Origin: Candidatus Latescibacterota bacterium | GTDB taxonomy: Bacteria; Latescibacterota; UBA2968; UBA8231 | Assembly: GCA_965206595.1 (NCBI GenBank) | Contig: OZ242214.1 | Span: forward strand, 2,080,001 to 2,144,000 | Reading direction: 5' to 3' | Length of the DNA: 64,000 bases | Part shown: positions 1-64,000 of the stretch, one piece after another | Layout: each line of letters opens with the position of its first letter | Numbering within the stretch: position 1 is the stretch's first letter | Made by a program: the position numbers and the translations under genes | Notes under the pieces: generated by a model | Seen by the model: only the letters and a program-made list of their open reading frames with translations | The model's database searches: none | Told to the model about the DNA's origin: nothing

Positions 1-2
1 CT

Positions 3-902
3 CCCGGGGGCACCGGGGCCCTGCGCCTCGCCGGCGATTTCTTCAAGCGCCTGTTCCCCGGCGCCAGCGTCTGGCTCAGCGAGCCGACGTGGGCAAATCA
101 CCCCAAGGTGTTCGCCGCCGCGGGCCTGCGGACCGCCAGCTACCCCTACTTCGACTCCGGGGCCAACGGCCTCGGCTTCGATGCCTTCTGCGCTGCCTTG
201 GAGTCGGTGCCGGCGGGGGACGTGGTTCTGCTGCACGGCTGCTGCCACAACCCGACCGGGGTCGATCCGACGCCGGAGCAGTGGGTGCGGATCGGCAAAA
301 TTCTGGCCACCCGAGGCGCCATCCCGCTGGTCGATTTCGCCTACCAGGGGCTGGGGACCGGAATCGAGGAGGACGCCGCAGGGCTGCGCGAGCTGTGCAC
401 CTGCTGCGGCGAGCTCCTTATCGCCAACTCCTTCTCGAAGAACTTCGGCCTCTACCAGGAGCGCGTCGGCTCGCTGACCGCGGTGACCGGCTCCCCGGAG
501 CAGGGCGCTTCCGTGCTCAGCCATCTCAAGGCCTGCGCCCGCAGCAACTTCTCCAACCCCCCGGCGCACGGGTCGGCCATCGTCACCGAGGTCCTCCAGG
601 ACGAGGGGCTGCGGTCGAGCTGGGACCGCGAGCTCGGCGAGATGCGCGACCGCATCAACGGGGTGCGCCGGCTTTTCGTGGAAACCCTGAAAGCCCAGGG
701 AATCGAGCGGGACTTCGGCTTCATCGAGCGGCAGCGGGGGATGTTTTCCTTTTCCGGACTGGACCCCGCACAGGTGGCGCGGCTGCGGCAGAGGCACTCG
801 ATCTACATCGTCGGTTCCGGGCGCATCAACCTCGCCGGAATCACCTCGGGAAACATCGACAGGCTGTGCCGGGCGATGGCCGAGGTGATCGCGGAAAACT
901 GA
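3..902 (+). CDS. aspC: Aspartate/aromatic amino acid aminotransferase (class I PLP), 5' end outside window
   Basis: Motifs LLHGCCHNPTGVD, DFAYQGLG, SFSKNFGLY-ERVG (PLP lysine), GRINLAG. Confidence 0.9.
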   Translation, partial: PGGTGALRLAGDFFKRLFPGASVWLSEPTWANHPKVFAAAGLRTASYPYFDSGANGLGFDAFCAALESVPAGDVVLLHGCCHNPTGVDPTPEQWVRIGKILATRGAIPLVDFAYQGLGTGIEEDAAGLRELCTCCGELLIANSFSKNFGLYQERVGSLTAVTGSPEQGASVLSHLKACARSNFSNPPAHGSAIVTEVLQDEGLRSSWDRELGEMRDRINGVRRLFVETLKAQGIERDFGFIERQRGMFSFSGLDPAQVARLRQRHSIYIVGSGRINLAGITSGNIDRLCRAMAEVIAEN

Positions 903-1090
903 GTCTTTTGAGAGGCCGGCCTTGCGGCCACCGCGAGTGTGAAGCGGGGCCGCTGACTGCGAGGTGGATTGGACGGTGGTGCTGGTCCGCGGCCGGTTGA
1001 GTAGACCCCTTCGATCACCAGAGGCCTCACTTTGACGACAGTTGGCGGGGCCGCGCGGAGCATGCGGTTTTGACAGGGGAAAACGAGTTG

Positions 1091-1660
1091 ATGGGCAGTG
1101 ACCTGAAGGGAGTTATTGCAGCGCTAGTTTTACTGGCATTCGGGTGTGCCGGCGGAGGCGGGGGCCCGGTCGGACCTTCCGGCACCACGTTGGCAGGTAC
1201 CTGGATCGATTCTCGGGATTCGGAGGACTCTATCCTCTTCCGGACCGACGGCACCTTTCGCAACGTTGCCGACGGCGATACCGCGGACGGCACGTGGCAG
1301 GCTGCGAACGGAATACTGACGCTGCGCTGCGAAGGGACGTTCAAGCCGGTGATAATCGGAGACTCGCTCTCCTTCGAGGCCGTGCAGCGAGGGTGTTCGC
1401 GGCTGGCGGATTGCGTCTTCACGGGAGTGGGACAAAAACTGGAAGGCTCGGACTGGGTCGACGAGTTCGGCCTGGTGCTGCGGTTCGAATCGGACGGGTC
1501 CTACTTCTGGGGGAATGACCTGGAACTGGGCTCGTGGGTGAGCGAAGGCGGGAACATCGTTGTCATCTCAGTCGACAAACCCACGTACGTGATCAACGGA
1601 GAGGTGCTCATAATCAGGCGCCATGACGAAACCGAAGGCACCACGTTCCGGCGAGGTTGA
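1091..1660 (+). CDS. Putative lipoprotein with two short internal beta-rich repeats
   Basis: Signal peptide with lipobox LAFGC; repeats GTWID..ILFRTDGTF and GSDWVD..LRFESDGSYF. Confidence 0.6.
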   Translation: MGSDLKGVIAALVLLAFGCAGGGGGPVGPSGTTLAGTWIDSRDSEDSILFRTDGTFRNVADGDTADGTWQAANGILTLRCEGTFKPVIIGDSLSFEAVQRGCSRLADCVFTGVGQKLEGSDWVDEFGLVLRFESDGSYFWGNDLELGSWVSEGGNIVVISVDKPTYVINGEVLIIRRHDETEGTTFRRG

Positions 1661-1716
1661 GCCAGCGGCGATCCGGGAACGAAACGACCTGCCCAGAGAG
1701 CAATTGCCCGCCGGCA

Positions 1717-2919
1717 CTAGGAAACTGGTTCGGTCGACAGTTCGCGCAGGCGCCCGACGATCCCGGGTAGCACCTCAAGACAGCGCACCACCTCCGCCCC
1801 GGTGTTCCCCCACCCCAGGCTGAAGCGCACCGACGAGGAGGCGAGGCGCGGTTCCAGCCCCATGGCGAGCAGGACGTGCGAGGGCTCGGGAGCCCCGGAG
1901 GTGCAGGCCGAGCCGCTCGCAACCGCGATTCCCTCGAGGTCGAGACCGAGGATGACCGCCTCCGCCTCGACGCCGCGAAAGACGGCGTTGCAGGTGTTCG
2001 GCAGGCGCCCGGGATCGCGCCCGGCTTGGGAGGCAGCCGAGCTCCTGCCGTTGATCTCGACGGACTCCAGGCTCGAGAGGATGCCGGCTTCAAGCTGGTC
2101 GCGCAGCCTGCCGACCCGCTTGGCCGGGGTCTTTCCGGTCCCTTGCAGTTCCTCCTGGGCGAGTGCCGCGGCCGCTCCGAAACCGATGATTCCGGCGACG
2201 TTCTCCGTTCCGGCGCGTAGCCCCCCCTCGTGGCCGCCGCCGTGGGCGAGCGCGTGAAGCTGGGTTCCCGGGCGCACGAAGAGGGCGCCCACCCCCTTGG
2301 GGCCGTTTATCTTGTGAGCCGAGATCGAAATCAGGTCGGCGCCGAGGTCGGCCGCCCGCCACGGCAGCTTGGCGAACGACTGCACCGCATCGACGTGGAA
2401 GAGGCTGCCCCGCTCCCTGGCCGCGGCGGCGATTCCGGCGACCGGCTGCAGGCGCCCGGTCTCGTTGTTGGCGTGCATGACCGAAACCAGCAGAGTCTCG
2501 TCGTCGATCAGCTCCTCAACCCCCTCGGGAAGCACGGTACCCTCGCCATCGACCGGGGCGTACGCGACCTCCATTCCCAGCTCCTGCAGATGCTCGCAGG
2601 CGTGCCATACCGCGTGGTGCTCGATGGAGGAGGTGACGATGCGGCGGCGCCTGCTGCCTGCGGCGCGGGCTGCGGAAACCACCCCCTTGATCGCCCAGTT
2701 GTCCGACTCGGTACCGCCGCTCGTAAAGCAGACCTCGCCGGGAGCGCAGCCGAGGGCGGCCGCCACCTGCTCGCGCGCCTTGTCGACATCCGACCTGGCC
2801 CGGCGCCCGGCCGCGTGCAGGCTCGAGGGGTTCCCGGCCAGCCCGCCGAGGTGGGGCATCATCGCTTCGAGCACCTCCGGCCGCACCGGGGTGGTGGCGT
2901 TGTGGTCGAAGTAGATCAT
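1717..2919 (-). CDS. iscS: Cysteine desulfurase (IscS/NifS family)
   Basis: MIYFDHNATTP, TSGGTESDN, HVDAVQ, SAHKINGPKGVG, SGSACTS; ATG at 2919. Confidence 0.92.
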   Translation of the reverse strand: MIYFDHNATTPVRPEVLEAMMPHLGGLAGNPSSLHAAGRRARSDVDKAREQVAAALGCAPGEVCFTSGGTESDNWAIKGVVSAARAAGSRRRRIVTSSIEHHAVWHACEHLQELGMEVAYAPVDGEGTVLPEGVEELIDDETLLVSVMHANNETGRLQPVAGIAAAARERGSLFHVDAVQSFAKLPWRAADLGADLISISAHKINGPKGVGALFVRPGTQLHALAHGGGHEGGLRAGTENVAGIIGFGAAAALAQEELQGTGKTPAKRVGRLRDQLEAGILSSLESVEINGRSSAASQAGRDPGRLPNTCNAVFRGVEAEAVILGLDLEGIAVASGSACTSGAPEPSHVLLAMGLEPRLASSSVRFSLGWGNTGAEVVRCLEVLPGIVGRLRELSTEPVS

Positions 2920-2920
2920 G

Positions 2921-4135
2921 TCAGTTGGGCTGGACCTCGAAGGAGATGGCGCGCACCAGAATCGGGGCCGCCGAGTGGACCTCGGGCACACTCTCGAAGG
3001 TGTCGCCGTTGGAGTAGGTGAATGTCTCGGGGTCGCCGCTTTCAATCTCCCCAGCGCGCAGCACCTCGACGGGGGGGGAACCTATGAGCTGGTTCTGCAG
3101 AAACTCGGCGAGCAGGGCATCCACCTGGTCGAGACCCTGGAAACGGTTGAGCTGGCCGTTGCTCACGAGTTCGGCGAGCTCCTCGAAGAGATCTTCGCGG
3201 AGCTCAAAATCCAGGCGCTCGGCAACGACGAAATAGAGCGTGTACACCTCGTTTACCAAGTTGAGGTCGATCCAGCTCTCTTCGCCCGGACCGTACTGCA
3301 GGCGGGCACCGTACACACGGTCGTCGGAGAAGATTCCCTCCCGCCATCCGTTCGAGAGCTGCAGGAAAGCCCAGACCGCGCAGGTCCTGCTGACCCGGAA
3401 CCGCACCTGCAGCTGGTCTCCGCCGCGCAATTCCCCGCCTTCGCTCACATCTACCAGTTGCGGGAACTCCCCTTCGAGACGCCTCACCAGCAGGTGGAAA
3501 TCGACGTCCGCGGCAAAGTCCGAGACCGCGGCCTCCCCCCCCCTGCCCCGCAGCTCGGCCAGGGCCTGCCCGCGGCGGTCCAGTTCCCCTTCCGACACCC
3601 TGCCCCGGGCGCTGCGCAGAACCGTGCCGTCCGCCCGGTCGACGAGCACCAGGCGCAGGTACGCCCAGGGCGGCTCGTAGCGCACCTGTCCGCCGAGCAG
3701 CCGCGGGGCCTCGAGCTCCTCCCATTTCCGGGGCAGGAGAGACCCCATCGACCAGCGCAAGGCCGGTTCGCCCCGCAGCTCTTCGAGAAGTCCGACGTCG
3801 AGGGCGACGGGCAAGTCGTGGGACAGGGCCGCCGACACCAGGGTCTCGTCGAGGGTCTCGGTGCGCAGGGTGCGCTTGCCGTCGGCGTCGCGAAAGCCGA
3901 GCAGGGCAACCGGCGAGTCGGACGGCTGCGCAGACGCCATCGCGGAAACCATGTTCCCCAGGACCGTCCCCACCCCATCCACGGGGGGCTTCCCGGCAAA
4001 GAAACCGCACCCGTACCAGCCCAGGGCGACGGGCACGGCCAGCGCCGCGGCGGCAGCGGCGCCCCACAACCTGAACCGCCAGGGTCGGGTGCCTCGGTCA
4101 GTGCCGGGGGACATTTCGGTAGAATCTGAATTCAT
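2921..4135 (-). CDS. Exported protein, probable FlgO/CsgG-like N-region plus DUF4384-like domain
   Basis: N-terminal hydrophobic segment; LRGGDQLQVRFRVSRTCAVWAF resembles DUF4384; start codon uncertain. Confidence 0.5.
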   Translation of the reverse strand: MNSDSTEMSPGTDRGTRPWRFRLWGAAAAAALAVPVALGWYGCGFFAGKPPVDGVGTVLGNMVSAMASAQPSDSPVALLGFRDADGKRTLRTETLDETLVSAALSHDLPVALDVGLLEELRGEPALRWSMGSLLPRKWEELEAPRLLGGQVRYEPPWAYLRLVLVDRADGTVLRSARGRVSEGELDRRGQALAELRGRGGEAAVSDFAADVDFHLLVRRLEGEFPQLVDVSEGGELRGGDQLQVRFRVSRTCAVWAFLQLSNGWREGIFSDDRVYGARLQYGPGEESWIDLNLVNEVYTLYFVVAERLDFELREDLFEELAELVSNGQLNRFQGLDQVDALLAEFLQNQLIGSPPVEVLRAGEIESGDPETFTYSNGDTFESVPEVHSAAPILVRAISFEVQPN

Positions 4136-4465
4136 GGTGAGCATTTGCCGTAGTGCCTGGACCCTGGAGTCGATGAACAATTTCAGGCTCCCGTTTCGGA
4201 AAATCGAAGGCTCGTTTTCCGCTGCCGTGAATATAACGTTCCGGCGGCTCCGGAAATCCGCTGCGGTCTTGATCGCCAGACCCCGGCAGCGAAACTCGCT
4301 TCCCACTGCAGGAGCGAATACCCGACTCGCCGGAATTTTCCATCGGCAGCCCGTCGAAAAAGCCCCTCCGGGCTGCGGCCGGCCCTTGCGGCCGCGAGCG
4401 GGCTGCAGGAGGACCCCCCGGAGGCCTGCGAGGAGAACGGGTAAGGGCCGGATGGAAAGTGGAAA

Positions 4466-6181
4466 TTATCGCTCGAGCTGCTGAACGACGGGGAGAAAAT
4501 ACTCGCATGCCACCCTCTCCCAGCTCATCCTCGAGGCGATCACGTACCCCCTGCGCAAGTTATCGGCGAGATGGTCCTCGGCCAGCCGCAGCAGGTCGGC
4601 GAGCTGCCTGGCCGCTTCCCGGCTGCGAGCCACCTCCGCCCGGCGCCGGGCGCCGGCCCCGATCTCCAGGGCTCCGGCGAGGTCAAGTTTCCGGTCGAGT
4701 CGTGTGTATTCGGCGCGGATGTAGCCGCTGCCGACCCCGCCCTTTCCGGCGCTGGCCTGCAGGAATCCCAGGCAGCCGCAAACATCGCTGACGACGCTGA
4801 GGCTCCCGAAACCGATCGGCTCGATCTGGGCTATCCCGAACGGCTCGTAGATCGACTGCCCGAACTCGGCGTCGGTTCCCTGCCGCAGGTCGCTGAAATC
4901 GATGCCGGGCATCCCGCCCCCCCAGGCATCGGGGTCGATGCCGAACTGGTTGACGAACACCACCTTGACGGCGCGCGAACCGGCGTTGAAATGCCGCACT
5001 TGCTGGTCGAAATCCTCCTCCCCGCCGGCGAGGTCGGGGAACCCCTCGCGGTGAACGAGGGGCCACCCGTACTCCGCGGCCATGCGCCTCACGGCCTCGG
5101 GCTCCCGGCGGCCGGCCGCCGTCGCCAGCACAATCAGCACGGCCCTGCGGCCCCGCCCGACCAGGATATCGTCGAGAGCCTGGCACACCAGCAGGTCCCG
5201 CCACAGCCCCTTGCTCTGCACCAGCCTCGACACGTGGGTGAAGGCGTAGTCGGGCCGGAATCCGAGGAGCCGCTCTGCGAACTCCGCGAGCGCTGCGCGC
5301 GCCGACTTCCTGTCGCCGGGGGAGATCTCCTCGGCCTCGACGCCGTTGTACACCAGCAGCGGCGGGTCGGAGCGGAACTCGCCGCCGAGGAAGGCGAGCT
5401 CCCGCATCACGAGGTCCCCCACCGCCAGAACCTTGTCGCAGTGCCAGGCGCGGCGCACCAGGGCGTGCTTGAAGTAGTCGTCCTGGCTGCCGAAGACCTC
5501 CTCGAGCCCGGCCCCGGTTTCCGCGGTGGCCCGCATGGCGTTGTAGAACATCACGTCCTGTCCCGGGGACCCCTCGATTATGCGGCGCACGGTCGCCACC
5601 TCGTGGGCGTGGAACAGGGTGGTGAAGCGGGGGTCGCCGCAAAGAATCGACCGGAAAGCGGTGGGAAGCCCCATGAATTCGTGCGCCACCACACAGCAGG
5701 GCGACGGGACCGGAACCAGGCGGGCGACCGCGTCGAACGCGGGACCGGCGAGGCGCACGTACTGCTCGTACTCCGGATCGGCCTCGTAGCGGTCCGAGGT
5801 CAGGCCGAAACGCTGGTAGAGCTCGTGCTTGAATGCGCCGAGGCCCCGAGGCGGGCCGGTGACGTCGACCAGGAGCACTTCGACCGTAACTCCTTGGGCG
5901 AGCGGCCGCCGCCCGTACACCAGGCGCACATCGTGATCCCTCTCGACCTCCTCCAGGGCAGTGGCGACCGCCGTGTCCCTGACGCCGGAGATGCGGTCGT
6001 AAAGCAGGACTCCCTGCGGCCCAAGCGGCTGCCCTGCCGACGGATCGAACAGCGGTCCTACCAGGATGGAGCGCTCCACCGACTCGCGGTACGGCCGGCT
6101 CGCCAGCAGGCCCTGCAGGACAGCGCCGATGCCGCCGATCTTCTCCACCGCCTCGTGGGTTATGTGCGCGAGAGCCGTCAT
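4466..6181 (-). CDS. GT-B glycosyltransferase, glycogen-synthase-like
   Basis: N-terminal HEAVEKIGGIG (KxGG motif), AHEFMG, FHAHE, C-terminal SIYEPFGIAQIE. Confidence 0.75.
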   Translation of the reverse strand: MTALAHITHEAVEKIGGIGAVLQGLLASRPYRESVERSILVGPLFDPSAGQPLGPQGVLLYDRISGVRDTAVATALEEVERDHDVRLVYGRRPLAQGVTVEVLLVDVTGPPRGLGAFKHELYQRFGLTSDRYEADPEYEQYVRLAGPAFDAVARLVPVPSPCCVVAHEFMGLPTAFRSILCGDPRFTTLFHAHEVATVRRIIEGSPGQDVMFYNAMRATAETGAGLEEVFGSQDDYFKHALVRRAWHCDKVLAVGDLVMRELAFLGGEFRSDPPLLVYNGVEAEEISPGDRKSARAALAEFAERLLGFRPDYAFTHVSRLVQSKGLWRDLLVCQALDDILVGRGRRAVLIVLATAAGRREPEAVRRMAAEYGWPLVHREGFPDLAGGEEDFDQQVRHFNAGSRAVKVVFVNQFGIDPDAWGGGMPGIDFSDLRQGTDAEFGQSIYEPFGIAQIEPIGFGSLSVVSDVCGCLGFLQASAGKGGVGSGYIRAEYTRLDRKLDLAGALEIGAGARRRAEVARSREAARQLADLLRLAEDHLADNLRRGYVIASRMSWERVACEYFLPVVQQLER

Positions 6182-6375
6182 CGTTGCAGTCTCATCGGGG
6201 TATGGCTCGCCGGTTCCGCTCTACTTCGCGCCGGGGATTCCCGCGGAGCCGCAAGTGCGAGTCCGCAGGGTGCTTATTCGCAAAGTATGACCCAGGTCGA
6301 ACAGTACCGCCTGGGCTTCATGGTCCGAGGGCGGCTTCAGGACAACCCGGCGGTCCGAGAGACACGCCGGGCTGG

Positions 6376-7057
6376 TCAGGACGACAGCCAGTCGATAAGG
6401 CGAACCAGAGGCGGAACGAGGTTTCCGGCGAAACAGGCGGTCAGCACCACCGCCATCGCGATCACCGGCACGAACGGGATCGTCTCTTCCACCTCCACGA
6501 GGTCTTCCGCGGACTGGTGCCCGCCGGCGACCAGGGAGCGCAGCCTGGAGACCTGTTTCCCGGTGAGCGGCTTTCCCCCGTCGCAAACGAGGCCCTCGCC
6601 TCCCTTGGGAGCGGCGACTTCCAGCCTGTGTACCGGTATCGCGCCGGGGTGCAGGTAGCGTACCGGCAGGGTCTGCACGTAGGAGTGGTTGTGCCAGCGC
6701 CGCACGAACAGGTAAGCCGCTTCGAGTACCCAGGCGATCCCGAGGAGCTTGAGATACGCGGCCCAGCCGCCGAAGGCGAAAAAGAAGAAGGCTAGGGCCG
6801 CCAGCCCCGGGATCGCGATCAGCAGCCAGCGCCGGTTTTTCAGCCAGTGGTCGACGAGGCGGTCCCCGATCAGCAGAATCCCGATGGTTTCGAGTTGGGG
6901 CAACGGGTGGCCCAGCGCCAAGTAGGCTAGCCCCAGGGTCAGGCCCAGAACCCCGGCGAGCCGCACCACCGCGACGCTCTCCCGGGCCTCGGCCCTGGCC
7001 GCGTCGCCGGGTATCCCCTCTCCTTCGACTACCGGTCGTTTCGATTTCCGGGGGCAT
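6376..7057 (-). pseudogene. Membrane protein resembling the C-terminal half of an A24 prepilin/preflagellin peptidase; N-terminal part apparently deleted or frameshifted
   Basis: Several TM helices and terminal VEETIPFVPVIA motif; ATG at 7057 is out of frame with the 6376-6969 ORF. Confidence 0.4.
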
Positions 7058-7633
7058 CACTGCAACCCCTCCAGGAGGTCCGTTTCGTCGAGCCATGTCC
7101 CCAGCGCCGCCAGCTCGTGCAGCATCCCCTCGACGCTCAGGGTGGCTCCGCTTATGCCGTCAAGGTCGCGGCCCGCGACCATCCGCACCGGCGCGCGGCC
7201 TGCCAGTTGCGCCAGAAAGAGGGCCGCGTCCAGCGGTTCCCCCTTCAGCTCCCAGGGAACCATTGCCTCCACCGCATGGATCCGCCGGGTGCCCGGATCG
7301 AGCAGCACCGCGATCAGAAGGTCATTGCACAGGACGCAGGCAATGTCGTGACGCAGCACCACGAGCAGACCCGCTTCCCCGGTTTCCCCGCGCACCCGCG
7401 CAGGAGATCGGCGCGCACCACGCCCGAACGCGGCGGCGGCCCCGGGGCCGGTGCAACTGCCTCTTCCATCGCCACGAGGGCGCCTTTTGCCGCAGCAGAT
7501 CGGTGAGGTGGCGGTCCGAGGGCACCGCGGGGAGGGCCGCGTCGAAGTAGCGGTCCCGCGCCGCGAAGAAGGCTGCGAGCAGGATCACGAGCACGGCTGC
7601 GAGCAGAACGACCAGGCCGCTCAGGGCAAACAC
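7057..7633 (-). pseudogene. Membrane-anchored FMN-binding domain protein with CxxC, split by a frameshift
   Basis: N-terminal TM in ORF 7322-7633; CVLC and the flavinylation-type motif DGISGATLS in ORF 7057-7395. Confidence 0.5.
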
Positions 7634-7890
7634 CGCGGGATGACGCCAGGGCGCTCTGGGTGCCTCTGTTCCGGCAGGTTCGGAGGCCGGCGGAACCGGT
7701 TGGGAAGAATCGTCGGAGGAGATGTCGCTGTCTCGCTGTCTATGGAGTCAATCGACCTCGGCGGCCGCCAAGGTCGGCGGGACCGGACACGATAGTGGAT
7801 TCTGGGGCTTTTCCGCAAGGCCGGGGGAGGAGGATCCGCCTTGACTGGGGGCATCGCTACGGGTCAATTGACATCGCCTCGTTTCTTTTC

Positions 7891-9335
7891 GGCTCGTCAG
7901 TAGAATTCGTGGGTGAATTGTGGCTCGGGTAAATCGCCGAGCTGATGGAATGAAGCGATTTGGAGTGCCTTGAAGGTGCGGCATCCGAATGCTTTTCTCC
8001 CTGTCAGATTCCATTTCAGGTTCAAGCCCTCGACCATGCCGTTGTTGAACTGCTTCCTGGCCCTGAACCAATTGAGGATGAGCTCTTGGTGACGCCGCAG
8101 CATTCCGGCGATGTCTTTCATCGGTTCGATGTTGCTTCTCATCGTACGGAAACACCCGCGCTGGAGGAACTTCTCAGCCCACGCGGAGTAGGTGTAGTCC
8201 CAGAAGCGCTGGAAGTCCTCCTTGAGCAGGTAGGCTCTGACCGTCCGCAGGTTCATCTTCAATAGCTCCGACAGCTTCAAGCCTTGGGGGGGAGTCGCTG
8301 AGGTTCTCCTTGCGCTTCAGGAAGCACCAGCGGCTCTTGCTCAGGACCGGATCCTGGCCCTGTTCTTTGAGTCTGCGGGCCTCTTCGGCACGGACTTTGT
8401 CGAGGGCCTTGCTGAAGTGCTGCATGAGGTGAAAACGGTCGAGAATAGGTACCGCGGTGGGGAGCCGCTTGCTGATAACGTCGAGGTAGGCTTTCCAGAT
8501 ATCAGAGCAGATGACGGTAATCTGGTCGAGGAAACGGGTCGGCTCCTGCTCGCCGCCGGCTTCCTGCTTGCGCCGGTGCTCCTGCTCCCGTTCGGTAAAG
8601 CCGTCGTTCAAGGCCTTCTTCGTCCGCTTCTCGCCCATCCACAACAGGCGGCGGCGGTGGGGGTCGATCTGGTACAGCAACGTCAGATAATGAGGCCCCT
8701 TACGATACTGGATTTCATCCACGCCGAGGGCCGTGACCTGGTCGAGGCAGCGATGAGCGAGCCCATAGTCCACGACGTACTGGACGGAGTGGTAGACCTT
8801 GTCCCAACGGGTCCGGAAGGAACGCGCCACCTCGATCCACGACAGTTTTTTGGCCCCTGGGCCAGGAAGCAGCGGTAGAGGTCGGTCAGGTGGTGCTTGC
8901 CCGTGCTCCAGGGGACCTTCTCGACGACCACCCGGCCGCAGGCTTTGCAGGCAACCCGGCGCATGCGATACACCAGAAAGACCGGAAACCCCCAGAGGGG
9001 AACAAACTCGAACAGCCGGGCCTCGGGGGCCGTGTCATAGGTGGGGGCCAAGTGACCGCAGCCGCTGCACGCGCCCCGGGAGTTTTTCCGTGGCCTTATC
9101 CTCACCATTATCCTTCCGTGCCGGTCAAAATGACTGCCCTCAAACACAAACCGCTTGAAGGTCGTGCACCGGTTTAGTACCGTGATCAGGCGCATCGTTC
9201 CCTCCACAGGTAGTTGGGTTCCGTCTTGGTGGACTGTCCCAACATACCGGGGGATGATGCGCCTGGGCTACCTGGCCTCCTCTATTCCCATCGCCGCAGC
9301 CTCCCCTCCTCACCCACAGATTCTCCAGAGGAGCC
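7891..9335 (-). mobile_element. ISL3-family IS with frameshifted transposase (three ORF pieces)
   Basis: Imperfect IRs GGCTCGTCAGTAGAATTCGTGGGTG / GGCTCCTCTGGAGAATCTGTGGGTG; 8-bp TSD TTCTTTTC (7883-7890, 9336-9343); motifs CSGCG, LGVDEI, DRFH, EGLN. Confidence 0.92.
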
Positions 9336-9351
9336 TTCTTTTCTATCTCAG

Positions 9352-11211
9352 CCCTTGTTATTCATACAACCAGCGCATAAGCGGGCCTAGGCGCTTCCGA
9401 GACCCCACTGCATAGCCTCCAAGGCCTGCCTCCCTTCTATAGTTGCCTTTTTGGGTAGAGCCGTCCCCCTATCTCTACCGACCTTGTTGAAATTGTACGC
9501 GCCTCCGCGGAGACGCTTTCCTTGCGAGCCGATTACCCCCACCGACCCGGCCCGGGGTTACGCCATCCCCATATCCACGGGTCTGAGCGTGGCCAGGAAC
9601 CTCCACAGCCGGTCCCAGGGAGCCGCCATCCCTTGGGTCAGGATGACGCCCACCCTGCGTCCGTGCAAGGTGACGCGGGACGGCAGGCGCAGGTAGCGCC
9701 GTCGAAAGCTGTCCAGGCTCAGGGCCGTCGTCGAGCGTCCGTACTTGCGGGGCCGCCCGCGACGGGCCTCGGCGCGCTCGGCGACTTGACGGCCCAGGTG
9801 CAGCAGGTTGTAGGCCAGCAGGTTCAGGGTCAGGATCGCCTGGTTGGCGGCGAAGGCATCCCGGGACGGGGTGCGCTGACCCGGTGGACGACCGCGGTAG
9901 TGCTGTTTGCGCCGGGTGGTCGAGGAGAGCTGGGGCTGAAGGGTGGAGCTCAGCTCTCCGAGCATGCGCTCGAAGAGGCCGCGCTGACGGTAGAAGGCGA
10001 CCACGTCGCGGCCGCCCATCGTCTGGGGACTTTGGTCGGTGATCAGGAAAAAGTGGCGGGCGATGGGCAACTCCTCCGTCTCGGAGGGGACCCATACCAA
10101 TACCACCCGTCGGGGCTGCGCCCAGGACTTGGCTTGATAGCGCAGCTCGCGACAGCGAAAACCCTCTTCCCGCAACCGCTCCGGGTGCTGCGCCAGCTCC
10201 TGCTGATAGGCTTCCACCCAGGGACGAGCCAGCTCCTCCAGGCGCGCATTCTTCTTGATGCGCGACACGTACGAGGTGTTGTCCCGCGCTTCCAGCCGGC
10301 TCAGGAAGGGCCCGCTCACCGAGGCCGCGTCGAAGCGCAGGAGGACGCGGCCGGCCAGGTGCGACTGAATCCAGTCCAGGCGCTCCAGGATAGCCGCTTC
10401 GGCGCCCTCATGCGCGTGCACGTTGCCCGGCCGCAACACGGCGCCGAAGAAGTCGCCGGTCTGCGCCGAGCCGATGATCAGAGGATGGAACCCGGAGGCG
10501 TGGAAGTAGCCGTTGTACTCCACCCCCTGCTGGTGTCCGTGCACCGGCATCGGCAGGGCATCCATGTCGACGGCCAACTCCTCGTAGCGCAGCCGTCGTT
10601 CCAGCAACTGGCACCGGGACCCGGCGCTGCGCAGCACCGCTTCCTCCAACACCGCGCGGTTGCAGGCGCTGGAGGCTTGCCCGATCAGACGCGACAGCGT
10701 CGGCTGACTGGCCAGTCCCTGCGGCCGGCCTTCGTCGGCTGGGCGCAACGGCGACTGCCCTTTGCGATCGCTGACCGCCAGACGCAGGATCGGATCCTGC
10801 CGCAGCACGTCGGCGTCGGCGGCGTGGGGCAAGCCCTGCGCCATCAGCACGATCTGCGTGCGCAAAAGTTCCGACAGCGGGTGCGTGATCTGGTCCGGGC
10901 TACGGCGGTCCTCGAAGTGGGCATCCACCCAATCCAGAACCTGGCTGTGTTCAAGCAGTTGCCGCAACACCAGCGCACCGGGGTCGCCGCTGAGGTGAGT
11001 GGGGCGAGCTTCAATGTGAATGGAGCGGTTGAAAGACGGCTGAATCGGCCCGGCTTGCGGCGACGGGGTGGGGGACGGTAATTCACCCATTGGGTGTCCT
11101 CCTGTGTGGTTGGGTCAAAGGGTGATACTGCCTTGTGTTTCCCTCTGAAACCTAAGCATGGGAGGCACCCCAGTACAGCTCCTTTTACTGAAATTCCATG
11201 AATAACAAGGG
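9352..11211 (-). mobile_element. IS1380-family IS
   Basis: 14-bp IR CCCTTGTTATTCAT at both ends, flanked by near-direct CTCAG/ATCAG. Confidence 0.85.
9558..11090 (-). CDS. IS1380-family transposase (510 aa)
   Basis: DMDALPMPVHGHQQGVEYNGYF, FYRQRGLFE, AANQAILTLNLLAYNL. Confidence 0.88.
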   Translation of the reverse strand: MGELPSPTPSPQAGPIQPSFNRSIHIEARPTHLSGDPGALVLRQLLEHSQVLDWVDAHFEDRRSPDQITHPLSELLRTQIVLMAQGLPHAADADVLRQDPILRLAVSDRKGQSPLRPADEGRPQGLASQPTLSRLIGQASSACNRAVLEEAVLRSAGSRCQLLERRLRYEELAVDMDALPMPVHGHQQGVEYNGYFHASGFHPLIIGSAQTGDFFGAVLRPGNVHAHEGAEAAILERLDWIQSHLAGRVLLRFDAASVSGPFLSRLEARDNTSYVSRIKKNARLEELARPWVEAYQQELAQHPERLREEGFRCRELRYQAKSWAQPRRVVLVWVPSETEELPIARHFFLITDQSPQTMGGRDVVAFYRQRGLFERMLGELSSTLQPQLSSTTRRKQHYRGRPPGQRTPSRDAFAANQAILTLNLLAYNLLHLGRQVAERAEARRGRPRKYGRSTTALSLDSFRRRYLRLPSRVTLHGRRVGVILTQGMAAPWDRLWRFLATLRPVDMGMA

Positions 11212-11255
11212 ATCAGGGGCATCGGGAAGCCGGATCGCCCGGCTGGTTCCGCCTT

Positions 11256-11480
11256 TTGATGCAGCTCTCACGGGAGGAAAACAAAATGGGATACCTCGTC
11301 ACAGCAGTACTGGAGCCGCTTGTCGCCGCGATTCTCGACGACGCTGGATATGTCTCACCCCGCAGAACCCTGCCGATAGCATGGACCGGCGGCGCCCTGA
11401 TGGCCATGGCCGTCCTGCTCGGCAGTGCCAGCAGCGCGGATGCGCATTCGGGCAAACATGACATGGGTTCAGACTTGTAG
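11256..11480 (+). CDS. Small hypothetical protein
   Basis: ORF with GGAGG upstream of an internal ATG and a hydrophobic segment; no recognisable family. Confidence 0.25.
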   Translation: MMQLSREENKMGYLVTAVLEPLVAAILDDAGYVSPRRTLPIAWTGGALMAMAVLLGSASSADAHSGKHDMGSDL

Positions 11481-12743
11481 AACAAAATCGAATCCCAATG
11501 GCTGGTGCGCTTGGAGTTGCACGCTCATAGCAGGCCGTTGAAAAACCGGGGAATTCCGAAAAATCGAAAGGATTTTAGAATGTAGGGTGTGTTTTGCGGT
11601 TAAATGGACCATTGGAGCGATATTCCCATATATAGAAACGAGCTCGAAAAGGGTAACGAAAAAAGCTTCAAACAGCGGCGCATTCGGCTAAAGAACTCAA
11701 AAACCCTTTTTAAACGATCAGCGCAGGCCCCGAAACCCGATGCCAGCCCATGAAACCCCCTCGGGGTTCCGCTTCCGGTGAGCTTGCGCATGGCCAGGCC
11801 GAGATTGAAGGCGCCGCCATGAATACACAGGCGCTTGTAGAGGTTGGTGTGGCCGCGCAGGTGAGTGCGTCGCATACCCCCGGTTTCATAGGTAGGAGCA
11901 AAACTGCGTTCCGCAAACTCGGCGCGAAGCCGCTGCAGCCTCTTGCCTCGCTCTCCTCGAAGGCGCCGGCGATTCGCATACACCGCCGCCTTGGCCGGCG
12001 CATCCTTTTTCCAGTTTCGACGGCCGCGATCCGGTTCCGAAACGTAGCTGCGAATCTCGGCCTCCTTCAACGTCTTCATGGTGTGATTGCTGTGATAGCC
12101 CTTATCCGCCACCACTTCGCTGAGCGCCGTCTTCTCCTCGACAGGAACCTCTTGCAGAGTGCGATCGGCCTGGTCCAGACTCGCGGCCAGCGACTCGGTG
12201 TCCCCTTCATCGGCGCCACACACCTGGATGGCCACCAGCGCCTGGGTGTCCAGATCGACCGTATGCTCGGCCTTGTGAGCCAAATGAGTGCGTCCGTCTT
12301 TCATCTTGGTACTGCGGGCATCCGCATCATGAGGATGCTCCCAGTCCTTGTTGGACGCCTTGTTCGCACGCTTCTTGTCGAGCCGGGCCAGGTCCTGCTT
12401 CGTCGGCGTTTGGATCCCTTCTGCCCGGGCCAGCCCTTCCAGGTACTCGGGGTAGGCTTTGCCCGTGTCCCGGCGCACGATGCTGCGCATGGCGGCGTTG
12501 GCTTCCAGCGTGGTGGCGTCCACCGCCACCGTCTTGCCCTTCAGCAGGTCGTGGTCGACCAACACCTTCAGCACCCAGTCGAAGACCGCTTGGTGCACCT
12601 CCACCGGCAGGCGCCCGCGTAGGCGCGACAGACTCGAGTGCTCCGGGGGGGTTTCGCTCAAGGGGTAGCCCAGAAAGCGGCGCAGGGCCAGGGAATCGGC
12701 GACCCGCCAAGCGATGCCCCGCTCCGAGCCCAGCCCTTCGAAA

Positions 12744-14367
12744 GTAACCGTTCAGTTCCCCTGGCAGATTGGGGCCGGGGGGCGGAATGGTTGCGGGCTG
12801 ATATTAGCGAATGGGGGAGTGGGTTGAAGGCAGCAGCGAGGGCGCCGGCTGCTGAGACACGGCAGCGTCACAGGCCATCCTGAGATAGTCGAGGACGTTG
12901 CGCTGTTGCTGGCCCAGGGTATCGCGCACCGTGAGCAGGCGCTCTACGAAACGGCTGCCTTCGGCACTGTGGGTACCGAAGCTGGTGTGACGCCACAACA
13001 CGCCATGGCGAAGGGCTCGTTCGGCTTCGTTGTTGGTCGGCTCGACGCCTTCTCTGCGTGCGAAGGTCCACAGGGCCGGCCCGAGGTCGAGGAGATTGGC
13101 GCAGGTGGCCGCCGTCTTGGCGTCGGCGAACCGCTGCCCATAGCACAAATGAAAACGAAAGCGCAGACACAAATCGTCGATATAGTCCTGGAAGCGGGCG
13201 CGGGACAGGGTGCCGTCGCGGACTTGATGCCACCAGGTAAACAGCTGCTCGCTGCGGTCCAACAGGTGGTGACCGACGCGCTCGGCCTCTCCGCCCCGGG
13301 CCACGAACTCCTCGAAGGCGCGCCGCAGATGCGCCCAGCACACTTGCCGGCGTCGAAGCGGCAGATGCCCATAGGCCGAATAGCGATCGCAGCCGACCAC
13401 CGCCGTGTTATCCGCACCCAGCATCTCATCGACCCCGTCGCGTCCCCGGCTGGGGCGAATGGAGAATACGGTGACGCCCTCGGTCACCGCGGTCCACAAC
13501 CAGGCCTTGGCGCGGCCCTGGCGCCAGCCGGTCTCGTCGACGTTGACGAGGCCCTGTCGGCGAACGAAGGCGCGCGCCTCCTCGACCGCACCCGCCAGGG
13601 CCGCAGCCACCTCCTGTTCCAGCCGGCTGACCGTACCCAGCGACACCTCGAGGCCGAAGGCGTCGGACAACAGCGCCCGGATGTTGCGCTTGCTCAGCCG
13701 GTAGGCCCCGGCCAGCAGGCCGACCCAGGCCTGCACGCTGGGACCGAAGGTGTGCCGCGATACGCCCTCGGGCCAACCGGCTGCGGTCAGGCGGTCGCAG
13801 TGAGCGCAGCGCAGGGTGTGCAGCTGATACTCGATGACCTCGGCCCGCAGCGGCGGGAGGACGACTTCCTGGTGACGCTGCGGATGAGGATCGTCTCCCG
13901 TCAACGGGTGCCCGCATCCGTGGCACTGGCTGGGCTTGACCGGGATCCGTTCGTCCACCTGCTCCACCGATACCCACGAGCGGCCGGGTCCTTCGTGCCC
14001 GGGCTGTCCGCCCGGCGAGCGCCCCGAGGACCGGCGTCGGGAGGTGTCGGTGCGCGGCGAGGAGGAAGCGCCCGATTGCGACGAGGCGGCCCGGGCACCG
14101 CGGCGGGAGCGCCCTTTGCGGCGGGCCAATTCCCGCTCCAGCTCCCCGATGCGCGCCGTCTGTTGTTCCACGATCTGCTCAAGCTGGACAATGCGCTGGC
14201 GCAGGTCGCCTTCGGAAATCGTACTCTCAGGAGGTCTCTTCATGGGGTCGCCGTATCCAGGGAAATCTGCAACACACAACCGATCCCGAAGATACCGACG
14301 AACCCGAAAACCCGCTTAGGTATTTCTTTATATGCTCAAACTACTGCAGGGGGGACTGAACGGTTAC
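12744..14367 (-). mobile_element. IS66-family IS (single-ORF, ISBst12-like), copy 1
   Basis: IR GTAACCGTTCAGT(T)CCCC at both ends; 7-bp TSD TTCGAAA. Confidence 0.92.
12804..14279 (-). CDS. IS66-family transposase (start may be at 14243)
   Basis: GGQPGHEG, CHGCG zinc finger, VDETGW, QVCWAHLRR, PTNNEAERALR. Confidence 0.9.
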   Translation of the reverse strand: MCVADFPGYGDPMKRPPESTISEGDLRQRIVQLEQIVEQQTARIGELERELARRKGRSRRGARAASSQSGASSSPRTDTSRRRSSGRSPGGQPGHEGPGRSWVSVEQVDERIPVKPSQCHGCGHPLTGDDPHPQRHQEVVLPPLRAEVIEYQLHTLRCAHCDRLTAAGWPEGVSRHTFGPSVQAWVGLLAGAYRLSKRNIRALLSDAFGLEVSLGTVSRLEQEVAAALAGAVEEARAFVRRQGLVNVDETGWRQGRAKAWLWTAVTEGVTVFSIRPSRGRDGVDEMLGADNTAVVGCDRYSAYGHLPLRRRQVCWAHLRRAFEEFVARGGEAERVGHHLLDRSEQLFTWWHQVRDGTLSRARFQDYIDDLCLRFRFHLCYGQRFADAKTAATCANLLDLGPALWTFARREGVEPTNNEAERALRHGVLWRHTSFGTHSAEGSRFVERLLTVRDTLGQQQRNVLDYLRMACDAAVSQQPAPSLLPSTHSPIR

Positions 14368-14693
14368 TTCGAAATAGCCGATCATGAGCAGGCGGAAATA
14401 GACCCCGGGAGCAATACTGGGGCGCCCCAACGTCTCGGCGTACTACGGGGCGCAGTGCGCTTCTACAAAGGCATCGAACCCATGCTCCGCCAGCAGCCTG
14501 TTGAGGCGAGTGTAAAACGGATGACCCGGCGTCTCGGACAGGGTGCGAGTCGGTACCCACATTTCTTGCTGCTGACTTTCTGGACGCTTGCTCATCGACA
14601 TAACCGCCTCCTGACTTCGGCCCCTTTTCTTTGGTGTTTTCTAATCTAGAAAAGGCCGATACGACAAGCAATCCCGTTATTGCGGTTTTTAAG

Positions 14694-16246
14694 GGGTGTA
14701 GCCGCGTTTTTACGCAGCCATCGTGTAGTGCGAGGTAGTCTTTTTAAGGTACCAGTTCCAGAAAGCCTCCCATCGTTTCGATTGCACGTGGACTCGCAGG
14801 TTGAGAATCAGCTGTCCTCCCTCGCGCGTCCAGCGCATACCGCTGCGTTTGAGTCGATGGCCGACCAGGGTCTTGGCGGCCGCCTCCACGGGACCACTGG
14901 AGAGGATCAAGCCCGAAGCGTGATAGCCGGCGTAGTCCATTTTATCCCGGTTGGTGCGGAAGTAGCCCAGTTCGGTGGTCGCCTGACGATGGCGTTGTGA
15001 TCCTTTTGGGAGTGTGCGGCAATGGTAGGCCAGGGAACGGATCAGGCCCTGAACGGCACCGGGCTCATGGCGCAGTTTGTGGCGCTATCGTCGATACCAG
15101 CGAAAAGCTTTTCCCGACCGCTTGCCGAAGAGGTGCTCGGCGGCCTTCGACAGATGCTGGGCCGCGTGGTAGAAGTCGAGTATGCGGGTGAAGCCGTCGA
15201 ACACCCCGAGCCCATCCACGGTACGCCAGATCTCGCGCTTGCCGTCGGCCAACACCACCCGGTGCTCGTAGCTCCCTTGCTGCAGGGCCCGATCCGTCTG
15301 GTTCACCAGGCCGTTGACCAAAGTTTCCATTTTCGCCTCCGGCATACGGGCGGCATAGCGCACGTCGACGCGTTGGGGTTCCTCCGCCTCGGGATCCAGC
15401 GGCGTCAGGTAGGTGGCGACCCTGCCCACCCCCGCCTCTTTCCAGGCCGTGGGGGCGCTGTCGGTTTCGCTGTCCATCGGTCGTTCGGCGGGCCGTCCGC
15501 GCTTGGGTGCCGGTTCCCGCAGGGGCACGGTAACTCCGTCCCAACTGACCACCAGGGTGTCGCCCTCGGGATCCAGCGGCGCCGCTGTTTGCAAGGCCAA
15601 CTCGAGTTGTTCGGCGTGGTCCTCGGCATACTGTCCGACCCGGGTCAACAGCTGCTGAATCGCCGTACGCGAGGGCGGCTCGGGCAGCAATTCACGCAAG
15701 CTGTTCTCGACCTCGGCAGGGACCATGCCGGCGCCCAGGAACGCCGTCAGGCGCTCCCGTTCCGGCACCATGAATCGCTTGACCATGCCGCAGCGCTCAT
15801 CCAAAGGCACCCGACTCGGTCCGCCGCGATCGCGTTGGTATAGCCGACGCGCCACCACAACCTTGCCCCACAGGGTCATCCACTCCTTGTCGACCACCTG
15901 CTTGAATCGGTACACCTTCCCGTGGTGTACCACGGTGTCGTCGCCCAATTCACAAGCTTGAGCCAAGCGTTGGAAGCCGCTTCGACCGATGTCGTCCAAG
16001 CACGATCGAAACTCCCCCAGCATCTGGCGAAAGGCATCCGGTCCTGCTTGCCCGGACTGCAGGCGATGTTCCCACTGCCGGACATTTTCCTGCAGGTTGG
16101 TCAGGCGAGCGCTCAAATCTTGCGTATCTTCCATCCGGGACCCCTTTCCGGTTTTTGGGCTAAGTCGTTACCCCCAAAAGTACAACTCGTACCCGGACTT
16201 GGGGTCCCACTCTTGTTAAAAAGTGCGTAAAGTGGAGGCTACACCC
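14694..16246 (-). mobile_element. ISKra4-like (UPF0236) IS with frameshifted transposase (16134-15085 and about 15080-14710)
   Basis: IR GGGTGTAGCC..GGCTACACCC; motifs SWDGV, LADGKREIW, ILDFYHA, SGPVEAAAK..RLKRSGMRW. Confidence 0.82.
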
Positions 16247-16349
16247 ATAATTAATCGTGCCCTGCTAATCACATTTCCTACCCCATTCCCCAATAATTGA
16301 TGAATTTGGCAAAGTATATTTATGCTTTTGCACAAATTATACCTGCCCT

Positions 16350-16745
16350 CAGCGCCTCCTCGCCGAGCTCCACGGCGTCTCCGAACGCCAGCGCCGCTGG
16401 CCCCGCCGCGTGCGCATCGTCTCGGTCGAGGCGGTCGCCGAGAAGTGGCTGGTCCCGAGGCTGGCCGCCTTCTCAGCCACCCACCCCGGCATCGCCATCG
16501 AGGTCGAGACCAACCACCGGGGCGTCGATCCGGACGCCCGCGACTTCGACGCCTGGTTCGCCTACACCGGCGAGACCGCGGCTTCGCGCCCGGTGACGCG
16601 GCGTGAGGACATCCTGTTGGAGGAAACGCTCTACGAGGAGCAGCAGCTGCCGGTCTGCGCGGCGGTCCCCTGCTCTACGACCTGGGATGGGACGCCGACT
16701 GGGCGTACTGGTTCGCCCGCCAGGGCCAGTCCACGCCCGGCCGGA
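16350..16745 (+). pseudogene. LysR-type regulator substrate-binding domain fragment
   Basis: WLVPRLAAFSATHPGIAIEV..FDAWF..EEQQLPVC; no HTH; boundaries approximate. Confidence 0.6.
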
Positions 16746-16769
16746 AGACCTGCGCATGGATCACCCGGG

Positions 16770-17250
16770 CGGTGGAATCGCTCTGCGCGCGCTTGTCCGG
16801 GCCGTGGGCATCCGCATAGCCGACCGTCGCCCGCAGCCGCTTGCCGGCATTCCCTGGTTGCGGCGTATAGCTGGTCAGCCCCGGATAGCGCCCCGCCGGC
16901 AGGGGGGGCTCCCACGGGTCCGTATCCCGGTCCCGGTGCTGCCAAGGCCACCCGTTCACCCGGATGCCCCCATCCGGGTCGGTGGGCACCGCGGTCAGCG
17001 GCGTGCCCACCCGCGGCGGCGGCGAGATCAGGGTCACCTCGCCGGGATCGTCCTCGTTGGTCACCCGCACCGACACCGGCAAGGCCGCATCCGCCGGCGG
17101 CTGACCGTCGGCGTCGGCCTCCACCGTCACTTCGTAGACCTGTCTCGGTTGGCGTCGGCCGGATTCTCGTAGTCCGGCGGCTCCTCGAAGCGGAGCCGGC
17201 CCGCATCATCGATCGTCAGGGTGTCGGCATCGGCCCCCCCGAGGGACCAG
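16770..17250 (-). pseudogene. Cadherin-like/Ig-like repeat fragment of a large surface protein
   Basis: WSLGGADADTLTIDDAGRLRFEEPPDYENPADAN, VRVTNEDDPGEVTL..PRVGTPLTA..DPDGG; frameshifted. Confidence 0.6.
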
Positions 17251-17289
17251 GACACCGGCGCGACCGCTTGCCCGTCCGCGGAGAGTTGG

Positions 17290-17450
17290 CCAACTGGCCC
17301 AGTTCGGCCATCGCCGGGGTGCAGGTCGGGGTGGCGATCACGTGCCTGACCCCCAGCTCGCAGGCGAAGGCCTCCTCGAACTCCTTCACGGTGTTGCCGG
17401 TCAGGCCGCCGTCGATCACTTCCTTGACGTAGATCCAGCAGTTGGGTCCA
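17290..17450 (-). pseudogene. DegT/DnrJ aminotransferase N-terminal fragment
   Basis: GPNCWIYVKEVIDGGLTGNTVKEFEEAFACELGVRHVIATPTCTPA. Confidence 0.5.
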
Positions 17451-17872
17451 TGGCGTGGAAACAGCGGCGGCACGATCCCCCGGGTGGAGTGGGCTTCGGC
17501 GCCCCGCAGGGCAGGGTCTGAACGGCCATCGGGAGGTTCTACTCGGCACTTGGGTGGTTGTTGCCGGCATTTTCTGGCCACGGCTCCGGGCCGGACCAAA
17601 GACCGCTGACCAGGGGGCGTCTTTCCGGGACGACGGGAGGAGCGGGCATTCCTACCTTACTCCACCAACGAAAGCCGGAAACATCCCTTTACTTGCCAGA
17701 TCAGAAACCAGGGCCTGCGACGGCGACCCCGCCTCGGGCCTGGAGTTAGGGCAGCTTCGGAGTCCGGCGCATTGCGTCCGTGTCGAGCCGGGATTCCGAG
17801 GCGCGAAAGTGCTGCGGGGAGCGCCCCCTCGGATGAAGCTTTCAACGAATCGCCCAAAGAAGGAGAGTTCCC

Positions 17873-18592
17873 GTGAGCCAACCTCTGAAAGACCAGGTCG
17901 CCGTCGTCGTGGGCGCCAGCAGCGGCATGGGGAAGCAGACCGCCCTGTCCCTGGCGCGGGCAGGGGCGAGCGTGGTGGCGGCGGCGCGCAGCGAGGACAG
18001 GCTGCGGGAGCTGGCAGCCGAAATCGGGACAGAAACCCTGGCGTTCCCGGCCGACGTCGAGGATCCGGCCTCGGTCGAGCGCCTGATCGCCGCGTCGGTC
18101 GAGCGCTTCGGCCGCATCGACCTCCTCGTCTACGCCACCGGAACCAACATTCCCGAGCGCGGCCTCGAGGTGCTCACCCCCGAGACCTGGGACATGATGG
18201 TGGCGACCAACCTCAGCGGGGCCTTCCACTGCACCCGGGCGGTGCTGCCGGTCATGCGCTCCCAGGGGTCGGGACTGATCCTCTACGTCGGCAGCGCCTG
18301 CGTGCAGATTCCCGATCTCTCCGGGGTCTCGTACCAGGCAGCGAAGCACGGCCTCGTCGGCCTGGCGCACGGCACCTTCCAGGAGGAGCGGGAGAACGGC
18401 ATTCGCACCACCGTCATCTTCCCCGGCCTGACGGACACGCCGCTGGTCGACAAGCGGCCGGCGCCGACCCCGCCGGAAGTGCTCGCCAAGGCCCTGCAGC
18501 CCGAAGACGTCGCCGCGGCCTGCCTGTTCGTCGCCTCGCTGCCGCCGCGGGCCCGGGTTCCCGAGCTGACGCTGATGCCGGCAGGACTCTGA
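17873..18592 (+). CDS. SDR family oxidoreductase
   Basis: VVGASSGMG, YQAAK catalytic motif. Confidence 0.9.
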   Translation: MSQPLKDQVAVVVGASSGMGKQTALSLARAGASVVAAARSEDRLRELAAEIGTETLAFPADVEDPASVERLIAASVERFGRIDLLVYATGTNIPERGLEVLTPETWDMMVATNLSGAFHCTRAVLPVMRSQGSGLILYVGSACVQIPDLSGVSYQAAKHGLVGLAHGTFQEERENGIRTTVIFPGLTDTPLVDKRPAPTPPEVLAKALQPEDVAAACLFVASLPPRARVPELTLMPAGL

Positions 18593-18618
18593 CCACGAAA
18601 GGAATCGAAAGGAATCCC

Positions 18619-19437
18619 ATGGCCATCGTGATGTTCACCAAGAGCGTCAAGGACCACACCGTTCCCCAGCTGATCGAGCTCGCCCACGAGCTCGGCCTCG
18701 AGGGGTACGACCTCTGCGTGCGTCCGGAGTACCCGATCAACCCGGACAACGCCGCCACCGAGCTTGTCGGCGCGGTGCGCGTCCTGGGCAGGGCCGGGCT
18801 TTCCGTCCCGATGGTCACCGGCAACTTCGACCTGCTGCTGCCCGACGACGAGACCGCCGAGCCGATCCTGGGGGCGATGGACGCCGCCAACGTGCGCCTG
18901 CTGAAGCTCGGCTACTTCAAGTTCGATCCGCTGTCGCAGGATTACTGGACCGAGGTCGACGGCATCCGAACCGCCTTCGACGGCTGGAGCCGGCTGGCGG
19001 AGAAGCACGGGGTCAAGGTCTGCTACCACACCCACTCGCGCGGCTGCATGGGACTCAACGCCGGCATGATGGCCCATCTCGTGCGCGACTTCGACCCGCG
19101 GCACATCGGGGTCTACCTCGACCCCTGCCACCTCGTCGTCGAAGGGGAGGAGTTCCCGACGGCGGCCGCCATCGTCGGGGAACACCTGTCGATCCTCGGC
19201 CTCAAGGACGCCCTGCTGGTGCGCGGGGAACGGAACGGCCACGGCAGCAAACAAGTGCGCTGGGTGGAGGCGGGCGGCGGCATGGTCGACTGGACCGGGG
19301 TCTTCGCCGAGCTGGACCGCCTCGGTTTCGACGGCCCCCTGTCCGTGCACTGCGAGTTCGAGATCCCCGAGGACGGGTACAGGGCCGCCCTCGAACGGGA
19401 GGTGGCGTTCTTCCGCGCCCGCGCCGCGGGGGCTTAA
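18619..19437 (+). CDS. Sugar phosphate isomerase/epimerase (xylose-isomerase-like TIM barrel)
   Basis: GYDLCVRP, YHTHS, YLDPCH, GLKD, SVHCEF. Confidence 0.82.
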   Translation: MAIVMFTKSVKDHTVPQLIELAHELGLEGYDLCVRPEYPINPDNAATELVGAVRVLGRAGLSVPMVTGNFDLLLPDDETAEPILGAMDAANVRLLKLGYFKFDPLSQDYWTEVDGIRTAFDGWSRLAEKHGVKVCYHTHSRGCMGLNAGMMAHLVRDFDPRHIGVYLDPCHLVVEGEEFPTAAAIVGEHLSILGLKDALLVRGERNGHGSKQVRWVEAGGGMVDWTGVFAELDRLGFDGPLSVHCEFEIPEDGYRAALEREVAFFRARAAGA

Positions 19438-19510
19438 CCTCGGGTCAGCCGCGGCAGATTCCCTGAGCCGACCTCGACACCCTGCCGGTCAACCACTCGG
19501 TCAGGGTGCG

Positions 19511-20248
19511 TCAGGGAGAGGAGGCGACGCTTGTGGCGTTCGACTGATCCGCCACGAGGTGGCGGCCCTCCTCCTTCAGTCTCCTGAACACCTCGAGATG
19601 CCTGACCCCCTGCTCCTTCTTCCCCTGCTCGAGAAGCAGCCGTCCCAGCCGGTAGTGGGCGGAGGCATGGTCCGGGGACAGCTTGAGCGCCTTGGCGTAG
19701 AGCCCGGCGGCGCGCAGGCCGTTGCCCCGCTTTTCCGAAATCAGCCCGAGGCGGTAGTAGGAGGATCCGAAGTTGGGAACGACCTCGATCGCCTGCCTGT
19801 AGTAGCGCTCCGCCTCGTCGAGGAGGTTGCGGCGCTCGCTGATCACCCCGAGGTCGAAGTACGGCTTGGCCCTGCGCAGGCCGAGCTCGATCGCCCGCTT
19901 GTACGCCTTCTCGGCGCGGTCCCCGTCGGTCAGCAGCATGTAGGCCTTGCCCAGGTGCATGTAGAAGAGGCCGTTGTCCGGCTCCAGGGAGATCGCCCTG
20001 CGGATCGGCTCCAGCGCCTTGCCGGGCTCCAAGCGCAGGGCGTGGCAGAGCCCGAGCTTGGCATGGGCCAAGGCAAACCCGGGGTCCAGCTCGACGGCAC
20101 GCCGGTACTCCCCGGCTGCCTGGAGGTACCTGCCGGCGCGGAGGTGCGCCTGTCCGCGCTCGTAATGGGCCGCCGACGACTCGGAGGAGCCGCACCGGAG
20201 CAGCGAGGCGGTGAGGAGAAGCGGTGCCACCGCCAGGAGGGCTTTCAC
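19511..20248 (-). CDS. Exported TPR-repeat protein
   Basis: Signal-like N-terminus ending LLRCG; about 6 TPR units (A..Y.RAIEL.P). Confidence 0.8.
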   Translation of the reverse strand: MKALLAVAPLLLTASLLRCGSSESSAAHYERGQAHLRAGRYLQAAGEYRRAVELDPGFALAHAKLGLCHALRLEPGKALEPIRRAISLEPDNGLFYMHLGKAYMLLTDGDRAEKAYKRAIELGLRRAKPYFDLGVISERRNLLDEAERYYRQAIEVVPNFGSSYYRLGLISEKRGNGLRAAGLYAKALKLSPDHASAHYRLGRLLLEQGKKEQGVRHLEVFRRLKEEGRHLVADQSNATSVASSP

Positions 20249-20549
20249 GCCGCCCACTTCCCTCGCCGGCGGGGGCGGCGTTCCGGCGGCTTCCCCCACC
20301 CTTCCGGGACAGGACTCTTCGAGCGCCCCGGACCGGCCAGAGTGGCGCCCCGAACCTCCCCCTGCCCTTCTCCGGCAGGACTCTCCGTGCCCCCCGCCGC
20401 GGGGGGTACCCGGCCCGGAGGGGACCCTTGGCCATGGAGGAATTGCAATACCGGAAATGCTCGACGGACCATGGCGGTTACAGTGTCGCGCCACGCAGGG
20501 CCGGTCAAGCCCGGCCTTTCGCGGCCCTGAATCCGTAGATTTCCGGGCC

Positions 20550-20717
20550 ATGAACTTCGACAGGTCGATCGACCCGCATCGCCCGCTCTACCATTTCTCG
20601 CCCCCCCTCGGATGGTGGGACGGCGGTCCGGACGGGACCATCCATCACGACGGCCGGTACCACGTCTTCTACCAGTTCGACCCCCGAGTTCGGCGAATCG
20701 ATCTTGCCTGGCGGTAA
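20550..20717 (+). pseudogene. GH32 glycoside hydrolase N-terminal fragment
   Basis: RPLYHFSPPLGW..PDG..HDGRYHVFYQFDP, then a stop. Confidence 0.6.
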
Positions 20718-20735
20718 ACGGATCCGGATAGCGCG

Positions 20736-21090
20736 GTGACGGAGACCTCCGGAAAAAAACAGCAACCGATCGACGGCATGCCCCGCGACGCGCGCGGGTT
20801 CTGGCAGCAAGTACACCGCCGACTGGATGGCGACGGGAAAGCGCAAGTTCCTCTGGGGAAGTCAGCTCCGCGACAACGTCTTCTGGAGCTGCGCCAGCGG
20901 CTGCACCGTCTGGACCGCGTACGAGGTGCTGATGACGTGGGCCTACGCCAACGGGCTGCTGCCCTACGGCGAGCCGGACATCCCGTTCGACCACTGGTTC
21001 GGCACCAGTCACGACGGGTCTCCGGAGGCTCACGCGTCGATGCGGGAGAAGCGCCGGGCCCGCAACAACGTCGTCACCGACTCGGACTAG
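20736..21090 (+). pseudogene. Sterol desaturase-family remnant with large internal deletions
   Basis: QLRDNVFWSCASGCTVWTAYEV..WAYANG joined directly to C-terminal YG..IPFDHWFGT.HDG; central His boxes absent. Confidence 0.55.
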
Positions 21091-21283
21091 CGGCCCCCCG
21101 GAGATCCGTCAGGCCGCCGGTCGTCCCGGGCGGCATGCGCCGGGGATCCAGGGATCGTCCCGGTGGCCGCGGCCGCAATGGACGCTCCGCGCGGTCACGG
21201 CCTATCTTGGGCCTGCGCCGGACTCAGCGGGCATCGCTGCTCCAGCGCCGTTTGCAGGCAGCCCCGAATCCTACAGGAGCACC

Positions 21284-21658
21284 ATGGCACTGACCATCAT
21301 CCGCACCGTCCGCCCCAGCCCCGAATGGCAGGATACCCTCATCCGCCTGCGCCGGGGACAGCGGATGGTGATCGACACCGAGGAGGTCTGGTCGCCGGAC
21401 ATGCGCAACCAGATCGTCTGGTGCGGGGCAGACGGGGTGTACAACCTCCCCGCGGACGAGGGGTACCTGCTGCCCGGGGCAAACGTCGGCATGCTGATCG
21501 CCCGCGTCGGCGACGGGCCGCCCTTCGCCGTCGGCAGCCGCCACGACTTCCTCTGCGACCGCGAGGGCCTGCTCCACCTGGCGATGAACGAGAACCCCGA
21601 ACACAACAACCAGGCGGGGAAACTCTCCTCCCAGATCATCCTGTTCGGGGAAGAGTGA
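21284..21658 (+). CDS. Small protein resembling the LecA/PA-IL lectin-like fold
   Basis: Pattern WQDT..G..W..CGADG..PGANVGMLIARVG..F.VG..G.L.LAMN. Confidence 0.5.
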   Translation: MALTIIRTVRPSPEWQDTLIRLRRGQRMVIDTEEVWSPDMRNQIVWCGADGVYNLPADEGYLLPGANVGMLIARVGDGPPFAVGSRHDFLCDREGLLHLAMNENPEHNNQAGKLSSQIILFGEE

Positions 21659-22755
21659 CAGCGACCGAACTGGCAGCTGGGGTCTGGAGAGTCGACCTGG
21701 ACGGCGGCCGCCGCGTCGTCGCCAAGTGCCAGCCGTTTGCCGGCCTCACCCGGGGCCGGGCCGACGACCTGATCGCCGTCGAGCAGCGGGTTCTGACCCT
21801 GCTGAAGGAGCGGAATTGCCCGGTGCCGCAGGTCCTCGGCGCCGATCCGGACGCGGGCCTCATCTTCTTCGAGCACCTCGGGGAGGAGACCCTGGACGAT
21901 GCCTGCCGCGGCGCGGGACCCGGCCGCCTCGCGAGATTGCGGGAGCGGCTCGTCAGCGGATTCCTGCGGATAGAGCAGGCCTTCGCCGACTGCCGGCGGG
22001 AGCTGGCACCCCACATCTCCGCGGCGGCCTCCCGCGAGCGCCTCCCGGACGCTCTCACCCAGGCTCGAGACGGGGCTTGGGACGGAATGCACAGGCTCCT
22101 GCACCGGTGCGGGCAGGCCCCCGGGCCGGCTCTCGAAGATCTGCTCGTGGAGCTCTGCGAGCGGCTCGCCGGGGAGGAGCCGAGCCTCGGAAGCACCGAC
22201 TACAACGCCCGCAACGTCGTCGTCGACCGCGGCAGCGACGCGGTCGGTTTCATCGAGTTCGCCAAGATCGGCTGGGACTGGCCCGAGCGCCGGCTGGTGC
22301 AGTACGCCACCGGCCTGGGAGCGGACGCCGAAGGGGGCTTCGCCGGTCTCCTCGACCGCACCGCGGCCGGCCAGTACGCGAGCTCCGCCCCCGGAGACCG
22401 GGCCCGCAGGGGGTTCGCCCTCGACGGGCACCACCTGCTCTTCCACCTCAACGCGGCGGCCAGGCTCTGCGGCGCCCTGGATGGCCCCGGCCTGGAGCCG
22501 AACCGCACGCTCCTGGAAGTCTGGCGGCAGCCGAGGCTGCGCCTGCGCCAGCTCTGCGACGCCATCTCCTTCCCTCTCGGCGACGACTCCCTGGCCATCG
22601 GCTTCAGAAGGCAGTTCGCCCGTCTCCTGTCCCGGGAATGGACCGGACAGGATGCGGACGCCCAACGGGTCCGGGTAACCCGGAATGAAGAGGAACCAGT
22701 GAACGTACCGCCTGTTGTCACCCTCCCAACCCCTGATGCAGGAGCGCAACCATGA
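21655..22755 (+). CDS. Aminoglycoside phosphotransferase/kinase-like protein
   Basis: VVAK, PVPQVLG, FEHLG, degenerate STDYNARN and FIEF motifs; GTG overlaps the upstream stop. Confidence 0.65.
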   Translation: MTATELAAGVWRVDLDGGRRVVAKCQPFAGLTRGRADDLIAVEQRVLTLLKERNCPVPQVLGADPDAGLIFFEHLGEETLDDACRGAGPGRLARLRERLVSGFLRIEQAFADCRRELAPHISAAASRERLPDALTQARDGAWDGMHRLLHRCGQAPGPALEDLLVELCERLAGEEPSLGSTDYNARNVVVDRGSDAVGFIEFAKIGWDWPERRLVQYATGLGADAEGGFAGLLDRTAAGQYASSAPGDRARRGFALDGHHLLFHLNAAARLCGALDGPGLEPNRTLLEVWRQPRLRLRQLCDAISFPLGDDSLAIGFRRQFARLLSREWTGQDADAQRVRVTRNEEEPVNVPPVVTLPTPDAGAQP

Positions 22756-23030
22756 ACGAATCCGACAACCTCGACTTCAAACCCCGGGCCCGGGGGCTCG
22801 TGATCGGCGGCCTTCCCTGGCTCGCCCGCATAGCGGACAAGGCGCGCGCCTGGCACGGCGGGCGCATCGGCGACTACGTCTTCCCGTGAGCTGCCGACCA
22901 GCGCTTTCTGGAGGAAGCGGAGCTGAAGTCGGAGGAGTTCTCGGAGATGGTGCTGGCGAGCGCCGACGACGAGGAGTTGATCGCCAGCATGAAGGAACAC
23001 CTCGGGGGGCGGACCGTTAAGGGTCCCTGA
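22752..23030 (+). CDS. DUF5069-like protein with in-frame TGA (candidate selenoprotein, 92 aa)
   Basis: Manual translation MNESDNLDFKPRARGLVIGGLPWLARIADKARAWHGGRIGDYVFP*AADQRFLEEAELKSEEF..DDEELI; GGAG RBS; coupled to both neighbours; hairpin after the TGA. Confidence 0.7.
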
Positions 23031-23039
23031 CCGCCCGCC

Positions 23040-23837
23040 ATGCTCGAGGACCGGACAGCCGTCGTCACCGGGGCAGGCCAGGGGATCGGACTGGGCGTCG
23101 CCCGGGCCCTGGCCGCCCGGGGGGCGCGGGTGGTCATCGGCGAGCTGGTCCCGGAGCGCGGTGAAAAGGCCGCGGCCGGCATTATAGCGGAAGGGTACCG
23201 CGCCCGGTCGGTACCGCTCGACGTCAGCCTGCCGGAGTCCTGCTCGGCCCTGGTCGACACCGTGCTCGGGGAACACGGGCGTATCGACATCCTCGTCAAC
23301 TGCGCCGGCATCTTCACCGCCCACCGCTCGGAGGAGTTCCCCGAGGAGGACTGGCGGCGGCAGATCGACGTCCTGCTGAACGGGGTCTTCTTCACCACCC
23401 AGGAAGTGGTCCGCAAGGTCATGATTCCGCAGCAGTCCGGCAGCGTCGTCACCGTCGCCTCGATCGGCGGCATGGGCGGCTGGCCGATGCGGGCGGCCTA
23501 CAACGCCGCCAAGGCCGGGGTCATCGTGCTCAACGAGGTGCTGGCGACCGAGTGGGCCCGGCACGGCATCCGCCTCAACTGCGTCTCCCCCGGGGTCACC
23601 CGGACCGAAATGATCGAAAAGGCGATCGCCGCGGGCGCCTCTTCCATGGACCGCTACCGCAACCGCACCCCCCTCGGGCGGATCGCCGAGGTCGAGGAGA
23701 TCGCCAGCGCCGTCCTCTTCCTGGTATCGGACCGCGCCTCCTACATCACCGGGGAAAACCTGCGCGTCGACGGCGGCTGGGTCCCCTGGGGCAACCTCGA
23801 TGCCATCGGCTTTCCCGAAGATGCGGACCGTCCCTGA
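23040..23837 (+). CDS. SDR family oxidoreductase
   Basis: TGAGQGIG, VNCAG, YNAAK, VDGG. Confidence 0.92.
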   Translation: MLEDRTAVVTGAGQGIGLGVARALAARGARVVIGELVPERGEKAAAGIIAEGYRARSVPLDVSLPESCSALVDTVLGEHGRIDILVNCAGIFTAHRSEEFPEEDWRRQIDVLLNGVFFTTQEVVRKVMIPQQSGSVVTVASIGGMGGWPMRAAYNAAKAGVIVLNEVLATEWARHGIRLNCVSPGVTRTEMIEKAIAAGASSMDRYRNRTPLGRIAEVEEIASAVLFLVSDRASYITGENLRVDGGWVPWGNLDAIGFPEDADRP

Positions 23838-24594
23838 GTTCGCCGGCAGGACGGTGGTCGTCACCGGCGCCGGCGGCGGGCTCGGCTCGGACATGGCACA
23901 CCGCTTCGGCGAGGCCGGGGCTTTCGTGGTGGTCGCCGACATCGACGCGGCAGCCGGCCATGCTGTCGCAGAGCAGTTGCGCGGCGACGGCATCGAGGCC
24001 GTGTACCGCCGGCTCGACGTGCGCGATCCGGGTTCGAGCGCCGGCCTCGTCGAGGACGTGGCCGGCGAGCGCGGCGGTATCGACGTCTGGGTCAACAACG
24101 CCGGAGTCGCCCACAAGGGGCCGGCCGAAACCCTGCCGCAGGAGCAGTGGCGGGAAAGCATCGACGTGATGCTCTCGGGCGCCTTCTACTGCGCCCAGGC
24201 CGCGGCCCGCCCCATGCTGGAACAGGGCCGGGGCGTGATCGTCAACGTCGCTTCCATCATCGGCTGTTTCCCGATCGAGCAGCGCGTCGCCTACGGCACC
24301 GCCAAGGCGGGACTGATCGCCCTCACCGAAGCCCTGGGGATCGAGTGGGCGGACAGGGGTGTGCGCGTCGTCGGCGTCGCCCCCGCGGTGGTGATGACGG
24401 AGATGGTCCGCAAAGGTCTGGCCGAGGGCACGGCCACGGTCGCCGCGTACGAGCGCCGCACCCCGATGCGGCGGCTCGGCACCAAACGCGAGGTCTCCGA
24501 TGCCGTCCTCTACCTCGCCAGCGACGAGGCCTCGTTCATTACCGCCGAGACCCTGAAGATAGACGGGGGCTGGGGCGCTTATTCCTTCTTCTGA
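23821..24594 (+). CDS. SDR family oxidoreductase
   Basis: TGAGGGLG, VNNAG, YGTAK, IDGG. Confidence 0.92.
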   Translation: MRTVPEFAGRTVVVTGAGGGLGSDMAHRFGEAGAFVVVADIDAAAGHAVAEQLRGDGIEAVYRRLDVRDPGSSAGLVEDVAGERGGIDVWVNNAGVAHKGPAETLPQEQWRESIDVMLSGAFYCAQAAARPMLEQGRGVIVNVASIIGCFPIEQRVAYGTAKAGLIALTEALGIEWADRGVRVVGVAPAVVMTEMVRKGLAEGTATVAAYERRTPMRRLGTKREVSDAVLYLASDEASFITAETLKIDGGWGAYSFF

Positions 24595-24614
24595 CTTCTG
24601 AGAAAGGGTTCGTT

Positions 24615-25064
24615 TTGAAAGTAGCCGGAGCGGCGCACACGTCGTACACGGTTTCGGACCTGGCGCGGTCCAAGCAGTTCTACTGCGGCCTTCTCGGCTG
24701 CGAGGTCCTGTGGGAGCGGGAGATCGTCGAGACTTATTTCCGCGCCATCGTCGGTTTTCCCGATTGCGTGGTGAAGGCCGCTCAACTGCGCATTCCCGGA
24801 TCGGGCCACGTGCTCGAGCTGTTCGAATACGCGCATCCGCGCGCCGCCCCCGCGGTGCCGCCGGTCAACCGCCCTGGCAGCTCCCACATCGCCTTTCTGG
24901 TCGAAGACATCCACGCCGCTTGCGAAGAGCTCGGCGCCCGGGGGGTGGTCGTCCGCTCCGACCCGGTCGAAGTCGACTACGGAGCCAACAAGGGGGCCTG
25001 GGGGGTGTACATCGAAGACCCGGACGGCATCCCCATGGAGCTGTTCCAGCCCCCGCCCCGTTGA
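24615..25064 (+). CDS. VOC/glyoxalase family protein
   Basis: HTSYTVSDLARSKQFY..HIAFLVED..EDPDGIPMEL; TTG start. Confidence 0.85.
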   Translation: MKVAGAAHTSYTVSDLARSKQFYCGLLGCEVLWEREIVETYFRAIVGFPDCVVKAAQLRIPGSGHVLELFEYAHPRAAPAVPPVNRPGSSHIAFLVEDIHAACEELGARGVVVRSDPVEVDYGANKGAWGVYIEDPDGIPMELFQPPPR

Positions 25065-25173
25065 TCCGCAGGCACCGCTAGCCTTCGCGCGCGCTGATTT
25101 GCGCCGGGGCGGGATCCGCCCCGGACTCGCCTGGCCTCGCTACGGCGCCGCCTATTTGCCGACTGAGAGAACG

Positions 25174-25932
25174 ATGACCCTCCGCTTCGCCTGCAGCAGC
25201 CTGACCTGGCCCCACGAGGAGCTCGAGCGCAACCTCGCCCTGCTCGCCCCCAGCGGTTACGAAGGGTGGGAGACGCGCGAGCCCCTCGACATCCTCGGCC
25301 CGCCGCGGCGCCTGCTGCGCCTGTGCGCCTCCGCCGGCATCGAGATCGCCGCGGTGACCGGGCCCAACGTCACGCGCTCGACCGCGGATGCGGCGCAGCA
25401 GATCTGCAAGCGCCGCATCGAGTACGCCGCCGACCTCGGGGTCGGGCTGTTCATGACCAAGGGCCCGGGGCACGGAGAGGTTTCGCCGGCGCCGGAGGGG
25501 GAGCTCGACCGCATCGCCGCGGTGTACGAGGACCTCGCCGAATACGGGGACCGGCTCGGGGTCGCGGTGACCTACCACCCGCACGAGAACCACTTCGTCG
25601 ACAGCGCCGCCGAGTGGCGGCGGTTCATGCCGCGGCTGCGGGTCTGCCGCTTGTGCCTCGACGTGATGCACGCCGTGCTGTGGGGGTGGGATGCGGCCGC
25701 GGCGGCGCGGGAATTCGCCGGCCGCATCGCCTACGTCCACCTGCACGGCAGGAAGGGGGAGGAGCCGGCCGACCTCGACGACGGTCCCTTGTGCGACTAC
25801 GCCGGGTTCCTGGGTACGCTCGAGAAAGAGCTGGGGTTCTCGGGGTGGGTGGTGGTCCTGCCGGGAGGCAGGCGGCCCGCGGAGGAGAGCATGCGCCGCA
25901 ACCGCGACTACCTGCGCGGCCTGGGGTACTGA
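25174..25932 (+). CDS. Sugar phosphate isomerase/epimerase (IolE-like TIM barrel)
   Basis: GYEGWE, YHPH, LCLDVMH, YVHLH. Confidence 0.8.
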   Translation: MTLRFACSSLTWPHEELERNLALLAPSGYEGWETREPLDILGPPRRLLRLCASAGIEIAAVTGPNVTRSTADAAQQICKRRIEYAADLGVGLFMTKGPGHGEVSPAPEGELDRIAAVYEDLAEYGDRLGVAVTYHPHENHFVDSAAEWRRFMPRLRVCRLCLDVMHAVLWGWDAAAAAREFAGRIAYVHLHGRKGEEPADLDDGPLCDYAGFLGTLEKELGFSGWVVVLPGGRRPAEESMRRNRDYLRGLGY

Positions 25933-25971
25933 GCGGGTACCGTCCCAAGCAGCCGCAGCGACGAACCGGAA

Positions 25972-26095
25972 CGGGAAGGAATCGGCCGGCCTCGACGACG
26001 GCCCCCTGTGCGACTACGGCCGGTTCCTGTCCGTGCTCGAGGAGGAGCTGGGGTTCTCGGGATGGGTCGTGGTCCTGCCGGGAGGCCGGCGACCG
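25972..26095 (+). repeat. Diverged direct duplicate of the 3' part (about 25757-25880) of the upstream isomerase gene
   Basis: Encodes LDDGPLCDY..FL..LE.ELGFSGWVVVLPGGRR again, with scattered substitutions. Confidence 0.85.
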
Positions 26096-26337
26096 CGGCG
26101 CGGCCACCGGGAGGCTACTGCCGTTTCCCTCTGTGCCGCCCTCATGCCGTCGCGGCGGCCTCCTTCGCACGGCGCCCCGGCCAGAGGCAGGGCGCCGGAA
26201 AGCCTCGGATCCTGAGGAAGGGCTGCCGCGAAATTCCCCCGGCGAAACACCGGCCTCGCGCGAGCGGCCGCATGCGCCGCCCAATCGATCCGGCCCGACC
26301 GTCCGGCTCCACTTCAGGCAACCCGGGGCTTTCTCCT

Positions 26338-27369
26338 TCAGCGCCGGATCCTGGCGAGCTTGGCCTGGAAATCCTCCCGGTCGAGCACCTCCCCGTTGAC
26401 CAGGGCCGCGGGGATCTTCCCCGCCATGATCTCCTGGGCCTGGGCAAGTTTGCCGCTCCAGGCGGTGGTGAAATACTCGTCGGTGTGGCAGAGCGAGTGC
26501 GGGGAGACGACGACGTTCTCCATGCGCAGCAGCGGGTTGTCCGGGTCCACCGGCTCCTGCTCGAAGACGTCGAGGCCGGCGCCGCGGATCGTCCCCTGGC
26601 GCAGCGCCTCGATCAGGGCCGGCTCGTCGACGACGGAGCCCCGCGAGGTGTTGACGAGATAGGCCGACGGTTTCATGCCCCCCAGTTCTTCGGCGCCGAT
26701 CAGGTGCCGCGTCTCCTCGTTGAGGGGCACGCAGATGCAGACGAAGTCCGACTCGGCCAGCAGGCGGCCGCGGTCGACCAGCTCCACTCCGAGGCCTTCG
26801 AGCGCTTCCGGGCTCGCGTACGGATCGCAGGCCAGCAGCCTCATGGCGAACGGCTGCGCCAGGACGAGGACCTCGCGCCCGATGTTGCCCACCCCGATCA
26901 CTCCCAGGGTCTTCCCGGTCAACCCTTCCCCCTTGTAGTCGGCGCGCTCCGCCCAGCGCCCTTCGCGGGTGAGCCTGTCCTTGTTGATCAGCTTCGTAGC
27001 CAGGGCGAGGATGTGGGTCATGTTGGTCACCGCCATCGGCCGGCGCACGGCGTCGGGAGCGGTGCAGAGCATCACCCCGGCCCCGGTCAGGGCGGCCACG
27101 TCGATGTGATCGTATCCGACCCCCATGAAGAGCACGGCGATCAGGCGCTCGCTGTCGCCGACGGAGCGGGTCGTCCACGGGACCCCGGCGGAGATGACCA
27201 TGTCGCAGTGGGCGACCTGCCCGGGGGCGATCTCCGGCAGAAGCTCGGCGAGCATCTCGTGTTCGACCCCGGGGATGCGGTCGAACAACGCCAGCCCGCC
27301 GGGGATGACGAGGTTTCCCCCCTCGTCGAACAGGTCCCTGGTGATGGCGATTCTGACGGTGTCGCTCAT
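26338..27369 (-). CDS. D-isomer-specific 2-hydroxyacid dehydrogenase
   Basis: GVGYDHID, GVIGVGNIG, VNTSRG, LDVFEQEP, SPH. Confidence 0.92.
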   Translation of the reverse strand: MSDTVRIAITRDLFDEGGNLVIPGGLALFDRIPGVEHEMLAELLPEIAPGQVAHCDMVISAGVPWTTRSVGDSERLIAVLFMGVGYDHIDVAALTGAGVMLCTAPDAVRRPMAVTNMTHILALATKLINKDRLTREGRWAERADYKGEGLTGKTLGVIGVGNIGREVLVLAQPFAMRLLACDPYASPEALEGLGVELVDRGRLLAESDFVCICVPLNEETRHLIGAEELGGMKPSAYLVNTSRGSVVDEPALIEALRQGTIRGAGLDVFEQEPVDPDNPLLRMENVVVSPHSLCHTDEYFTTAWSGKLAQAQEIMAGKIPAALVNGEVLDREDFQAKLARIRR

Positions 27370-28166
27370 GCCATTTCTCCGTCCGTTTCAATGGGAGTAT
27401 CCAGCACCCCGAGCTCGTCGAGGCGGCGGAGCCAGCGCTGATGCCGCGGCCCTGCAAGGGAGCGCCAGTGGTCCCCGTACATCTGATGTCTCTTGCAGGT
27501 GAAGATCTGGTGGTTTCCCCGCATCTGGCTGAGCACCGCCTCGGTCGCCTGCGGGGATTCCGGGTCCTCGTAGTAGACGATTACCCCCTGGCGCCGCCCC
27601 GCGGCCCCGCCGAACGAGGCGTGCCAGAGGCCGACGTCAAAGGCGAGCACGTCGCCCGGCTGCGATTCGAAGACGTGGGCCGGCATCTGCACCGGGGGAA
27701 TCCCGTACGCCTCCCCGGGATCGCCGGCGACCATGCCGTGCAGGGGCTCCCGGTGCGAGCCGGGAATGACGCGCAGGGCCCCGGTGGCGCCATCGAGGCG
27801 GTCGGGGTAGATGCAGAACTTGATCCCCCTGTAGTCGAGGGAGGCGGTGTCGGAATGCCAGCGGGTGTCCCCCACCATGTAGCTCCCGTCGACGGCTATG
27901 GCGATCCCCTTGCGGGCGAGCAACTGCTCGGCGACGTCGCCGAAGCGGGGATCGTCGGCGAGGCCGGCGATGGAGGGGCTCGCCGCCTCCATCAGGGTGG
28001 CGTAGTGGCGCTGAGTGCCGTCGAACGCCTCACCCTCGAGCCAGGCCTGCATTCCGCAATCGAACTCCTCGCTGAAGCGCTCCATCTCCGCAGGGGAGAG
28101 CAACTGCCTGAAAACCAGGAATCCGAAGGTCTCGAAGTGGTTGAGCTGTTGTTTGCCGATTTGCAT
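27366..28166 (-). CDS. Phytanoyl-CoA dioxygenase (PhyH) family
   Basis: FETFGFLVFR, WHSD, GALRVIPGSH, PGDVLAFD..LWHAS. Confidence 0.85.
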   Translation of the reverse strand: MQIGKQQLNHFETFGFLVFRQLLSPAEMERFSEEFDCGMQAWLEGEAFDGTQRHYATLMEAASPSIAGLADDPRFGDVAEQLLARKGIAIAVDGSYMVGDTRWHSDTASLDYRGIKFCIYPDRLDGATGALRVIPGSHREPLHGMVAGDPGEAYGIPPVQMPAHVFESQPGDVLAFDVGLWHASFGGAAGRRQGVIVYYEDPESPQATEAVLSQMRGNHQIFTCKRHQMYGDHWRSLAGPRHQRWLRRLDELGVLDTPIETDGEMA

Positions 28167-28312
28167 GATTACCCTTTGCGTTGGCGGCCGCTTCCCGGCC
28201 GCCGGCGATTTTCCGCAACACCGGACCTGATTGCAAGCCCGGCGCCGCGGCCTCCGCGGTCGCCCCTTCGAGCGGCTTGCAGACATCACAACGGACGAGG
28301 AGGGTGAGAGTC

Positions 28313-29353
28313 ATGAGCGACCTGAACGTCGGCATCGTGGGACTGGGCTGGGTTGCCGGCGCCCACATCGAAACCTTCAAGGCGGTAGAGGGGGGCAACG
28401 TCACCGCGGTGTGCTCCCGCAGGGAACACGACGAGGCCGACCTGGCAACGCAGTTCGGCACCCCGCTGAAGGCGTACACCAGCTACGACGAGATGCTGGC
28501 CGACGGCGACATCGATGTCGTCGACATCTGCACCCCCCACCCCTTCCACGCGGAGCAGGCGATCGCCGCGGCGCGCGCCGGCAAGCACCTGATCATCGAG
28601 AAGCCGGTCTGCCTCACGTACGAGGACCTGGTGGCGGTGGGGGAGGCGGTCGAAGAAAGCGGCGTCGAGGTCTGCGTCTGCTTCGAGTGCCGCTACAGCG
28701 CCCACTTCACCCTGATCCGCTCGGTCATCGACCAGGGTCTGCTCGGGGAGTTGCATTTCGCCGAGGTCGACTACTACCACGGCATCGGGCCCTGGTACGG
28801 GCAGTACGGCTGGAACGTCAAGAAGGAGATGGGAGGCAGCTCCCTGTTGACCGCGGGCTGCCACGCCCTCGACGCCTGCCTGTTCTTCATGGACGGCAAG
28901 GTCGAGGAGGTGTCGAGCTACCAGGTGATGTCGAAGGGGGCGGAGTTCGCGCCGTACGAGTACAACACCACCAGCGTCAGCACCCTGAAGTTCGCCGGCG
29001 GCGAAAAGCTCGCCAAGGTCACCTCCTGCATCGACTGCCTGCAGCCCTACTACTTCCACATCCACCTCGTCGGCAGCGAGGGCAGCCTGCTCGACAACCG
29101 CATCTATTCCAAGAAGCTCAAGGGGATGGTCAAGGACCGGTGGAGCACCCTCGAGACCTCGCTGATAGACTCCGGCGACGTCAGCGACCACCCCTACCAG
29201 CCGCAGTTCCAGGCATTCGTCGACGCCGTCGGCAGGAACGAGGCCATGCCGCTGACCGACTGGGACACCGCCTCCGAGTCCTCGCGGGTGGTGTTCGCCG
29301 CGGACCTCGCCGCGGCCGAAGGCCGGCCGGTGGCGTTGTCGGAGCTGGCCTGA
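28313..29353 (+). CDS. Gfo/Idh/MocA oxidoreductase
   Basis: [21 protein letters not shown]. Confidence 0.92.
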
Positions 29354-29482
29354 AGCTCGAGCCCGGTTCCGGCCGCTGCATAAACCGGGTGTCGGATCGG
29401 GTTTTAGACGGGGTTTTGACCGGACAGACCGGCACTGGCTGCAGTCCATTGCCCGCATGACCGCGGTGCGGCACAGTACCCC

Positions 29483-31552
29483 ATGAGACACCTGCCCCTT
29501 CTCCTCCTATCCTTCCGGATCAGCGCCATGGCGAGTACCACCGAGTTCCACGTCTCCCCCTCCGGCGACGACGCCGGCGACGGATCGGCCGAGCGTCCGT
29601 TCGCTACCCCTTCCCGCGCCCGGGATGCCCTGCGCCTGCTCAAGAGCGAGAGCGGCCTTCCCGAGGCCGGAGCCAGCGTCTGGCTGCACGGAGGGGACTA
29701 CCGATTGCGCGAATCGTTTCTCCTCGAAAGACAGGACTCCGGCGCGCCCGGGGCCCCGATCGCCTACCGCGCCGCCCCGGGTGCACAGCCGCGGCTTCTC
29801 GGCGGGATCGAGCTGCCCGCCGCCGCCTGGGCGGCGGTCGAGGATCCGGTGGTGCGCGGCAAGCTCTCCGGGGAGGCGCGCGAGGAAGTGCGCCGCATCG
29901 ACCTCGGGGGGCTCGGAGTGCCGGCGGTGGCGCCGCCCCCGGACGCCTTCAAGGGGAGCGCGCTGCCCGAGCTGTTCGCCGGCGGCGAGCGCATGCCTCT
30001 GGCGCGCTGGCCCAACGAGGGGTGGGTGACCTTCACCGAGGCCGTCGACAGGGGCTCCCGCAGCGGCGACGAGGTCCCCCGGGGAGGCACCTTCCGCTAC
30101 GAGGAGGAGCGCCCGGCCCGCTGGTCCGTGGAGGAAGGGGTCTGGCTGCAGGGGTACTGGTGCTGGGACTGGTACGAGGAGTCGATCCGGGTCGCAGCGA
30201 TCGACACCGCCGCCCGGCTGATCACCCTCGCCGCTCCCCACGGGTACGCCATCGGCTTCGATCCCGGGTACCCCTGGAACGACGCGCCGCGGCGCTACTT
30301 TGCCTTCAACCTGCTTTCCGAGCTCGACCGCCCCGGGGAATGGCACCTCGATCCCGGGGAGATGGTCCTCTACTTCTGGCCTCCCGCGGGCATCGAGGAG
30401 AAGGAGGTGATCCTGTCGCTGCTCGAAGAGCCCCTGATCGCCCTCGAGGACGCTTCCCATGTATCCATCGAGGGGATCACCTTCGAGGCGGGCAGGGAAT
30501 CCGGCGTCGCCGTGACCGGGGGGGCCGGCAACCGGGTGGCAGGCTGCACCTTCCGCAACCTCGGCACCACCGCGGTGAGCGTCAGCGGCGGCTCCGGGCA
30601 CCGGGTCGTCAGCTGCGACATCCACGACGTCGGGGCTTCCGGAATAAGCCTCACCGGCGGGGACCGGCCGACCCTCGAGCCGGGCGGTCACGAGGCGGTC
30701 AACAACCACATCTACCGCTTCGGACGCACACGCCGCACCTATGCCGGCGCCGTCCATCTATACGGTGTGGGCAACCGCGCCGCCCACAACCTCATCCACG
30801 ACGCCCCCCACCTGGCGATGGAGTTCAAAGGCAACGACCACGTCATCGAATTCAACCACATCCACCACGTCGCCCGGGAGACCGGCGACGTCGGCGCCCT
30901 CTACACCGGCCGCGACTGGACCGCCCGCGGCAACCTCATCCGCCACAACTTCATCCACGATCTCACCGGCCCGGGGGTCGTCGGCTCCATGGGGGTCTAC
31001 CTCGACGACTGCCTCAGCGGCACCACCGTGTTCGGCAACGTCATACACAAGGCGACGTTCGCCATGCACACCGGGGGCGGCCGCGACAACCTGTTCCGCA
31101 ACAACATCCTCACGGCGTCGCGCCACGCCTTCCACATCGACGCGCGCTGCGTCGGGATTATCGAGGGTCACGTGCTGACCCCGATTTTTTTCGAGCGCCT
31201 GGAAGCGATGCCCTACCGCGAGCCGCCCTGGAGCGAGCGCTATCCCGAGCTCGTCGACATCCTCGAGGACGACCTCGGGTTCCCCAAGAGGAACGTCGTC
31301 GACCGCAATGTCGTCGTGCACTGCGCGGACTGGTTGCACACCCCCGGAATGGAGCCCTATCTCGACCTCAACCGGATCGAGAACAACCTCGTTTTCGAGG
31401 AGTTCGAAGAAGCCGGGTTCGTCGACGCCGACAACCTCGAGCTGCAGCTGCGGGAGGATTCCCCGGTGTACGAGCGGCTGCCGGAGTTCGAGCGCATCCC
31501 CTTCGAGCGCATCGGGCTGTTCATCGACGAGTACCGCCCCCGTCTCCCCTGA
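29483..31552 (+). CDS. Right-handed parallel beta-helix protein (pectin-lyase fold, putative glycoside hydrolase)
   Basis: FHVSPSGDD..GS.ERPFAT, LARWPN, ELDRPGEW, N.IHH repeats, GVYLDD. Confidence 0.82.
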   Translation: MRHLPLLLLSFRISAMASTTEFHVSPSGDDAGDGSAERPFATPSRARDALRLLKSESGLPEAGASVWLHGGDYRLRESFLLERQDSGAPGAPIAYRAAPGAQPRLLGGIELPAAAWAAVEDPVVRGKLSGEAREEVRRIDLGGLGVPAVAPPPDAFKGSALPELFAGGERMPLARWPNEGWVTFTEAVDRGSRSGDEVPRGGTFRYEEERPARWSVEEGVWLQGYWCWDWYEESIRVAAIDTAARLITLAAPHGYAIGFDPGYPWNDAPRRYFAFNLLSELDRPGEWHLDPGEMVLYFWPPAGIEEKEVILSLLEEPLIALEDASHVSIEGITFEAGRESGVAVTGGAGNRVAGCTFRNLGTTAVSVSGGSGHRVVSCDIHDVGASGISLTGGDRPTLEPGGHEAVNNHIYRFGRTRRTYAGAVHLYGVGNRAAHNLIHDAPHLAMEFKGNDHVIEFNHIHHVARETGDVGALYTGRDWTARGNLIRHNFIHDLTGPGVVGSMGVYLDDCLSGTTVFGNVIHKATFAMHTGGGRDNLFRNNILTASRHAFHIDARCVGIIEGHVLTPIFFERLEAMPYREPPWSERYPELVDILEDDLGFPKRNVVDRNVVVHCADWLHTPGMEPYLDLNRIENNLVFEEFEEAGFVDADNLELQLREDSPVYERLPEFERIPFERIGLFIDEYRPRLP

Positions 31553-31787
31553 CCAGCAGAGCCCCGGCGTACCCACTCGGGGCCACTCCTACGTTCACAT
31601 CGCGAGCCCGGGCTCGGCGAAATTCCGGCAACCTGTTTTGGAGCCGAACCCGGATATCCGCCGGGAAGGGCGGCCGGAAAATCGAGGGCCCCGGGCGCCT
31701 CGGCCACCTGATTGGCCAAACCTTCCGGGCAGGATTCAGGCAACCGGGGGCCTCTCCCGACCATGCAGAGCCCCCGGGGAGGCGCGA

Positions 31788-32972
31788 TCACCCCATGGAG
31801 ACGAGGTAACCTGTCAGGCCCCCGGCGAGGATCAGCCAGGCCGGGCTCATGCCGGTGTACGTGGTGATGAGGAAGGCCATGCCCGCCATCCACCAGGAGA
31901 ACCCGCCGGTCAGCGAGGCTTCGGCCAGCTTCACGGTCACCGCCAGCATCAGCCCGGTGGCGCCGGCGTTCACGCCGTCGAGGAAGGCGCCGGCCAAGCG
32001 GGACTCGCGCAGCCGCGGGATCAGCGGGTTGACCGCGGCGACGTAGAAGAACGAGGGCAGGAAGATGGCGACCGTCGCCACCAGGGCTCCCCAGGGGCCG
32101 GCGATCACGTAGCCGATGAAGGTCGCCGTCGACAGCACCGGGCCGGGGGTGAACTGGCCCACGGCAACCGCCTCCATCAGCTGCTCGCCGGTGATGAGGC
32201 CGAGATCGTCGACGAGGCCGCCTTCGAGGAAGGCGATCAGCACGTAGCCGCTGCCGAAGAGGACGGCCCCGACTTTCAGGAAGAAGAGGCCGAGTGCCCA
32301 CAGCGGCACCGATACTGCGGCTCCGCCCGCGGCCATGGCGGCCGCGGAAATCGCCGCGGCCCGCGCCGGCACGGCTCCCAGGGCCGCGGTCAGACCGGCC
32401 CAGACCGCGGGCCCGGCCGGTTTCCGGATGCCGAGCCAGAGCATCCCGAGGAGGCCGGCGGCGAGCAGGGCCACCACCTCGAATCCCTGTCTGTAGGAGA
32501 CCGCGGCCACCGCGATCCCGATCAGCGCCAGGCGCCAGTCCCGGGCCGCGGTGCGCCCGAGCCGGAGGAGGGCCGCGGCGATGACGGCGACGACCACCGG
32601 CTTCACCCCGGCGAGGATCGGCTCCAGCTCCGGCAGGGTTCCCCAGCGCACGTACACGGCGGCGAGCACCCCCGTGATGAGGACCGCCGGGAGAATGAAG
32701 CAGATTCCCGCGGTCAGCAGTCCGGGCCAGCCGCCGCGGCGGTACCCGACATGGATCGCCATCTCGGTCGAGTTCGGCCCCGGGATCAGGTGCGTCGCCC
32801 CCAGGAGATCGAGGAAGCTTTCGCGCGACAGCCACTTGCGGCGCCCGACGACCTCCTCCTCCATCATGGCGATGTGCGCCGCGGGGCCGCCGAAGCCGAT
32901 AGTCCCCAGCTTCAGGAAAAGGCGGGCAATCGCCCCGACCGGGACCGGACGCGGCTCCTTCGTCTCCGTCAT
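31788..32972 (-). CDS. chrA: Chromate efflux transporter (long-chain CHR)
   Basis: GFGGPAAH, PGPNSTE, LFGSGY, GQFTPGP. Confidence 0.9.
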   Translation of the reverse strand: MTETKEPRPVPVGAIARLFLKLGTIGFGGPAAHIAMMEEEVVGRRKWLSRESFLDLLGATHLIPGPNSTEMAIHVGYRRGGWPGLLTAGICFILPAVLITGVLAAVYVRWGTLPELEPILAGVKPVVVAVIAAALLRLGRTAARDWRLALIGIAVAAVSYRQGFEVVALLAAGLLGMLWLGIRKPAGPAVWAGLTAALGAVPARAAAISAAAMAAGGAAVSVPLWALGLFFLKVGAVLFGSGYVLIAFLEGGLVDDLGLITGEQLMEAVAVGQFTPGPVLSTATFIGYVIAGPWGALVATVAIFLPSFFYVAAVNPLIPRLRESRLAGAFLDGVNAGATGLMLAVTVKLAEASLTGGFSWWMAGMAFLITTYTGMSPAWLILAGGLTGYLVSMG

Positions 32973-33254
32973 CGGTAGTGAAACCCTGTTGTCATCAACA
33001 GGTGCCTGGTGTCGCGCTCCTTCCGGCGTCGATTCGGCCGAACCAGCATCAGGGGAAATCGACCCGTTGTCCAACCACATCATCCGTGGATTCACCTCAT
33101 TGCTCTTTCTGGGGCTCCTGCGGTCCGGGCCCTTCGGCATAGGTGGGACGGCTCGCCGGAAAATAACCCGGCTCTTCCCCGGCTCAAACTGCTCCTCACC
33201 CCTGTTTTCCTTAGTCTTGTCGCCCACTTCTTCCCCTGACCAGGAGCTGGTTCA

Positions 33255-34551
33255 ATGTCGATCAGGACAGGTGCGGCCCAAACCGACATAACCCCTGCCG
33301 GGCCGGTGTGGATGGCCGGGTACGGGGACCGCGACCGGCGCTCCGAGGGGGTGTACCAGCCCCTGAGCGCCGGGGCGATCTATCTCGGGGGAGCTGCCGA
33401 CGAGGCCCTGCTGATCGCCGCGGACCTCATCGGCTTCGACCTCGCGTACGCGGCGCAGGCGAAGCAGCGGATCGCCGCGGCCACCGGCATGCTGCCGCGG
33501 CAGGTGGTGCTGACGGCGACGCACACCCATTGCGGCCCGCTCTTCTACCCGATGATGATGCCGGGCGAGCCGGAGCTGGAGTACGCCGGGCAGCTGTGCG
33601 AACGGCTGGTCGCCGTCGCCGTGGCCGCCCGCGGCGGCGCCGTTGCCGGGCGGGTCTCCTTTTCGAGGACGCGCTCCGGGTTCGGGGTCAACCGCCGGTT
33701 GCCGCGCCATGGCAAGAGCGGTGTTCGCTCCCAATCCGGACGGACCGGTCGACCGCGACCTCGACACCCTCTGGTTCGAGAGCGAAGCCGGCAAGCTGCT
33801 GGCAACCCTGACCGTGTACGGCTGTCACGCCACCAGCATGGGCGGCTACCTGGTCGGCGGGGATTACCCCGGGTTCCTCTGCGCGGGACTGCGGGAAAAA
33901 ACGGGGGCGCCGGCGTTCTTCAGCGCCGGATGCGCCGGCGACGTGCGGCCCTGGTACAACCCTGGGGGAGTCGGCTTCCGGCGCCCTGAGATCGACGAGG
34001 TCGCCGCCGCGGGAAGCGGCCTCGCCGAGGAAGTGCTGGCCGGCCGGGCTTCCTCGCTTCCTGTCGAGGCGGATGGGCTCGAGATCGCAGGTGACTTCCA
34101 CCTGCTCCCCTACGCGGGTCTCCCCGACGCCGCCCACCTCGACCGCTTCGCCGCCCGGGAAGCGGGACAGCGCCGCCGCTGGGCGCAATACATGAAGGAG
34201 CTGCTTTCCCTGGGAGCGCTGCCGGGGGGCTGTCCGCACGAGGTCCAGGTGCTTCAGCTCAACCCGGAATTCCGCGTTCTATTTCTGGGAGGGGAGGTGC
34301 TGAGCGAGATCGGCCTGCACCTGAAGCGGGCCCTGTCTCCCGCGGTCACCGTCGCCGCGGCCTGCAGCAACGGCCTGATCGGGTACATCCCCTCGAAGAA
34401 CGCCTACCCGCTGGGCGGGTACGAAGTCGACGGATCCCACCACTACTTCCGCCTGCCGGCGCCCTTCACCGAGGACGTCGAGGACCGGCTGGTGAGCAAG
34501 AGCGTCAGCGTCGTGGAGTCGATACGCCGGGCACCCCGTGGCCTTGCGTGA
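33255..34551 (+). pseudogene. Neutral/alkaline ceramidase N-terminal-domain protein, frameshifted near 33705 (real or sequencing error)
   Basis: DITP..MAGYG, ATHTHCGP, GVNRR in one frame; PNPDGPVD, YGCHAT, GCAGD, GGYE in the next. Confidence 0.75.
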
Positions 34552-34573
34552 ACCTCCTCCCCGCGGTCCCCAT

Positions 34574-35676
34574 GTTTCAATCCGCTCCCCTCACCGAAGC
34601 GAGGGGAGATTTTGTGCCCTGGTACTTGTTTCAATCCGCTCCCCTCACCGAAGCGAGGGGAGATAGCCATGCGCAGCCTGTGGCGGGATGTGACCAGTTT
34701 CAATCCGCTCCCCTCACCGAAGCGAGGGGAGGGAGACAAGCGAGGCTGATCTCGACGCGAGAATGTTTCAATCCGCTCCCCTCACCGAAGCGAGGGGAGA
34801 TTTTCCGGCGGCGAAGCGGAGAAATCCCAACTTGAGCGGTTTCAATCCGCTCCCCTCACCGAAGCGAGGGGAGATCCGTTGACCCCCAGACTGGTGACGA
34901 TCGTAGCCAGGCTGTTTCAATCCGCTCCCCTCACCGAAGCGAGGGGAGATCCCCCGAGGCGGTCGGCGGGATCGATCTTTCTGTTTCAATCCGCTCCCCT
35001 CACCGAAGCGAGGGGAGATCCCGACCTCCTCGACGCTCGGGCCCCGACCTCCTAGCCGTTTCAATCCGCTCCCCTCACCGAAGCGAGGGGAGATATGCTC
35101 GGCTGGCGTAGCGATTCAGCTACTTCCGAACGTTTCAATCCGCTCCCCTCACCGAAGCGAGGGGAGATCCAGAAGGAAGGGGCCGAACTTCCTTGCCAAA
35201 CGAGGGGTTTCAATCCGCTCCCCTCACCGAAGCGAGGGGAGATTCCGCGCACCTGGGCGAGGCTTCGGCTTCCTGGTAGTTTCAATCCGCTCCCCTCACC
35301 GAAGCGAGGGGAGATCGATACCCTGGAGGTATTCGAGTATTTCTCCGGCGTTTCAATCCGCTCCCCTCACCGAAGCGAGGGGAGATCTGTCGTTTATGGC
35401 CACTTCAACCAACATCGGGAGCAGTTTCAATCCGCTCCCCTCACCGAAGCGAGGGGAGATGTAATGGGGTTCTGAAAATTTCCGGCCTTCTTGTAAGTTT
35501 CAATCCGCTCCCCTCACCGAAGCGAGGGGAGATCTTTCTCCGAAGGGAATGAACAAACGAAGGGGGAGTTTCAATCCGCTCCCCTCACCGAAGCGAGGGG
35601 AGATTCTGGAATCCAAGAACGGGCTGCAAATCCCAGCTTGTTTCAATCCGCTCCCCTCACCGAAGCGAGGGGAGAT
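34574..35676 (-). CRISPR. CRISPR array, 16 repeats / 15 spacers; 37-bp repeat ATCTCCCCTCGCTTCGGTGAGGGGAGCGGATTGAAAC (transcribed strand)
   Basis: Repeats start at 34574, 34628, 34697, 34765, 34839, 34914, 34983, 35058, 35132, 35207, 35279, 35350, 35424, 35497, 35568, 35640; spacers 31-38 bp except one of 17 bp; hairpin with TTCG loop and ATTGAAAC end. Confidence 0.98.
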
Positions 35677-35858
35677 TGCTGGTTGCAGTAACCAGCAGAA
35701 TAACAAAGGGTTACACAGACCAATGCGCGATTCGGTGAAATCGTTGCCAGGAAGGGCCTGACCCGACTGTCGAAAACCGCGATAACCTGTTGCCATGCAG
35801 CCACTTTCCAGTTGCGCGAAAGCATGGACAAAACTCCGGCACTCCACTTTCGCGCGGG
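35677..35858 (-). promoter_or_regulatory. CRISPR leader
   Basis: Lower-GC non-coding gap between the cas2 stop and the first repeat; irregular units lie at the opposite array end. Confidence 0.7.
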
Positions 35859-36149
35859 CTACAAAACCAGTGGTGCGTTCAGGTCCACGGGTTCCTTGAT
35901 TCCGTGATGTTCCGTCTCCTTTCTGGCGTCTTCGTCGATGTGATAAAACCTGAGAGAATCCTGTTTTGGATCGATTTTCTGCAGCAGACGGTTCCTGAGC
36001 GTTGCCCATTCGGTTTTTCCTACCTGACATTCGAACAGCGATTTTTGCACCCGAACGCCGTAATCCTTACAGGCTCTTGCCACTTGGCGCAGCCGCTTTT
36101 GCCCGGCTCGGTCGACAGTGGAAACGTCGTATGCGATCAGGATAAACAT
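35859..36149 (-). CDS. cas2: CRISPR-associated endonuclease Cas2
   Basis: MFILIAYDVS..RLRQVARACKDYGVRVQKSLFEC..DSLRFY. Confidence 0.97.
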   Translation of the reverse strand: MFILIAYDVSTVDRAGQKRLRQVARACKDYGVRVQKSLFECQVGKTEWATLRNRLLQKIDPKQDSLRFYHIDEDARKETEHHGIKEPVDLNAPLVL

Positions 36150-36158
36150 GCGTCAATC

Positions 36159-36194
36159 CCTTCAATCCGTTCTTCTCATCAAGCGCGGGGTGAT
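36159..36194 (-). repeat. Degenerate CRISPR repeat between cas1 and cas2
   Basis: CCTTCAATCCGTTCTTCTCATC-AAGCGCGGGGTGAT matches 28/37 repeat positions by manual alignment. Confidence 0.8.
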
Positions 36195-36198
36195 ACTG

Positions 36199-37260
36199 CT
36201 ACTTCGAGATGAATGGGATGTAGTCGGAGATGTCGCCGCGAAGTGTTCGGGCCAACAGCCTGGCTTGAACACTGAACACTTGCCCGATACGAATATTCTG
36301 CTTGAACAGGGGGTGCTTTACTTCTGCTTGCTTGCGCCGTTGCCAAGCCTCGATGACCTCCTTCCTTCCCCGGTCGGTGAATTCTACGGCGCCGCCTTCT
36401 CGTTCGCGAAAGTGCTTGGACTCGATCTGCCGACGATTGACGAGGGTCAATGCCAGTCGCTCTGCCAGACAGGGCCGAAACTCTTCCATCAGGTCGAGGG
36501 CGCAGGCGGGCCTCCCGGCGCGCGTCGCATGAAGCCAGCCGACGTATGGGTCAAGCCCCGAGGTCGTCAGCGCGGCGAGGCAATCGTGGCGGAGCAGAGC
36601 ATAGATGAAGGAGAGCAGGCAGTTTATCCGATCCCGGGGCGGACGCCGCGTGCGGGTTACGAACCTGAAATCTTCGCGCTGTTGTTTGAGCATGCATCGG
36701 AACACCGAGAAATACGCCTTGGCGCCCAGGCCCTCCATGCCCCTGATCGGGTCGAGCGCTTCCCGTAGCCCGCAATCTGGGGCAACGGGCGGGGCATTGC
36801 CGAGTTGGTGAATCAGTTGGGCAAGTTCATCAGCCGCGCCCGTCAATGCCTTGCGATCCGCATCGCCATCGGTTTCCCGGCCGGAGCGCAAGAGGTTGGA
36901 GCGTGCGTTTTGCATTTTCCCCGCGACGAACTGCCGGGCGATGCGAGTCGCGTCCCGCGGGCTGTCCGCTGCGGCATACTGAGCACGCCGCAGCAAGTAG
37001 CGGGTGTCTCCACTTCCCAAGACTTGCGCCAAGAGGTAGCCGTTCTCGGTGTGGTAATGCACCGCCACCTGATGATCCCAGCACAGGGCCATGGCCGGCG
37101 GCGTAACCACGACCTGCCCGAACGCGCAAATACTTTCCAGATGGTGAATCGGCACGGTCAGGCGGGTTTGTTTTTCGATCTCGACCCGGAGTGTCAAGTG
37201 ATCCCTGAGCACCACGGTTTTCGGTGTCGTCAAGTAAAGAGTGTTTTGGATAACGGCCAT
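36199..37260 (-). CDS. cas1: Type I-C Cas1
   Basis: NTLYLTT, PIHHLESI, GMEG..A..YF, RRPPRDRINCLLSFIY, LDLMEEFR. Confidence 0.97.
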   Translation of the reverse strand: MAVIQNTLYLTTPKTVVLRDHLTLRVEIEKQTRLTVPIHHLESICAFGQVVVTPPAMALCWDHQVAVHYHTENGYLLAQVLGSGDTRYLLRRAQYAAADSPRDATRIARQFVAGKMQNARSNLLRSGRETDGDADRKALTGAADELAQLIHQLGNAPPVAPDCGLREALDPIRGMEGLGAKAYFSVFRCMLKQQREDFRFVTRTRRPPRDRINCLLSFIYALLRHDCLAALTTSGLDPYVGWLHATRAGRPACALDLMEEFRPCLAERLALTLVNRRQIESKHFREREGGAVEFTDRGRKEVIEAWQRRKQAEVKHPLFKQNIRIGQVFSVQARLLARTLRGDISDYIPFISK

Positions 37261-37293
37261 GTTTTATCTCCCATTATCGAAGCAAGTGGGGAC
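37261..37293 (-). repeat. Degenerate CRISPR repeat abutting the cas1 start codon
   Basis: GTTTTATCTCCCATTATCGAAGCAAGTGGGGAC: 19/26 identity over the hairpin part plus a GTTT end, with a 4-nt deletion. Confidence 0.65.
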
Positions 37294-37321
37294 CTCGCTT
37301 CGCACCGAGAGCCGGACGAGT

Positions 37322-38023
37322 CTATTCGGTAGTATCGAACACTGCCCGATAGGCTCGCCCCAGCGTGGGCGGAGCGCTGGTGATTTCGGGAAGGCAATGG
37401 TCGAAAAGCGAGCACTCCGAACATTGGGGCTTGTGGACGGCTTGGGGGACCACTTCCCCTTCGATCAGTCGGTGCATGGCTTCGATGGCCTGTTCGGTGA
37501 GGCGGCGCAAATCCTCGGTAAATTCCACCTCTCGGCGGCGCTTGCTCTTGGCGTGGAAGATCGCCCCCTTGGGAATGTCTAGTCCGAACATTTCTTCGAG
37601 GCACAACGCTTGCGCGCAAAGCTGGGCGTCGTCGTTGTCGAACTTGCGGCGTTTGCCCTTTTTGTATTCAACTGGATAGAGACTGTTGATATTCTCAGGC
37701 GAAAATCGGGATTTTTTTAGCTTTGAGTAGCTTTTGAATTTCACCTCAACAATATCACACTTTCCAGAAAGGCCCAGCCTTTGGGACCACACCGGCAATG
37801 CCCGAAGCACTTCTGTATCTGCCGCTTTCTCATACCCTGGCACATCGGCCTGTTCATGAAATTGACTGCCGATCAGTGTGTGCTCGTTATCGGCAAAGGT
37901 GCCCTCGACATGAATCAATGCCGCCCGCCGAGGGCAATAGAGGTACTGGTTGATAGCGGAGAGCGGAATGATCCGCCCCTCGCTATCGAATGGGTGGACC
38001 GGCTGGATAACCAATTCACTCAT
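37322..38023 (-). CDS. cas4: Cas4 (RecB-like nuclease, Fe-S)
   Basis: YLYCPRR, GKCDIVE, PVEYKKG, QLCAQALCLEEM, CSECSLFDHC. Confidence 0.97.
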   Translation of the reverse strand: MSELVIQPVHPFDSEGRIIPLSAINQYLYCPRRAALIHVEGTFADNEHTLIGSQFHEQADVPGYEKAADTEVLRALPVWSQRLGLSGKCDIVEVKFKSYSKLKKSRFSPENINSLYPVEYKKGKRRKFDNDDAQLCAQALCLEEMFGLDIPKGAIFHAKSKRRREVEFTEDLRRLTEQAIEAMHRLIEGEVVPQAVHKPQCSECSLFDHCLPEITSAPPTLGRAYRAVFDTTE

Positions 38024-38059
38024 GTTTCAATCCGCTCCCCTGCCGAATTGAGAGGAAGC
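38024..38059 (-). repeat. Degenerate CRISPR repeat abutting the cas4 start codon
   Basis: GTTTCAATCCGCTCCCCT (18 nt) identical to the array repeat; about 29/37 overall. Confidence 0.9.
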
Positions 38060-38072
38060 ATATACGTGCAGT

Positions 38073-39026
38073 TCACTCATGACGCCTGTGTAGGAGAACG
38101 CCAGCGGGCACATCGGCACTGTCCCACCCACATCCAACCTCATAATCGGCGAAGGATTCGGGGAATTCCGCGCCATCCTTCAGTTTCACCTCGATTCCCT
38201 CAAAGAGCTTGTGGGCATGGGCACAGCCGAGACGGGCTTCGCGTTTGTTTTGTTCGGCGTTGTTTTCATGTTGGGTGCCGACATGCTCAAAGTCGTAAAT
38301 ACCTCGCACTACCATTTCACCGCGGGCAGCGGAGCGATCATGCTCGAACATGTGGTTGAGCGCATCGAAAAGGATTTCGAGGTCGGCGTTGGTGAAACCG
38401 GTGCGCTCGGCGAAAGCAGGCGAGACGTAAACCTTGGCTGCGTAGAGAGCGTATGGGACGATGTGCTTATTGCCCATGGTACGTTCTTTGTCGGCATCTT
38501 CCTCTTTGGTGACGGCTCCACGGGTGATGGAGATTTCCAATGGCGTGATCGGATGGTACGACTGGCCAAAGGTGAACTGTACCGGGCCACGCACTTGGCC
38601 CCAAGCAGAGCCTTTCATGATGTCGTCGCCCACGGAAAGCACACCACCAAAGGCGCGAATATCAAAGAACTCGCGACACAGCCATTTCATGGCCACTTCT
38701 TGCTTTTGGTCTTTAGAAGCACCAGAATCCAAACTCTCGCCACTTTTCTTAACGGCGGTTGCGATTTCGTTGCCAAGAATAGCACCTTGCCTGACGAATA
38801 GGTTGAAGCCATTGCCATTGTCGCTAGCACGCTCGGGTGGGAACGTTTCCACGAAGTTGCGCACCTTGCGCTTGAGGCACACGTCGGAGACGATTCCCCG
38901 ATTGGTGTTGTGGTCTTGGCGCGGCATGTTACCAGCATCGGGATCGCCATTGGGATTTCCGTTGGTGACCTCGAAGAGCAGCAAAATATCATGCCGATTG
39001 GTGAGAATGTCGTTGTTTTGACTCAC
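38073..39026 (-). CDS. cas7: Type I-C Cas7 (Csd2)
   Basis: NGNPNGDPDAGNMPR, SDVCLKRKVRN, FFDIRAFG, VRGPVQ, TMGNKH.VPYALY, FEHDRSAARG. Confidence 0.97.
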   Translation of the reverse strand: MSQNNDILTNRHDILLLFEVTNGNPNGDPDAGNMPRQDHNTNRGIVSDVCLKRKVRNFVETFPPERASDNGNGFNLFVRQGAILGNEIATAVKKSGESLDSGASKDQKQEVAMKWLCREFFDIRAFGGVLSVGDDIMKGSAWGQVRGPVQFTFGQSYHPITPLEISITRGAVTKEEDADKERTMGNKHIVPYALYAAKVYVSPAFAERTGFTNADLEILFDALNHMFEHDRSAARGEMVVRGIYDFEHVGTQHENNAEQNKREARLGCAHAHKLFEGIEVKLKDGAEFPESFADYEVGCGWDSADVPAGVLLHRRHE

Positions 39027-39049
39027 GATGATTTCCTTTCTGTGGAGGA

Positions 39050-39463
39050 TTATTGGTTGCTTCCCTTTTTTTCTTTTGCTGCCTCGCGGGCGACGCGATC
39101 AGCGGCTTTTTGCTGATAAAAGCCGAGGGCAAAACGCCCCTGCGCGTGCAAATCCAGTGTACGGGGGAATGGGTAGATTTTAGTTGACACTTCTTGAATA
39201 GCCTCGTCTAAGAAGCGGTCATGTCCTTTGTACTTATCGGATTTGCGGATATTGTTGAGATGGTGGCGGTTGAGCTTGAGGAGGACGGGGAACACCGAGG
39301 CTGGCGAAGCCATGGCAGTACCAAAATAACGCTCGACGACTCCGGCCCCTTCGAGCTGATAATCATGTGCCTTGGCTTGGGTCTCGGCGAGTACAGCGAG
39401 TAGGCGTCCGCATTGATAGGCGGCATCTTTCGCTTTTGCGTCCTGTTGTTCAGTAATTTCCAT
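39050..39463 (-). CDS. cas11c: Probable internally translated Cas11c small subunit (137 aa)
   Basis: In-frame ATG at 39463 (MEITEQ..) preceded by AAGGAAAG; internal Cas11 translation from cas8c is established for type I-C. Confidence 0.7.
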   Translation of the reverse strand: MEITEQQDAKAKDAAYQCGRLLAVLAETQAKAHDYQLEGAGVVERYFGTAMASPASVFPVLLKLNRHHLNNIRKSDKYKGHDRFLDEAIQEVSTKIYPFPRTLDLHAQGRFALGFYQQKAADRVAREAAKEKKGSNQ

Positions 39464-40897
39464 AGTGCTTTCCTTTCGGTTCCGATTGAGAATGAGCTTC
39501 GCCAAGGCGAACCGTGAATGGTTCAACAATGCCGTGCTTCCATCGCGTGCCATATCAACGCGCAGGCGGTTCAACATGGGATGCAAAAGAGCAAGCGAGG
39601 GCGCAGTCCCTTCCAGCGCGGTACGAAACAACTGAGCGGTCACTTCCGTCTGCAAATCTTTTGCGTCGCGTACTGTAGTGCAAGCTAATCGGAACAGGGC
39701 TAGTGGCGGCATCTTTTCTTTGCCGGTGGGCAGGCGCACCGGCTCCAGATCGAGATCGTGGAACCAGCGCCGCAGGTTTTCCGTGGCGGTTTCCAGCGTA
39801 GTCTGCATCCAGTGGCGCACAACAATCCGCCCGCTGTTGCCTGCGAGAGTGACTGCATGGAATTGTTCCTGCCTCAGTGCCTCGCGTTCCCGGCCAGCCC
39901 ACGGAGACTTCAGGAAATCCGCCACTGCTTTGGGGTCGGCTTGGTTGAGTAAAGCCCCAAAAGTGCTGGTGGCGTCCGTTTCATTCCGGGTCCAAAAACA
40001 GCACGATGCTTGCCCTAAGCGGATAGAATGATCGTCGTGGCTAAGCATGGCATTAAGCGCGGTGCAATAGGCGGTGGCCGCCCGGGTGGAAGTAGAAGCG
40101 TTGAGACTTTGCTCAAAACCGTAGGAGGCGAAGGCATCCTTATCAAACGAGACAATCGCCGCGCCAAAGGCTTGGGTGTTGGGTACGCTTTGGATTTTGG
40201 GGTTGTGGGTCAGCGCAATAGGCTGATCGATCTCCCCGGTGACCAAGCAGAGTCCGTGAGGTGCATCCGCCTCGTGGTCTTCATTTTCCTTCTCGAATTG
40301 GCTCCGCCAAAAGGGCCGGATGCGAGTTTCATCCTCCAGCAGCAATTGTTCCTCCACACGGAATGAGAAGTTGTCCGGCCCCATTTTAACCTCTTCCCCA
40401 TCGGCTTTGGTGATCCACCAAGCAGGTTTCTCCCTAGACTTGGCGTCGGAACTGATACCCCAGCGCAAAAAAGATGGCATCTGCCCCGGTTCTGGCTTGA
40501 AGGCTAACAGAGTCTTGAGCGTAGGGCTGAGTGTTTTCTCATGGGCCTGTTCAATCTGTGCCCAAAAGTCATTGTACTTACGGAGGTTGTTCTCATTCCG
40601 GTTCTTCCGCTTCTTTTCGGACATAGGTTGTTCCGGATTTGTGTCCAATCCGAATACAGCCGTAATGCCGTCCGCCATGAACTCGGCCACCCCGCCAGCC
40701 ACCTTGGGCCGAGTTGTCTGTGGGCAATCGAACTCCTTGCCCCGGTTCCTTTCCCCCTCGGTTTCCACCGGTCCCTGCCCCACGAGATTGCCCATCGTGT
40801 CCAAAGTAATGATCCATCGCACCGCCTTGGGTTTGAAAGCTAGGTTATCGAGCAGGTTGCGAGAGTTCGCAAAATCGTTCAAATGTTGCAGCAGCAT
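39050..40897 (-). CDS. cas8c: Type I-C Cas8c (Csd1)
   Basis: CLVTGE, IVSFDKDAFASYG, NSGRIVVR, YQCGRLLAVL, QGRFALGFYQQ. Confidence 0.95.
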   Translation of the reverse strand: MLLQHLNDFANSRNLLDNLAFKPKAVRWIITLDTMGNLVGQGPVETEGERNRGKEFDCPQTTRPKVAGGVAEFMADGITAVFGLDTNPEQPMSEKKRKNRNENNLRKYNDFWAQIEQAHEKTLSPTLKTLLAFKPEPGQMPSFLRWGISSDAKSREKPAWWITKADGEEVKMGPDNFSFRVEEQLLLEDETRIRPFWRSQFEKENEDHEADAPHGLCLVTGEIDQPIALTHNPKIQSVPNTQAFGAAIVSFDKDAFASYGFEQSLNASTSTRAATAYCTALNAMLSHDDHSIRLGQASCCFWTRNETDATSTFGALLNQADPKAVADFLKSPWAGREREALRQEQFHAVTLAGNSGRIVVRHWMQTTLETATENLRRWFHDLDLEPVRLPTGKEKMPPLALFRLACTTVRDAKDLQTEVTAQLFRTALEGTAPSLALLHPMLNRLRVDMARDGSTALLNHSRFALAKLILNRNRKESTMEITEQQDAKAKDAAYQCGRLLAVLAETQAKAHDYQLEGAGVVERYFGTAMASPASVFPVLLKLNRHHLNNIRKSDKYKGHDRFLDEAIQEVSTKIYPFPRTLDLHAQGRFALGFYQQKAADRVAREAAKEKKGSNQ

Positions 40898-40899
40898 TA

Positions 40900-41703
40900 T
40901 CAGATCCCCTTGGGTTCGAGGATTTCAACTTCGTCGGGATGACAAGCCAAGGTAGAATCCTCTATCTTGGCGCGAAAGAAACAGGCCCTAGGTTGAGCCT
41001 TTTCGCCGACAAAACGCGGGGTATTCTTCTTGGTCTTGGATCCCAATTCATCGGGGCGTTTCCAGCGAAAACCTTGAGCGCGGGCCGTGGGCGAAAAAAC
41101 ATCGTAGAGCATCAAGCCCAAGTCCTCCACGGGCTGTCGCCAACAGGTGCCCAACTCAGTAGCTCGCTGTTCCAAGGTAGCCTGTGGATCATCCACCCAC
41201 TCGAAATCCGCCGCGAATTCACGCATACCCAAAGCAGGCCGGTGGAAGCACTTGCCTTGCTGAGCGCGGCGTTTGAATTCAGCGAAGTACTTCATCGGCG
41301 TATCGGTCGGGCGATCCGCTAACGGCGTGGTACGCAGTTCGGCACTGATGATGTATTCCACCTCTTGTAGCGCCAACATGTTGCGCTGGGTACCATCAGG
41401 CGCACCGCCCCCGGCCTCGATGGGCGATACTTTCTCCGGCTGTGCCATCCATTGGCCGACATTGCGCAGGCTGATGACCGACTGCACTTCATTGCGCCGA
41501 ATCGAAGCCCACCGGCCTCGCCGAATCACTCGGATGGCAGCGACGCAATAGCAAACTTGAGGTTCCCAAAAAACGGCTTCCAAGATTCCCCGTGCGGCAG
41601 AGGGCGTCATCACCGGATAGCTGACGCGCTCCACTTTCATTTCGGGGCGAGTGAAACAGGCCCAATCTCCCCATACTCTCAGGTGTACGTGGTTGTTTTT
41701 CAT
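40900..41703 (-). CDS. cas5: Type I-C Cas5 (Cas5d, crRNA-processing)
   Basis: WGDWACFTRPEMKVERVSYPVMTPSAARGILEA, RRNEV, P.LG.REF; no cas6 in the locus. Confidence 0.97.
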   Translation of the reverse strand: MKNNHVHLRVWGDWACFTRPEMKVERVSYPVMTPSAARGILEAVFWEPQVCYCVAAIRVIRRGRWASIRRNEVQSVISLRNVGQWMAQPEKVSPIEAGGGAPDGTQRNMLALQEVEYIISAELRTTPLADRPTDTPMKYFAEFKRRAQQGKCFHRPALGMREFAADFEWVDDPQATLEQRATELGTCWRQPVEDLGLMLYDVFSPTARAQGFRWKRPDELGSKTKKNTPRFVGEKAQPRACFFRAKIEDSTLACHPDEVEILEPKGI

Positions 41704-41716
41704 TTCGATCCCCGAA

Positions 41717-43933
41717 TCATAACAAGAAATCCTCGGTCGGACGTTGGTCGATAACTACGCCGAGATGTTCGTGATAGGCTGCCTCATCCAATACGCTCAG
41801 TTCCATACCGGGCAACAGCGGGCGAAGCAGTCCCATTTTATCAGCCTTCTGAAAGTCGCGCAAATGCAGATTGACCATAAAGCGTTGGAGATCGCGCAAA
41901 TCTTTACGAGTGAAACGCGCACTATCTATTTGGGTGCGCTCCCGGATAGCGGCTACCTTTTCCAAGGCTCTCTCCCTTGGCGCAATTACGGCTCGGGTGT
42001 CATCGGAGATTACCTTCGCTTTTCGGGCTACTTCGCGGAAACGCAATGCCTCCCGATCCTCCTGAATAGAGCTCTCTCGTCGGTGCTGATGATCCGTGGG
42101 TACGTATTGAAAAAGTTCGCCAAAATAGCGACGGAATAGATCCGGCTTACCAGACAAGTCATCCGCAGATAACTGATCCAGCAAACGCGCCGCGATGTCC
42201 GTAGCTACGCGATATACTCCTCCGGGTAGCTTGGCGTCCGTTGGTCGGAATACTACTACACGCCCCTTGTCTGGCAGGAGTCCTTCCCGATTGCAGCGAC
42301 CCGCTGCCTGCACGATCGAATCCAGTGGCCCCAAGGCGCGATAAACCAACGGAAAATCAATATCCACACCGGCCTCTATCACCTGCGTTGCCACCAACCA
42401 GCAAGGTTTGTCGTTTTCCAAACGCCATTGTGCCTCCGCCAGCACTTTGGTACGATGTTCGGCGCACATGGCAGAGGAAAGATGCATCACTCCTTCTAAT
42501 CTTTGTCTATGCAACAGTTCCCACCATTCAGCCGCCTGTTTGCGCGTATTCACCACGCCTAAAGCTTGAGGCTCGATCGACCATTCCTCAGCCAATTCCG
42601 ACCAATCGTTTTCCGTGGACCGCACCTCGTAAACTACCCGGCCTAACTTCTGAAACAACTCGCCAGGCTCCGACGCAATCTCTTTCACTTCCTCCGCATC
42701 GAAACCATTCGACAACGATCTGCTGCGACTAAAGGCTGGTTGGGTTGCGGTGGAAAAAACGAAACTCGCGTGGTAGTGTTCCTTGATATCTCGCAGGATA
42801 TGCAGGAGCGGATTGAGCAGATGCGAAGGCAGCGTCTGCACCTCATCCAGTAATACCACGGAATTCGCAATGTTGTGTAGTTTCCGACACTTGGAGGTAC
42901 GATTGGCAAAGAGTGACTCGATGAACTGCACTGAGGTGGTGACCATGACCGGTGCGTCCCAGTTTTCCGCTGCTAGTTCCTCTGGAGATCGGCATTGCTC
43001 CTCATCGTCATCCCTTGTAACTACTGCCGAATGATGCTCGATCACGATGCCTTCGTTTTTCGGATCAAGCACTTTGCGATATTCGGCGGCGTTTTGCTCA
43101 ATGATTGATAGGTAAGGTATAACCACTACCACACGCTCCATCTCATGTCTCCGCGCATGTTCCAAGGCAAAAGCCATGCCCGATAGCGTTTTTCCCCCAC
43201 CAGTCGGCACGGTTAAAGAAAAGAAACCTGCTGGCTCCGCTGCCTGCGCCAAGCAGTCCTCAAACACTCTGTTGCGCAACCGATTGAGTTCGCCGAAAGA
43301 ATTAAACTTGACTCGGTGCGCTTGCAGTCGCTTCAGCAGCAACGGGGCATTCAGCTTCACCGGACAGCGTTCTCGCCCTGTGCTGAATTGTTCTGTATCC
43401 AGAAAATCCGCGTCAACTAGGCAGGAAAACAGCATTCTCACGTAGAATTCGGTGACGGCCTTATCCTTCTCGGGATTGGCAAATTCCGGCTCGACCAGTT
43501 CTGCGGGAACTTTCCCCAGTTCCTCTTCAAACTGCTTTACCAGAGGACTGAGCCGGTTCATGGCATCGTATTTTTCTCCGCAGACGAATTCCTGCAAATC
43601 ACTCACGTTATGAAGGCCCGCATGATGTCCGCCAACGGCAAACGCCGGTCCCAGCCATTCTCTGTTGAAGGCCAGCGCAGCACCATACACTGCATGATGG
43701 GTTTCAACCGACCCCGGACGCTCCCCTGCCAGATACTCTTGAAAAGCCTCACTATATTTTCCCAGATCGTGGAGCAAACCGGCCAATTTGGCAGCGTTGG
43801 CAAAACCAAGTGGCTCGGCGAATTCCCGAGCATTGTCCGCTACGTTTTGCAAATGCTCGGATAATGGTTGCCAGTGTTCTTGGTTTAACCGCCCCCCAGT
43901 AGCCGTTTCAGCTGTATGGGCGTAATAGTTCAT
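41717..43933 (-). CDS. cas3: Cas3 HD nuclease-helicase
   Basis: YYAHT, LLHDLGK, LVDADFLDT, PTGGGKT, LDEVQ, STAT, QAAGRCNREG. Confidence 0.97.
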   Translation of the reverse strand: MNYYAHTAETATGGRLNQEHWQPLSEHLQNVADNAREFAEPLGFANAAKLAGLLHDLGKYSEAFQEYLAGERPGSVETHHAVYGAALAFNREWLGPAFAVGGHHAGLHNVSDLQEFVCGEKYDAMNRLSPLVKQFEEELGKVPAELVEPEFANPEKDKAVTEFYVRMLFSCLVDADFLDTEQFSTGRERCPVKLNAPLLLKRLQAHRVKFNSFGELNRLRNRVFEDCLAQAAEPAGFFSLTVPTGGGKTLSGMAFALEHARRHEMERVVVVIPYLSIIEQNAAEYRKVLDPKNEGIVIEHHSAVVTRDDDEEQCRSPEELAAENWDAPVMVTTSVQFIESLFANRTSKCRKLHNIANSVVLLDEVQTLPSHLLNPLLHILRDIKEHYHASFVFSTATQPAFSRSRSLSNGFDAEEVKEIASEPGELFQKLGRVVYEVRSTENDWSELAEEWSIEPQALGVVNTRKQAAEWWELLHRQRLEGVMHLSSAMCAEHRTKVLAEAQWRLENDKPCWLVATQVIEAGVDIDFPLVYRALGPLDSIVQAAGRCNREGLLPDKGRVVVFRPTDAKLPGGVYRVATDIAARLLDQLSADDLSGKPDLFRRYFGELFQYVPTDHQHRRESSIQEDREALRFREVARKAKVISDDTRAVIAPRERALEKVAAIRERTQIDSARFTRKDLRDLQRFMVNLHLRDFQKADKMGLLRPLLPGMELSVLDEAAYHEHLGVVIDQRPTEDFLL

Positions 43934-43977
43934 TCACTCAGCTTCCGACCATGTTGTGAAACAACCCCCCCGGCGCC

Positions 43978-44376
43978 TCAAATCGGATGCCGAGCGGCGC
44001 TTTTTATTCCGACGGCCTTCAACAAAACGGCCGGCAGCCGCTTCAGTTCTTTGTTGCGCGGATCGACCTCGAATCCGCCTGACTCCAATGCCGTAACGCC
44101 GAGCAAGGGTTCCGCGCCTTCGTCCCCGTACACGATCGCGCCACCGACGACTTCTCCCTCGAACTCGATCTCGGCGATGGTTATGTCAAAGGCGATGGAC
44201 TTTCCGTCCGGAAGCACGTATTCGCGGCGGCCCCTCGGTTCGAGTCCGATCGCTTCGAGGCGCGCCCTCGGAACGAGTGAGTCGAACGCGCCTGTATCGA
44301 CCAGGAATTTGCCGGTCCAGCTGCGTTGCGGGTCTGCGGGATTGCGGATCGTTACGTCAACATAGGTCGCGCCCAT
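43978..44376 (-). CDS. Clan AA (retropepsin-like) aspartic protease
   Basis: FLVDTGA and PLLGVTALES motifs, 132 aa; GGAG RBS. Confidence 0.85.
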   Translation of the reverse strand: MGATYVDVTIRNPADPQRSWTGKFLVDTGAFDSLVPRARLEAIGLEPRGRREYVLPDGKSIAFDITIAEIEFEGEVVGGAIVYGDEGAEPLLGVTALESGGFEVDPRNKELKRLPAVLLKAVGIKSAARHPI

Positions 44377-44458
44377 GGTGGTTCTCTCCTGAGTTGGCTG
44401 ATGAATATGGTGCCATTCCGTTCACTGCACAAGAGAGTAGTCTGCGCCAACGACAGGA

Positions 44459-44737
44459 TCACTTCCGGCGCTCGTGAAGCCGCGCGGTCTTTCCGAGGAA
44501 CCCTGCAATCTCCAGATCGTCGTCCAGCTCACCCAGAAGAGTTGGGGCCAGTTCGGGGCGCAGGCGGAGGGGACGCGACTCCACAACGAACGGCCGGACC
44601 TCCGATTCCGGATCTGACGGATCCAGACCCCGGCGCAAGGCATCGTTCAGGGTCTCCTTGAACCCCTTGCCCTTCCTGCGCATCTCCTCCCTCAGGAGTT
44701 GCTCCACATCGGCGTCCAGTGTGACTGTGGTTCTCAT
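44459..44737 (-). CDS. VapB-like ribbon-helix-helix antitoxin (orphan)
   Basis: MRTTVTLDADV..FKETLNDALRRGL; no PIN toxin follows. Confidence 0.75.
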   Translation of the reverse strand: MRTTVTLDADVEQLLREEMRRKGKGFKETLNDALRRGLDPSDPESEVRPFVVESRPLRLRPELAPTLLGELDDDLEIAGFLGKTARLHERRK

Positions 44738-44748
44738 GTTTCACGTCC

Positions 44749-45522
44749 CTACCTGCAGGAAGCGAGGATCTCTCCGCTCAGCACCGTCGGGCACCAGAAC
44801 TTCTCGATGTACTCGACCACCAGCCGCGTGCCCTCGTCGTGGCTGACGTAGGGGGGCATCGCCGGATCGTACATCGCGTCGGTCAGGTCGCGGACCAGGA
44901 CGAGGTTCTTCCCCCAGCGCACCATCTGCTTGATCGCGAAGCTGCGGTTGAGGACGCACATGTTGGTGTGCACCCCCATGATCAGCAGGTTGTCGATCCC
45001 CCGGTGGTGCAGGCAGCTGAACACCTGCCTGCCGTCGTCGCTGACGAGGTCGGCGCCGTCGTCGATCTCTATGCCGGGGTGCTGCCGCGTCCATGCGATG
45101 CCGTCCCGGTCCGGGTCGTGGTAGCGCCGGTCGATCGCCTCGGTGTCCGAGCCCCCGTCGCTGGAATCGACCGGCTGCGGCGGGTCCTCCCGCTCGAGGT
45201 CGGACGGCGGGGCGACGGGCTCGGCGTCGAGAACGCGCTGCCGGGCGGGGGTGCCGGCGTAGAATTCCATGGTACTCGAAGGGGCGTGCACGATCTGCAC
45301 CCCGGATGCGCGCGCCGCGGCGACCACCTCGTTCATGCGCGGCACCATGGCGTCGACCCGTTCCGAGGCGCCGCGGCTCCAGTGCTTGTTCCAGACGTCG
45401 CACAGCAGCAGCGCGGTCGCTGCACAGTCGTACTCCGCCCCGGTGGCGACCACCTCCCAGCGGGCGCGGCCCCCATCCTGCCCGAGCCGCTGATGCCGCA
45501 GATTCAGATGAAGCTCGCTCAT
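44749..45522 (-). CDS. Isochorismatase-family cysteine hydrolase
   Basis: TALLLCDVW..HW, IVHAPS, MGVHTNMCV, RDLTDAMY. Confidence 0.8.
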   Translation of the reverse strand: MSELHLNLRHQRLGQDGGRARWEVVATGAEYDCAATALLLCDVWNKHWSRGASERVDAMVPRMNEVVAAARASGVQIVHAPSSTMEFYAGTPARQRVLDAEPVAPPSDLEREDPPQPVDSSDGGSDTEAIDRRYHDPDRDGIAWTRQHPGIEIDDGADLVSDDGRQVFSCLHHRGIDNLLIMGVHTNMCVLNRSFAIKQMVRWGKNLVLVRDLTDAMYDPAMPPYVSHDEGTRLVVEYIEKFWCPTVLSGEILASCR

Positions 45523-45523
45523 T

Positions 45524-46414
45524 TCAGTTGCCTCCCGTCGTCACGGGTGCAGAAACCGGAAGCGGTTCCCCCCCTTTGCAGACCGCGGGAAAATGGGGGC
45601 CTGCGGCGCTCATCCCCCCGCCGTCGGCCACCTCGACGAACTGCTTCATGAGGTGCTCTCCGCTGGCGTCGAAGACCGCGTCCCCGGTCATGTAGTGGAT
45701 GGCTATGGCCCGGCGCGGACGCTGCGACCTGTTGAACGGCGACCCGTGCCAGTTGAGGCTGTGGTGGAAGGAGACCTCCCCCCGCATGACCGGCAGCGGC
45801 CGCGGCCGGACTTCGGAAATCTCCGCTCCCTCCGGTGGGGAGAACCCCTCGATATCCCCGAACTCGTCCAGCTGCGTCAGCGCCCCCTGGGTGCGCAGGA
45901 ACTCGATCCGGTTCCCCCAGCGGAAGCTGCCGGGGACCATCCACATGCAGCCGTTCTCCTCGTCGGCGTCGTCGAGCGGCACCCAGGCCGACACCGGGGT
46001 CATCGGCTTGATGATCGGCCACAGCGGCGCATCCTGGTGCCATCGGGTGGAGCCGCCGCGCGCCGCCGGTTTGTACTGGATCTGGTCGTGCCATACCATG
46101 AGGTCGGGATGGCCGGTCAGCTGACTCACCGCCCGCACGAGGAAGGGGTGGGACATCAGGCGCCGGAAAGCGTCCGATGCCTCCCATATGTTGACGATCT
46201 GCCACACCGGATGCTCGCTGGCCCCGCCGCCACGGGCCCCCATGTCGCGAAAGGAGACCGGCTGCGGGTGCCCCGGACCGAACCCGTCCGGACCGATGTC
46301 GAGAATGCGGTCGAGCTCCGCCCCGAGCTCGTCGACCTCCTCCAGCGACAGCGCCTTGCCCGCGTTGATGAAACCGTTGCGCTCGAACTCCTGCACCTGC
46401 TGCTCGCTCAGCAC
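45524..46414 (-). CDS. Phytanoyl-CoA dioxygenase (PhyH) family
   Basis: WHQD, LDDADEENGCMWMVPGS, FHHSLNWHGS..N.S..PRRA. Confidence 0.9.
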   Translation of the reverse strand: MLSEQQVQEFERNGFINAGKALSLEEVDELGAELDRILDIGPDGFGPGHPQPVSFRDMGARGGGASEHPVWQIVNIWEASDAFRRLMSHPFLVRAVSQLTGHPDLMVWHDQIQYKPAARGGSTRWHQDAPLWPIIKPMTPVSAWVPLDDADEENGCMWMVPGSFRWGNRIEFLRTQGALTQLDEFGDIEGFSPPEGAEISEVRPRPLPVMRGEVSFHHSLNWHGSPFNRSQRPRRAIAIHYMTGDAVFDASGEHLMKQFVEVADGGGMSAAGPHFPAVCKGGEPLPVSAPVTTGGN

Positions 46415-46490
46415 GTTGTTCCTCCGGGAATTATGTACTTAACTGCACAAGGTAACTTTAGTAATCTCATCCGCGAATTTAAAGAAAATC

Positions 46491-46499
46491 TGGTATAAT
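46491..46499 (+). promoter_or_regulatory. Consensus extended -10 element TGGTATAAT
   Basis: Exact TGnTATAAT in an AT-rich patch; activity unknown. Confidence 0.4.
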
Positions 46500-46640
46500 A
46501 TAGTAGAGAAAATACCAGAGAGAAGGACATCCCGGTCCTCAAAGTGTTTAGCCCGGAAACTCGAAAGCATGTCAGATTGACACCACGGGTTAAGCTGTCG
46601 CGGCGAGCGATACCGACGAGAGGCAGCGAGCAGCGGGTTG

Positions 46641-46950
46641 TCACCTTGCTGACCATTTGGAATGATTCGCTCGTTCCCTCGACCGATGATGAGTGAAGGG
46701 AGCCGGAGGGATCTCCGCCCCCACCAGATCCAGATACGTCAGCCGTTTCCCCACCATCCCGGAAGCAAGCAGTTCCATCTGTTCCAGGATATCCACTCCT
46801 CTGGTATTGTACCTCCCTACCATCTCGATGAGGTATCGGGGAAAATACTTGGGAGATAGGTGGTGATAGATCCCGCGATAGATTCGTTTCGCCAGAGCCC
46901 AGAACGATTCAATGCCGTTCGTATGGACATCGCCCCTGACGAATTCTTTT
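46641..46950 (-). pseudogene. IS1595-family transposase C-terminal fragment
   Basis: VHTNGIESFWA..KR.Y.GIYHHLSPKY..RY..E..RYN..KRLTY. Confidence 0.85.
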
Positions 46951-47031
46951 GGCTCGTCAGTAGAATTCGTGGGTGAATTGGGGCTCGGGTAAATCGCCAA
47001 GCTGATGGAATGAAGCGATTTGGAGTGCCTT
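46951..47031 (-). mobile_element. Terminal fragment of the same ISL3 as at 7891
   Basis: Near-identical to 7891-7971 (2 mismatches seen). Confidence 0.9.
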
Positions 47032-47889
47032 GAACCTATCTCAAAATTGAAATTGTTTAAGTAAAATCAAAATGGATGCAAGTTGGACGAAGCCAAGAAA
47101 ATTCTCCGGATACAATTCCCAGCGAGTGATCACTCGATCGACGCTGCCATTGAAGCCAAGCAAAGAATCTCTCAACCATCCAAGGCCGCACATATCGCCG
47201 CAATCGCCGTCCATCCTGAGTCTTTTTCTTGGTCCGATTCTGGCGATGCGGGGCGATCATCTCGATCCCGTCTTTCTTAAGCTCTTCATCCAACGAATCG
47301 CTGTCGTACGCTTTATCGCCGATCAAGTTGTCAGGTTGGTCTTCGATCAAGTAAAAGTCAAAGGTCAACTGAACCAGCGTCACTTCATGATGGTTCGCTG
47401 CATGCGTGCTCACCGACAAGGGAAGCCCATTGCCGTCCACGATCCCCATGACCCGCACCCCCTTACCTCGCCTGGTTTGGCCGATATCGGCACCTCCACC
47501 CTTGGCCGCCGAGAACATGCCATCGATGAAAGCCTCCGATTCGTCCAGGCCCCCTTGCTCGTGAAGGGTCTGGGCCAGGTCCATGAGAACTTCGCGTACC
47601 ACCCCTTGACGACACCCGTTTTGAAAACGGCGATGCACGGTTTTGTAGTTCGGATAGCACGGCGGCAACATAGGCCATTGAGCCCCGGTGTTTAGAATCC
47701 AAAGGACGGCTTCAAAAACATCACGGGTGCAAACCGGTTTGCGACCCGGATGGCTCTTGGGACGAAGTTCTTCAGGAAAGTGATGGCGGATTCGTTGCCA
47801 TTGCATGTCGGTCAGATTGACCATACACCAATGGTACATCACTGTCATTTCGAAAACAAGTTTAAGTTTGCCTATTTTGAGATAGGTTC
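47032..47889 (-). mobile_element. IS5-family IS, transposase 47057-47848
   Basis: 16-bp IR GAACCTATCTCAAAAT; LTDMQW..GAQW..LP..Y.TVHRRF, FIDG, GDKAYD, W.VERFFAW; C-terminus may be frameshifted. Confidence 0.88.
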
Positions 47890-48195
47890 AAGAGAAAAAA
47901 GATCAATTCTCAACTACCTGAAGGGAGGACTGTCAAAAGCGATCTTGAGCTACATAGAGCCCCGTCGCCCTCAACACATCGAGAGTCTGCTTGTTCGTCT
48001 CGATTGGAAAGACTTTTGACACTTCAAGCTGCGTCCCGGACCCTGCGTCTTTCTGCACGATATTCGCGCATCCTCGCAAGTGGCACTTTGTCCGATGTTC
48101 TCTGATTGCGCCTTAGCTACCGGTTCGGCCCAGCGGGGCAGTCTGTAGGACGTGCAAGCCGAATGGCGTTCTGCTCGCCTTGAATCTGTTGTGCA

Positions 48196-48269
48196 AGCGG
48201 TCGAGGCGAAGTTCCTCACCGGTTGCGTAAAGCATTTTCTGAGCGGTCGAGGCGATGTTCCTCACCGGT
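48196..48269. repeat. Two 28-bp palindromic direct repeats AGCGGTCGAGGCGAWGTTCCTCACCGGT separated by 18 bp
   Basis: Copies at 48196-48223 and 48242-48269, one mismatch. Confidence 0.8.
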
Positions 48270-48622
48270 CGCAAAGACCATTATTGGAGGATTGTCCCGA
48301 AAATGATGGTCAATAAGAAAATTTCATGGTATTGACACAGTCCATAGGCAATGCTTATACTTGAAAAACGAGGCAGGATGGATCGCCAAGACGCCGCAAG
48401 CCGGTCGAGCATCCATTGAAGGACGTGCGCCCAGCTGCGATCCAGCTCGCAGCTGGGCTTTTTTTTGCGAAACTCCGATAATGGCTTACGATTGAGAATG
48501 GAAGCATCCTCGCTTTCATTTTCGTTCATTGCTCTACTCCTACCTCGCCTGGTGTGATTCTGTGGCAGATCGCATCAGGCGGGGATTTTTTTGTGCCTTG
48601 CACAGAAACGAGGGAAAACGCT

Positions 48623-50517
48623 ATGCCCCGGAACATGCCTTTGCCGGTCAGAAAGATCAGTATCGCAGAATACGAACAACTCTCCGCGTCGCGCACTGTG
48701 CCCACAACAAGGTCCGCCAGCCCTCCTACGGCGCCGACAGCCTCACCCAGGCTCCAGAGGAAGGCCGTCGATCCAGTCAAGTAACCGTTCAGTTCCCCTG
48801 GCAGGTTGGGGCCGGGGGCGGAATGGTAGCAGAATATTAGCGAATGGCGGAGTGGGTTGAAGGCAGCAGCGAGGGCGCCGGCTGCTGAGACACGGCCGCG
48901 TCACAGGCCATCCTGAGATAGTCGAGGACGTTGCGCTGCTGCTGGCGCAGGGTATCGCGTACCGTGAGCAGGCGCTCTACGAAACGGCTGCCTTCGGCAC
49001 TGTGGGTACCGAAGCTGGTGTGACGCCACAACACGCCATGGCGAAGGGCTCGTTCGGCTTCGTTGTTGGTCGGCTCGACGCCGGGCCGGCGTGCGCAGGT
49101 CCACAGGGCCGGCCCGAGGTCGAGGAGATTGGCGCAGGTGGCCGCCGTCTTGGCGTCGGCGAACTGCTGCCCATAGCACAAATGAAAACGAAAGCGCAGA
49201 CACAAATCGTCGATATAGTCCTGGAAGCGGGCGCGGGACAGGGTACCGTCGCGGACTTGATGCCACCAGGTAAACAGCTGCTCGCTGCGGTCCAACAGGT
49301 GTTGACCGACGCGCCCGGCCTCTCCGCCCCGGGCCACGAACTCCTCGAAGGCGCGCCGCAGATGAGCCCAGCACACGTGCCGGCGTCGTAGCGGCAGATG
49401 CGCGTAGGCCGAATAGCGATCGGAGCCGACCACCGCCCGGTTGTCCGCACCCAGCACCTCATCGACCCCGTCCCGTCCCCGGCTTGGGCGAATGGCGAAC
49501 ACGGTGACGCCGGCCGTCACCGCGGTCCACAACCAGGCCTTGGCGCGGCGCTGGCGCCAGCCGGTCTCGTCGACGTTGACGAGGCCCTGTCGGCGAACGA
49601 AGGCGCGCGCCTCCTCGACCGGAGCCGCCAGGGCCGCGGCCACCTCCCGTTCCAGTCGGCTGACCGTACCCAGCGACACCTCGAGGCCGAAGGCGTCGGA
49701 CAACAACGCCCGGATGTTGCGCTTGCTCAGCCGGTAGGCCCCGGCCAGCAGGCCGACCCAGGCTTGCACGCTGGGACCGAAGGTGTGGCGCGACACGCCC
49801 TCGGGCCAACCGGCTGCGGTCAGGCGGTCGCAGTGACCGCAGCGCAGGGTGTGCAACTGATACTCGATGACCTCGGCCCGCAGCGGCGGGAGGACGACTT
49901 CCTGGTGACGCTGCGGATGAGGATCGTCTCCCGTCAACGGGTGCCCGCATCCGTGGCACGTACTCGGCTTGACCGGGATCCGTTCGTCCACCTGCTCCAC
50001 CGATACCCACGAGCGGCCGGGTCCTTCGTGCCCGGGCTGTCCGCCCGGCGAGCGCCCCGAGGATCGGCGTCGGGAGGTGTCGGTGCGCGGCGAGGAGGAA
50101 GCGCCCGATTGCGACGAGGCGGCCCGGGCACCGCGGCGGGAGCGCCCCTTGCGGCGGGCCAATTCCCGCTCCAGCTCCCCGATGCGCGCCGTCTGTTGTT
50201 CCACGATCTGCTCAAGCTGGACAATGCGCTGGCGCAGGTCGCCTTCGGAAATCGTACTCTCAGGAGGTCTCTTCATGGGGTCGCCGTATCCAGGGAAATC
50301 TGCAACACACAACCGATCCCGAAAATACCGACGAACCCGAAAACCCGCTTAGGTATTTCTTTATATGCTCAAACTACTGCAGGGGGGACTGAACGGTTAC
50401 CCAGTCAAAGCCCGCAAGCCTCAGAAGGCCAAAAAGACCGTCAAAAAGCCCAAGGGACTGAAGCAGGGGGACGCACGGCCCACCTTGGAGAATGAAGGTG
50501 TGGCGCCGAAAGGGTAG
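48623..50517 (+). pseudogene. Small basic hypothetical gene split by IS66 copy 2
   Basis: MPRNMPLPVRK..DPVK continues in frame as ARKPQKAKK..APKG* once the IS and one TSD are removed. Confidence 0.45.
48781..50400 (-). mobile_element. IS66-family IS, copy 2 (transposase 48837-50312)
   Basis: Same IRs as copy 1; 8-bp TSD CCAGTCAA; near-identical 491-aa ORF. Confidence 0.95.
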
Positions 50518-50643
50518 GGACGTGAAGCGGGATATTTCGATGCGTTACTTGTGCGATGAATGCCATTCCGCATTGATGCAGCCAGCGGAGAAGGCGACAT
50601 TGTTAGCTGCGCAATGATGCGCAACTGGCAAGGAGAACCTGCA

Positions 50644-50835
50644 ATGAGTGAACCACGCAGACCCGTTTTTTACCTCAAGATTCCATCTGGCCCAAAGTGC
50701 GTTGTCTGCAATGATGGTTCCGTTTTCCGTTATGCGGAGCACATCGAAAAGGGCAAAGGCAAGGGGTGGCTACGTATGCCACCAATACCCGGAACCCCGG
50801 CAGACGTAGAAAAGGAGAAGAACCGTGAGCCTTGA
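50644..50835 (+). CDS. Small hypothetical protein with CxxC
   Basis: AAGGAG RBS before the ATG; overlaps the next gene. Confidence 0.45.
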   Translation: MSEPRRPVFYLKIPSGPKCVVCNDGSVFRYAEHIEKGKGKGWLRMPPIPGTPADVEKEKNREP

Positions 50836-51160
50836 CGAAACCGTTGCTGAAGCCAGAGAGCTACGAGGTGAACTAATTGGCTTACAGAAAAAATTGAAGG
50901 GGATGGCTGAAAATCTGAATGGTGTGGCCACCACGCTGCATAACGTAGACAAGCCGGAAGGGGTGTTTTTCAGAGGAACCTTTTCCTTCCAGGAAGAACT
51001 TCCTTCCTTCCAGAAAGGGGAGGCGAAAATCGAAGCGATACTGCCTTCCAAGGAGGAAGTTGAAGAAGCATTCCAAGAGTACAAGGCCAAGAATTCCCGT
51101 TATTTTGACCTCTGCAAGATTCTGGAAAACAACGAGTTGCAACTACTCCCGAAAAAATAG
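50825..51160 (+). CDS. Hypothetical helical protein
   Basis: AAGGAG RBS; followed by a terminator. Confidence 0.55.
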   Translation: MSLDETVAEARELRGELIGLQKKLKGMAENLNGVATTLHNVDKPEGVFFRGTFSFQEELPSFQKGEAKIEAILPSKEEVEEAFQEYKAKNSRYFDLCKILENNELQLLPKK

Positions 51161-51174
51161 CCAACCTCCACCAC

Positions 51175-51210
51175 AGAAGCCCCCCGGAATCGAGGTTCCG
51201 GGGGGCTTCT
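51175..51210. terminator. Intrinsic terminator-like hairpin
   Basis: AGAAGCCCCCCGGAA-TCGAGG-TTCCGGGGGGCTTCT, perfect 15-bp stem. Confidence 0.8.
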
Positions 51211-51357
51211 TCTATAATTTAGCCGCGACTAAATCGCCCTTTCCGAATAATCAAATAAGAACTCAAACGGATATTAGTATACATACGATCCCCTCATATA
51301 CAATTGGGCAGGTGATTTCGAAACCTATTGTTTTTAATGAGGTTAGTAATACTTCCG

Positions 51358-51742
51358 CAACTGCCGGGAGGCGTTCGAGTTCTACCGGTCCGTATTCGGG
51401 GGTGAGTTCGCGTTCATCGACACCTTCGCGAACGGTCCTGAGGACTTCGAGGTTCCCGAGGAGGAGCTCGACAACATCATGCACGTCTCCCTTCCCATCG
51501 GAACGAGCGTGCTGATGGGAAGCGACGTCCCGTCGAGCTTCGGGCCTGCGAACATGGGCAACAATTTCTCCATCTCCTGCCAGACCCAGAGCCGTGAGGA
51601 GACCGACAAGCTGTTCGCCAGGATCTCGGAGGGCGGGGCCGTGACATGTCCGCTCGCCGACATGTTCTGGGGGGCGTACTTCGGCTCCTGCACCGACAAG
51701 TTCGGCATCAACTGGCAGTTCAACTGCGAGCACAAGGAGTAG
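51358..51742 (+). pseudogene. PhnB/VOC family protein lacking its first residues
   Basis: NCREAFEFYRSVFGGE..IMHVSL..MFWGAYFG..DKFGINWQ; begins abruptly at the AT-rich island edge. Confidence 0.75.
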
Positions 51743-51778
51743 GGATTCCCCATCCGGGGCATGGGGCTGACCTGACCA

Positions 51779-51860
51779 ATGGAAGGCCTCGAGTTTCACC
51801 CGGTCGACGGCGAGCGCTGGAACGACCTGGAGCGCCTGTTCGAGGCCAGGGGCGGCAGCA
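51779..51860 (+). pseudogene. GNAT-like N-terminal fragment
   Basis: MEGLEFHPVDGERWNDLERLFEARGG, then homology is lost. Confidence 0.4.
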
Positions 51861-51932
51861 GGGGTCGGGGTCGTGTTTGTCGCCGCCCCATCCCATTCCT
51901 CCCTTCCATCCCCGAAACAGAAAGCCTCAACC

Positions 51933-52736
51933 ATGTCTGACGTCCCTCGCTCCATCGAGTTGGAGATCGAAGTTACCGGCAGCCCTGAAGAGGTGTGGCG
52001 CGCCATCGCCACCGGTCCGGGCATCTCCTCGTGGTACGTCCCCCACACCGTCGAGGAGCGCGAGGGAGGGGCGGCTGCCGTCTCCTTCGGCCCCTCCCCG
52101 GAGATGCGGGTCGAGGGGAGGGTCGCTGCCTGGGAGCCGCCCCGCCGGGTGCTTTTCGACGGCGGCGAGGATGTCGAGGGGCTGGCGTTCGAGTGGTCGG
52201 TCGAAGCCGGCAGCGGCAGTTGCTGCGTCGTGCGGCTCGTCAACACCGGTTTCGGCAGCGGCGGGGAGTGGGACGCCCAGTACGAGGACATGGTGAAGGG
52301 CTGGCAGCTGTTCCTGCTCAACCTCAGGCTGCACCTGGAGCACTTCCGCGGGCAGACCGCCTGGGCGGCCCTGCCCACGGCGATCTGGCCCGGACCGCGA
52401 GAAAAAGCCTGGACCACCCTCGCCGATGCGCTGGGCATCCCCGCCGCCCCCGCGGTCGGCGAGCGGATCGAGGTCAGCGGATCGGGCGCCCCTGCCCTGG
52501 CTGGCACGGTCGCCGACCGCGCCCCGTGGCGGCTCGCCCTGCTGCTCGAGGAACCGGCGCCCGGTACGGCTTTTCTGGCTGTGGAGGGCAGCGGCCAACA
52601 GGTCAGCGTTTCGATCTGGTCCTACCTGTATGGAAAGGAAGGCATCGCTGCCGCGGAACGGGACGAACCGGCCTGGAGACAGTGGCTTGCCGAACGCGGC
52701 CTGCATCCATCACCCCCGAATCCGGATTCCGCCTGA
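51933..52736 (+). CDS. SRPBCC/AHSA1-domain protein
   Basis: SPEEVWRAIATGPGISSW, WEPPRR, GW..FL.NL. Confidence 0.85.
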   Translation: MSDVPRSIELEIEVTGSPEEVWRAIATGPGISSWYVPHTVEEREGGAAAVSFGPSPEMRVEGRVAAWEPPRRVLFDGGEDVEGLAFEWSVEAGSGSCCVVRLVNTGFGSGGEWDAQYEDMVKGWQLFLLNLRLHLEHFRGQTAWAALPTAIWPGPREKAWTTLADALGIPAAPAVGERIEVSGSGAPALAGTVADRAPWRLALLLEEPAPGTAFLAVEGSGQQVSVSIWSYLYGKEGIAAAERDEPAWRQWLAERGLHPSPPNPDSA

Positions 52737-52851
52737 GGACGGACACTCCCGGTGGAAGTCGGCTATCGGGGAACCGCTGCCGCAAGACCGGTCTCATCCC
52801 AAGGGAGCCGAGCCGTCCCTGAATCAGTCGCCACCCGACAGGAGGGACACT

Positions 52852-53172
52852 ATGGCGAAATACCTGTTCCGCACGAAATACACGAAGGCCGGTCTCGAGG
52901 GCTTGCTCAGGGAGGGGGGCACCGGACGACGAGAGGCTTTGCGGCAGACCATCGAGGGGGCGGGCGGTGCCCTCGAGGGCTTCTACTACGCCTTCGGTGA
53001 CGACGATCTCCTTCTGATCGCCGAGCTCGCCGACGAGGCGACGGCAGCGGCCGTCTCCCTCAACATTGGGGCCGCGGGCGCCTTGGAGGTCGCCGTTACG
53101 GTCCTGATCGCGCCGGAAACTATCGACGAGGCGGTAAAGAAGGGCGTGCCCTACCGGGTTCCAGGAGCATGA
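52852..53172 (+). CDS. GYD-domain protein
   Basis: MAKYL..YT..G..GL..R..IE.AGG.LE.FYYAFGDDD; GGAGG RBS. Confidence 0.82.
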   Translation: MAKYLFRTKYTKAGLEGLLREGGTGRREALRQTIEGAGGALEGFYYAFGDDDLLLIAELADEATAAAVSLNIGAAGALEVAVTVLIAPETIDEAVKKGVPYRVPGA

Positions 53173-53756
53173 ATTTCCGCGCCGGTGCCGCTTGGCGCCG
53201 GCGCATCCGGGACCACCGCAGGGACCATCCCCGCCGCTGGTCTCGCGAGAAAGCGGAAACAGCCTGCGGCGTCCTTGTGCCAGCATCGGTATCGGCGCGA
53301 CTCGGGGATTGGCCGCAGGCGCTTTCCGGGCGAAACCGCTAACGGCCAGGGGGGAACCCTCGCCGGTCTGTGAGCGTCGGACCTGCCAGAAGCGGAAGAA
53401 TTCCCCGTGTCTGCGCAGGGAGACAAGCATCTGAATCGGAACGGGCGTTCCATGCAAATTGCCACGGTCGATTCGCTCGGGGAGACCGACTGTTGGTTTC
53501 CTATCCCCCCTCAGGAGTCCACGAAGCGCATCGGTCGAATATACGGCGGCAAGGATGGGCCGAGAGCCGAAGGTCTCACCGCGGCTACTGCGAGCAAGAT
53601 TGAAGCGCCCGCCTCGCCTTCATCTGTCGGCCCTATATTTTGCATAAAACAGCATTCTTGACTTGGAGTAACTCAGTGCCATCTTCCACTGAATCGCCCG
53701 GTGATCGAGGTAGCCAACCGCCAACCATCGAACGACCTCCATTTCCTTCAGACACA

Positions 53757-54506
53757 GTGAAAAAATACCCCAAGGCACCTGTATCCGAGGTGATTTTTGG
53801 CGTGACCTTTTCGGATGCACGTCTATCCACAAGGGACCTGTTTGACGCACAGCAGTCCCTATCGGACGAATACCCGCGAGTAGAAATCCTCCCCCCTCTT
53901 GTCGACGAAACGATGTCCGGATTCCAGATAACCCAGGAACTGAACCCCGAAAGGATGGGGTCTGTTCTCATTCGTCTGCGCAGCGACCACTGGATGTGCC
54001 AAGTTCAGGCGAATAAAATCTATCTCAACTGGATTCGTCCGGACCATGAACCAGTCGGCAACTATCCGGGTTACACCGCCATATATCGCAGATTTGGGAA
54101 GGCGCTCGACGCACTGAGCCTTTCTTCCGCAGATTTCACGACGGATTCAGTCAAATACTACGACCTCAGCTATCATGATCGTCTTGAGTGGCAGGAGTAC
54201 ATCGCCAGCCTGAGTGATGTCCACAGAATCATGCGCCTCAAACCTCCGGAAATCGAAACCATAGAGGGACTCAACAATTTAATCTCACGCTATACCTACA
54301 GGTATGATCCCCTGGGCGGATACGGCATCTTTGCGGTGAACACGGCCACTGACGCCAGGGGAAAACAGGTCCTTCGGATCGAGAGCATCCTTCGCGGTAT
54401 CACCCCACGCCACTCCAGTGACACCTGGTTCACCGAGGCACACATGGTCCAGTACGATCATTTCAGCAGGATTTTCACGCCGGAGATTCTTGCGCAATGG
54501 ATCTAG
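53757..54506 (+). CDS. TIGR04255-like family protein
   Basis: YPKAPVSEVIFGVTF N-terminus, QVQ.N..LNW, YPGY, L.Y.DR, F..IFTPE..W; start codon uncertain. Confidence 0.75.
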   Translation: MKKYPKAPVSEVIFGVTFSDARLSTRDLFDAQQSLSDEYPRVEILPPLVDETMSGFQITQELNPERMGSVLIRLRSDHWMCQVQANKIYLNWIRPDHEPVGNYPGYTAIYRRFGKALDALSLSSADFTTDSVKYYDLSYHDRLEWQEYIASLSDVHRIMRLKPPEIETIEGLNNLISRYTYRYDPLGGYGIFAVNTATDARGKQVLRIESILRGITPRHSSDTWFTEAHMVQYDHFSRIFTPEILAQWI

Positions 54507-55090
54507 ACACAGTCAACGTCGGATACGTAACAGAATCGCCATCTGTATTTCACGAAGACAGGACGGGATCTTTCGATTCACTGGACCCGACTCCTGTTTC
54601 AGTTTTTGGTGCGAAGGCCGCCCCGGCTACCTCGGATATTTCCGGCCTTGGGGCTGTCTCTGACCTTGGTCGTGGCCGGTCAGCGGACTGGAAAGAAACC
54701 GGACTTCGAAATTTCGCCTCTCTCGTGTCCAACAGGTTCAGCTACCTCGGAGGATTGCAGGATCTCGAACCAGACTGGGTTTCCGGTGGGGCAGTCAAGC
54801 CATCTCCCTCTGCACTTTTCCTTTCCCAGAAATTGCTTGTCTCCATCAGCAAGAAGGTTATCAGTGAAGAAGTCAGCCTCATTCCGAGGATAGTTATGGG
54901 CCCTATCCCAAGTGGAGGAATAATCGTTGAACTCCATGCGGATGACGAAAATGCCATCAACGTGACTATCACGAACGAGGATCGCGTAGAGCTGGAAGTG
55001 CTCTACAGCGGCTGCTATTTCGACGTCAACATATCGAGAAGCGAGTTGATCGGCATGGTATCCGCTCAATATGCCTCCATCTCCCGGTAG
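54497..55090 (+). CDS. Hypothetical protein (middle gene of the cassette)
   Basis: Overlaps both neighbours; L..L..DW.SGGA..P and P.P.GGI..E motifs. Confidence 0.65.
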   Translation: MDLDTVNVGYVTESPSVFHEDRTGSFDSLDPTPVSVFGAKAAPATSDISGLGAVSDLGRGRSADWKETGLRNFASLVSNRFSYLGGLQDLEPDWVSGGAVKPSPSALFLSQKLLVSISKKVISEEVSLIPRIVMGPIPSGGIIVELHADDENAINVTITNEDRVELEVLYSGCYFDVNISRSELIGMVSAQYASISR

Positions 55091-55478
55091 TGAGATCCCC
55101 AACGGAGAGGTGTTATACAGATGGTGTCGCAGCGATGCCTTTCCGAAAGACCAAGTGGAAATACCCGCCTCGCTGTTTAGTGATATCGAGCTCTCCTGTG
55201 ACTGGGCGAGGTTCCGTCCAGATCCTTCGACATCCTTCCACGTTGTAGAAGGAAAGACCCGAGTGATTGAAATCTCGGTTTGTGACCAGATCAAGAATCC
55301 TCGCAATCCCAAACGAAAAGGCGAGATAGTCCCGGCTTGGAAGCAACAAATTATGTACGATCCAATTGAGGATCCTGTTCATGGCCCAAACGATGCCCAT
55401 TCCCTGATAAAGGGACGCAAGAAAATGGCAGTCCGCGACGCTATCGTTGCGAATTCCAACTGGCGGGACATCGAATAG
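55071..55478 (+). CDS. Small protein with ADP-ribosyltransferase-like motif order
   Basis: EVLYR..F..ELSCDW..P.N.AHSLI.G; fold assignment is inference. Confidence 0.55.
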   Translation: MPPSPGSEIPNGEVLYRWCRSDAFPKDQVEIPASLFSDIELSCDWARFRPDPSTSFHVVEGKTRVIEISVCDQIKNPRNPKRKGEIVPAWKQQIMYDPIEDPVHGPNDAHSLIKGRKKMAVRDAIVANSNWRDIE

Positions 55479-55535
55479 GAGGCTCTGGTCCCCGACGATC
55501 CTTCCAAAGGCCGCTAATCCGGCGATCTCCCGCCC

Positions 55536-55964
55536 TCACCCCAGCTGCAGCAGCTCCAGCCAGTTGCCGTCCGGGTCCTGCAGGTAGCAGCCGAAGCGGC
55601 CGGGCGCCAGCTCGGCCGGCGGGTTCATCACCCTGGCGCCGCCCTGCTCCAGGCGCCGGAAGGTTTCCTCGATATCCTCCACCTCGAAGGCGAGGTGGGC
55701 AGCTCCCAGGACGTTGCGCTCTTCCGAGGGCCTTGCGGCCGGCGCCGGGTTCAGGTACTGGATCAGCTCGAGAATGTGTCCTCCCCCGAGGTCGAGGACG
55801 GCCGACCGCAGCTCGGTGCCCTCGTACCCGACGACCTGGTCGACGCCGGGTCCCTTGCGTCCGTACTCGCTGATCACGCTCAGTCCGACCACGTCCCTGT
55901 AGAAGGCGACCGCGGCGGCGCGGTCGCGGACGACGAATCCGGTGTGGTTCAACGCTTTTATCAT
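55536..55964 (-). CDS. VOC/glyoxalase family protein
   Basis: NHTGFVV.D..FYRD..HLAFEVED..QDPDGNWLEL. Confidence 0.9.
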   Translation of the reverse strand: MIKALNHTGFVVRDRAAAVAFYRDVVGLSVISEYGRKGPGVDQVVGYEGTELRSAVLDLGGGHILELIQYLNPAPAARPSEERNVLGAAHLAFEVEDIEETFRRLEQGGARVMNPPAELAPGRFGCYLQDPDGNWLELLQLG

Positions 55965-56205
55965 GTCCTGCTCCTGTCGGCAGTCAGCGCCGAGAGACGA
56001 TGCCCGGTGCTTGACTCAGCTTGAATCCCCCCCGCCCTTGTTAAGTGCTCGGGCTTGTCGAGGCATGCCCAGGCTCCGGTGCCCGTGTGAATCGGGCGAG
56101 ACCGCAATCCCTGGGGAACCCCGGCCCTGCCCCGAGTCCACCCCGGGAGCACTCCATCAAGGGCCTGTGGTCCGCATCGGCGAGCCGGCCGCCTCCGCGG
56201 CTTGA

Positions 56206-57147
56206 TCACTCCGGGAACCGGTCGATGCTGGAAAGGGCGTGCGCGAGGCGGCGGCCCAGGGCCGCGACCCTCTCCTCGTCCCACTTGTAGAATCCCCTTC
56301 CCGACTTCACCCCGAAATCTCCGCGGGCGACCATCTCCTTGAGCACCGGGAAATTCTCCGGGCTGGTGTCGAGGTCGGGGAACAGCTCGTCGATGATGTG
56401 GGAGATGGTGTCCCAGCCGGCGAAGTCGAAGACCTCGAGAGGGCCGGCGACCGCGAGCCGGCGGCCGAAACTGGTCCTGACGACGGCGTCGACGTCCTCG
56501 GGAGTGGCGATCCCCTGGTCGACGATGGCCAGGGCTTCCCTCAGCAGCGCGAACTGCATGCGGTTGCCGATGAATCCCAGCGACTCCTTCTGCAGCACGA
56601 TCGGCCGCTTGCCGGCCGCCTCCAGGAAGCCGCAGAGCACGGCGATGGTCTCGTCGCTCGTCTCCGGGCCGCGCACCACTTCCACGAGCGGCACCAGGTA
56701 GGCCGGGTTCCACCAGTTGGCGACCACCACCCGGTCCGGCCTCCCCGTCGAGGGAGCTAGCTGGCTGGTCATGAAAGAGGAGGTGTTGCTAGCCAGCACC
56801 GCATGCGGCGGGCAGTGACGGTCGAGGTCGGCGAACACCTTCTGCTTGAGCGCGAGGTCTTCGTACACCGCCTCGACCACCAGGCCGGCGTCGGCCCCGG
56901 CCTCGGGAAGCGAGGTGGTCGTGCGGATGCGCCCCGGAGCCGCGGCGGCCTCGGCCTCGTCGACAATCCCCTGCTGCCGCAGGGTATCGAGCGCCGCCCG
57001 TATGTCGGCGAGCGCCTTTTCCAGCTGTTCGCCGGTGGTGTCGTGGAGCGCCACCTCGAAGCCGGCCACGGCGAACTGCAGGGCGATGCCGTGACCCATC
57101 AGCCCGGCGCCGATGACGCTGACGTTCCCTGCTTCTTCAACTTTCAT
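56206..57147 (-). CDS. 3-hydroxyacyl-CoA dehydrogenase family
   Basis: GAGLMGHGIA, EAVYEDL..K, ASNTSS, NP..LVEVV, GFIGNR, GVKSGRGFY. Confidence 0.92.
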   Translation of the reverse strand: MKVEEAGNVSVIGAGLMGHGIALQFAVAGFEVALHDTTGEQLEKALADIRAALDTLRQQGIVDEAEAAAAPGRIRTTTSLPEAGADAGLVVEAVYEDLALKQKVFADLDRHCPPHAVLASNTSSFMTSQLAPSTGRPDRVVVANWWNPAYLVPLVEVVRGPETSDETIAVLCGFLEAAGKRPIVLQKESLGFIGNRMQFALLREALAIVDQGIATPEDVDAVVRTSFGRRLAVAGPLEVFDFAGWDTISHIIDELFPDLDTSPENFPVLKEMVARGDFGVKSGRGFYKWDEERVAALGRRLAHALSSIDRFPE

Positions 57148-57316
57148 CGATTGCGTCCCTCACTTTCTCTGTTGGCAGGCCGTAGAGCGGGATGAGGATG
57201 AGTTGTCCCGGGGGGGCCCCATGCTGGCGGCGCTGCGAGGTGGGGTTGTAATTAGCGGCTCCGTGGTCGACTGAACGCGGGCATCATCTTCACCAGGAAG
57301 ATAGCGAGACGAGATC

Positions 57317-57997
57317 ATGCCGGAGGTGAAGGAGTTGAAGTTCACGGCTCACGAGCAGAAGGGAGAGGTCTCCGCCCTGTACCTGCGGCCCAGGGAAGCC
57401 GAGGCCCTGCTGGTGCTGGGCCACGGCGCCGGCACCAACATGCGCCACACCTTCATGGAGGAGCTGGCGCAGGCCCTTGCGGCTGCCGGGGTGGCGACCT
57501 TCCGCTACAACTACCCGTACTCGGAAAGAGGGGGCGGCGGCATGGATGCCGAAAGGGTGCGCCTCGCCACGGTGCGCGCCGCGGTGGCCGCGGCCGCCAG
57601 GCAGGCCCGCGGCCTGCCCCTGTTCGCCGGCGGGCACTCGATGAGCGGGCGCATGACCTCGATGGCCGCCGCGGAGGAGCCGCTCGACGGCCTGCGCGGA
57701 ATCCTCTTCTTCGCCTTCCCCCTGCACCCGGCGGGCAAGCCGGGAAGCGAACGCGCCGCCCACCTCGACATGGTGACCGTGCCGATGCTCTTCCTCTCCG
57801 GACCCAGGGACGCGCTGGCCGAGCGCACCCTGCTGGAGCCGGCGGTGAAGAAGCTCGGCGGGCGGGCGACCCTCCACCTCGTCGACACCGCCGACCACGG
57901 CTTCCGTGTGAGGAAGCGCGGCCGCTCCTCGACCGAGCCGGTGATGGAGGAACTGGCGCGGATGGCGGCCACATGGATGCAGCAGCAGAGCGCCTGA
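57317..57997 (+). CDS. Alpha/beta hydrolase (KANL3/Tex30-like)
   Basis: HGAG, GGHSMSGR, FPLHP, G.RD, ADHGF. Confidence 0.85.
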   Translation: MPEVKELKFTAHEQKGEVSALYLRPREAEALLVLGHGAGTNMRHTFMEELAQALAAAGVATFRYNYPYSERGGGGMDAERVRLATVRAAVAAAARQARGLPLFAGGHSMSGRMTSMAAAEEPLDGLRGILFFAFPLHPAGKPGSERAAHLDMVTVPMLFLSGPRDALAERTLLEPAVKKLGGRATLHLVDTADHGFRVRKRGRSSTEPVMEELARMAATWMQQQSA

Positions 57998-58096
57998 AGC
58001 GGCTGGCGGGACCGACGTTCTACCCGCGGATCGGCAGCCCGCATATGGGTGTTCACCGCCGGTCCCCACACTTACCGAAACCGAAAGGATAACGTT

Positions 58097-59248
58097 ATGA
58101 AGACCTATCGCGTCGGCATTCTGGGTTGCCGCGGCCGGGGTACCGCGGCCGCCCGGGCCTACCACGCCCACCCCCGCACCGAAGTCGTGGCCCTGTGCGA
58201 TCTCAAGCCCGAGCTGCTCGAAACACTGGGTGAAGAGCTCGGTGTATCCGCCCGCTTCACCGATGTCGACGAGATGATCCGGCAGAGCGAGCCGGACATC
58301 GTGGCGATTCCGACCGGCACCGAGTTCCACTACGACCTCTGCCTGCGGGTGCTGAAGCACGGGGTGCACATCGAGGTGGAGAAGCCGATCTGCGTCGACC
58401 TCGAGCAGGCGGACGCGGTGTTGGAAAAGGCCGCGGCAAAGGGGGTGCGCACCGCCGTCCACCACCAGGGGCGGACCGGACCGGCCATGCAGGCGATGGC
58501 CCGGGCCCTGCGCGAGGGGCGCATCGGCACCCTCCGCCACATCGTCGCCAGCGGCAAGGGGTACTACGGCGGCTACGGGCTGATGAACATCGGCACCCAC
58601 TTGCTGAACGGAGTCCTCGAGCTGGCCGGGCCCTGCCGGCGGGTGACCGCGAGCGCCCTGACGGACGGCCGCCCGATCACCCCCGGGGACGTGGTCCCGT
58701 CCCCAAGCGGCATGGGCACGATCGCCGGAGAGCACATCACCGCGGTCCTGGAGTTCGCGGGCAACACCACGGCCTCGCTCCTGCAGCAGCGGTTCCCTTC
58801 CGTGGATTCGTCCGCCTACGGGCTCGAGGTGTACGGCACCGAGGGACGGATGTTCTGGAAGAGCACCGGGGCCTGGTGGCTGCCGGTCCCTCACTTCGTG
58901 CCCGGGCAGGACAGCCAATGGGAGCCGCTGGAGCTGGAGCATCCCGACCACTTCGATCCGGAGAAGTCGTCGGCCGAGGACTACGCCTTCACCGACGAGT
59001 ACGTGCGCGCCCTCGACGAAGGGCGGGAGCACCTGTGCAGCGGGTCCGAGGGCCGGCACGTGCTGGAGATGCTGATGGGGATCTTCGAATCGGCGGCCTA
59101 CGGAAGGCCGGTGGACCTGCCCCAGCAGGGGCGGGAGCATCCGCTGCTGCGCTGGCGCGCCGAGGCCGGGTTGGAGCCGCCGGCGGCGATGCCGCGGCCC
59201 TACTGGGATTGGCTCGAGGCGGAGGACAGGCGCCTGGGCCGAGGCTGA
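58097..59248 (+). CDS. Gfo/Idh/MocA oxidoreductase
   Basis: GILGCRGRG, VEKP, GTH, YGTEG. Confidence 0.9.
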   Translation: MKTYRVGILGCRGRGTAAARAYHAHPRTEVVALCDLKPELLETLGEELGVSARFTDVDEMIRQSEPDIVAIPTGTEFHYDLCLRVLKHGVHIEVEKPICVDLEQADAVLEKAAAKGVRTAVHHQGRTGPAMQAMARALREGRIGTLRHIVASGKGYYGGYGLMNIGTHLLNGVLELAGPCRRVTASALTDGRPITPGDVVPSPSGMGTIAGEHITAVLEFAGNTTASLLQQRFPSVDSSAYGLEVYGTEGRMFWKSTGAWWLPVPHFVPGQDSQWEPLELEHPDHFDPEKSSAEDYAFTDEYVRALDEGREHLCSGSEGRHVLEMLMGIFESAAYGRPVDLPQQGREHPLLRWRAEAGLEPPAAMPRPYWDWLEAEDRRLGRG

Positions 59249-59397
59249 AGGAGCGGGTCCACCCTGGGCCACGTCCCGGCGGGTTTCCAGAGGGCTTCGG
59301 GCAGCAGGGGGCTCGCCGGGCAAGTTCACTCACAGGTAGCCCGGCCCCCAGGACCGTTCGCCCTGGTGCCCCGTCAGAGACAGGAACAATGCCATCT

Positions 59398-60549
59398 TCA
59401 GGCATCGGTTGGCCGCATAGAATCAAATCTGAACGTTAATTCCGCCGGTCTGGTGCCCTTCTCCATGGCGTGTCCGAGATAACGACCTGTTCTCCACTCC
59501 TCCGGGTAATCACCCACCAGGGATAAACTGTAGCAGCAGTGATGGATTCTGAGAGCCGCCAGAACTTTTTGGAAGACGGTGGTATCGTCCTTGTCTTTAA
59601 TCCCATTCACCACGAATCGGATGTTGACTCCGGGCGGAGCACCAGGTACAAACTCTTCACAATACGGGCGGTAATCCTCTTCTGCACCATGTTGTATGAA
59701 CTGCCTGGCGTCTGAAAGGCCCTCGGACAAGGCAAGGTCAGGATGTGCTGTCGCCAAGGCCAGGTAAGCCATCTTGTGTAGTGCCCGAGAGTAATGCACC
59801 GTGGCCGCTTCTTCCAAGGGTACCTTGATGGTCAGTGTGCCAGGTCCTCGTTCTAATGCAGGCATTTCCATCTTTGTATAGGGGAAATACATCTGAAACC
59901 CATCTGTCGGGTCGTTTCTCAGTATTACCTTGCCTGTACTCTCGTCCCCGAAGGTTTTTTCTTTTTTCGAGCCCATGTAGAAAGGTCGAAGGGCTCCCAG
60001 CAGGCCTAGCTTGAGTAATCGGCTCTCTGCATAAGAGCATCCGTTGTTGCAGCGCTTGCAGACTATCCCTGCCGGCAGCTTACCCCATTTGATTCCGAGG
60101 CCCTGGAGAACTACGTGCTCCTCTGCCCCATTGGACGCGGTAGTGCTTTTGCCGCAAATCAGACACTTGTCGCGGAATCTGGTCTGCAGGAAGGACTCCA
60201 GGTTCGTTACGAGATGGCGCCAGGATCCCGGGTTTAGAGCAAAATGCCTGGCAGTTCTACAGCCGCCGTCACCGATACCGAGGAAAATCTGCGTGTCGAT
60301 AGTGATAAGCGGATCACTTGCTATTTCAAAGACCGTGCTATCCTTGGGATCAAGTCCGGCAGTCTCATTCATCTGCCCAAGCAGATTATCGACTTCCTCC
60401 ATGATCGGATCCTCGATGGAAAACTCCGTGCAATCACTGCACTCCAGCACAGGTAGCTGTTTGATCACGACGATACGGTTCGGACCAAGGCGAAATGGAA
60501 GATCCGTAATAGCCGACACCAGGTGTCCTCCACAAACATGGCACTTCAC
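59398..60549 (-). CDS. YgiT-type zinc finger in frame with an HNH endonuclease domain
   Basis: VKCHVCGG..LPVLECSDC.E, then CLICGK..EEHVV..LG..VCKRCNN. Confidence 0.7.
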   Translation of the reverse strand: MKCHVCGGHLVSAITDLPFRLGPNRIVVIKQLPVLECSDCTEFSIEDPIMEEVDNLLGQMNETAGLDPKDSTVFEIASDPLITIDTQIFLGIGDGGCRTARHFALNPGSWRHLVTNLESFLQTRFRDKCLICGKSTTASNGAEEHVVLQGLGIKWGKLPAGIVCKRCNNGCSYAESRLLKLGLLGALRPFYMGSKKEKTFGDESTGKVILRNDPTDGFQMYFPYTKMEMPALERGPGTLTIKVPLEEAATVHYSRALHKMAYLALATAHPDLALSEGLSDARQFIQHGAEEDYRPYCEEFVPGAPPGVNIRFVVNGIKDKDDTTVFQKVLAALRIHHCCYSLSLVGDYPEEWRTGRYLGHAMEKGTRPAELTFRFDSMRPTDA

Positions 60550-60654
60550 GATGATTTCCTCCGCGTCTTCAAGTCCGCAGACCACTCCAAGTTACTCGGC
60601 CGATAGGTGGTTACAATCCGAACGTTTTCATCTTCCACATCTGTTGCAAAAAGA

Positions 60655-62118
60655 GGCTATATCCGGGTTTTTCAAAGGACATTTTATAGCATGTACAGAG
60701 AGAGATATTGAGTGATTCACACGGTACGGAATCGGGCCGGAATCTGCGCAGGGATATCGAGGTCTCCGACGCACAGGTAAATGAGGTCGGCAAAGGCATC
60801 CAGAGATTTAAATCCACTGGCTCGATTCTTGACCATGCGGATGATTCGATTGAGCCCTTCGGCGGCGGCGTTGGTCAGGTGCGTGTCGACGAAGGCCGTG
60901 ATGCCGGCCGCATGCTTGCGCACCGTGTTGACGAACCTGCGCAGGGGCTCCAGGCGGCTGCGCAGGGCCGCCGTCGTCCACTTCTTGAGGAAGCGTTCGG
61001 CGGCCCAGCGCGCCTTGTAGCGCCAGAAGTGCTCGAACTCGTCCTTCAGGCGCCAGGCGCGGTAGATGCGGCGGTTGGCCTTCTCCAGGGTTTGGAGCGT
61101 GCGCCGGTCCTTTGGCGAGCGCCGGGCGGAGTGATGCAGCAGCACCCAGCGCAGGCCCTTGAGCAGCTTGCGGTCCTCGCCGCAGGCTTGCCGCCACTGT
61201 TCCTTGCGCACCTCGTCGACGGCTTCGTTGAGGGCCTTGACGACGTGGAATCGGTCCAGGACGAGCTGGGCGTTGGGGCCGTGCTGGCGGATGGCGCCGA
61301 TGAAGGTCTCGCTCATATCGCAGCAGGCCCAGCGGATACGGGCCTTCCGGAAGGCGCTGAGATGGTCCCGGAAGAACGTATCGATCGTTTCGCGGGCCTT
61401 GCCCTTGCCGACCCAGACGACACAGGAGCGCTCCAGGTCGTAGACCAGGGTGGCGTATTTATGGCCCTTGGCGTAGGAGATCTCGTCGATGCCGAGGGTC
61501 GTCAGCGCGCGGATGCGATGGCCTGTACGCCGGCGCTCGATGAGCCGGTGCACCTGGTCGGACAGGGTCGAAGGAGCCAGGCCCAGCAAGCGCGCGGCGG
61601 TGACCTGCGGCATCCACTGGCAGTAGGTCAGCAGCAGGTATTCGAAGCGGTAGCTGACCCGGGCCGAGGGCGCCGCCCAGGGCACCTCCTCGACGTGCCG
61701 GCCGTGGGTCGGACAGCGGATCTCTCGAGGGCGGTGGTACAACCAGACGGTACGGCCGCAGATGCGGACGTCGCGCCAGCGGCGGGGCTCCATGACCCGT
61801 ACGATCTTGCCCCGGCGCCCACACTGGGGACACCGGCACCCATTGTTGTGGGGCTGCACCGAGACCACGACGGCCGCTTCCTCCCCGTGTCCTTCGAAGC
61901 ACACGTCGACAGCGCCAAACCCCTTGAACTTGAACAGCTTGGAGACGAACTTCATAGCGGTCATAGGTCGCCTTCCCTTCCCTTTCCTGGGGAGTGCTTG
62001 ATGGGGATACACCAAGCATAGGGAACGACCTATGGCCTTGTCATGTACTCAGATGAACAGCAAGGGCTCAGGTACTTTCCGTACTTACGTTTCGGCGTTG
62101 AAAAACCCGGATAGACCC
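60655..62118 (-). mobile_element. ISL3-family IS with intact transposase (60717-62015)
   Basis: IR GGCTATATCCGGGTTTTTCAA / GGGTCTATCCGGGTTTTTCAA; flanks CAAAAAGA/AAAAAAGA; CPQCG, LGIDEI, CDMS, LDRFHV, AEGLN. Confidence 0.92.
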
Positions 62119-62281
62119 AAAAAAGAATGTGATAATATTCCCTTTGTGTTCAGTGTATGCCAGAAAACTTGGCAAGTATTTGTCATCAGGGTACGACTCG
62201 ATGATTTCAAACGTATCCACAGAGTCCATAATCGACTTTCTACTGATCTCCTTGGTCCGAAGCCGCATATTCACATGATAA

Positions 62282-63661
62282 CTGGACTTTTGCAAAAGGC
62301 AGAATTCCTGGATAATCGGTCAAGGATTAGAGGGTAGCACGAATTCGATGGAACTTGGTATGTTTGGTAGGACGAAGGCATCCCCGGCCTCGGTTTCCCC
62401 TGGCCATGAGAGAGGTTGTTCATGCCAGGTATTGTTGATTTTCCCACGGTGGTTGAAGAAGCGGTGGCCGAGTTCGGCGGCCTCTTCGCCAACGCCCCGG
62501 AGCGCCGTCACTTTGGCGAGTATCTAACCGGGTTGATGGTGGCCGAACGCAAAAATGTATCGGCGATCAACGCCGAGTTCGTCGAGACCACCGATCAGTC
62601 CTGCCTGAACCGCTGGATTACGCAGGTGCGGTGGGACGGAAAATGGCTCAACGAACATCGCCTGGAATGGTTGCAGGAGCACCCCTCGACGCGCTATTCA
62701 GGGCGCGGGGTGATCGCCATCGACAACACCTTGGTCGGCCACAGCGGAGAAAAGATCGAGGATGTGGGGTGGTTTTGGGATCACTCGGACAAGCGCCATA
62801 TGATTGCGCACGACTACGTCATCGCCAACTACGTGTGCACCTCGGGGAAATACTATCCGTTGGAATTCCGTCGCTTTCGCAAGGGCCGGGAAGGGGAGAC
62901 GGACCCCTCCTTCAAGAGCCATACCGAGCTGTTCAAAGAGCTGGTGGACTGGGTCGTGTTCCGACAGATCCCGGGCGATTTCGCCTTCGACTGCTACTTC
63001 AGCAGTGTCGAGTGTCTCGATCACCTCCATAGTCATGAGCGCGGCTACGTAGGAGCCCTGAAGAGCAACCGCAAGGTCGAGTTCAAGGGCGGCCTGATGA
63101 AGGCCGCGGAAGTGGCTGCGAATATCCCGCCCGAGGATCGCAAACAGGTCAGCATCGGCAAGCGCAAACAATGGTATTTCACCAAAACCCTGAGTCTGCC
63201 CAAGCTCGAGCACCGGGTTCGCCTGGTGATCCTGTGGGATCGCAAGAACGGCAGGGAAGCGGTCAAGTTTCTACTGACCAATCGCGTGCACTGGGAGATC
63301 AGTCGTATTCTGAATGTTTATCGCAAACGCTGGACGGGCACCGAGACTTTTCATCGGGACGGCAAGCACCATCTGGGCATGGGAGACTGTCAGTTACGCA
63401 GCGGCGAGGGCCAGACCCGGCATAGGTACCTCGTGATGCTGACGCACAGTCTGCTCATGGCACGGATGCGGCAGGGCCGTGCGCGTGACTGGGCTCATAC
63501 CGTGCTGACGACCATTGGCGAAGCCTGTCGAGCCGTGTCGCGAGAGACGCTCAGCAAAACCATCTCCTGGGTAGTGGACCAAGCCTCAATAGGGTGGACA
63601 GAGCAGCGAATTGTCGCACATCTCAAACTTTAGTAAAAAAGCGGAGTTTGCAAAAGTCCAG
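62282..63661 (+). mobile_element. IS701-family IS with transposase 62422-63633
   Basis: 15-bp IR CTGGACTTTTGCAAA; direct repeat TGATAA (62276-62281, 63662-63667); IAIDNT, FDCYF, Y.KRW..ETFHRD.K..LG..CQLR. Confidence 0.88.
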
Positions 63662-64000
63662 TGATAAGTCCAGATTTTTCTGCTTTCCCGAACACAGCAC
63701 TGGATAAACTCTAGTGGACGCGAGGAGTGTACGCGATTTTTCTCTACCACCCGATCAATCTTTCTGCCTGAATGGGATCAATAGTCAGGCCCGGCTTCTT
63801 CGCCACGATGACGGGCACCAGCAGATCCCTTGACAGGATAAGAAAGAAGCAACAAACCGGACGCATCCTGTCAAGAGGACGAACACGGTCGAATTCCGAC
63901 TTCCAGAAACAGTTCAGCGGGGTTGCCGGCAGCTTTCAATTCCCTGCAGCGGCGTCCACTCCCGTCTCCCCTTCCGAGCGCGCGATGATGGCGGCGCCGC

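Follow-up and report, generated by a model that had tools for sequence, protein, structure and literature searches.

At the locus studied here, three overlapping genes are followed by an SDR gene that starts at position 23040 of the window, the whole 64-kb stretch of DNA analysed (Table 1). The last of the three begins in an ATGA at 22752-22755, where its ATG overlaps the stop codon of the upstream frame (22753-22755). It reads ...GRIGDYVFP-TGA-AADQRFLEE... and continues for another 46 codons after the internal TGA before it reaches its terminal TGA. An open reading frame of this kind, interrupted by an in-frame TGA and placed between coupled genes, had been described in an earlier note on this DNA; its coordinates, flanking residues and 46 downstream codons all proved correct.

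Table 1. Features at the locus, with positions counted from the first letter of the window.
Feature	Position	Strand	Description and basis
Small gene, 124 aa, conserved; no Pfam match	21284..21658	+	Open reading frame; homologues at the same relative place
APH-fold kinase-like gene, ~366 aa	21655..22755	+	Start uncertain; the GTG at 21655 shares bases with the small gene's stop, and the terminal TGA with the start codon of the DUF5069 gene
Shine-Dalgarno-like AGGAG	22740..22744	+	7 nt 5' of the ATG; sequence reading, presumed role
Probable DUF5069 selenoprotein gene	22752..23030	+	92 codons (Sec46 among them) and the terminal TGA; translation, Pfam PF16798, 3omd_A, AF2 model
In-frame UGA, codon 46 (probably read as selenocysteine)	22887..22889	+	TGA kept in relatives
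Candidate SECIS core hairpin	22902..22919	+	7-bp stem CGCUUUC / GGAAGCG (22902-22908 and 22913-22919), loop UGGA (22909-22912); pairing, covariation
True stop TGA of the DUF5069 gene	23028..23030	+	End of frame

By itself, the window is weak evidence for a selenoprotein. Long open frames are cheap here because the G+C content of the genome is ~70%. The observation is lifted above chance by a Pfam match that runs across the TGA and by the comparison with relatives.

The 92-aa product matched the Pfam family DUF5069 (PF16798; E = 8.6e-16, 58.7 bits against a gathering threshold of 27) in a single match over residues 11-85, across the TGA. Only profile positions 4-78 of 133 were covered, which makes the window protein a short form of the family. 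No NCBIfam model matched the 92-aa product. A phmmer search against the PDB retrieved 3omd_A (E = 8e-9), and the AF2 model (pLDDT 83.2) placed both halves of the product in one domain, with residue 46 just before a helix formed by residues 47-55. In a Foldseek comparison the model was similar to the same structure (E = 2.3e-4, TM 0.78, rmsd 1.1 A over 76 columns), and no other PDB entry matched at E < 1.

Codon 46 in related genes

A genome scan with one genome per species yielded 74 related loci. Codon 46 was TGA in 59 of them, TGC in 10, TGT in 4 and TCT in 1, the last at L074, a weak match whose homology is doubtful. Selenocysteine is thus the majority state among the informative loci (59/73). 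The records of the TGA forms were labelled Latescibacterota (37), Gemmatimonadota (13), Poribacteria (2), Planctomycetota (1) and Pseudomonadota (1), with five unclassified, and several of them are complete chromosomes.

Protein databases contain both intact and shortened versions of the gene product. Four full-length homologues (87-90 aa, 63-67% identical) all carry Cys at column 46. A further 19 clusters consist of short proteins (18 of 45 aa and one of 44 aa) that are 69-91% identical to the window protein and all end in [FY]P before column 46; some of these fragments come from contigs as long as 1 Mb, and NCBI lists two of the clusters as Latescibacteria hypothetical proteins. Together with one 60-aa protein that ends in ...YVYP, 20 database protein clusters end exactly before codon 46. 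In a 50%-identity library, 13 of the best 150 family representatives end exactly at residue 45.

Across the 165 domains of these best 150 representatives, column 46 was occupied by Cys in 109, Ser in 24, Gly in 4, His in 3 and Ala in 2, with a gap in 15 truncated domains. The surrounding motif was represented by Y42 in 136 domains, P45 in 91 and D49 in 140. The family site Y-x-x-(P)-C-x-x-D, which the earlier note had given from recall, was therefore right. The solved homologue 3omd_A also has Cys at the aligned position. As the note had proposed, alignment to homologues places the TGA on a conserved Cys, seen in 14/74 loci, in 4/4 full-length homologues and in the solved structure. Residue 46 is dispensable to the fold, given the Ser in 24/165 family domains.

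A phylogenetic tree was built from 73 rows with column 46 masked; the doubtful L074 and L065, which is cut by a contig end, were left out. In this tree, 55 Sec rows formed one clade (support 80/83) that extends to ~50% identity, and the TGA has therefore been kept over long divergence. Two further small Sec groups were present. At least four changes between Sec and Cys are needed on the tree, at least two of them forced by well-supported branches. The closest relative of the window gene was L001 (92%).

The hairpin downstream of the UGA

The stem of the candidate SECIS hairpin begins 12 nt after the UGA. The CGCTTTC-TGGA-GGAAGCG element had been reported in the earlier note with its loop 19 nt past the UGA and a G at loop position 2, and every one of these details was reproduced. 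The bSECIS model, as set out in the available text of PMC13188914, specifies a loop of 3-9 nt, a stem of 4-16 bp, a G in the first two loop positions, a distance of 16-37 nt between UGA and loop, and a folding energy of -7.5 kcal/mol or lower. The geometry of the window hairpin (4-nt loop UGGA, 7-bp stem, 19-nt spacing) agrees with this model; its core energy is -7.0 kcal/mol versus the limit of -7.5, with a family core mean of -7.8.

Taken singly, the window hairpin is unremarkable. The 60 nt 3' of the UGA fold with -22.3 kcal/mol (z = -0.77 versus shuffles), and 49 of 200 shuffled sequences folded equally well. By a strict script, a perfect bSECIS-like hairpin of -7.5 kcal/mol or better follows 122 of the 1462 TGA triplets in the window (8.3%). 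An Rfam scan of positions 22600-23200 at E ≤ 10 returned three chance-level matches and no SECIS family. A script search of the window and the 74 loci for other open reading frames with a TGA and a hairpin gave 19 besides DUF5069, all apparently out-of-frame junk.

The comparative signal was obtained from an ungapped alignment of the 59 TGA forms (window and 58 loci; 49 distinct sequences). Among the distinct sequences, 95.9% of the cells of the 7-bp core helix were paired. Pair 17-32 occurred as GU (24), AU (13) or GC (10), and pair 18-31 as CG (45) or GC (4). Core covariation was 0.160 versus 0.104 in shuffled alignments, a value reached by 0/500 shuffles, and was at most 0.041 when the pairing partner was slid.

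The same stem separated TGA forms from Cys forms. It was fully paired in 46/59 TGA forms (six pairs in 12, five in one; mean -7.8 kcal/mol) versus 1/14 Cys forms (mean +1.4 kcal/mol). The 12-mer TTCCTGGAGGAA was found in 51/59 TGA forms and in 0/14 Cys forms, though both encode F-L-E/x-E. Of the codon differences, 63% were synonymous upstream and 61% at codons 47-49, but only 9% at hairpin codons 50-56. As judged from these comparisons, the hairpin is conserved as an RNA element and goes together with the TGA.

One part of the proposed structure did not hold: the outer CAG/CTG pairing described in the earlier note is present in the window, but only 59% of its cells are paired among TGA forms, and the outer helix was rejected as part of the SECIS. 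The overall minimum free energy of the 51 nt after the codon was also discarded as a discriminator, with no difference between Sec and Cys forms (-16.3 versus -17.1).

Decoding of the UGA and the role of residue 46

No in-frame stop was found within 37 codons after the TGA in any of the 59 TGA forms (window and 58 loci). Over the same 37 codons, the other two frames contained stops in 55/59 and 35/59 of these forms. This pattern indicates that the region 3' of the TGA is translated.

We consider it highly probable (roughly 0.88) that the gene is intact and encodes a DUF5069-family selenoprotein of 92 residues. The hidden selenoprotein suggested by the earlier note gains support from a UGA placed on a conserved Cys, a hairpin that covaries in TGA forms and a frame that stays open downstream. 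The UGA would be decoded as selenocysteine; by analogy with the established bacterial mechanism, the SECIS hairpin within the reading frame would bring SelB with its Sec-tRNA(Sec) to the ribosome. No such hairpin accompanies the TGA at 23028, which terminates translation.

The best surviving alternative, though an improbable one, is that selenocysteine is not involved: the UGA could be read through by a near-cognate tRNA (Trp, Cys or Arg), translation could terminate and restart, or the 45-residue peptide could itself be the product. Hairpins 3' of stop codons can promote read-through in other systems, and the conserved stem might act in this manner. However, the aligned residue in relatives is Cys, the signature of selenocysteine, and the hairpin agrees with the bSECIS model in loop, stem and spacing. 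Restart is disfavoured, as no ATG or GTG occurs in frame directly after the TGA and the next Met is codon 66. A 45-residue product is hard to reconcile with the model, in which one predicted structural domain spans both halves.

A nonsense mutation or sequencing error, leaving the DUF5069 gene a pseudogene in this genome, is very unlikely. The region is rich in transposases, several local open reading frames carry only partial domains, and the window hairpin is not statistically special when taken singly (z = -0.77; 8.3% base rate). Against this, the earlier note's concern that relatives might lack the TGA was answered in the negative: the same TGA stands at the same codon in 59 of the 74 independent species-level genomes, complete chromosomes included. 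Moreover, the downstream frame is open in 59/59 TGA forms, the hairpin is conserved, and the cut exactly at codon 46 recurs in the 20 database clusters and in 13 of the best 150 family representatives. A genome-wide reassignment of UGA to a sense codon in these lineages has nothing beyond the in-frame TGA itself in its favour and is barely credible, as TGA ends the upstream gene (22753-22755), the DUF5069 gene, and 10/59 Sec-form and 9/14 Cys-form genes.

Domains of SelA, SelB and SelD and tRNA genes were searched for in the 64-kb window with no hits, and a tRNA scan of the 12-kb flanks of the 59 Sec-form loci likewise found none; both sets of stretches are small, and these results are not evidence of absence.

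The product of the selenoprotein gene is predicted to be a small four-helix domain with Sec46 in the loop before helix 47-55, within the motif G-D-Y-x-[FY]-P-U-x-x-D. Apart from the Sec site, Cys is absent from the window protein and from 53/59 Sec forms; the other six have Cys70. A thioredoxin-fold or UxxC/CxxU redox type was considered and rejected on the lack of a second Cys in those 53 forms and on the model, which is all-helical and has no Trx-like PDB match. Sec46 is most likely a lone selenol nucleophile, the simplest reading of the sequences, because it is the only Cys-like residue. It may serve as a redox-active selenol or as a group acceptor or carrier, and is not half of a CxxC-type pair. 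A redox or metal-binding role, as the earlier note suggested, would have to do without a second Cys in those 53 forms and without a thioredoxin-like fold.

Gene neighbourhood and comparison with known systems

The earlier note had placed the gene in an SDR/VOC/isomerase operon. This context did not survive comparison, since the downstream SDR, VOC and xylose-isomerase-like genes are common only to the window and its two closest relatives, L001 and L002. The conserved partners lie upstream. With the window included, a kinase-like gene (about 345-366 aa) is found directly upstream in 58/75 loci and the small gene (~125 aa) at the same relative place in 54/75. The kinase-like stop has the same offset as in the ATGA overlap of the window in 39 of the 58 loci. 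Both genes accompany Sec forms and Cys forms alike. One Sec clade (L011, L016, L017, L038, L050 and L053) and L066-L073 lack them; in L025 and L057 the upstream flank is too short to judge the neighbours. Upstream of the gene in the L011 clade lies a 650-aa open reading frame without a Pfam family.

The small 124-aa protein had no Pfam match, and the atlas gave only a weak PA-IL lead, from 17% of the members of one cluster. The kinase-like protein scored just above the cut-off for Pfam APH (PF01636; E = 3.9e-5, 24.0 bits versus 23.2), and its orthologue at L061 had no Pfam APH match at E ≤ 1. Its AF2 model (pLDDT 90.1) matched corramycin phosphotransferase, PsiK, a putative APH, ethanolamine kinase and macrolide phosphotransferases in Foldseek (E ~1e-6, TM ~0.55, probability 1.00). 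Lys24, Glu43, Asp182 and Asn187 were invariant across 50 sequences, and source databases name the homologues 'hypothetical protein' or 'phosphotransferase'.

The DUF5069 gene is the last of a conserved, translationally coupled trio, after the small ~125-aa protein and the APH-fold kinase-like protein. The selenoprotein might work with the kinase-like enzyme or on its product, which is the least certain step of the proposed mechanism. A complex prediction for the L006 kinase (P0211) with a Cys-form DUF5069 protein (P0004) gave a score of 0.01 and a mark of 0.32, which is no evidence either way on binding.

A more specific and rather unlikely proposal is that DUF5069 is a new small carrier or acceptor domain, in which the single nucleophile that opens helix 2 (Sec, Cys or Ser) exchanges a group with the co-transcribed APH-fold kinase-like enzyme or is modified by it; a protein-bound Se-phosphoryl or Se-linked intermediate would be one example. 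Such a role would account for the interchange of Cys, Sec and Ser, for the missing partner Cys, for the 2-10 DUF5069 domains that stand in tandem in some relatives and for the close coupling with the kinase-like gene. If true, it would point to a pathway that depends on selenium and is confined to Latescibacterota and Gemmatimonadota.

Returning to the reading as a selenoprotein irrespective of its chemistry, DUF5069 would be a new selenoprotein family within a well-known kind of system, as judged on Table 1 of PMC13188914 and the literature searched. Neither DUF5069 nor PF16798 is present in that table, which in 2026 catalogued 119 families or subfamilies of prokaryotic selenoproteins, and no paper naming either was found in the literature searched. 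The nine new families reported in the available text of the deep-Sep study (PMC12013277) are all others than DUF5069. GOS_A, from the GOS study (PMC2398784), has an unrelated sequence, and neither WLARI nor KPRARG occurs as a motif in the supplement files of that study (0 occurrences).

If the reading is correct, the prokaryotic selenoproteome gains a family that is all-helical rather than thioredoxin-like and carries a lone Sec. It would also imply wide use of selenocysteine in two poorly studied phyla, Latescibacterota and Gemmatimonadota, with Sec as the majority state in the subfamily. The gene is mis-annotated across public databases as a 45-residue hypothetical protein, so that a concrete correction can be made, and a very conserved SECIS becomes available for modelling. 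The link to a kinase-like gene would offer the first testable functional context for DUF5069, a structural-genomics orphan (3OMD).

The fdhF SECIS carries a bulged U. The window hairpin resembles the E. coli fdhF-type SECIS and the bSECIS consensus in its place within the reading frame just after the UGA and in a small apical loop with G-G at positions 2-3; it differs from fdhF in an unrelated sequence, the lack of an Rfam match and the bulged U, which is not evident in it. The upstream neighbour shares with APH/choline-kinase-type kinases (PF01636) the fold, the catalytic-loop D-x-x-x-x-N and the invariant N-lobe Lys and Glu. Unlike these kinases, it scores barely above the family cut-off with a TM of ~0.55, and F-[IL]-E-F seems to stand at the place of DFG/IDF, as read from the alignment rather than from a superposition. 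PDB 3OMD, a DUF5069 protein of Leptospirillum rubarum, has the same domain and the same Y-x-Y-x-C-P-x-D site, but carries Cys instead of Sec, is 145 residues long versus 92 in the window protein and has no function attached.

A close parallel is with computationally predicted bacterial Sec/Cys-pair families that have a bSECIS within the reading frame, among them GOS_A to GOS_C, DUF523, DUF1858 and DUF3179, as described in the available text of PMC2398784, PMC12013277 and PMC13188914. As in those families, the UGA of the window family falls on a Cys position, several organisms have TGA homologues, the UGA is directly followed by a stem-loop with a G in its small apical loop, and database entries are truncated at the UGA. 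The window family differs from them in having Sec as the majority state (59/73) and no partner Cys of the UxxC/CxxU type.

DUF5069 genes and their downstream neighborhoods in relatives

In the TGA-form locus L013 and in ~40 other related loci, conserved genes lie 0.1–3.7 kb downstream of DUF5069. Across the large Latescibacterota/Gemmatimonadota group, this downstream set includes genes for a semialdehyde dehydrogenase resembling ArgC and for a hydrolase of the TatD family; the window carries the SDR, VOC and TIM-barrel genes at this position instead. At the Cys-form locus L005, the segment 6136–6189 looks like a recent Sec-to-Cys conversion.

DUF5069 also occurs as a repeated domain. Tandem arrangements of 2 to 10 copies were present in 22 of the 150 best representatives (within the protein set P0031–P0163); the 891 aa protein P0163 contains 10 DUF5069 stretches, and the 1072 aa protein P0112 contains six.

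Other genes in the window

Three window ORFs matched Pfam domains over only part of their length or of the profile. When the VOC ORF was used as a tblastn query, different parts of it were matched in the two closest relatives of the window (residues 23–228 in L001 versus 157–304 in L002). All three ORFs may represent mis-called starts, frameshifts or decayed genes.

The class V aminotransferase belongs by Pfam to the fold family of the cysteine desulfurase/selenocysteine lyase type.

Features of the window with their coordinates and supporting matches
Feature	Position	Strand	Evidence
Class V aminotransferase	1717–3081	−	Pfam, E = 5.2e-73
IS66-family ORF, 503 aa	12804–14315	−	Pfam
ORF, 660 aa	17455–19437		Pfam, TIM-barrel domain at residues 407–647 only
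ORF, 305 aa	24147–25064		Pfam, VOC domain limited to residues 163–299
CRISPR array and adjoining type I-C-like cas operon	34627–35676 and 36199–43933	−	Repeats and Pfam
ORF with isochorismatase match	44749–45540		Pfam, only profile positions 1–53 of 175 covered
IS66-family ORF, 503 aa	48837–50348	−	Pfam

Transposases and the CRISPR/cas region

According to Pfam, transposase genes are abundant at window positions 8174–14315, 46641–50348 and 60717–63633. In addition to the two IS66-family ORFs, these stretches hold ISL3 copies (one partial), DDE_Tnp_1_4 and IS4/5 transposases, and an IS1595 fragment restricted to the last 52 profile positions.

The CRISPR array has a repeat unit of 37 nt with a period of ~72–75, and Pfam matches in the cas operon beside it comprised Cas1, Cas4, Cas7, Csd1, Cas5d and Cas3. 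The G+C content of this region is ~54–58%, compared with ~69% around the DUF5069 gene, which suggests that the CRISPR/cas region is an acquired island.

Follow-up and report, generated by a model that had tools for sequence, protein, structure and literature searches.

The window analysed here is a stretch of 64 kb from contig OZ242214.1 of a Candidatus Latescibacterota bacterium. A profile search of the window identified a type I-C operon on the minus strand, in the order cas3-cas5c-cas8c-cas7-cas4-cas1-cas2-array, with the following elements:

41717-43933, minus strand: cas3 (HD nuclease and helicase; profile search)
40900-41703, minus strand: cas5c, pre-crRNA endoribonuclease family (profile search and alignment)
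39050-40897, minus strand: cas8c (Csd1; profile search)
38073-39026, minus strand: cas7 (Csd2; TIGR02589, E 2.3e-86)
37322-38023, minus strand: cas4 (TIGR00372, E 2.5e-38)
36199-37260, minus strand: cas1, type I-C Cas1c (TIGR03640, 414.7 bits, cutoff 385)
35859-36149, minus strand: cas2 (TIGR01573, E 3.7e-16)
35677-35858, minus strand: leader, from the cas2 stop to the first repeat, its end conserved in related loci
34574-35676, minus strand: CRISPR array with 16 copies of the 37-nt repeat (15 of them exact, one variant at 34697-34733)

Read in the RNA sense on the minus strand, the array repeat was the 37-nt sequence ATCTCCCCTCGCTTCGGTGAGGGGAGCGGATTGAAAC, which folded into a TTCG-capped stem of 10 bp followed by a tail, or handle, of 11 nt, CGGATTGAAAC. 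In the alignment, Phe and Tyr occupied two positions of the catalytic triad in the Cas5c encoded in the window; according to the available text of PMC8524198, the Lys is the sole invariant residue of this triad. Of ten RNA runs, all available as contigs, four (X1, X2, X9 and X10) were aligned to positions 34400-44100; the matching contigs were few, short and devoid of information on ends, strand or level, and so speak neither for nor against processing. Two of them covered cas2 (220 nt at 35939-36155 and 207 nt at 35911-36117, likewise without strand or level information), and others covered some of the array repeats or, as diverged pieces, cas7.

Three sequences derived from the array repeat, each sharing the array's orientation, were located in front of the adaptation genes:

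38024-38060, minus strand: psiR4, copy before cas4, keeping a hairpin of 7 bp and, at 38024-38034, the 11-nt handle without mismatch
37261-37297, minus strand: psiR1, decayed copy before cas1, without a repeat-type hairpin
36150-36195, minus strand: psiR2, copy before cas2, the repeat match itself lying at 36159-36195 (28/37), with the handle CGGATTGAAGG (9/11)

The first-pass annotation of this DNA had described such copies before cas4, cas1 and cas2, and local alignment scores of 41, 20 and 33, respectively, bore this out, for the cas1 copy by way of homologous loci. Each copy overlapped the translation initiation region, as had been claimed: psiR4 and psiR1 were flush with the ATG codons of cas4 (at 38023) and cas1 (at 37260), and psiR2 ended 9 nt before the ATG of cas2 (at 36149). 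It was equally correct that no comparable copy precedes cas3, cas5, cas8 or cas7 in the window, where the scores were 13, 17, 14 and 11. Neither sigma-70-type promoters nor intrinsic terminators were found at the three copy junctions, the counts not exceeding those in shuffled sequence.

The copies differed in their state of preservation. psiR4 was 30/37 identical to the repeat, counted with gaps, and its 18-nt 3' end was exact; its score was reached by 0 of 3000 dinucleotide shuffles. Of all window sequence beyond the array, only psiR4 was matched by a sequence-plus-structure model (CM) built from 23 related array repeats, at 21.9 bits (E 1.9e-4) in comparison to 65.2 bits for the array repeats, and psiR4 was the top non-array match in the 7-Mb genome. 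Among the three copies, only psiR4 combined a hairpin with an exact handle, the 7-bp stem ending at the handle. This hairpin was weak (−9.3 kcal/mol, z −0.9 versus shuffles) and no more stable than expected from random mutation of the array hairpin (P 0.38 for the window locus). The score of psiR2 was also reached by 0/3000 shuffles; its 3' arm was decayed, and a second partial handle, GGATTGAC, then ran to the cas2 ATG. psiR1, 26/37 identical with gaps, retained 6/11 of the handle, and this shortening placed GGGAG 7 nt from the cas1 ATG. The cas4 and cas2 copies thus scored far above chance, whereas the score of psiR1 was reached by 16/3000 shuffles of its own region and lay within the window background (the top unrelated match in the 64 kb, both strands, scored 26). 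Judged by homology, psiR1 is nevertheless a real copy, as clear copies occupied the same junction in the related loci L063, L064, L050, L040, L054 and L053. On folding, neither psiR1 nor psiR2 formed a hairpin in the register of the repeat, and neither was matched by the CM even at E<=10. With regard to the length used by Shmakov et al. to define solitary repeat units (SRUs; a repeat match of at least 16 bp within a cas locus and outside the array), the exact run of 18 nt placed psiR4 among them, psiR1 fell below the threshold, and the longest exact run of psiR2 was shorter than 16. A metagenome scan for the psiR4-cas4 junction with the pattern CGGATTRAAACATGARTRAA returned 11 matches, none with a repeat-like hairpin upstream or cas4 downstream; one of the 11 was an ordinary array.

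The comparison set consisted of the window locus and 41 related loci, and copies were counted as above background when they exceeded the 99th background percentile. Among loci with widely differing effector modules the adaptation genes are 76-90% identical, and the mosaic adaptation module is common to genomes labelled as several different phyla. Copies above background preceded cas4 in 5/40 loci, cas1 in 11/42 and cas2 in 5/39, in comparison to 1/101 for the effector genes (cas3 0/8, cas5 1/29, cas8 0/27, cas7 0/37), which agrees with the earlier claim of a recurring placement specific to the adaptation genes, although the counts overstate independence because the loci are kin. Curation of the same set gave 31 copies in total (5 before cas4, 15 before cas1 and 11 before cas2). 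Many relatives had lost the copies or had overlapping cas1 and cas2, and such copies were absent from all five unrelated I-C loci that were checked.

The conserved portion of the copies was the 3' arm (GGAG) with the 11-nt handle. At least 9 of the 11 handle positions were kept in 23 of the 31 curated copies, also where the hairpin was gone, e.g., before cas1 in L041 and L039. The hairpin parts of the curated copies ranged from −1.0 to −13.6 kcal/mol, versus −16.4 to −19.2 kcal/mol for array repeats. Hairpin covariation over the 31 copies was not significant, with 65.5% pairing in comparison to 63.6 ± 1.4% in column shuffles (reached in 54/500). When hairpin stability was compared with decay by random mutation, only 1/31 copies reached P<0.05 (Fisher P 0.07).

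These results bear on the proposal, made in the first-pass annotation, that all three copies are sites of binding or cleavage by Cas5c or Cascade, at which the Shine-Dalgarno sequence (SD) would be stripped and feedback exerted on spacer acquisition. The uniform sense of the copies, their handles (11, 6 and 9 of 11 positions for cas4, cas1 and cas2) and their confinement to adaptation genes are in line with this model, as are the published statements, in the text available, that Cas5c recognition is centred on the cut site and handle (PMC8524198) and that solitary repeat units of I-C operons are substrates of Cas5c (10.1101/2024.12.27.630466). However, the repeat hairpin was lost from the cas1 and cas2 copies, which gave no CM match; the handle of psiR1 was kept at only 6/11 positions; over the 31 copies neither pairing nor stability was better than in shuffles or under random decay; the cas1-upstream regions of relatives changed at the rate of 4-fold sites; and many relatives manage without copies or with overlapping cas1 and cas2. 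We therefore consider the three-site model very unlikely, while an action of Cas5c or Cascade at the cas4 copy is plausible.

The region upstream of cas4 behaved differently from that upstream of cas1. The intergenic sequence before cas4 was identical at 42/49 positions between the window locus and L041, versus 0.67 at 4-fold sites (P 0.0025), and at 44/49 positions between L053 and L054, versus 0.69 (P 0.0007). The few stem differences between the window and L041 preserved pairing, and the L053 and L054 stems differed by a double change from C-G to U-A, both judged by hand. Judging from these alignments, psiR4 is under purifying selection and changes more slowly than synonymous sites. An 11-nt stretch 5' of the hairpin, CACGTATATGC, was also invariant between the window and L041, and the conservation of this intergenic region could instead stem from translational coupling, some promoter or a short upstream open reading frame (uORF):

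38027-38080, minus strand: uORF of 17 codons running through psiR4, read from the sequence

The uORF begins at a relic cas4 ATG overlapping the cas7 stop and terminates within the handle, at a TGA located 3 nt upstream of the cas4 ATG. The TTG-type psiR2 regions of relatives were likewise conserved above 4-fold sites (P 2.6e-5). Here the TTG of GGATTGAAAC is the predicted start codon, with GGAG 6 nt to its 5' side in the junction sequences; this arrangement was found in ten loci, comprising cas1 of L032, L037 and L040 and cas2 of L033, L034, L036, L043, L045, L048 and L049. In L037, L033 and L034, the handle TTG was the only ATG, GTG or TTG between an in-frame stop and the conserved N-terminus. 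The 3' end of the 16S rRNA reads ...CACCTCCTTTCT, and from these sequences we infer that the copies supply an SD, which in the case of an 11-nt distance between GGAG and ATG would have a long spacing.

It may also be asked whether all three copies are neutral leftovers of rearrangement that merely happen to lie in 5' UTRs. The extent of hairpin decay is close to the neutral expectation, the cas1-upstream regions evolved at the synonymous rate, intergenic regions of the related loci were less conserved than coding sequence, and most solitary repeat units are judged to be spurious duplications in the available text of Shmakov et al. (PMC10120712). Neutrality is contradicted by the retention of handles in the absence of a hairpin, by the predicted start codon that the handle donates in ten loci, by the conservation of the psiR4 and TTG-type psiR2 regions above 4-fold sites and by the placement of copies at the start codons of all three genes. 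We regard a purely neutral origin and persistence as unlikely.

The junctions retained traces of how the copies may have reached their positions. The cas1 copy of L040 still had 31 nt of leader sequence ahead of it, which lends some support to the earlier picture of the adaptation genes as an extension of the array. In all five cas4 copies, the first 8-13 nt of cas4 were repeated at the cas7 stop; in the window, the 9-nt string ATGAGTGAA was present at either end of the psiR4 insert, and an 8-nt overlap of cas7 and cas4 was retained in five related loci. These sequences suggest that the copies arose by duplication followed by deletion, an account that leans on the single locus with a leader remnant. 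Self-derived spacers were considered as a source of rearrangement, and 0 of 1032 spacers matched cas regions beyond chance matches of 15-19 nt. A PAM-based account of the flush junctions was dropped because the preceding triplets (GTC, TCC and TCC) are not TTC, the I-C PAM reported in the literature consulted.

The copies might alternatively mark joints at which adaptation genes were swapped between CRISPR-cas loci. The identity of the adaptation genes (76-90%) despite divergent effector modules would fit such exchange, and recombination between loci may be helped by solitary repeat units, as suggested in the available text of Shmakov et al. (PMC10120712). In three of the seven pairs profiled (window/L063, L041/L050 and L036/L043), however, the jump in identity was found approximately 350 nt inside cas4 and not at the copy, and we consider this explanation highly unlikely.

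A further structured element was present within the cas4 coding region:

37952-37987, minus strand: conserved hairpin (−26.2 kcal/mol, z −4.9, covariation)

The hairpin starts at +37 from the ATG, i.e., 36 nt past the psiR4 handle, and is not followed by a handle. It was also found in loci without psiR4 and is therefore the older of the two. A sense-strand 'second repeat' inside cas4 was dropped, as its identity of about 21/37, counted by hand, equals background.

The spacer-like distance of 36 nt between psiR4 and this strong hairpin recalls CreR, CreA and crlRNA elements, which act as crRNA-like guides; on this reading a copy and its downstream sequence would steer Cascade to a partially matching, PAM-flanked promoter and repress transcription. 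As far as the available texts describe, solitary repeat units of I-C operons act in this manner (10.1101/2024.12.27.630466), and creA-like elements have been noted for I-C systems (10.1101/2023.03.10.532045). Nevertheless, the 64-kb window contained no target with a TTC or TTA PAM beyond those of shuffled guides (the top seed, 10/15, equalled the controls), the would-be spacers consist of the beginnings of cas coding sequences, and the hairpin downstream of psiR4 predates it. Judged from the 64-kb window, such a guide function appears extremely unlikely.

The comparison with described systems places the copies close to known elements. The SRUs or crlRNAs of 'CRISPR-supervised immune systems' (10.1101/2024.12.27.630466), in the portion of the preprint available, are single degenerate repeats in the sense of the operon, with a hairpin followed by a conserved 11-nt segment; Cas5c cuts these I-C units 3' of the hairpin, leaving the 11-nt handle, with the 3' end marked by a hairpin further downstream. 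Their place in the operon is between the cargo defence genes and cas5c, and they direct Cascade to a promoter flanked by a PAM, whereas the window copies abut the starts of cas4, cas1 and cas2, have coding sequence as the would-be guide, show no target in the 64-kb window and have lost the hairpin in two of three cases. The SRUs of Shmakov et al. (2023, PMC10120712) likewise derive from the repeat, lie in the cas locus but not in the array and are conserved in related loci; in the text available they are enriched in long intergenic regions near cas3 (I-E, I-D and I-F1) and cas6 (I-B). That text gives no I-C positions and no copies flush with a start codon, and its supplementary position tables may hold such cases. 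The CreR/CreA mini-CRISPRs (10.1101/2023.03.10.532045, available text) are also degenerate repeats in cas loci and are tied to control of Cas expression, but they consist of two degenerate repeats around a spacer complementary to a cas promoter and repress transcription. No second repeat-like unit was matched by the CM 20-60 nt downstream of any window copy, the arrangement expected of CreR or crlRNA. In comparison to the canonical pre-crRNA site of Cas5c, as presented in the available text of PMC8524198, psiR4 is embedded in an mRNA before a start codon and has a weaker stem with G-U pairs and a longer loop. We regard the window copies as a novel form of solitary repeat unit.

The account we favour, with moderate confidence, is that the copies are solitary repeat units moved by rearrangement and retained as translation initiation regions, the cas4 copy being distinct. 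They would derive most likely from the leader-proximal repeat, and rearrangements would have brought them to the 5' boundaries of cas4, cas1 and cas2. Selection would then act on their 3' half, in which GGAG, the purine-rich arm of the stem, is able to base-pair with CCUCC at the 3' end of the 16S rRNA, and the 11-nt handle would set the spacing to the start codon or, in some relatives, donate the start codon itself. The cas1 and cas2 copies of the window would be decayed relics now acting as ordinary leaders. The cas4 copy would have been inserted into the ancestral cas7/cas4 overlap, and the short uORF may maintain the translational coupling of cas4 to cas7.

Whether psiR4, alone among the window copies, may still be recognised by Cas5c is a question on which we put the chances slightly below even. 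Recognition by Cas5c involves the cut site together with the handle downstream of it, changes on the 5' side or in the loop being tolerated (PMC8524198, available text), and psiR4 is a plausible candidate site. Were Cas5c to cut at the base of its stem, the effector mRNA would end in a hairpin, and the adaptation mRNA would open with the 11-nt handle directly before the AUG, without an SD. Engineered Csy4 or Cas6 hairpins insulate cistrons in synthetic operons. A Cas5c-cut psiR4 would likewise part the cistrons of one transcript, with the difference that Csy4/Cas6 insulation is an engineered device using another enzyme and psiR4 is a putative natural site. A more speculative extension, which we consider rather doubtful, is that psiR4 forms a crRNA-shaped unit, made up of handle, spacer-length stretch and 3' hairpin, together with the initial 36 nt of cas4 and the conserved hairpin after them, and that the effector module throttles adaptation through this unit. 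In such a case Cas5c would cleave the mRNA of the operon at psiR4, whereupon Cascade subunits would assemble on the handle and extend over the start of cas4. The throttle would be post-transcriptional, with the guide made from the target mRNA itself, and such sites would arise repeatedly by duplication of leader-repeat units ahead of adaptation genes.

How a single operon expresses its adaptation genes separately from its effector genes is poorly understood. The evidence presented here, drawn from sequence, indicates that a CRISPR repeat can be recycled into ordinary gene-expression machinery: it provides a ribosome-binding region, and in ten related loci it also contains what is predicted to be the cas1 or cas2 start codon. 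psiR4 is a defined element at which cutting by Cas5c could naturally uncouple spacer acquisition from interference.

Every cas gene of the locus matches a type I-C or a core Cas model of NCBIfam. These genes and the array downstream of cas2 are arranged as follows.

41717-43933, minus strand: cas3
40900-41703, minus strand: cas5c
39050-40897, minus strand: cas8c
38073-39026, minus strand: cas7
37322-38023, minus strand: cas4
36199-37260, minus strand: cas1
35859-36149, minus strand: cas2
34574-35676, minus strand: array, preceded by a leader, with 16 copies of a 37-nt repeat

The array repeat (-20.9 kcal/mol, z -4.5) forms a 10-bp stem closed by a TTCG loop and followed by an 11-nt tail, CGGATTGAAAC, referred to here as the handle. 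The spacers are 34-37 nt long. Irregularities mark the leader-distal end of the array (34574-34733): between the repeats at 34574 and 34628, which stand 54 nt apart, the spacer measures just 17 nt, and a variant repeat occupies 34697-34733 (54.9 versus 65.2 bits). The first-pass annotation had reported degenerate repeat copies before cas4, cas1 and cas2. These were confirmed (psiR4, 38024-38060; psiR1, 37261-37297; psiR2, 36159-36195), those before cas4 and cas2 by scan scores and shuffles and the one before cas1 by homologous loci. When the repeat was locally aligned to both strands of the entire window, the array scored 70-74 and the cas4, cas2 and cas1 copies 41, 33 and 20, respectively; the top unrelated site scored 26, which is above the cas1 copy. 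When each upstream region was shuffled, the observed score was reached by 0 (cas4), 16 (cas1) and 0 (cas2) of 3000 dinucleotide shuffles. Gapped global alignment gave identities of 30/37, 26/37 and 28/37 for the cas4, cas1 and cas2 copies. The first two abut the ATG, and the cas2 copy stops 9 nt short of it. A covariance model of 23 related array repeats, run with filters off, returned the cas4 copy as its sole match outside the array in the window (21.9 bits, E 1.9e-4); in the 7-Mb genome it was the top non-array match among the 150 of 9750 candidates that were scored. The folding energies were -9.3 kcal/mol (z -0.9) for the cas4 copy, -6.5 kcal/mol (z -0.1) for the cas1 copy and -8.1 kcal/mol for the cas2 copy, whose fold is not of the repeat type. 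Outside the window, the same genome carries another array at ~6.772-6.778 Mb, whose repeat is related (26.8-28.1 bits under the model) and which adjoins a second homologue of Cas4 (41% identity); a longer, third Cas4-like ORF is found at ~2.911 Mb.

Searches with Cas4 and Cas1 yielded six loci in related genomes and 41 in species-representative genomes (L-numbered below), six of the 41 coinciding with the first set. Cas1 was 76-90% identical in 33 loci; some of these have close I-C effector modules, others I-C modules with 30-42% identity, and still others a different type I gene order. In L032-L064, the C-terminal half of cas4, cas1, cas2, the leader and the repeat formed a block highly similar to that of the window, with different effector modules; the record titles of genomes sharing it name several phyla. 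For each locus, its own array repeat was scored against positions -75 to +11 of each gene start, with the 99th background percentile as the cutoff. The same placement was found again in homologous loci: scores exceeded the cutoff before cas4 in 5/40, cas1 in 11/42 and cas2 in 5/39 loci, and before cas3 in 0/8, cas5 in 1/29, cas8 in 0/27 and cas7 in 0/37. Curation gave 5 copies before cas4, 15 before cas1 and 11 before cas2; the curated and scored loci are kin, and none of these counts represents independent events.

The ancestral ATG was missing from cas1 in three loci and from cas2 in seven. According to the junction sequences, the predicted start in these ten loci is a TTG within GGATTGAAAC, with GGAG 6 nt upstream; in L037, L033 and L034, the handle TTG is the sole canonical start available. 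The GGAG is able to serve as a Shine-Dalgarno sequence, because the 16S rRNA of the genome ends in CACCTCCTTTCT. In the window, the handle of the cas1 copy is shortened, so that GGGAG and the ATG are 7 nt apart; at 36150-36169, the cas2 copy carries a tandem partial handle duplicate, GGATTGAA followed by GGATTGAC; similar duplications occur before cas1 in L053, L037 and L040. No sigma-70-type promoters or terminators were detected at the three junctions. The preferred reading of the sequence is that the copies are translation initiation regions derived from the repeat.

The handle was retained at no fewer than 9 of 11 positions in 23 of 31 copies, and the hairpin parts of the 31 copies folded at -1.0 to -13.6 kcal/mol. 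Hairpin stability showed no excess over a simulated decay in which an equal number of random substitutions was put into the array hairpin (1/31 copies at P<0.05, Fisher P 0.07). Of the cells in the aligned copies, 65.5% paired versus 63.6 ± 1.4% after shuffling, and 54 of 500 shuffles reached the observed value, so that stem covariation, proposed earlier as a check of hairpin function, was not borne out. Since pairing resembled that of shuffles and stability that of random decay, there is no general selection on the hairpin; selection acts on the 3' arm and the handle. Conservation of the cas7-cas4 intergenic region exceeded that of 4-fold degenerate sites in cas4, cas1 and cas2 both between the window and L041 (42/49 versus 0.67, P 0.0025) and between L053 and L054 (44/49 versus 0.69, P 0.0007). 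Conservation upstream of cas1 equalled the 4-fold rate (0.67/0.69, 0.76/0.76, 0.70/0.71 and 0.77/0.71), and for TTG-type cas2 upstream regions some pairs showed constraint (P 2.6e-5 and 0.011). Inspection by eye, covering few cases, indicated that the stem differences between the window and L041 cas4 copies preserve pairing and leave the handle free of differences, and that a C-G to U-A double change separates those of L053 and L054. The 11 nt directly upstream of the psiR4 hairpin (38049-38059, minus strand; CACGTATATGC) are identical in the window and L041, and three of the five preceding nucleotides differ; the stretch could be a -10-like element or a piece of the conserved unit.

Alignment of the window's Cas5c (40900-41703, minus strand) to solved Cas5c endonucleases gave E values of 1e-37 to 1e-39. 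In the alignment, Phe and Tyr replace the His of the two best-matching solved chains at two of the three catalytic-triad positions, and Lys is kept. PMC8524198 describes Lys alone as invariant in the triad, and Phe and Tyr at these positions lie within the reported variation. In the same paper, recognition has its focus at the cut site and the handle downstream of it, and not in the loop or on the 5' side. The preprint bioRxiv 10.1101/2024.12.27.630466 reports that Cas5c cuts solitary repeat units within I-C operons, leaving an 11-nt handle, and that a downstream hairpin marks the 3' end of these units. psiR4 agrees with the substrate so described, whereas psiR1 and psiR2 do not. The earlier proposal that Cas5 acts at all three copies in feedback control of spacer acquisition is unsupported; psiR4, which is conserved, is a credible candidate Cas5c site. 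In the window, guide-like RNA targets with TTC or TTA PAMs did not occur beyond shuffled controls, and none of 1032 spacers was self-derived. The top chance matches in the guide-target search were near-identical ~38-nt stretches at 7909 and 46969 (plus strand; GTGGGTGAATTG...GGGTAAATCGCC...), which may be members of a repeated element.

Folding and covariation identified a further structure downstream of psiR4.

37952-37987, minus strand: conserved 15-16-bp hairpin in the cas4 coding region

It starts 36 nt past the psiR4 handle, inside the spacer range of the array, and folds at -26.2 kcal/mol (z -4.9; 0/200 shuffles fold as well). Pairing was found in 72.8% of cells versus 32-53% with partners slid, and 2 of 500 shuffles reached the observed 72.8%. 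Both sides have changed at seven pairs, and a set of 17 related cas4 genes shows compensatory substitutions in the hairpin. The 5' arm encodes DSGER and the 3' arm the conserved IPLSAI. The hairpin is also present in loci without psiR4, including a perfect 16-bp stem in L036, whereas cas1 and cas2 have no counterpart at their 5' ends. The sequence of the 5' arm of the cas4 hairpin, GAGGGGCGGAT in the window and GGAGAGCGGAT in L036, is similar to the junction between stem base and handle of the repeat.

In L040, the 31 nt before the cas1 copy match the end of the leader of the same locus, and therefore at least this copy derives from the leader-proximal repeat. At the cas7/cas4 junction, an 8-nt overlap is kept in five related loci. 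In all five loci with a cas4 copy, the first 8-13 nt of cas4 are repeated at the cas7 stop, which leaves a 12-17-codon uORF running into the copy; in the window and L041 it ends at a TGA within the handle, 3 nt upstream of the cas4 ATG. The carriers formed two groups in a weakly supported Cas7 tree of 17 rows (at least three changes), and since filler and duplication lengths differ between these groups, more than one insertion at the cas4 junction is possible. In the Cas1 tree (38 rows; L064, L069, L071 and L072 excluded as truncated or frameshifted), the cas1 copy is scattered over a clade of 32 rows, does not occur in the outgroups and requires at least five changes. A cas7/cas4 gap of 360-485 nt was observed in L037, L044, L047, L056, L066 and L069; in the two examined, L037 and L044, it contains an ORF of 132-144 aa that matches models of retropepsin-like aspartyl proteases (PF13975, PF13650; E 1e-5 to 1e-7). 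With overlap, repeat copy and extra gene, the junction therefore exists in three states. A role of the copies as recombination breakpoints was not supported: identity jumped mid-cas4, ~350 nt into the gene and not at the copies, in three of the seven locus pairs profiled.

Solitary repeat units in cas loci, I-C included, are an already known kind of element; placement abutting the start codon of adaptation genes and start-codon donation were absent from the main texts, as distinct from supplementary tables, of the literature searched. Six of 45 matching plasmid records, five of them with arrays, served as unrelated I-C loci. Annotated cas4, cas1 and cas2 overlap or lie at most 10 nt apart in all six, and in the five with arrays own-repeat scores before these genes reached only 10-16 in gene sense. 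The layout of the copies is therefore a trait of this adaptation-module family and not of I-C systems generally.
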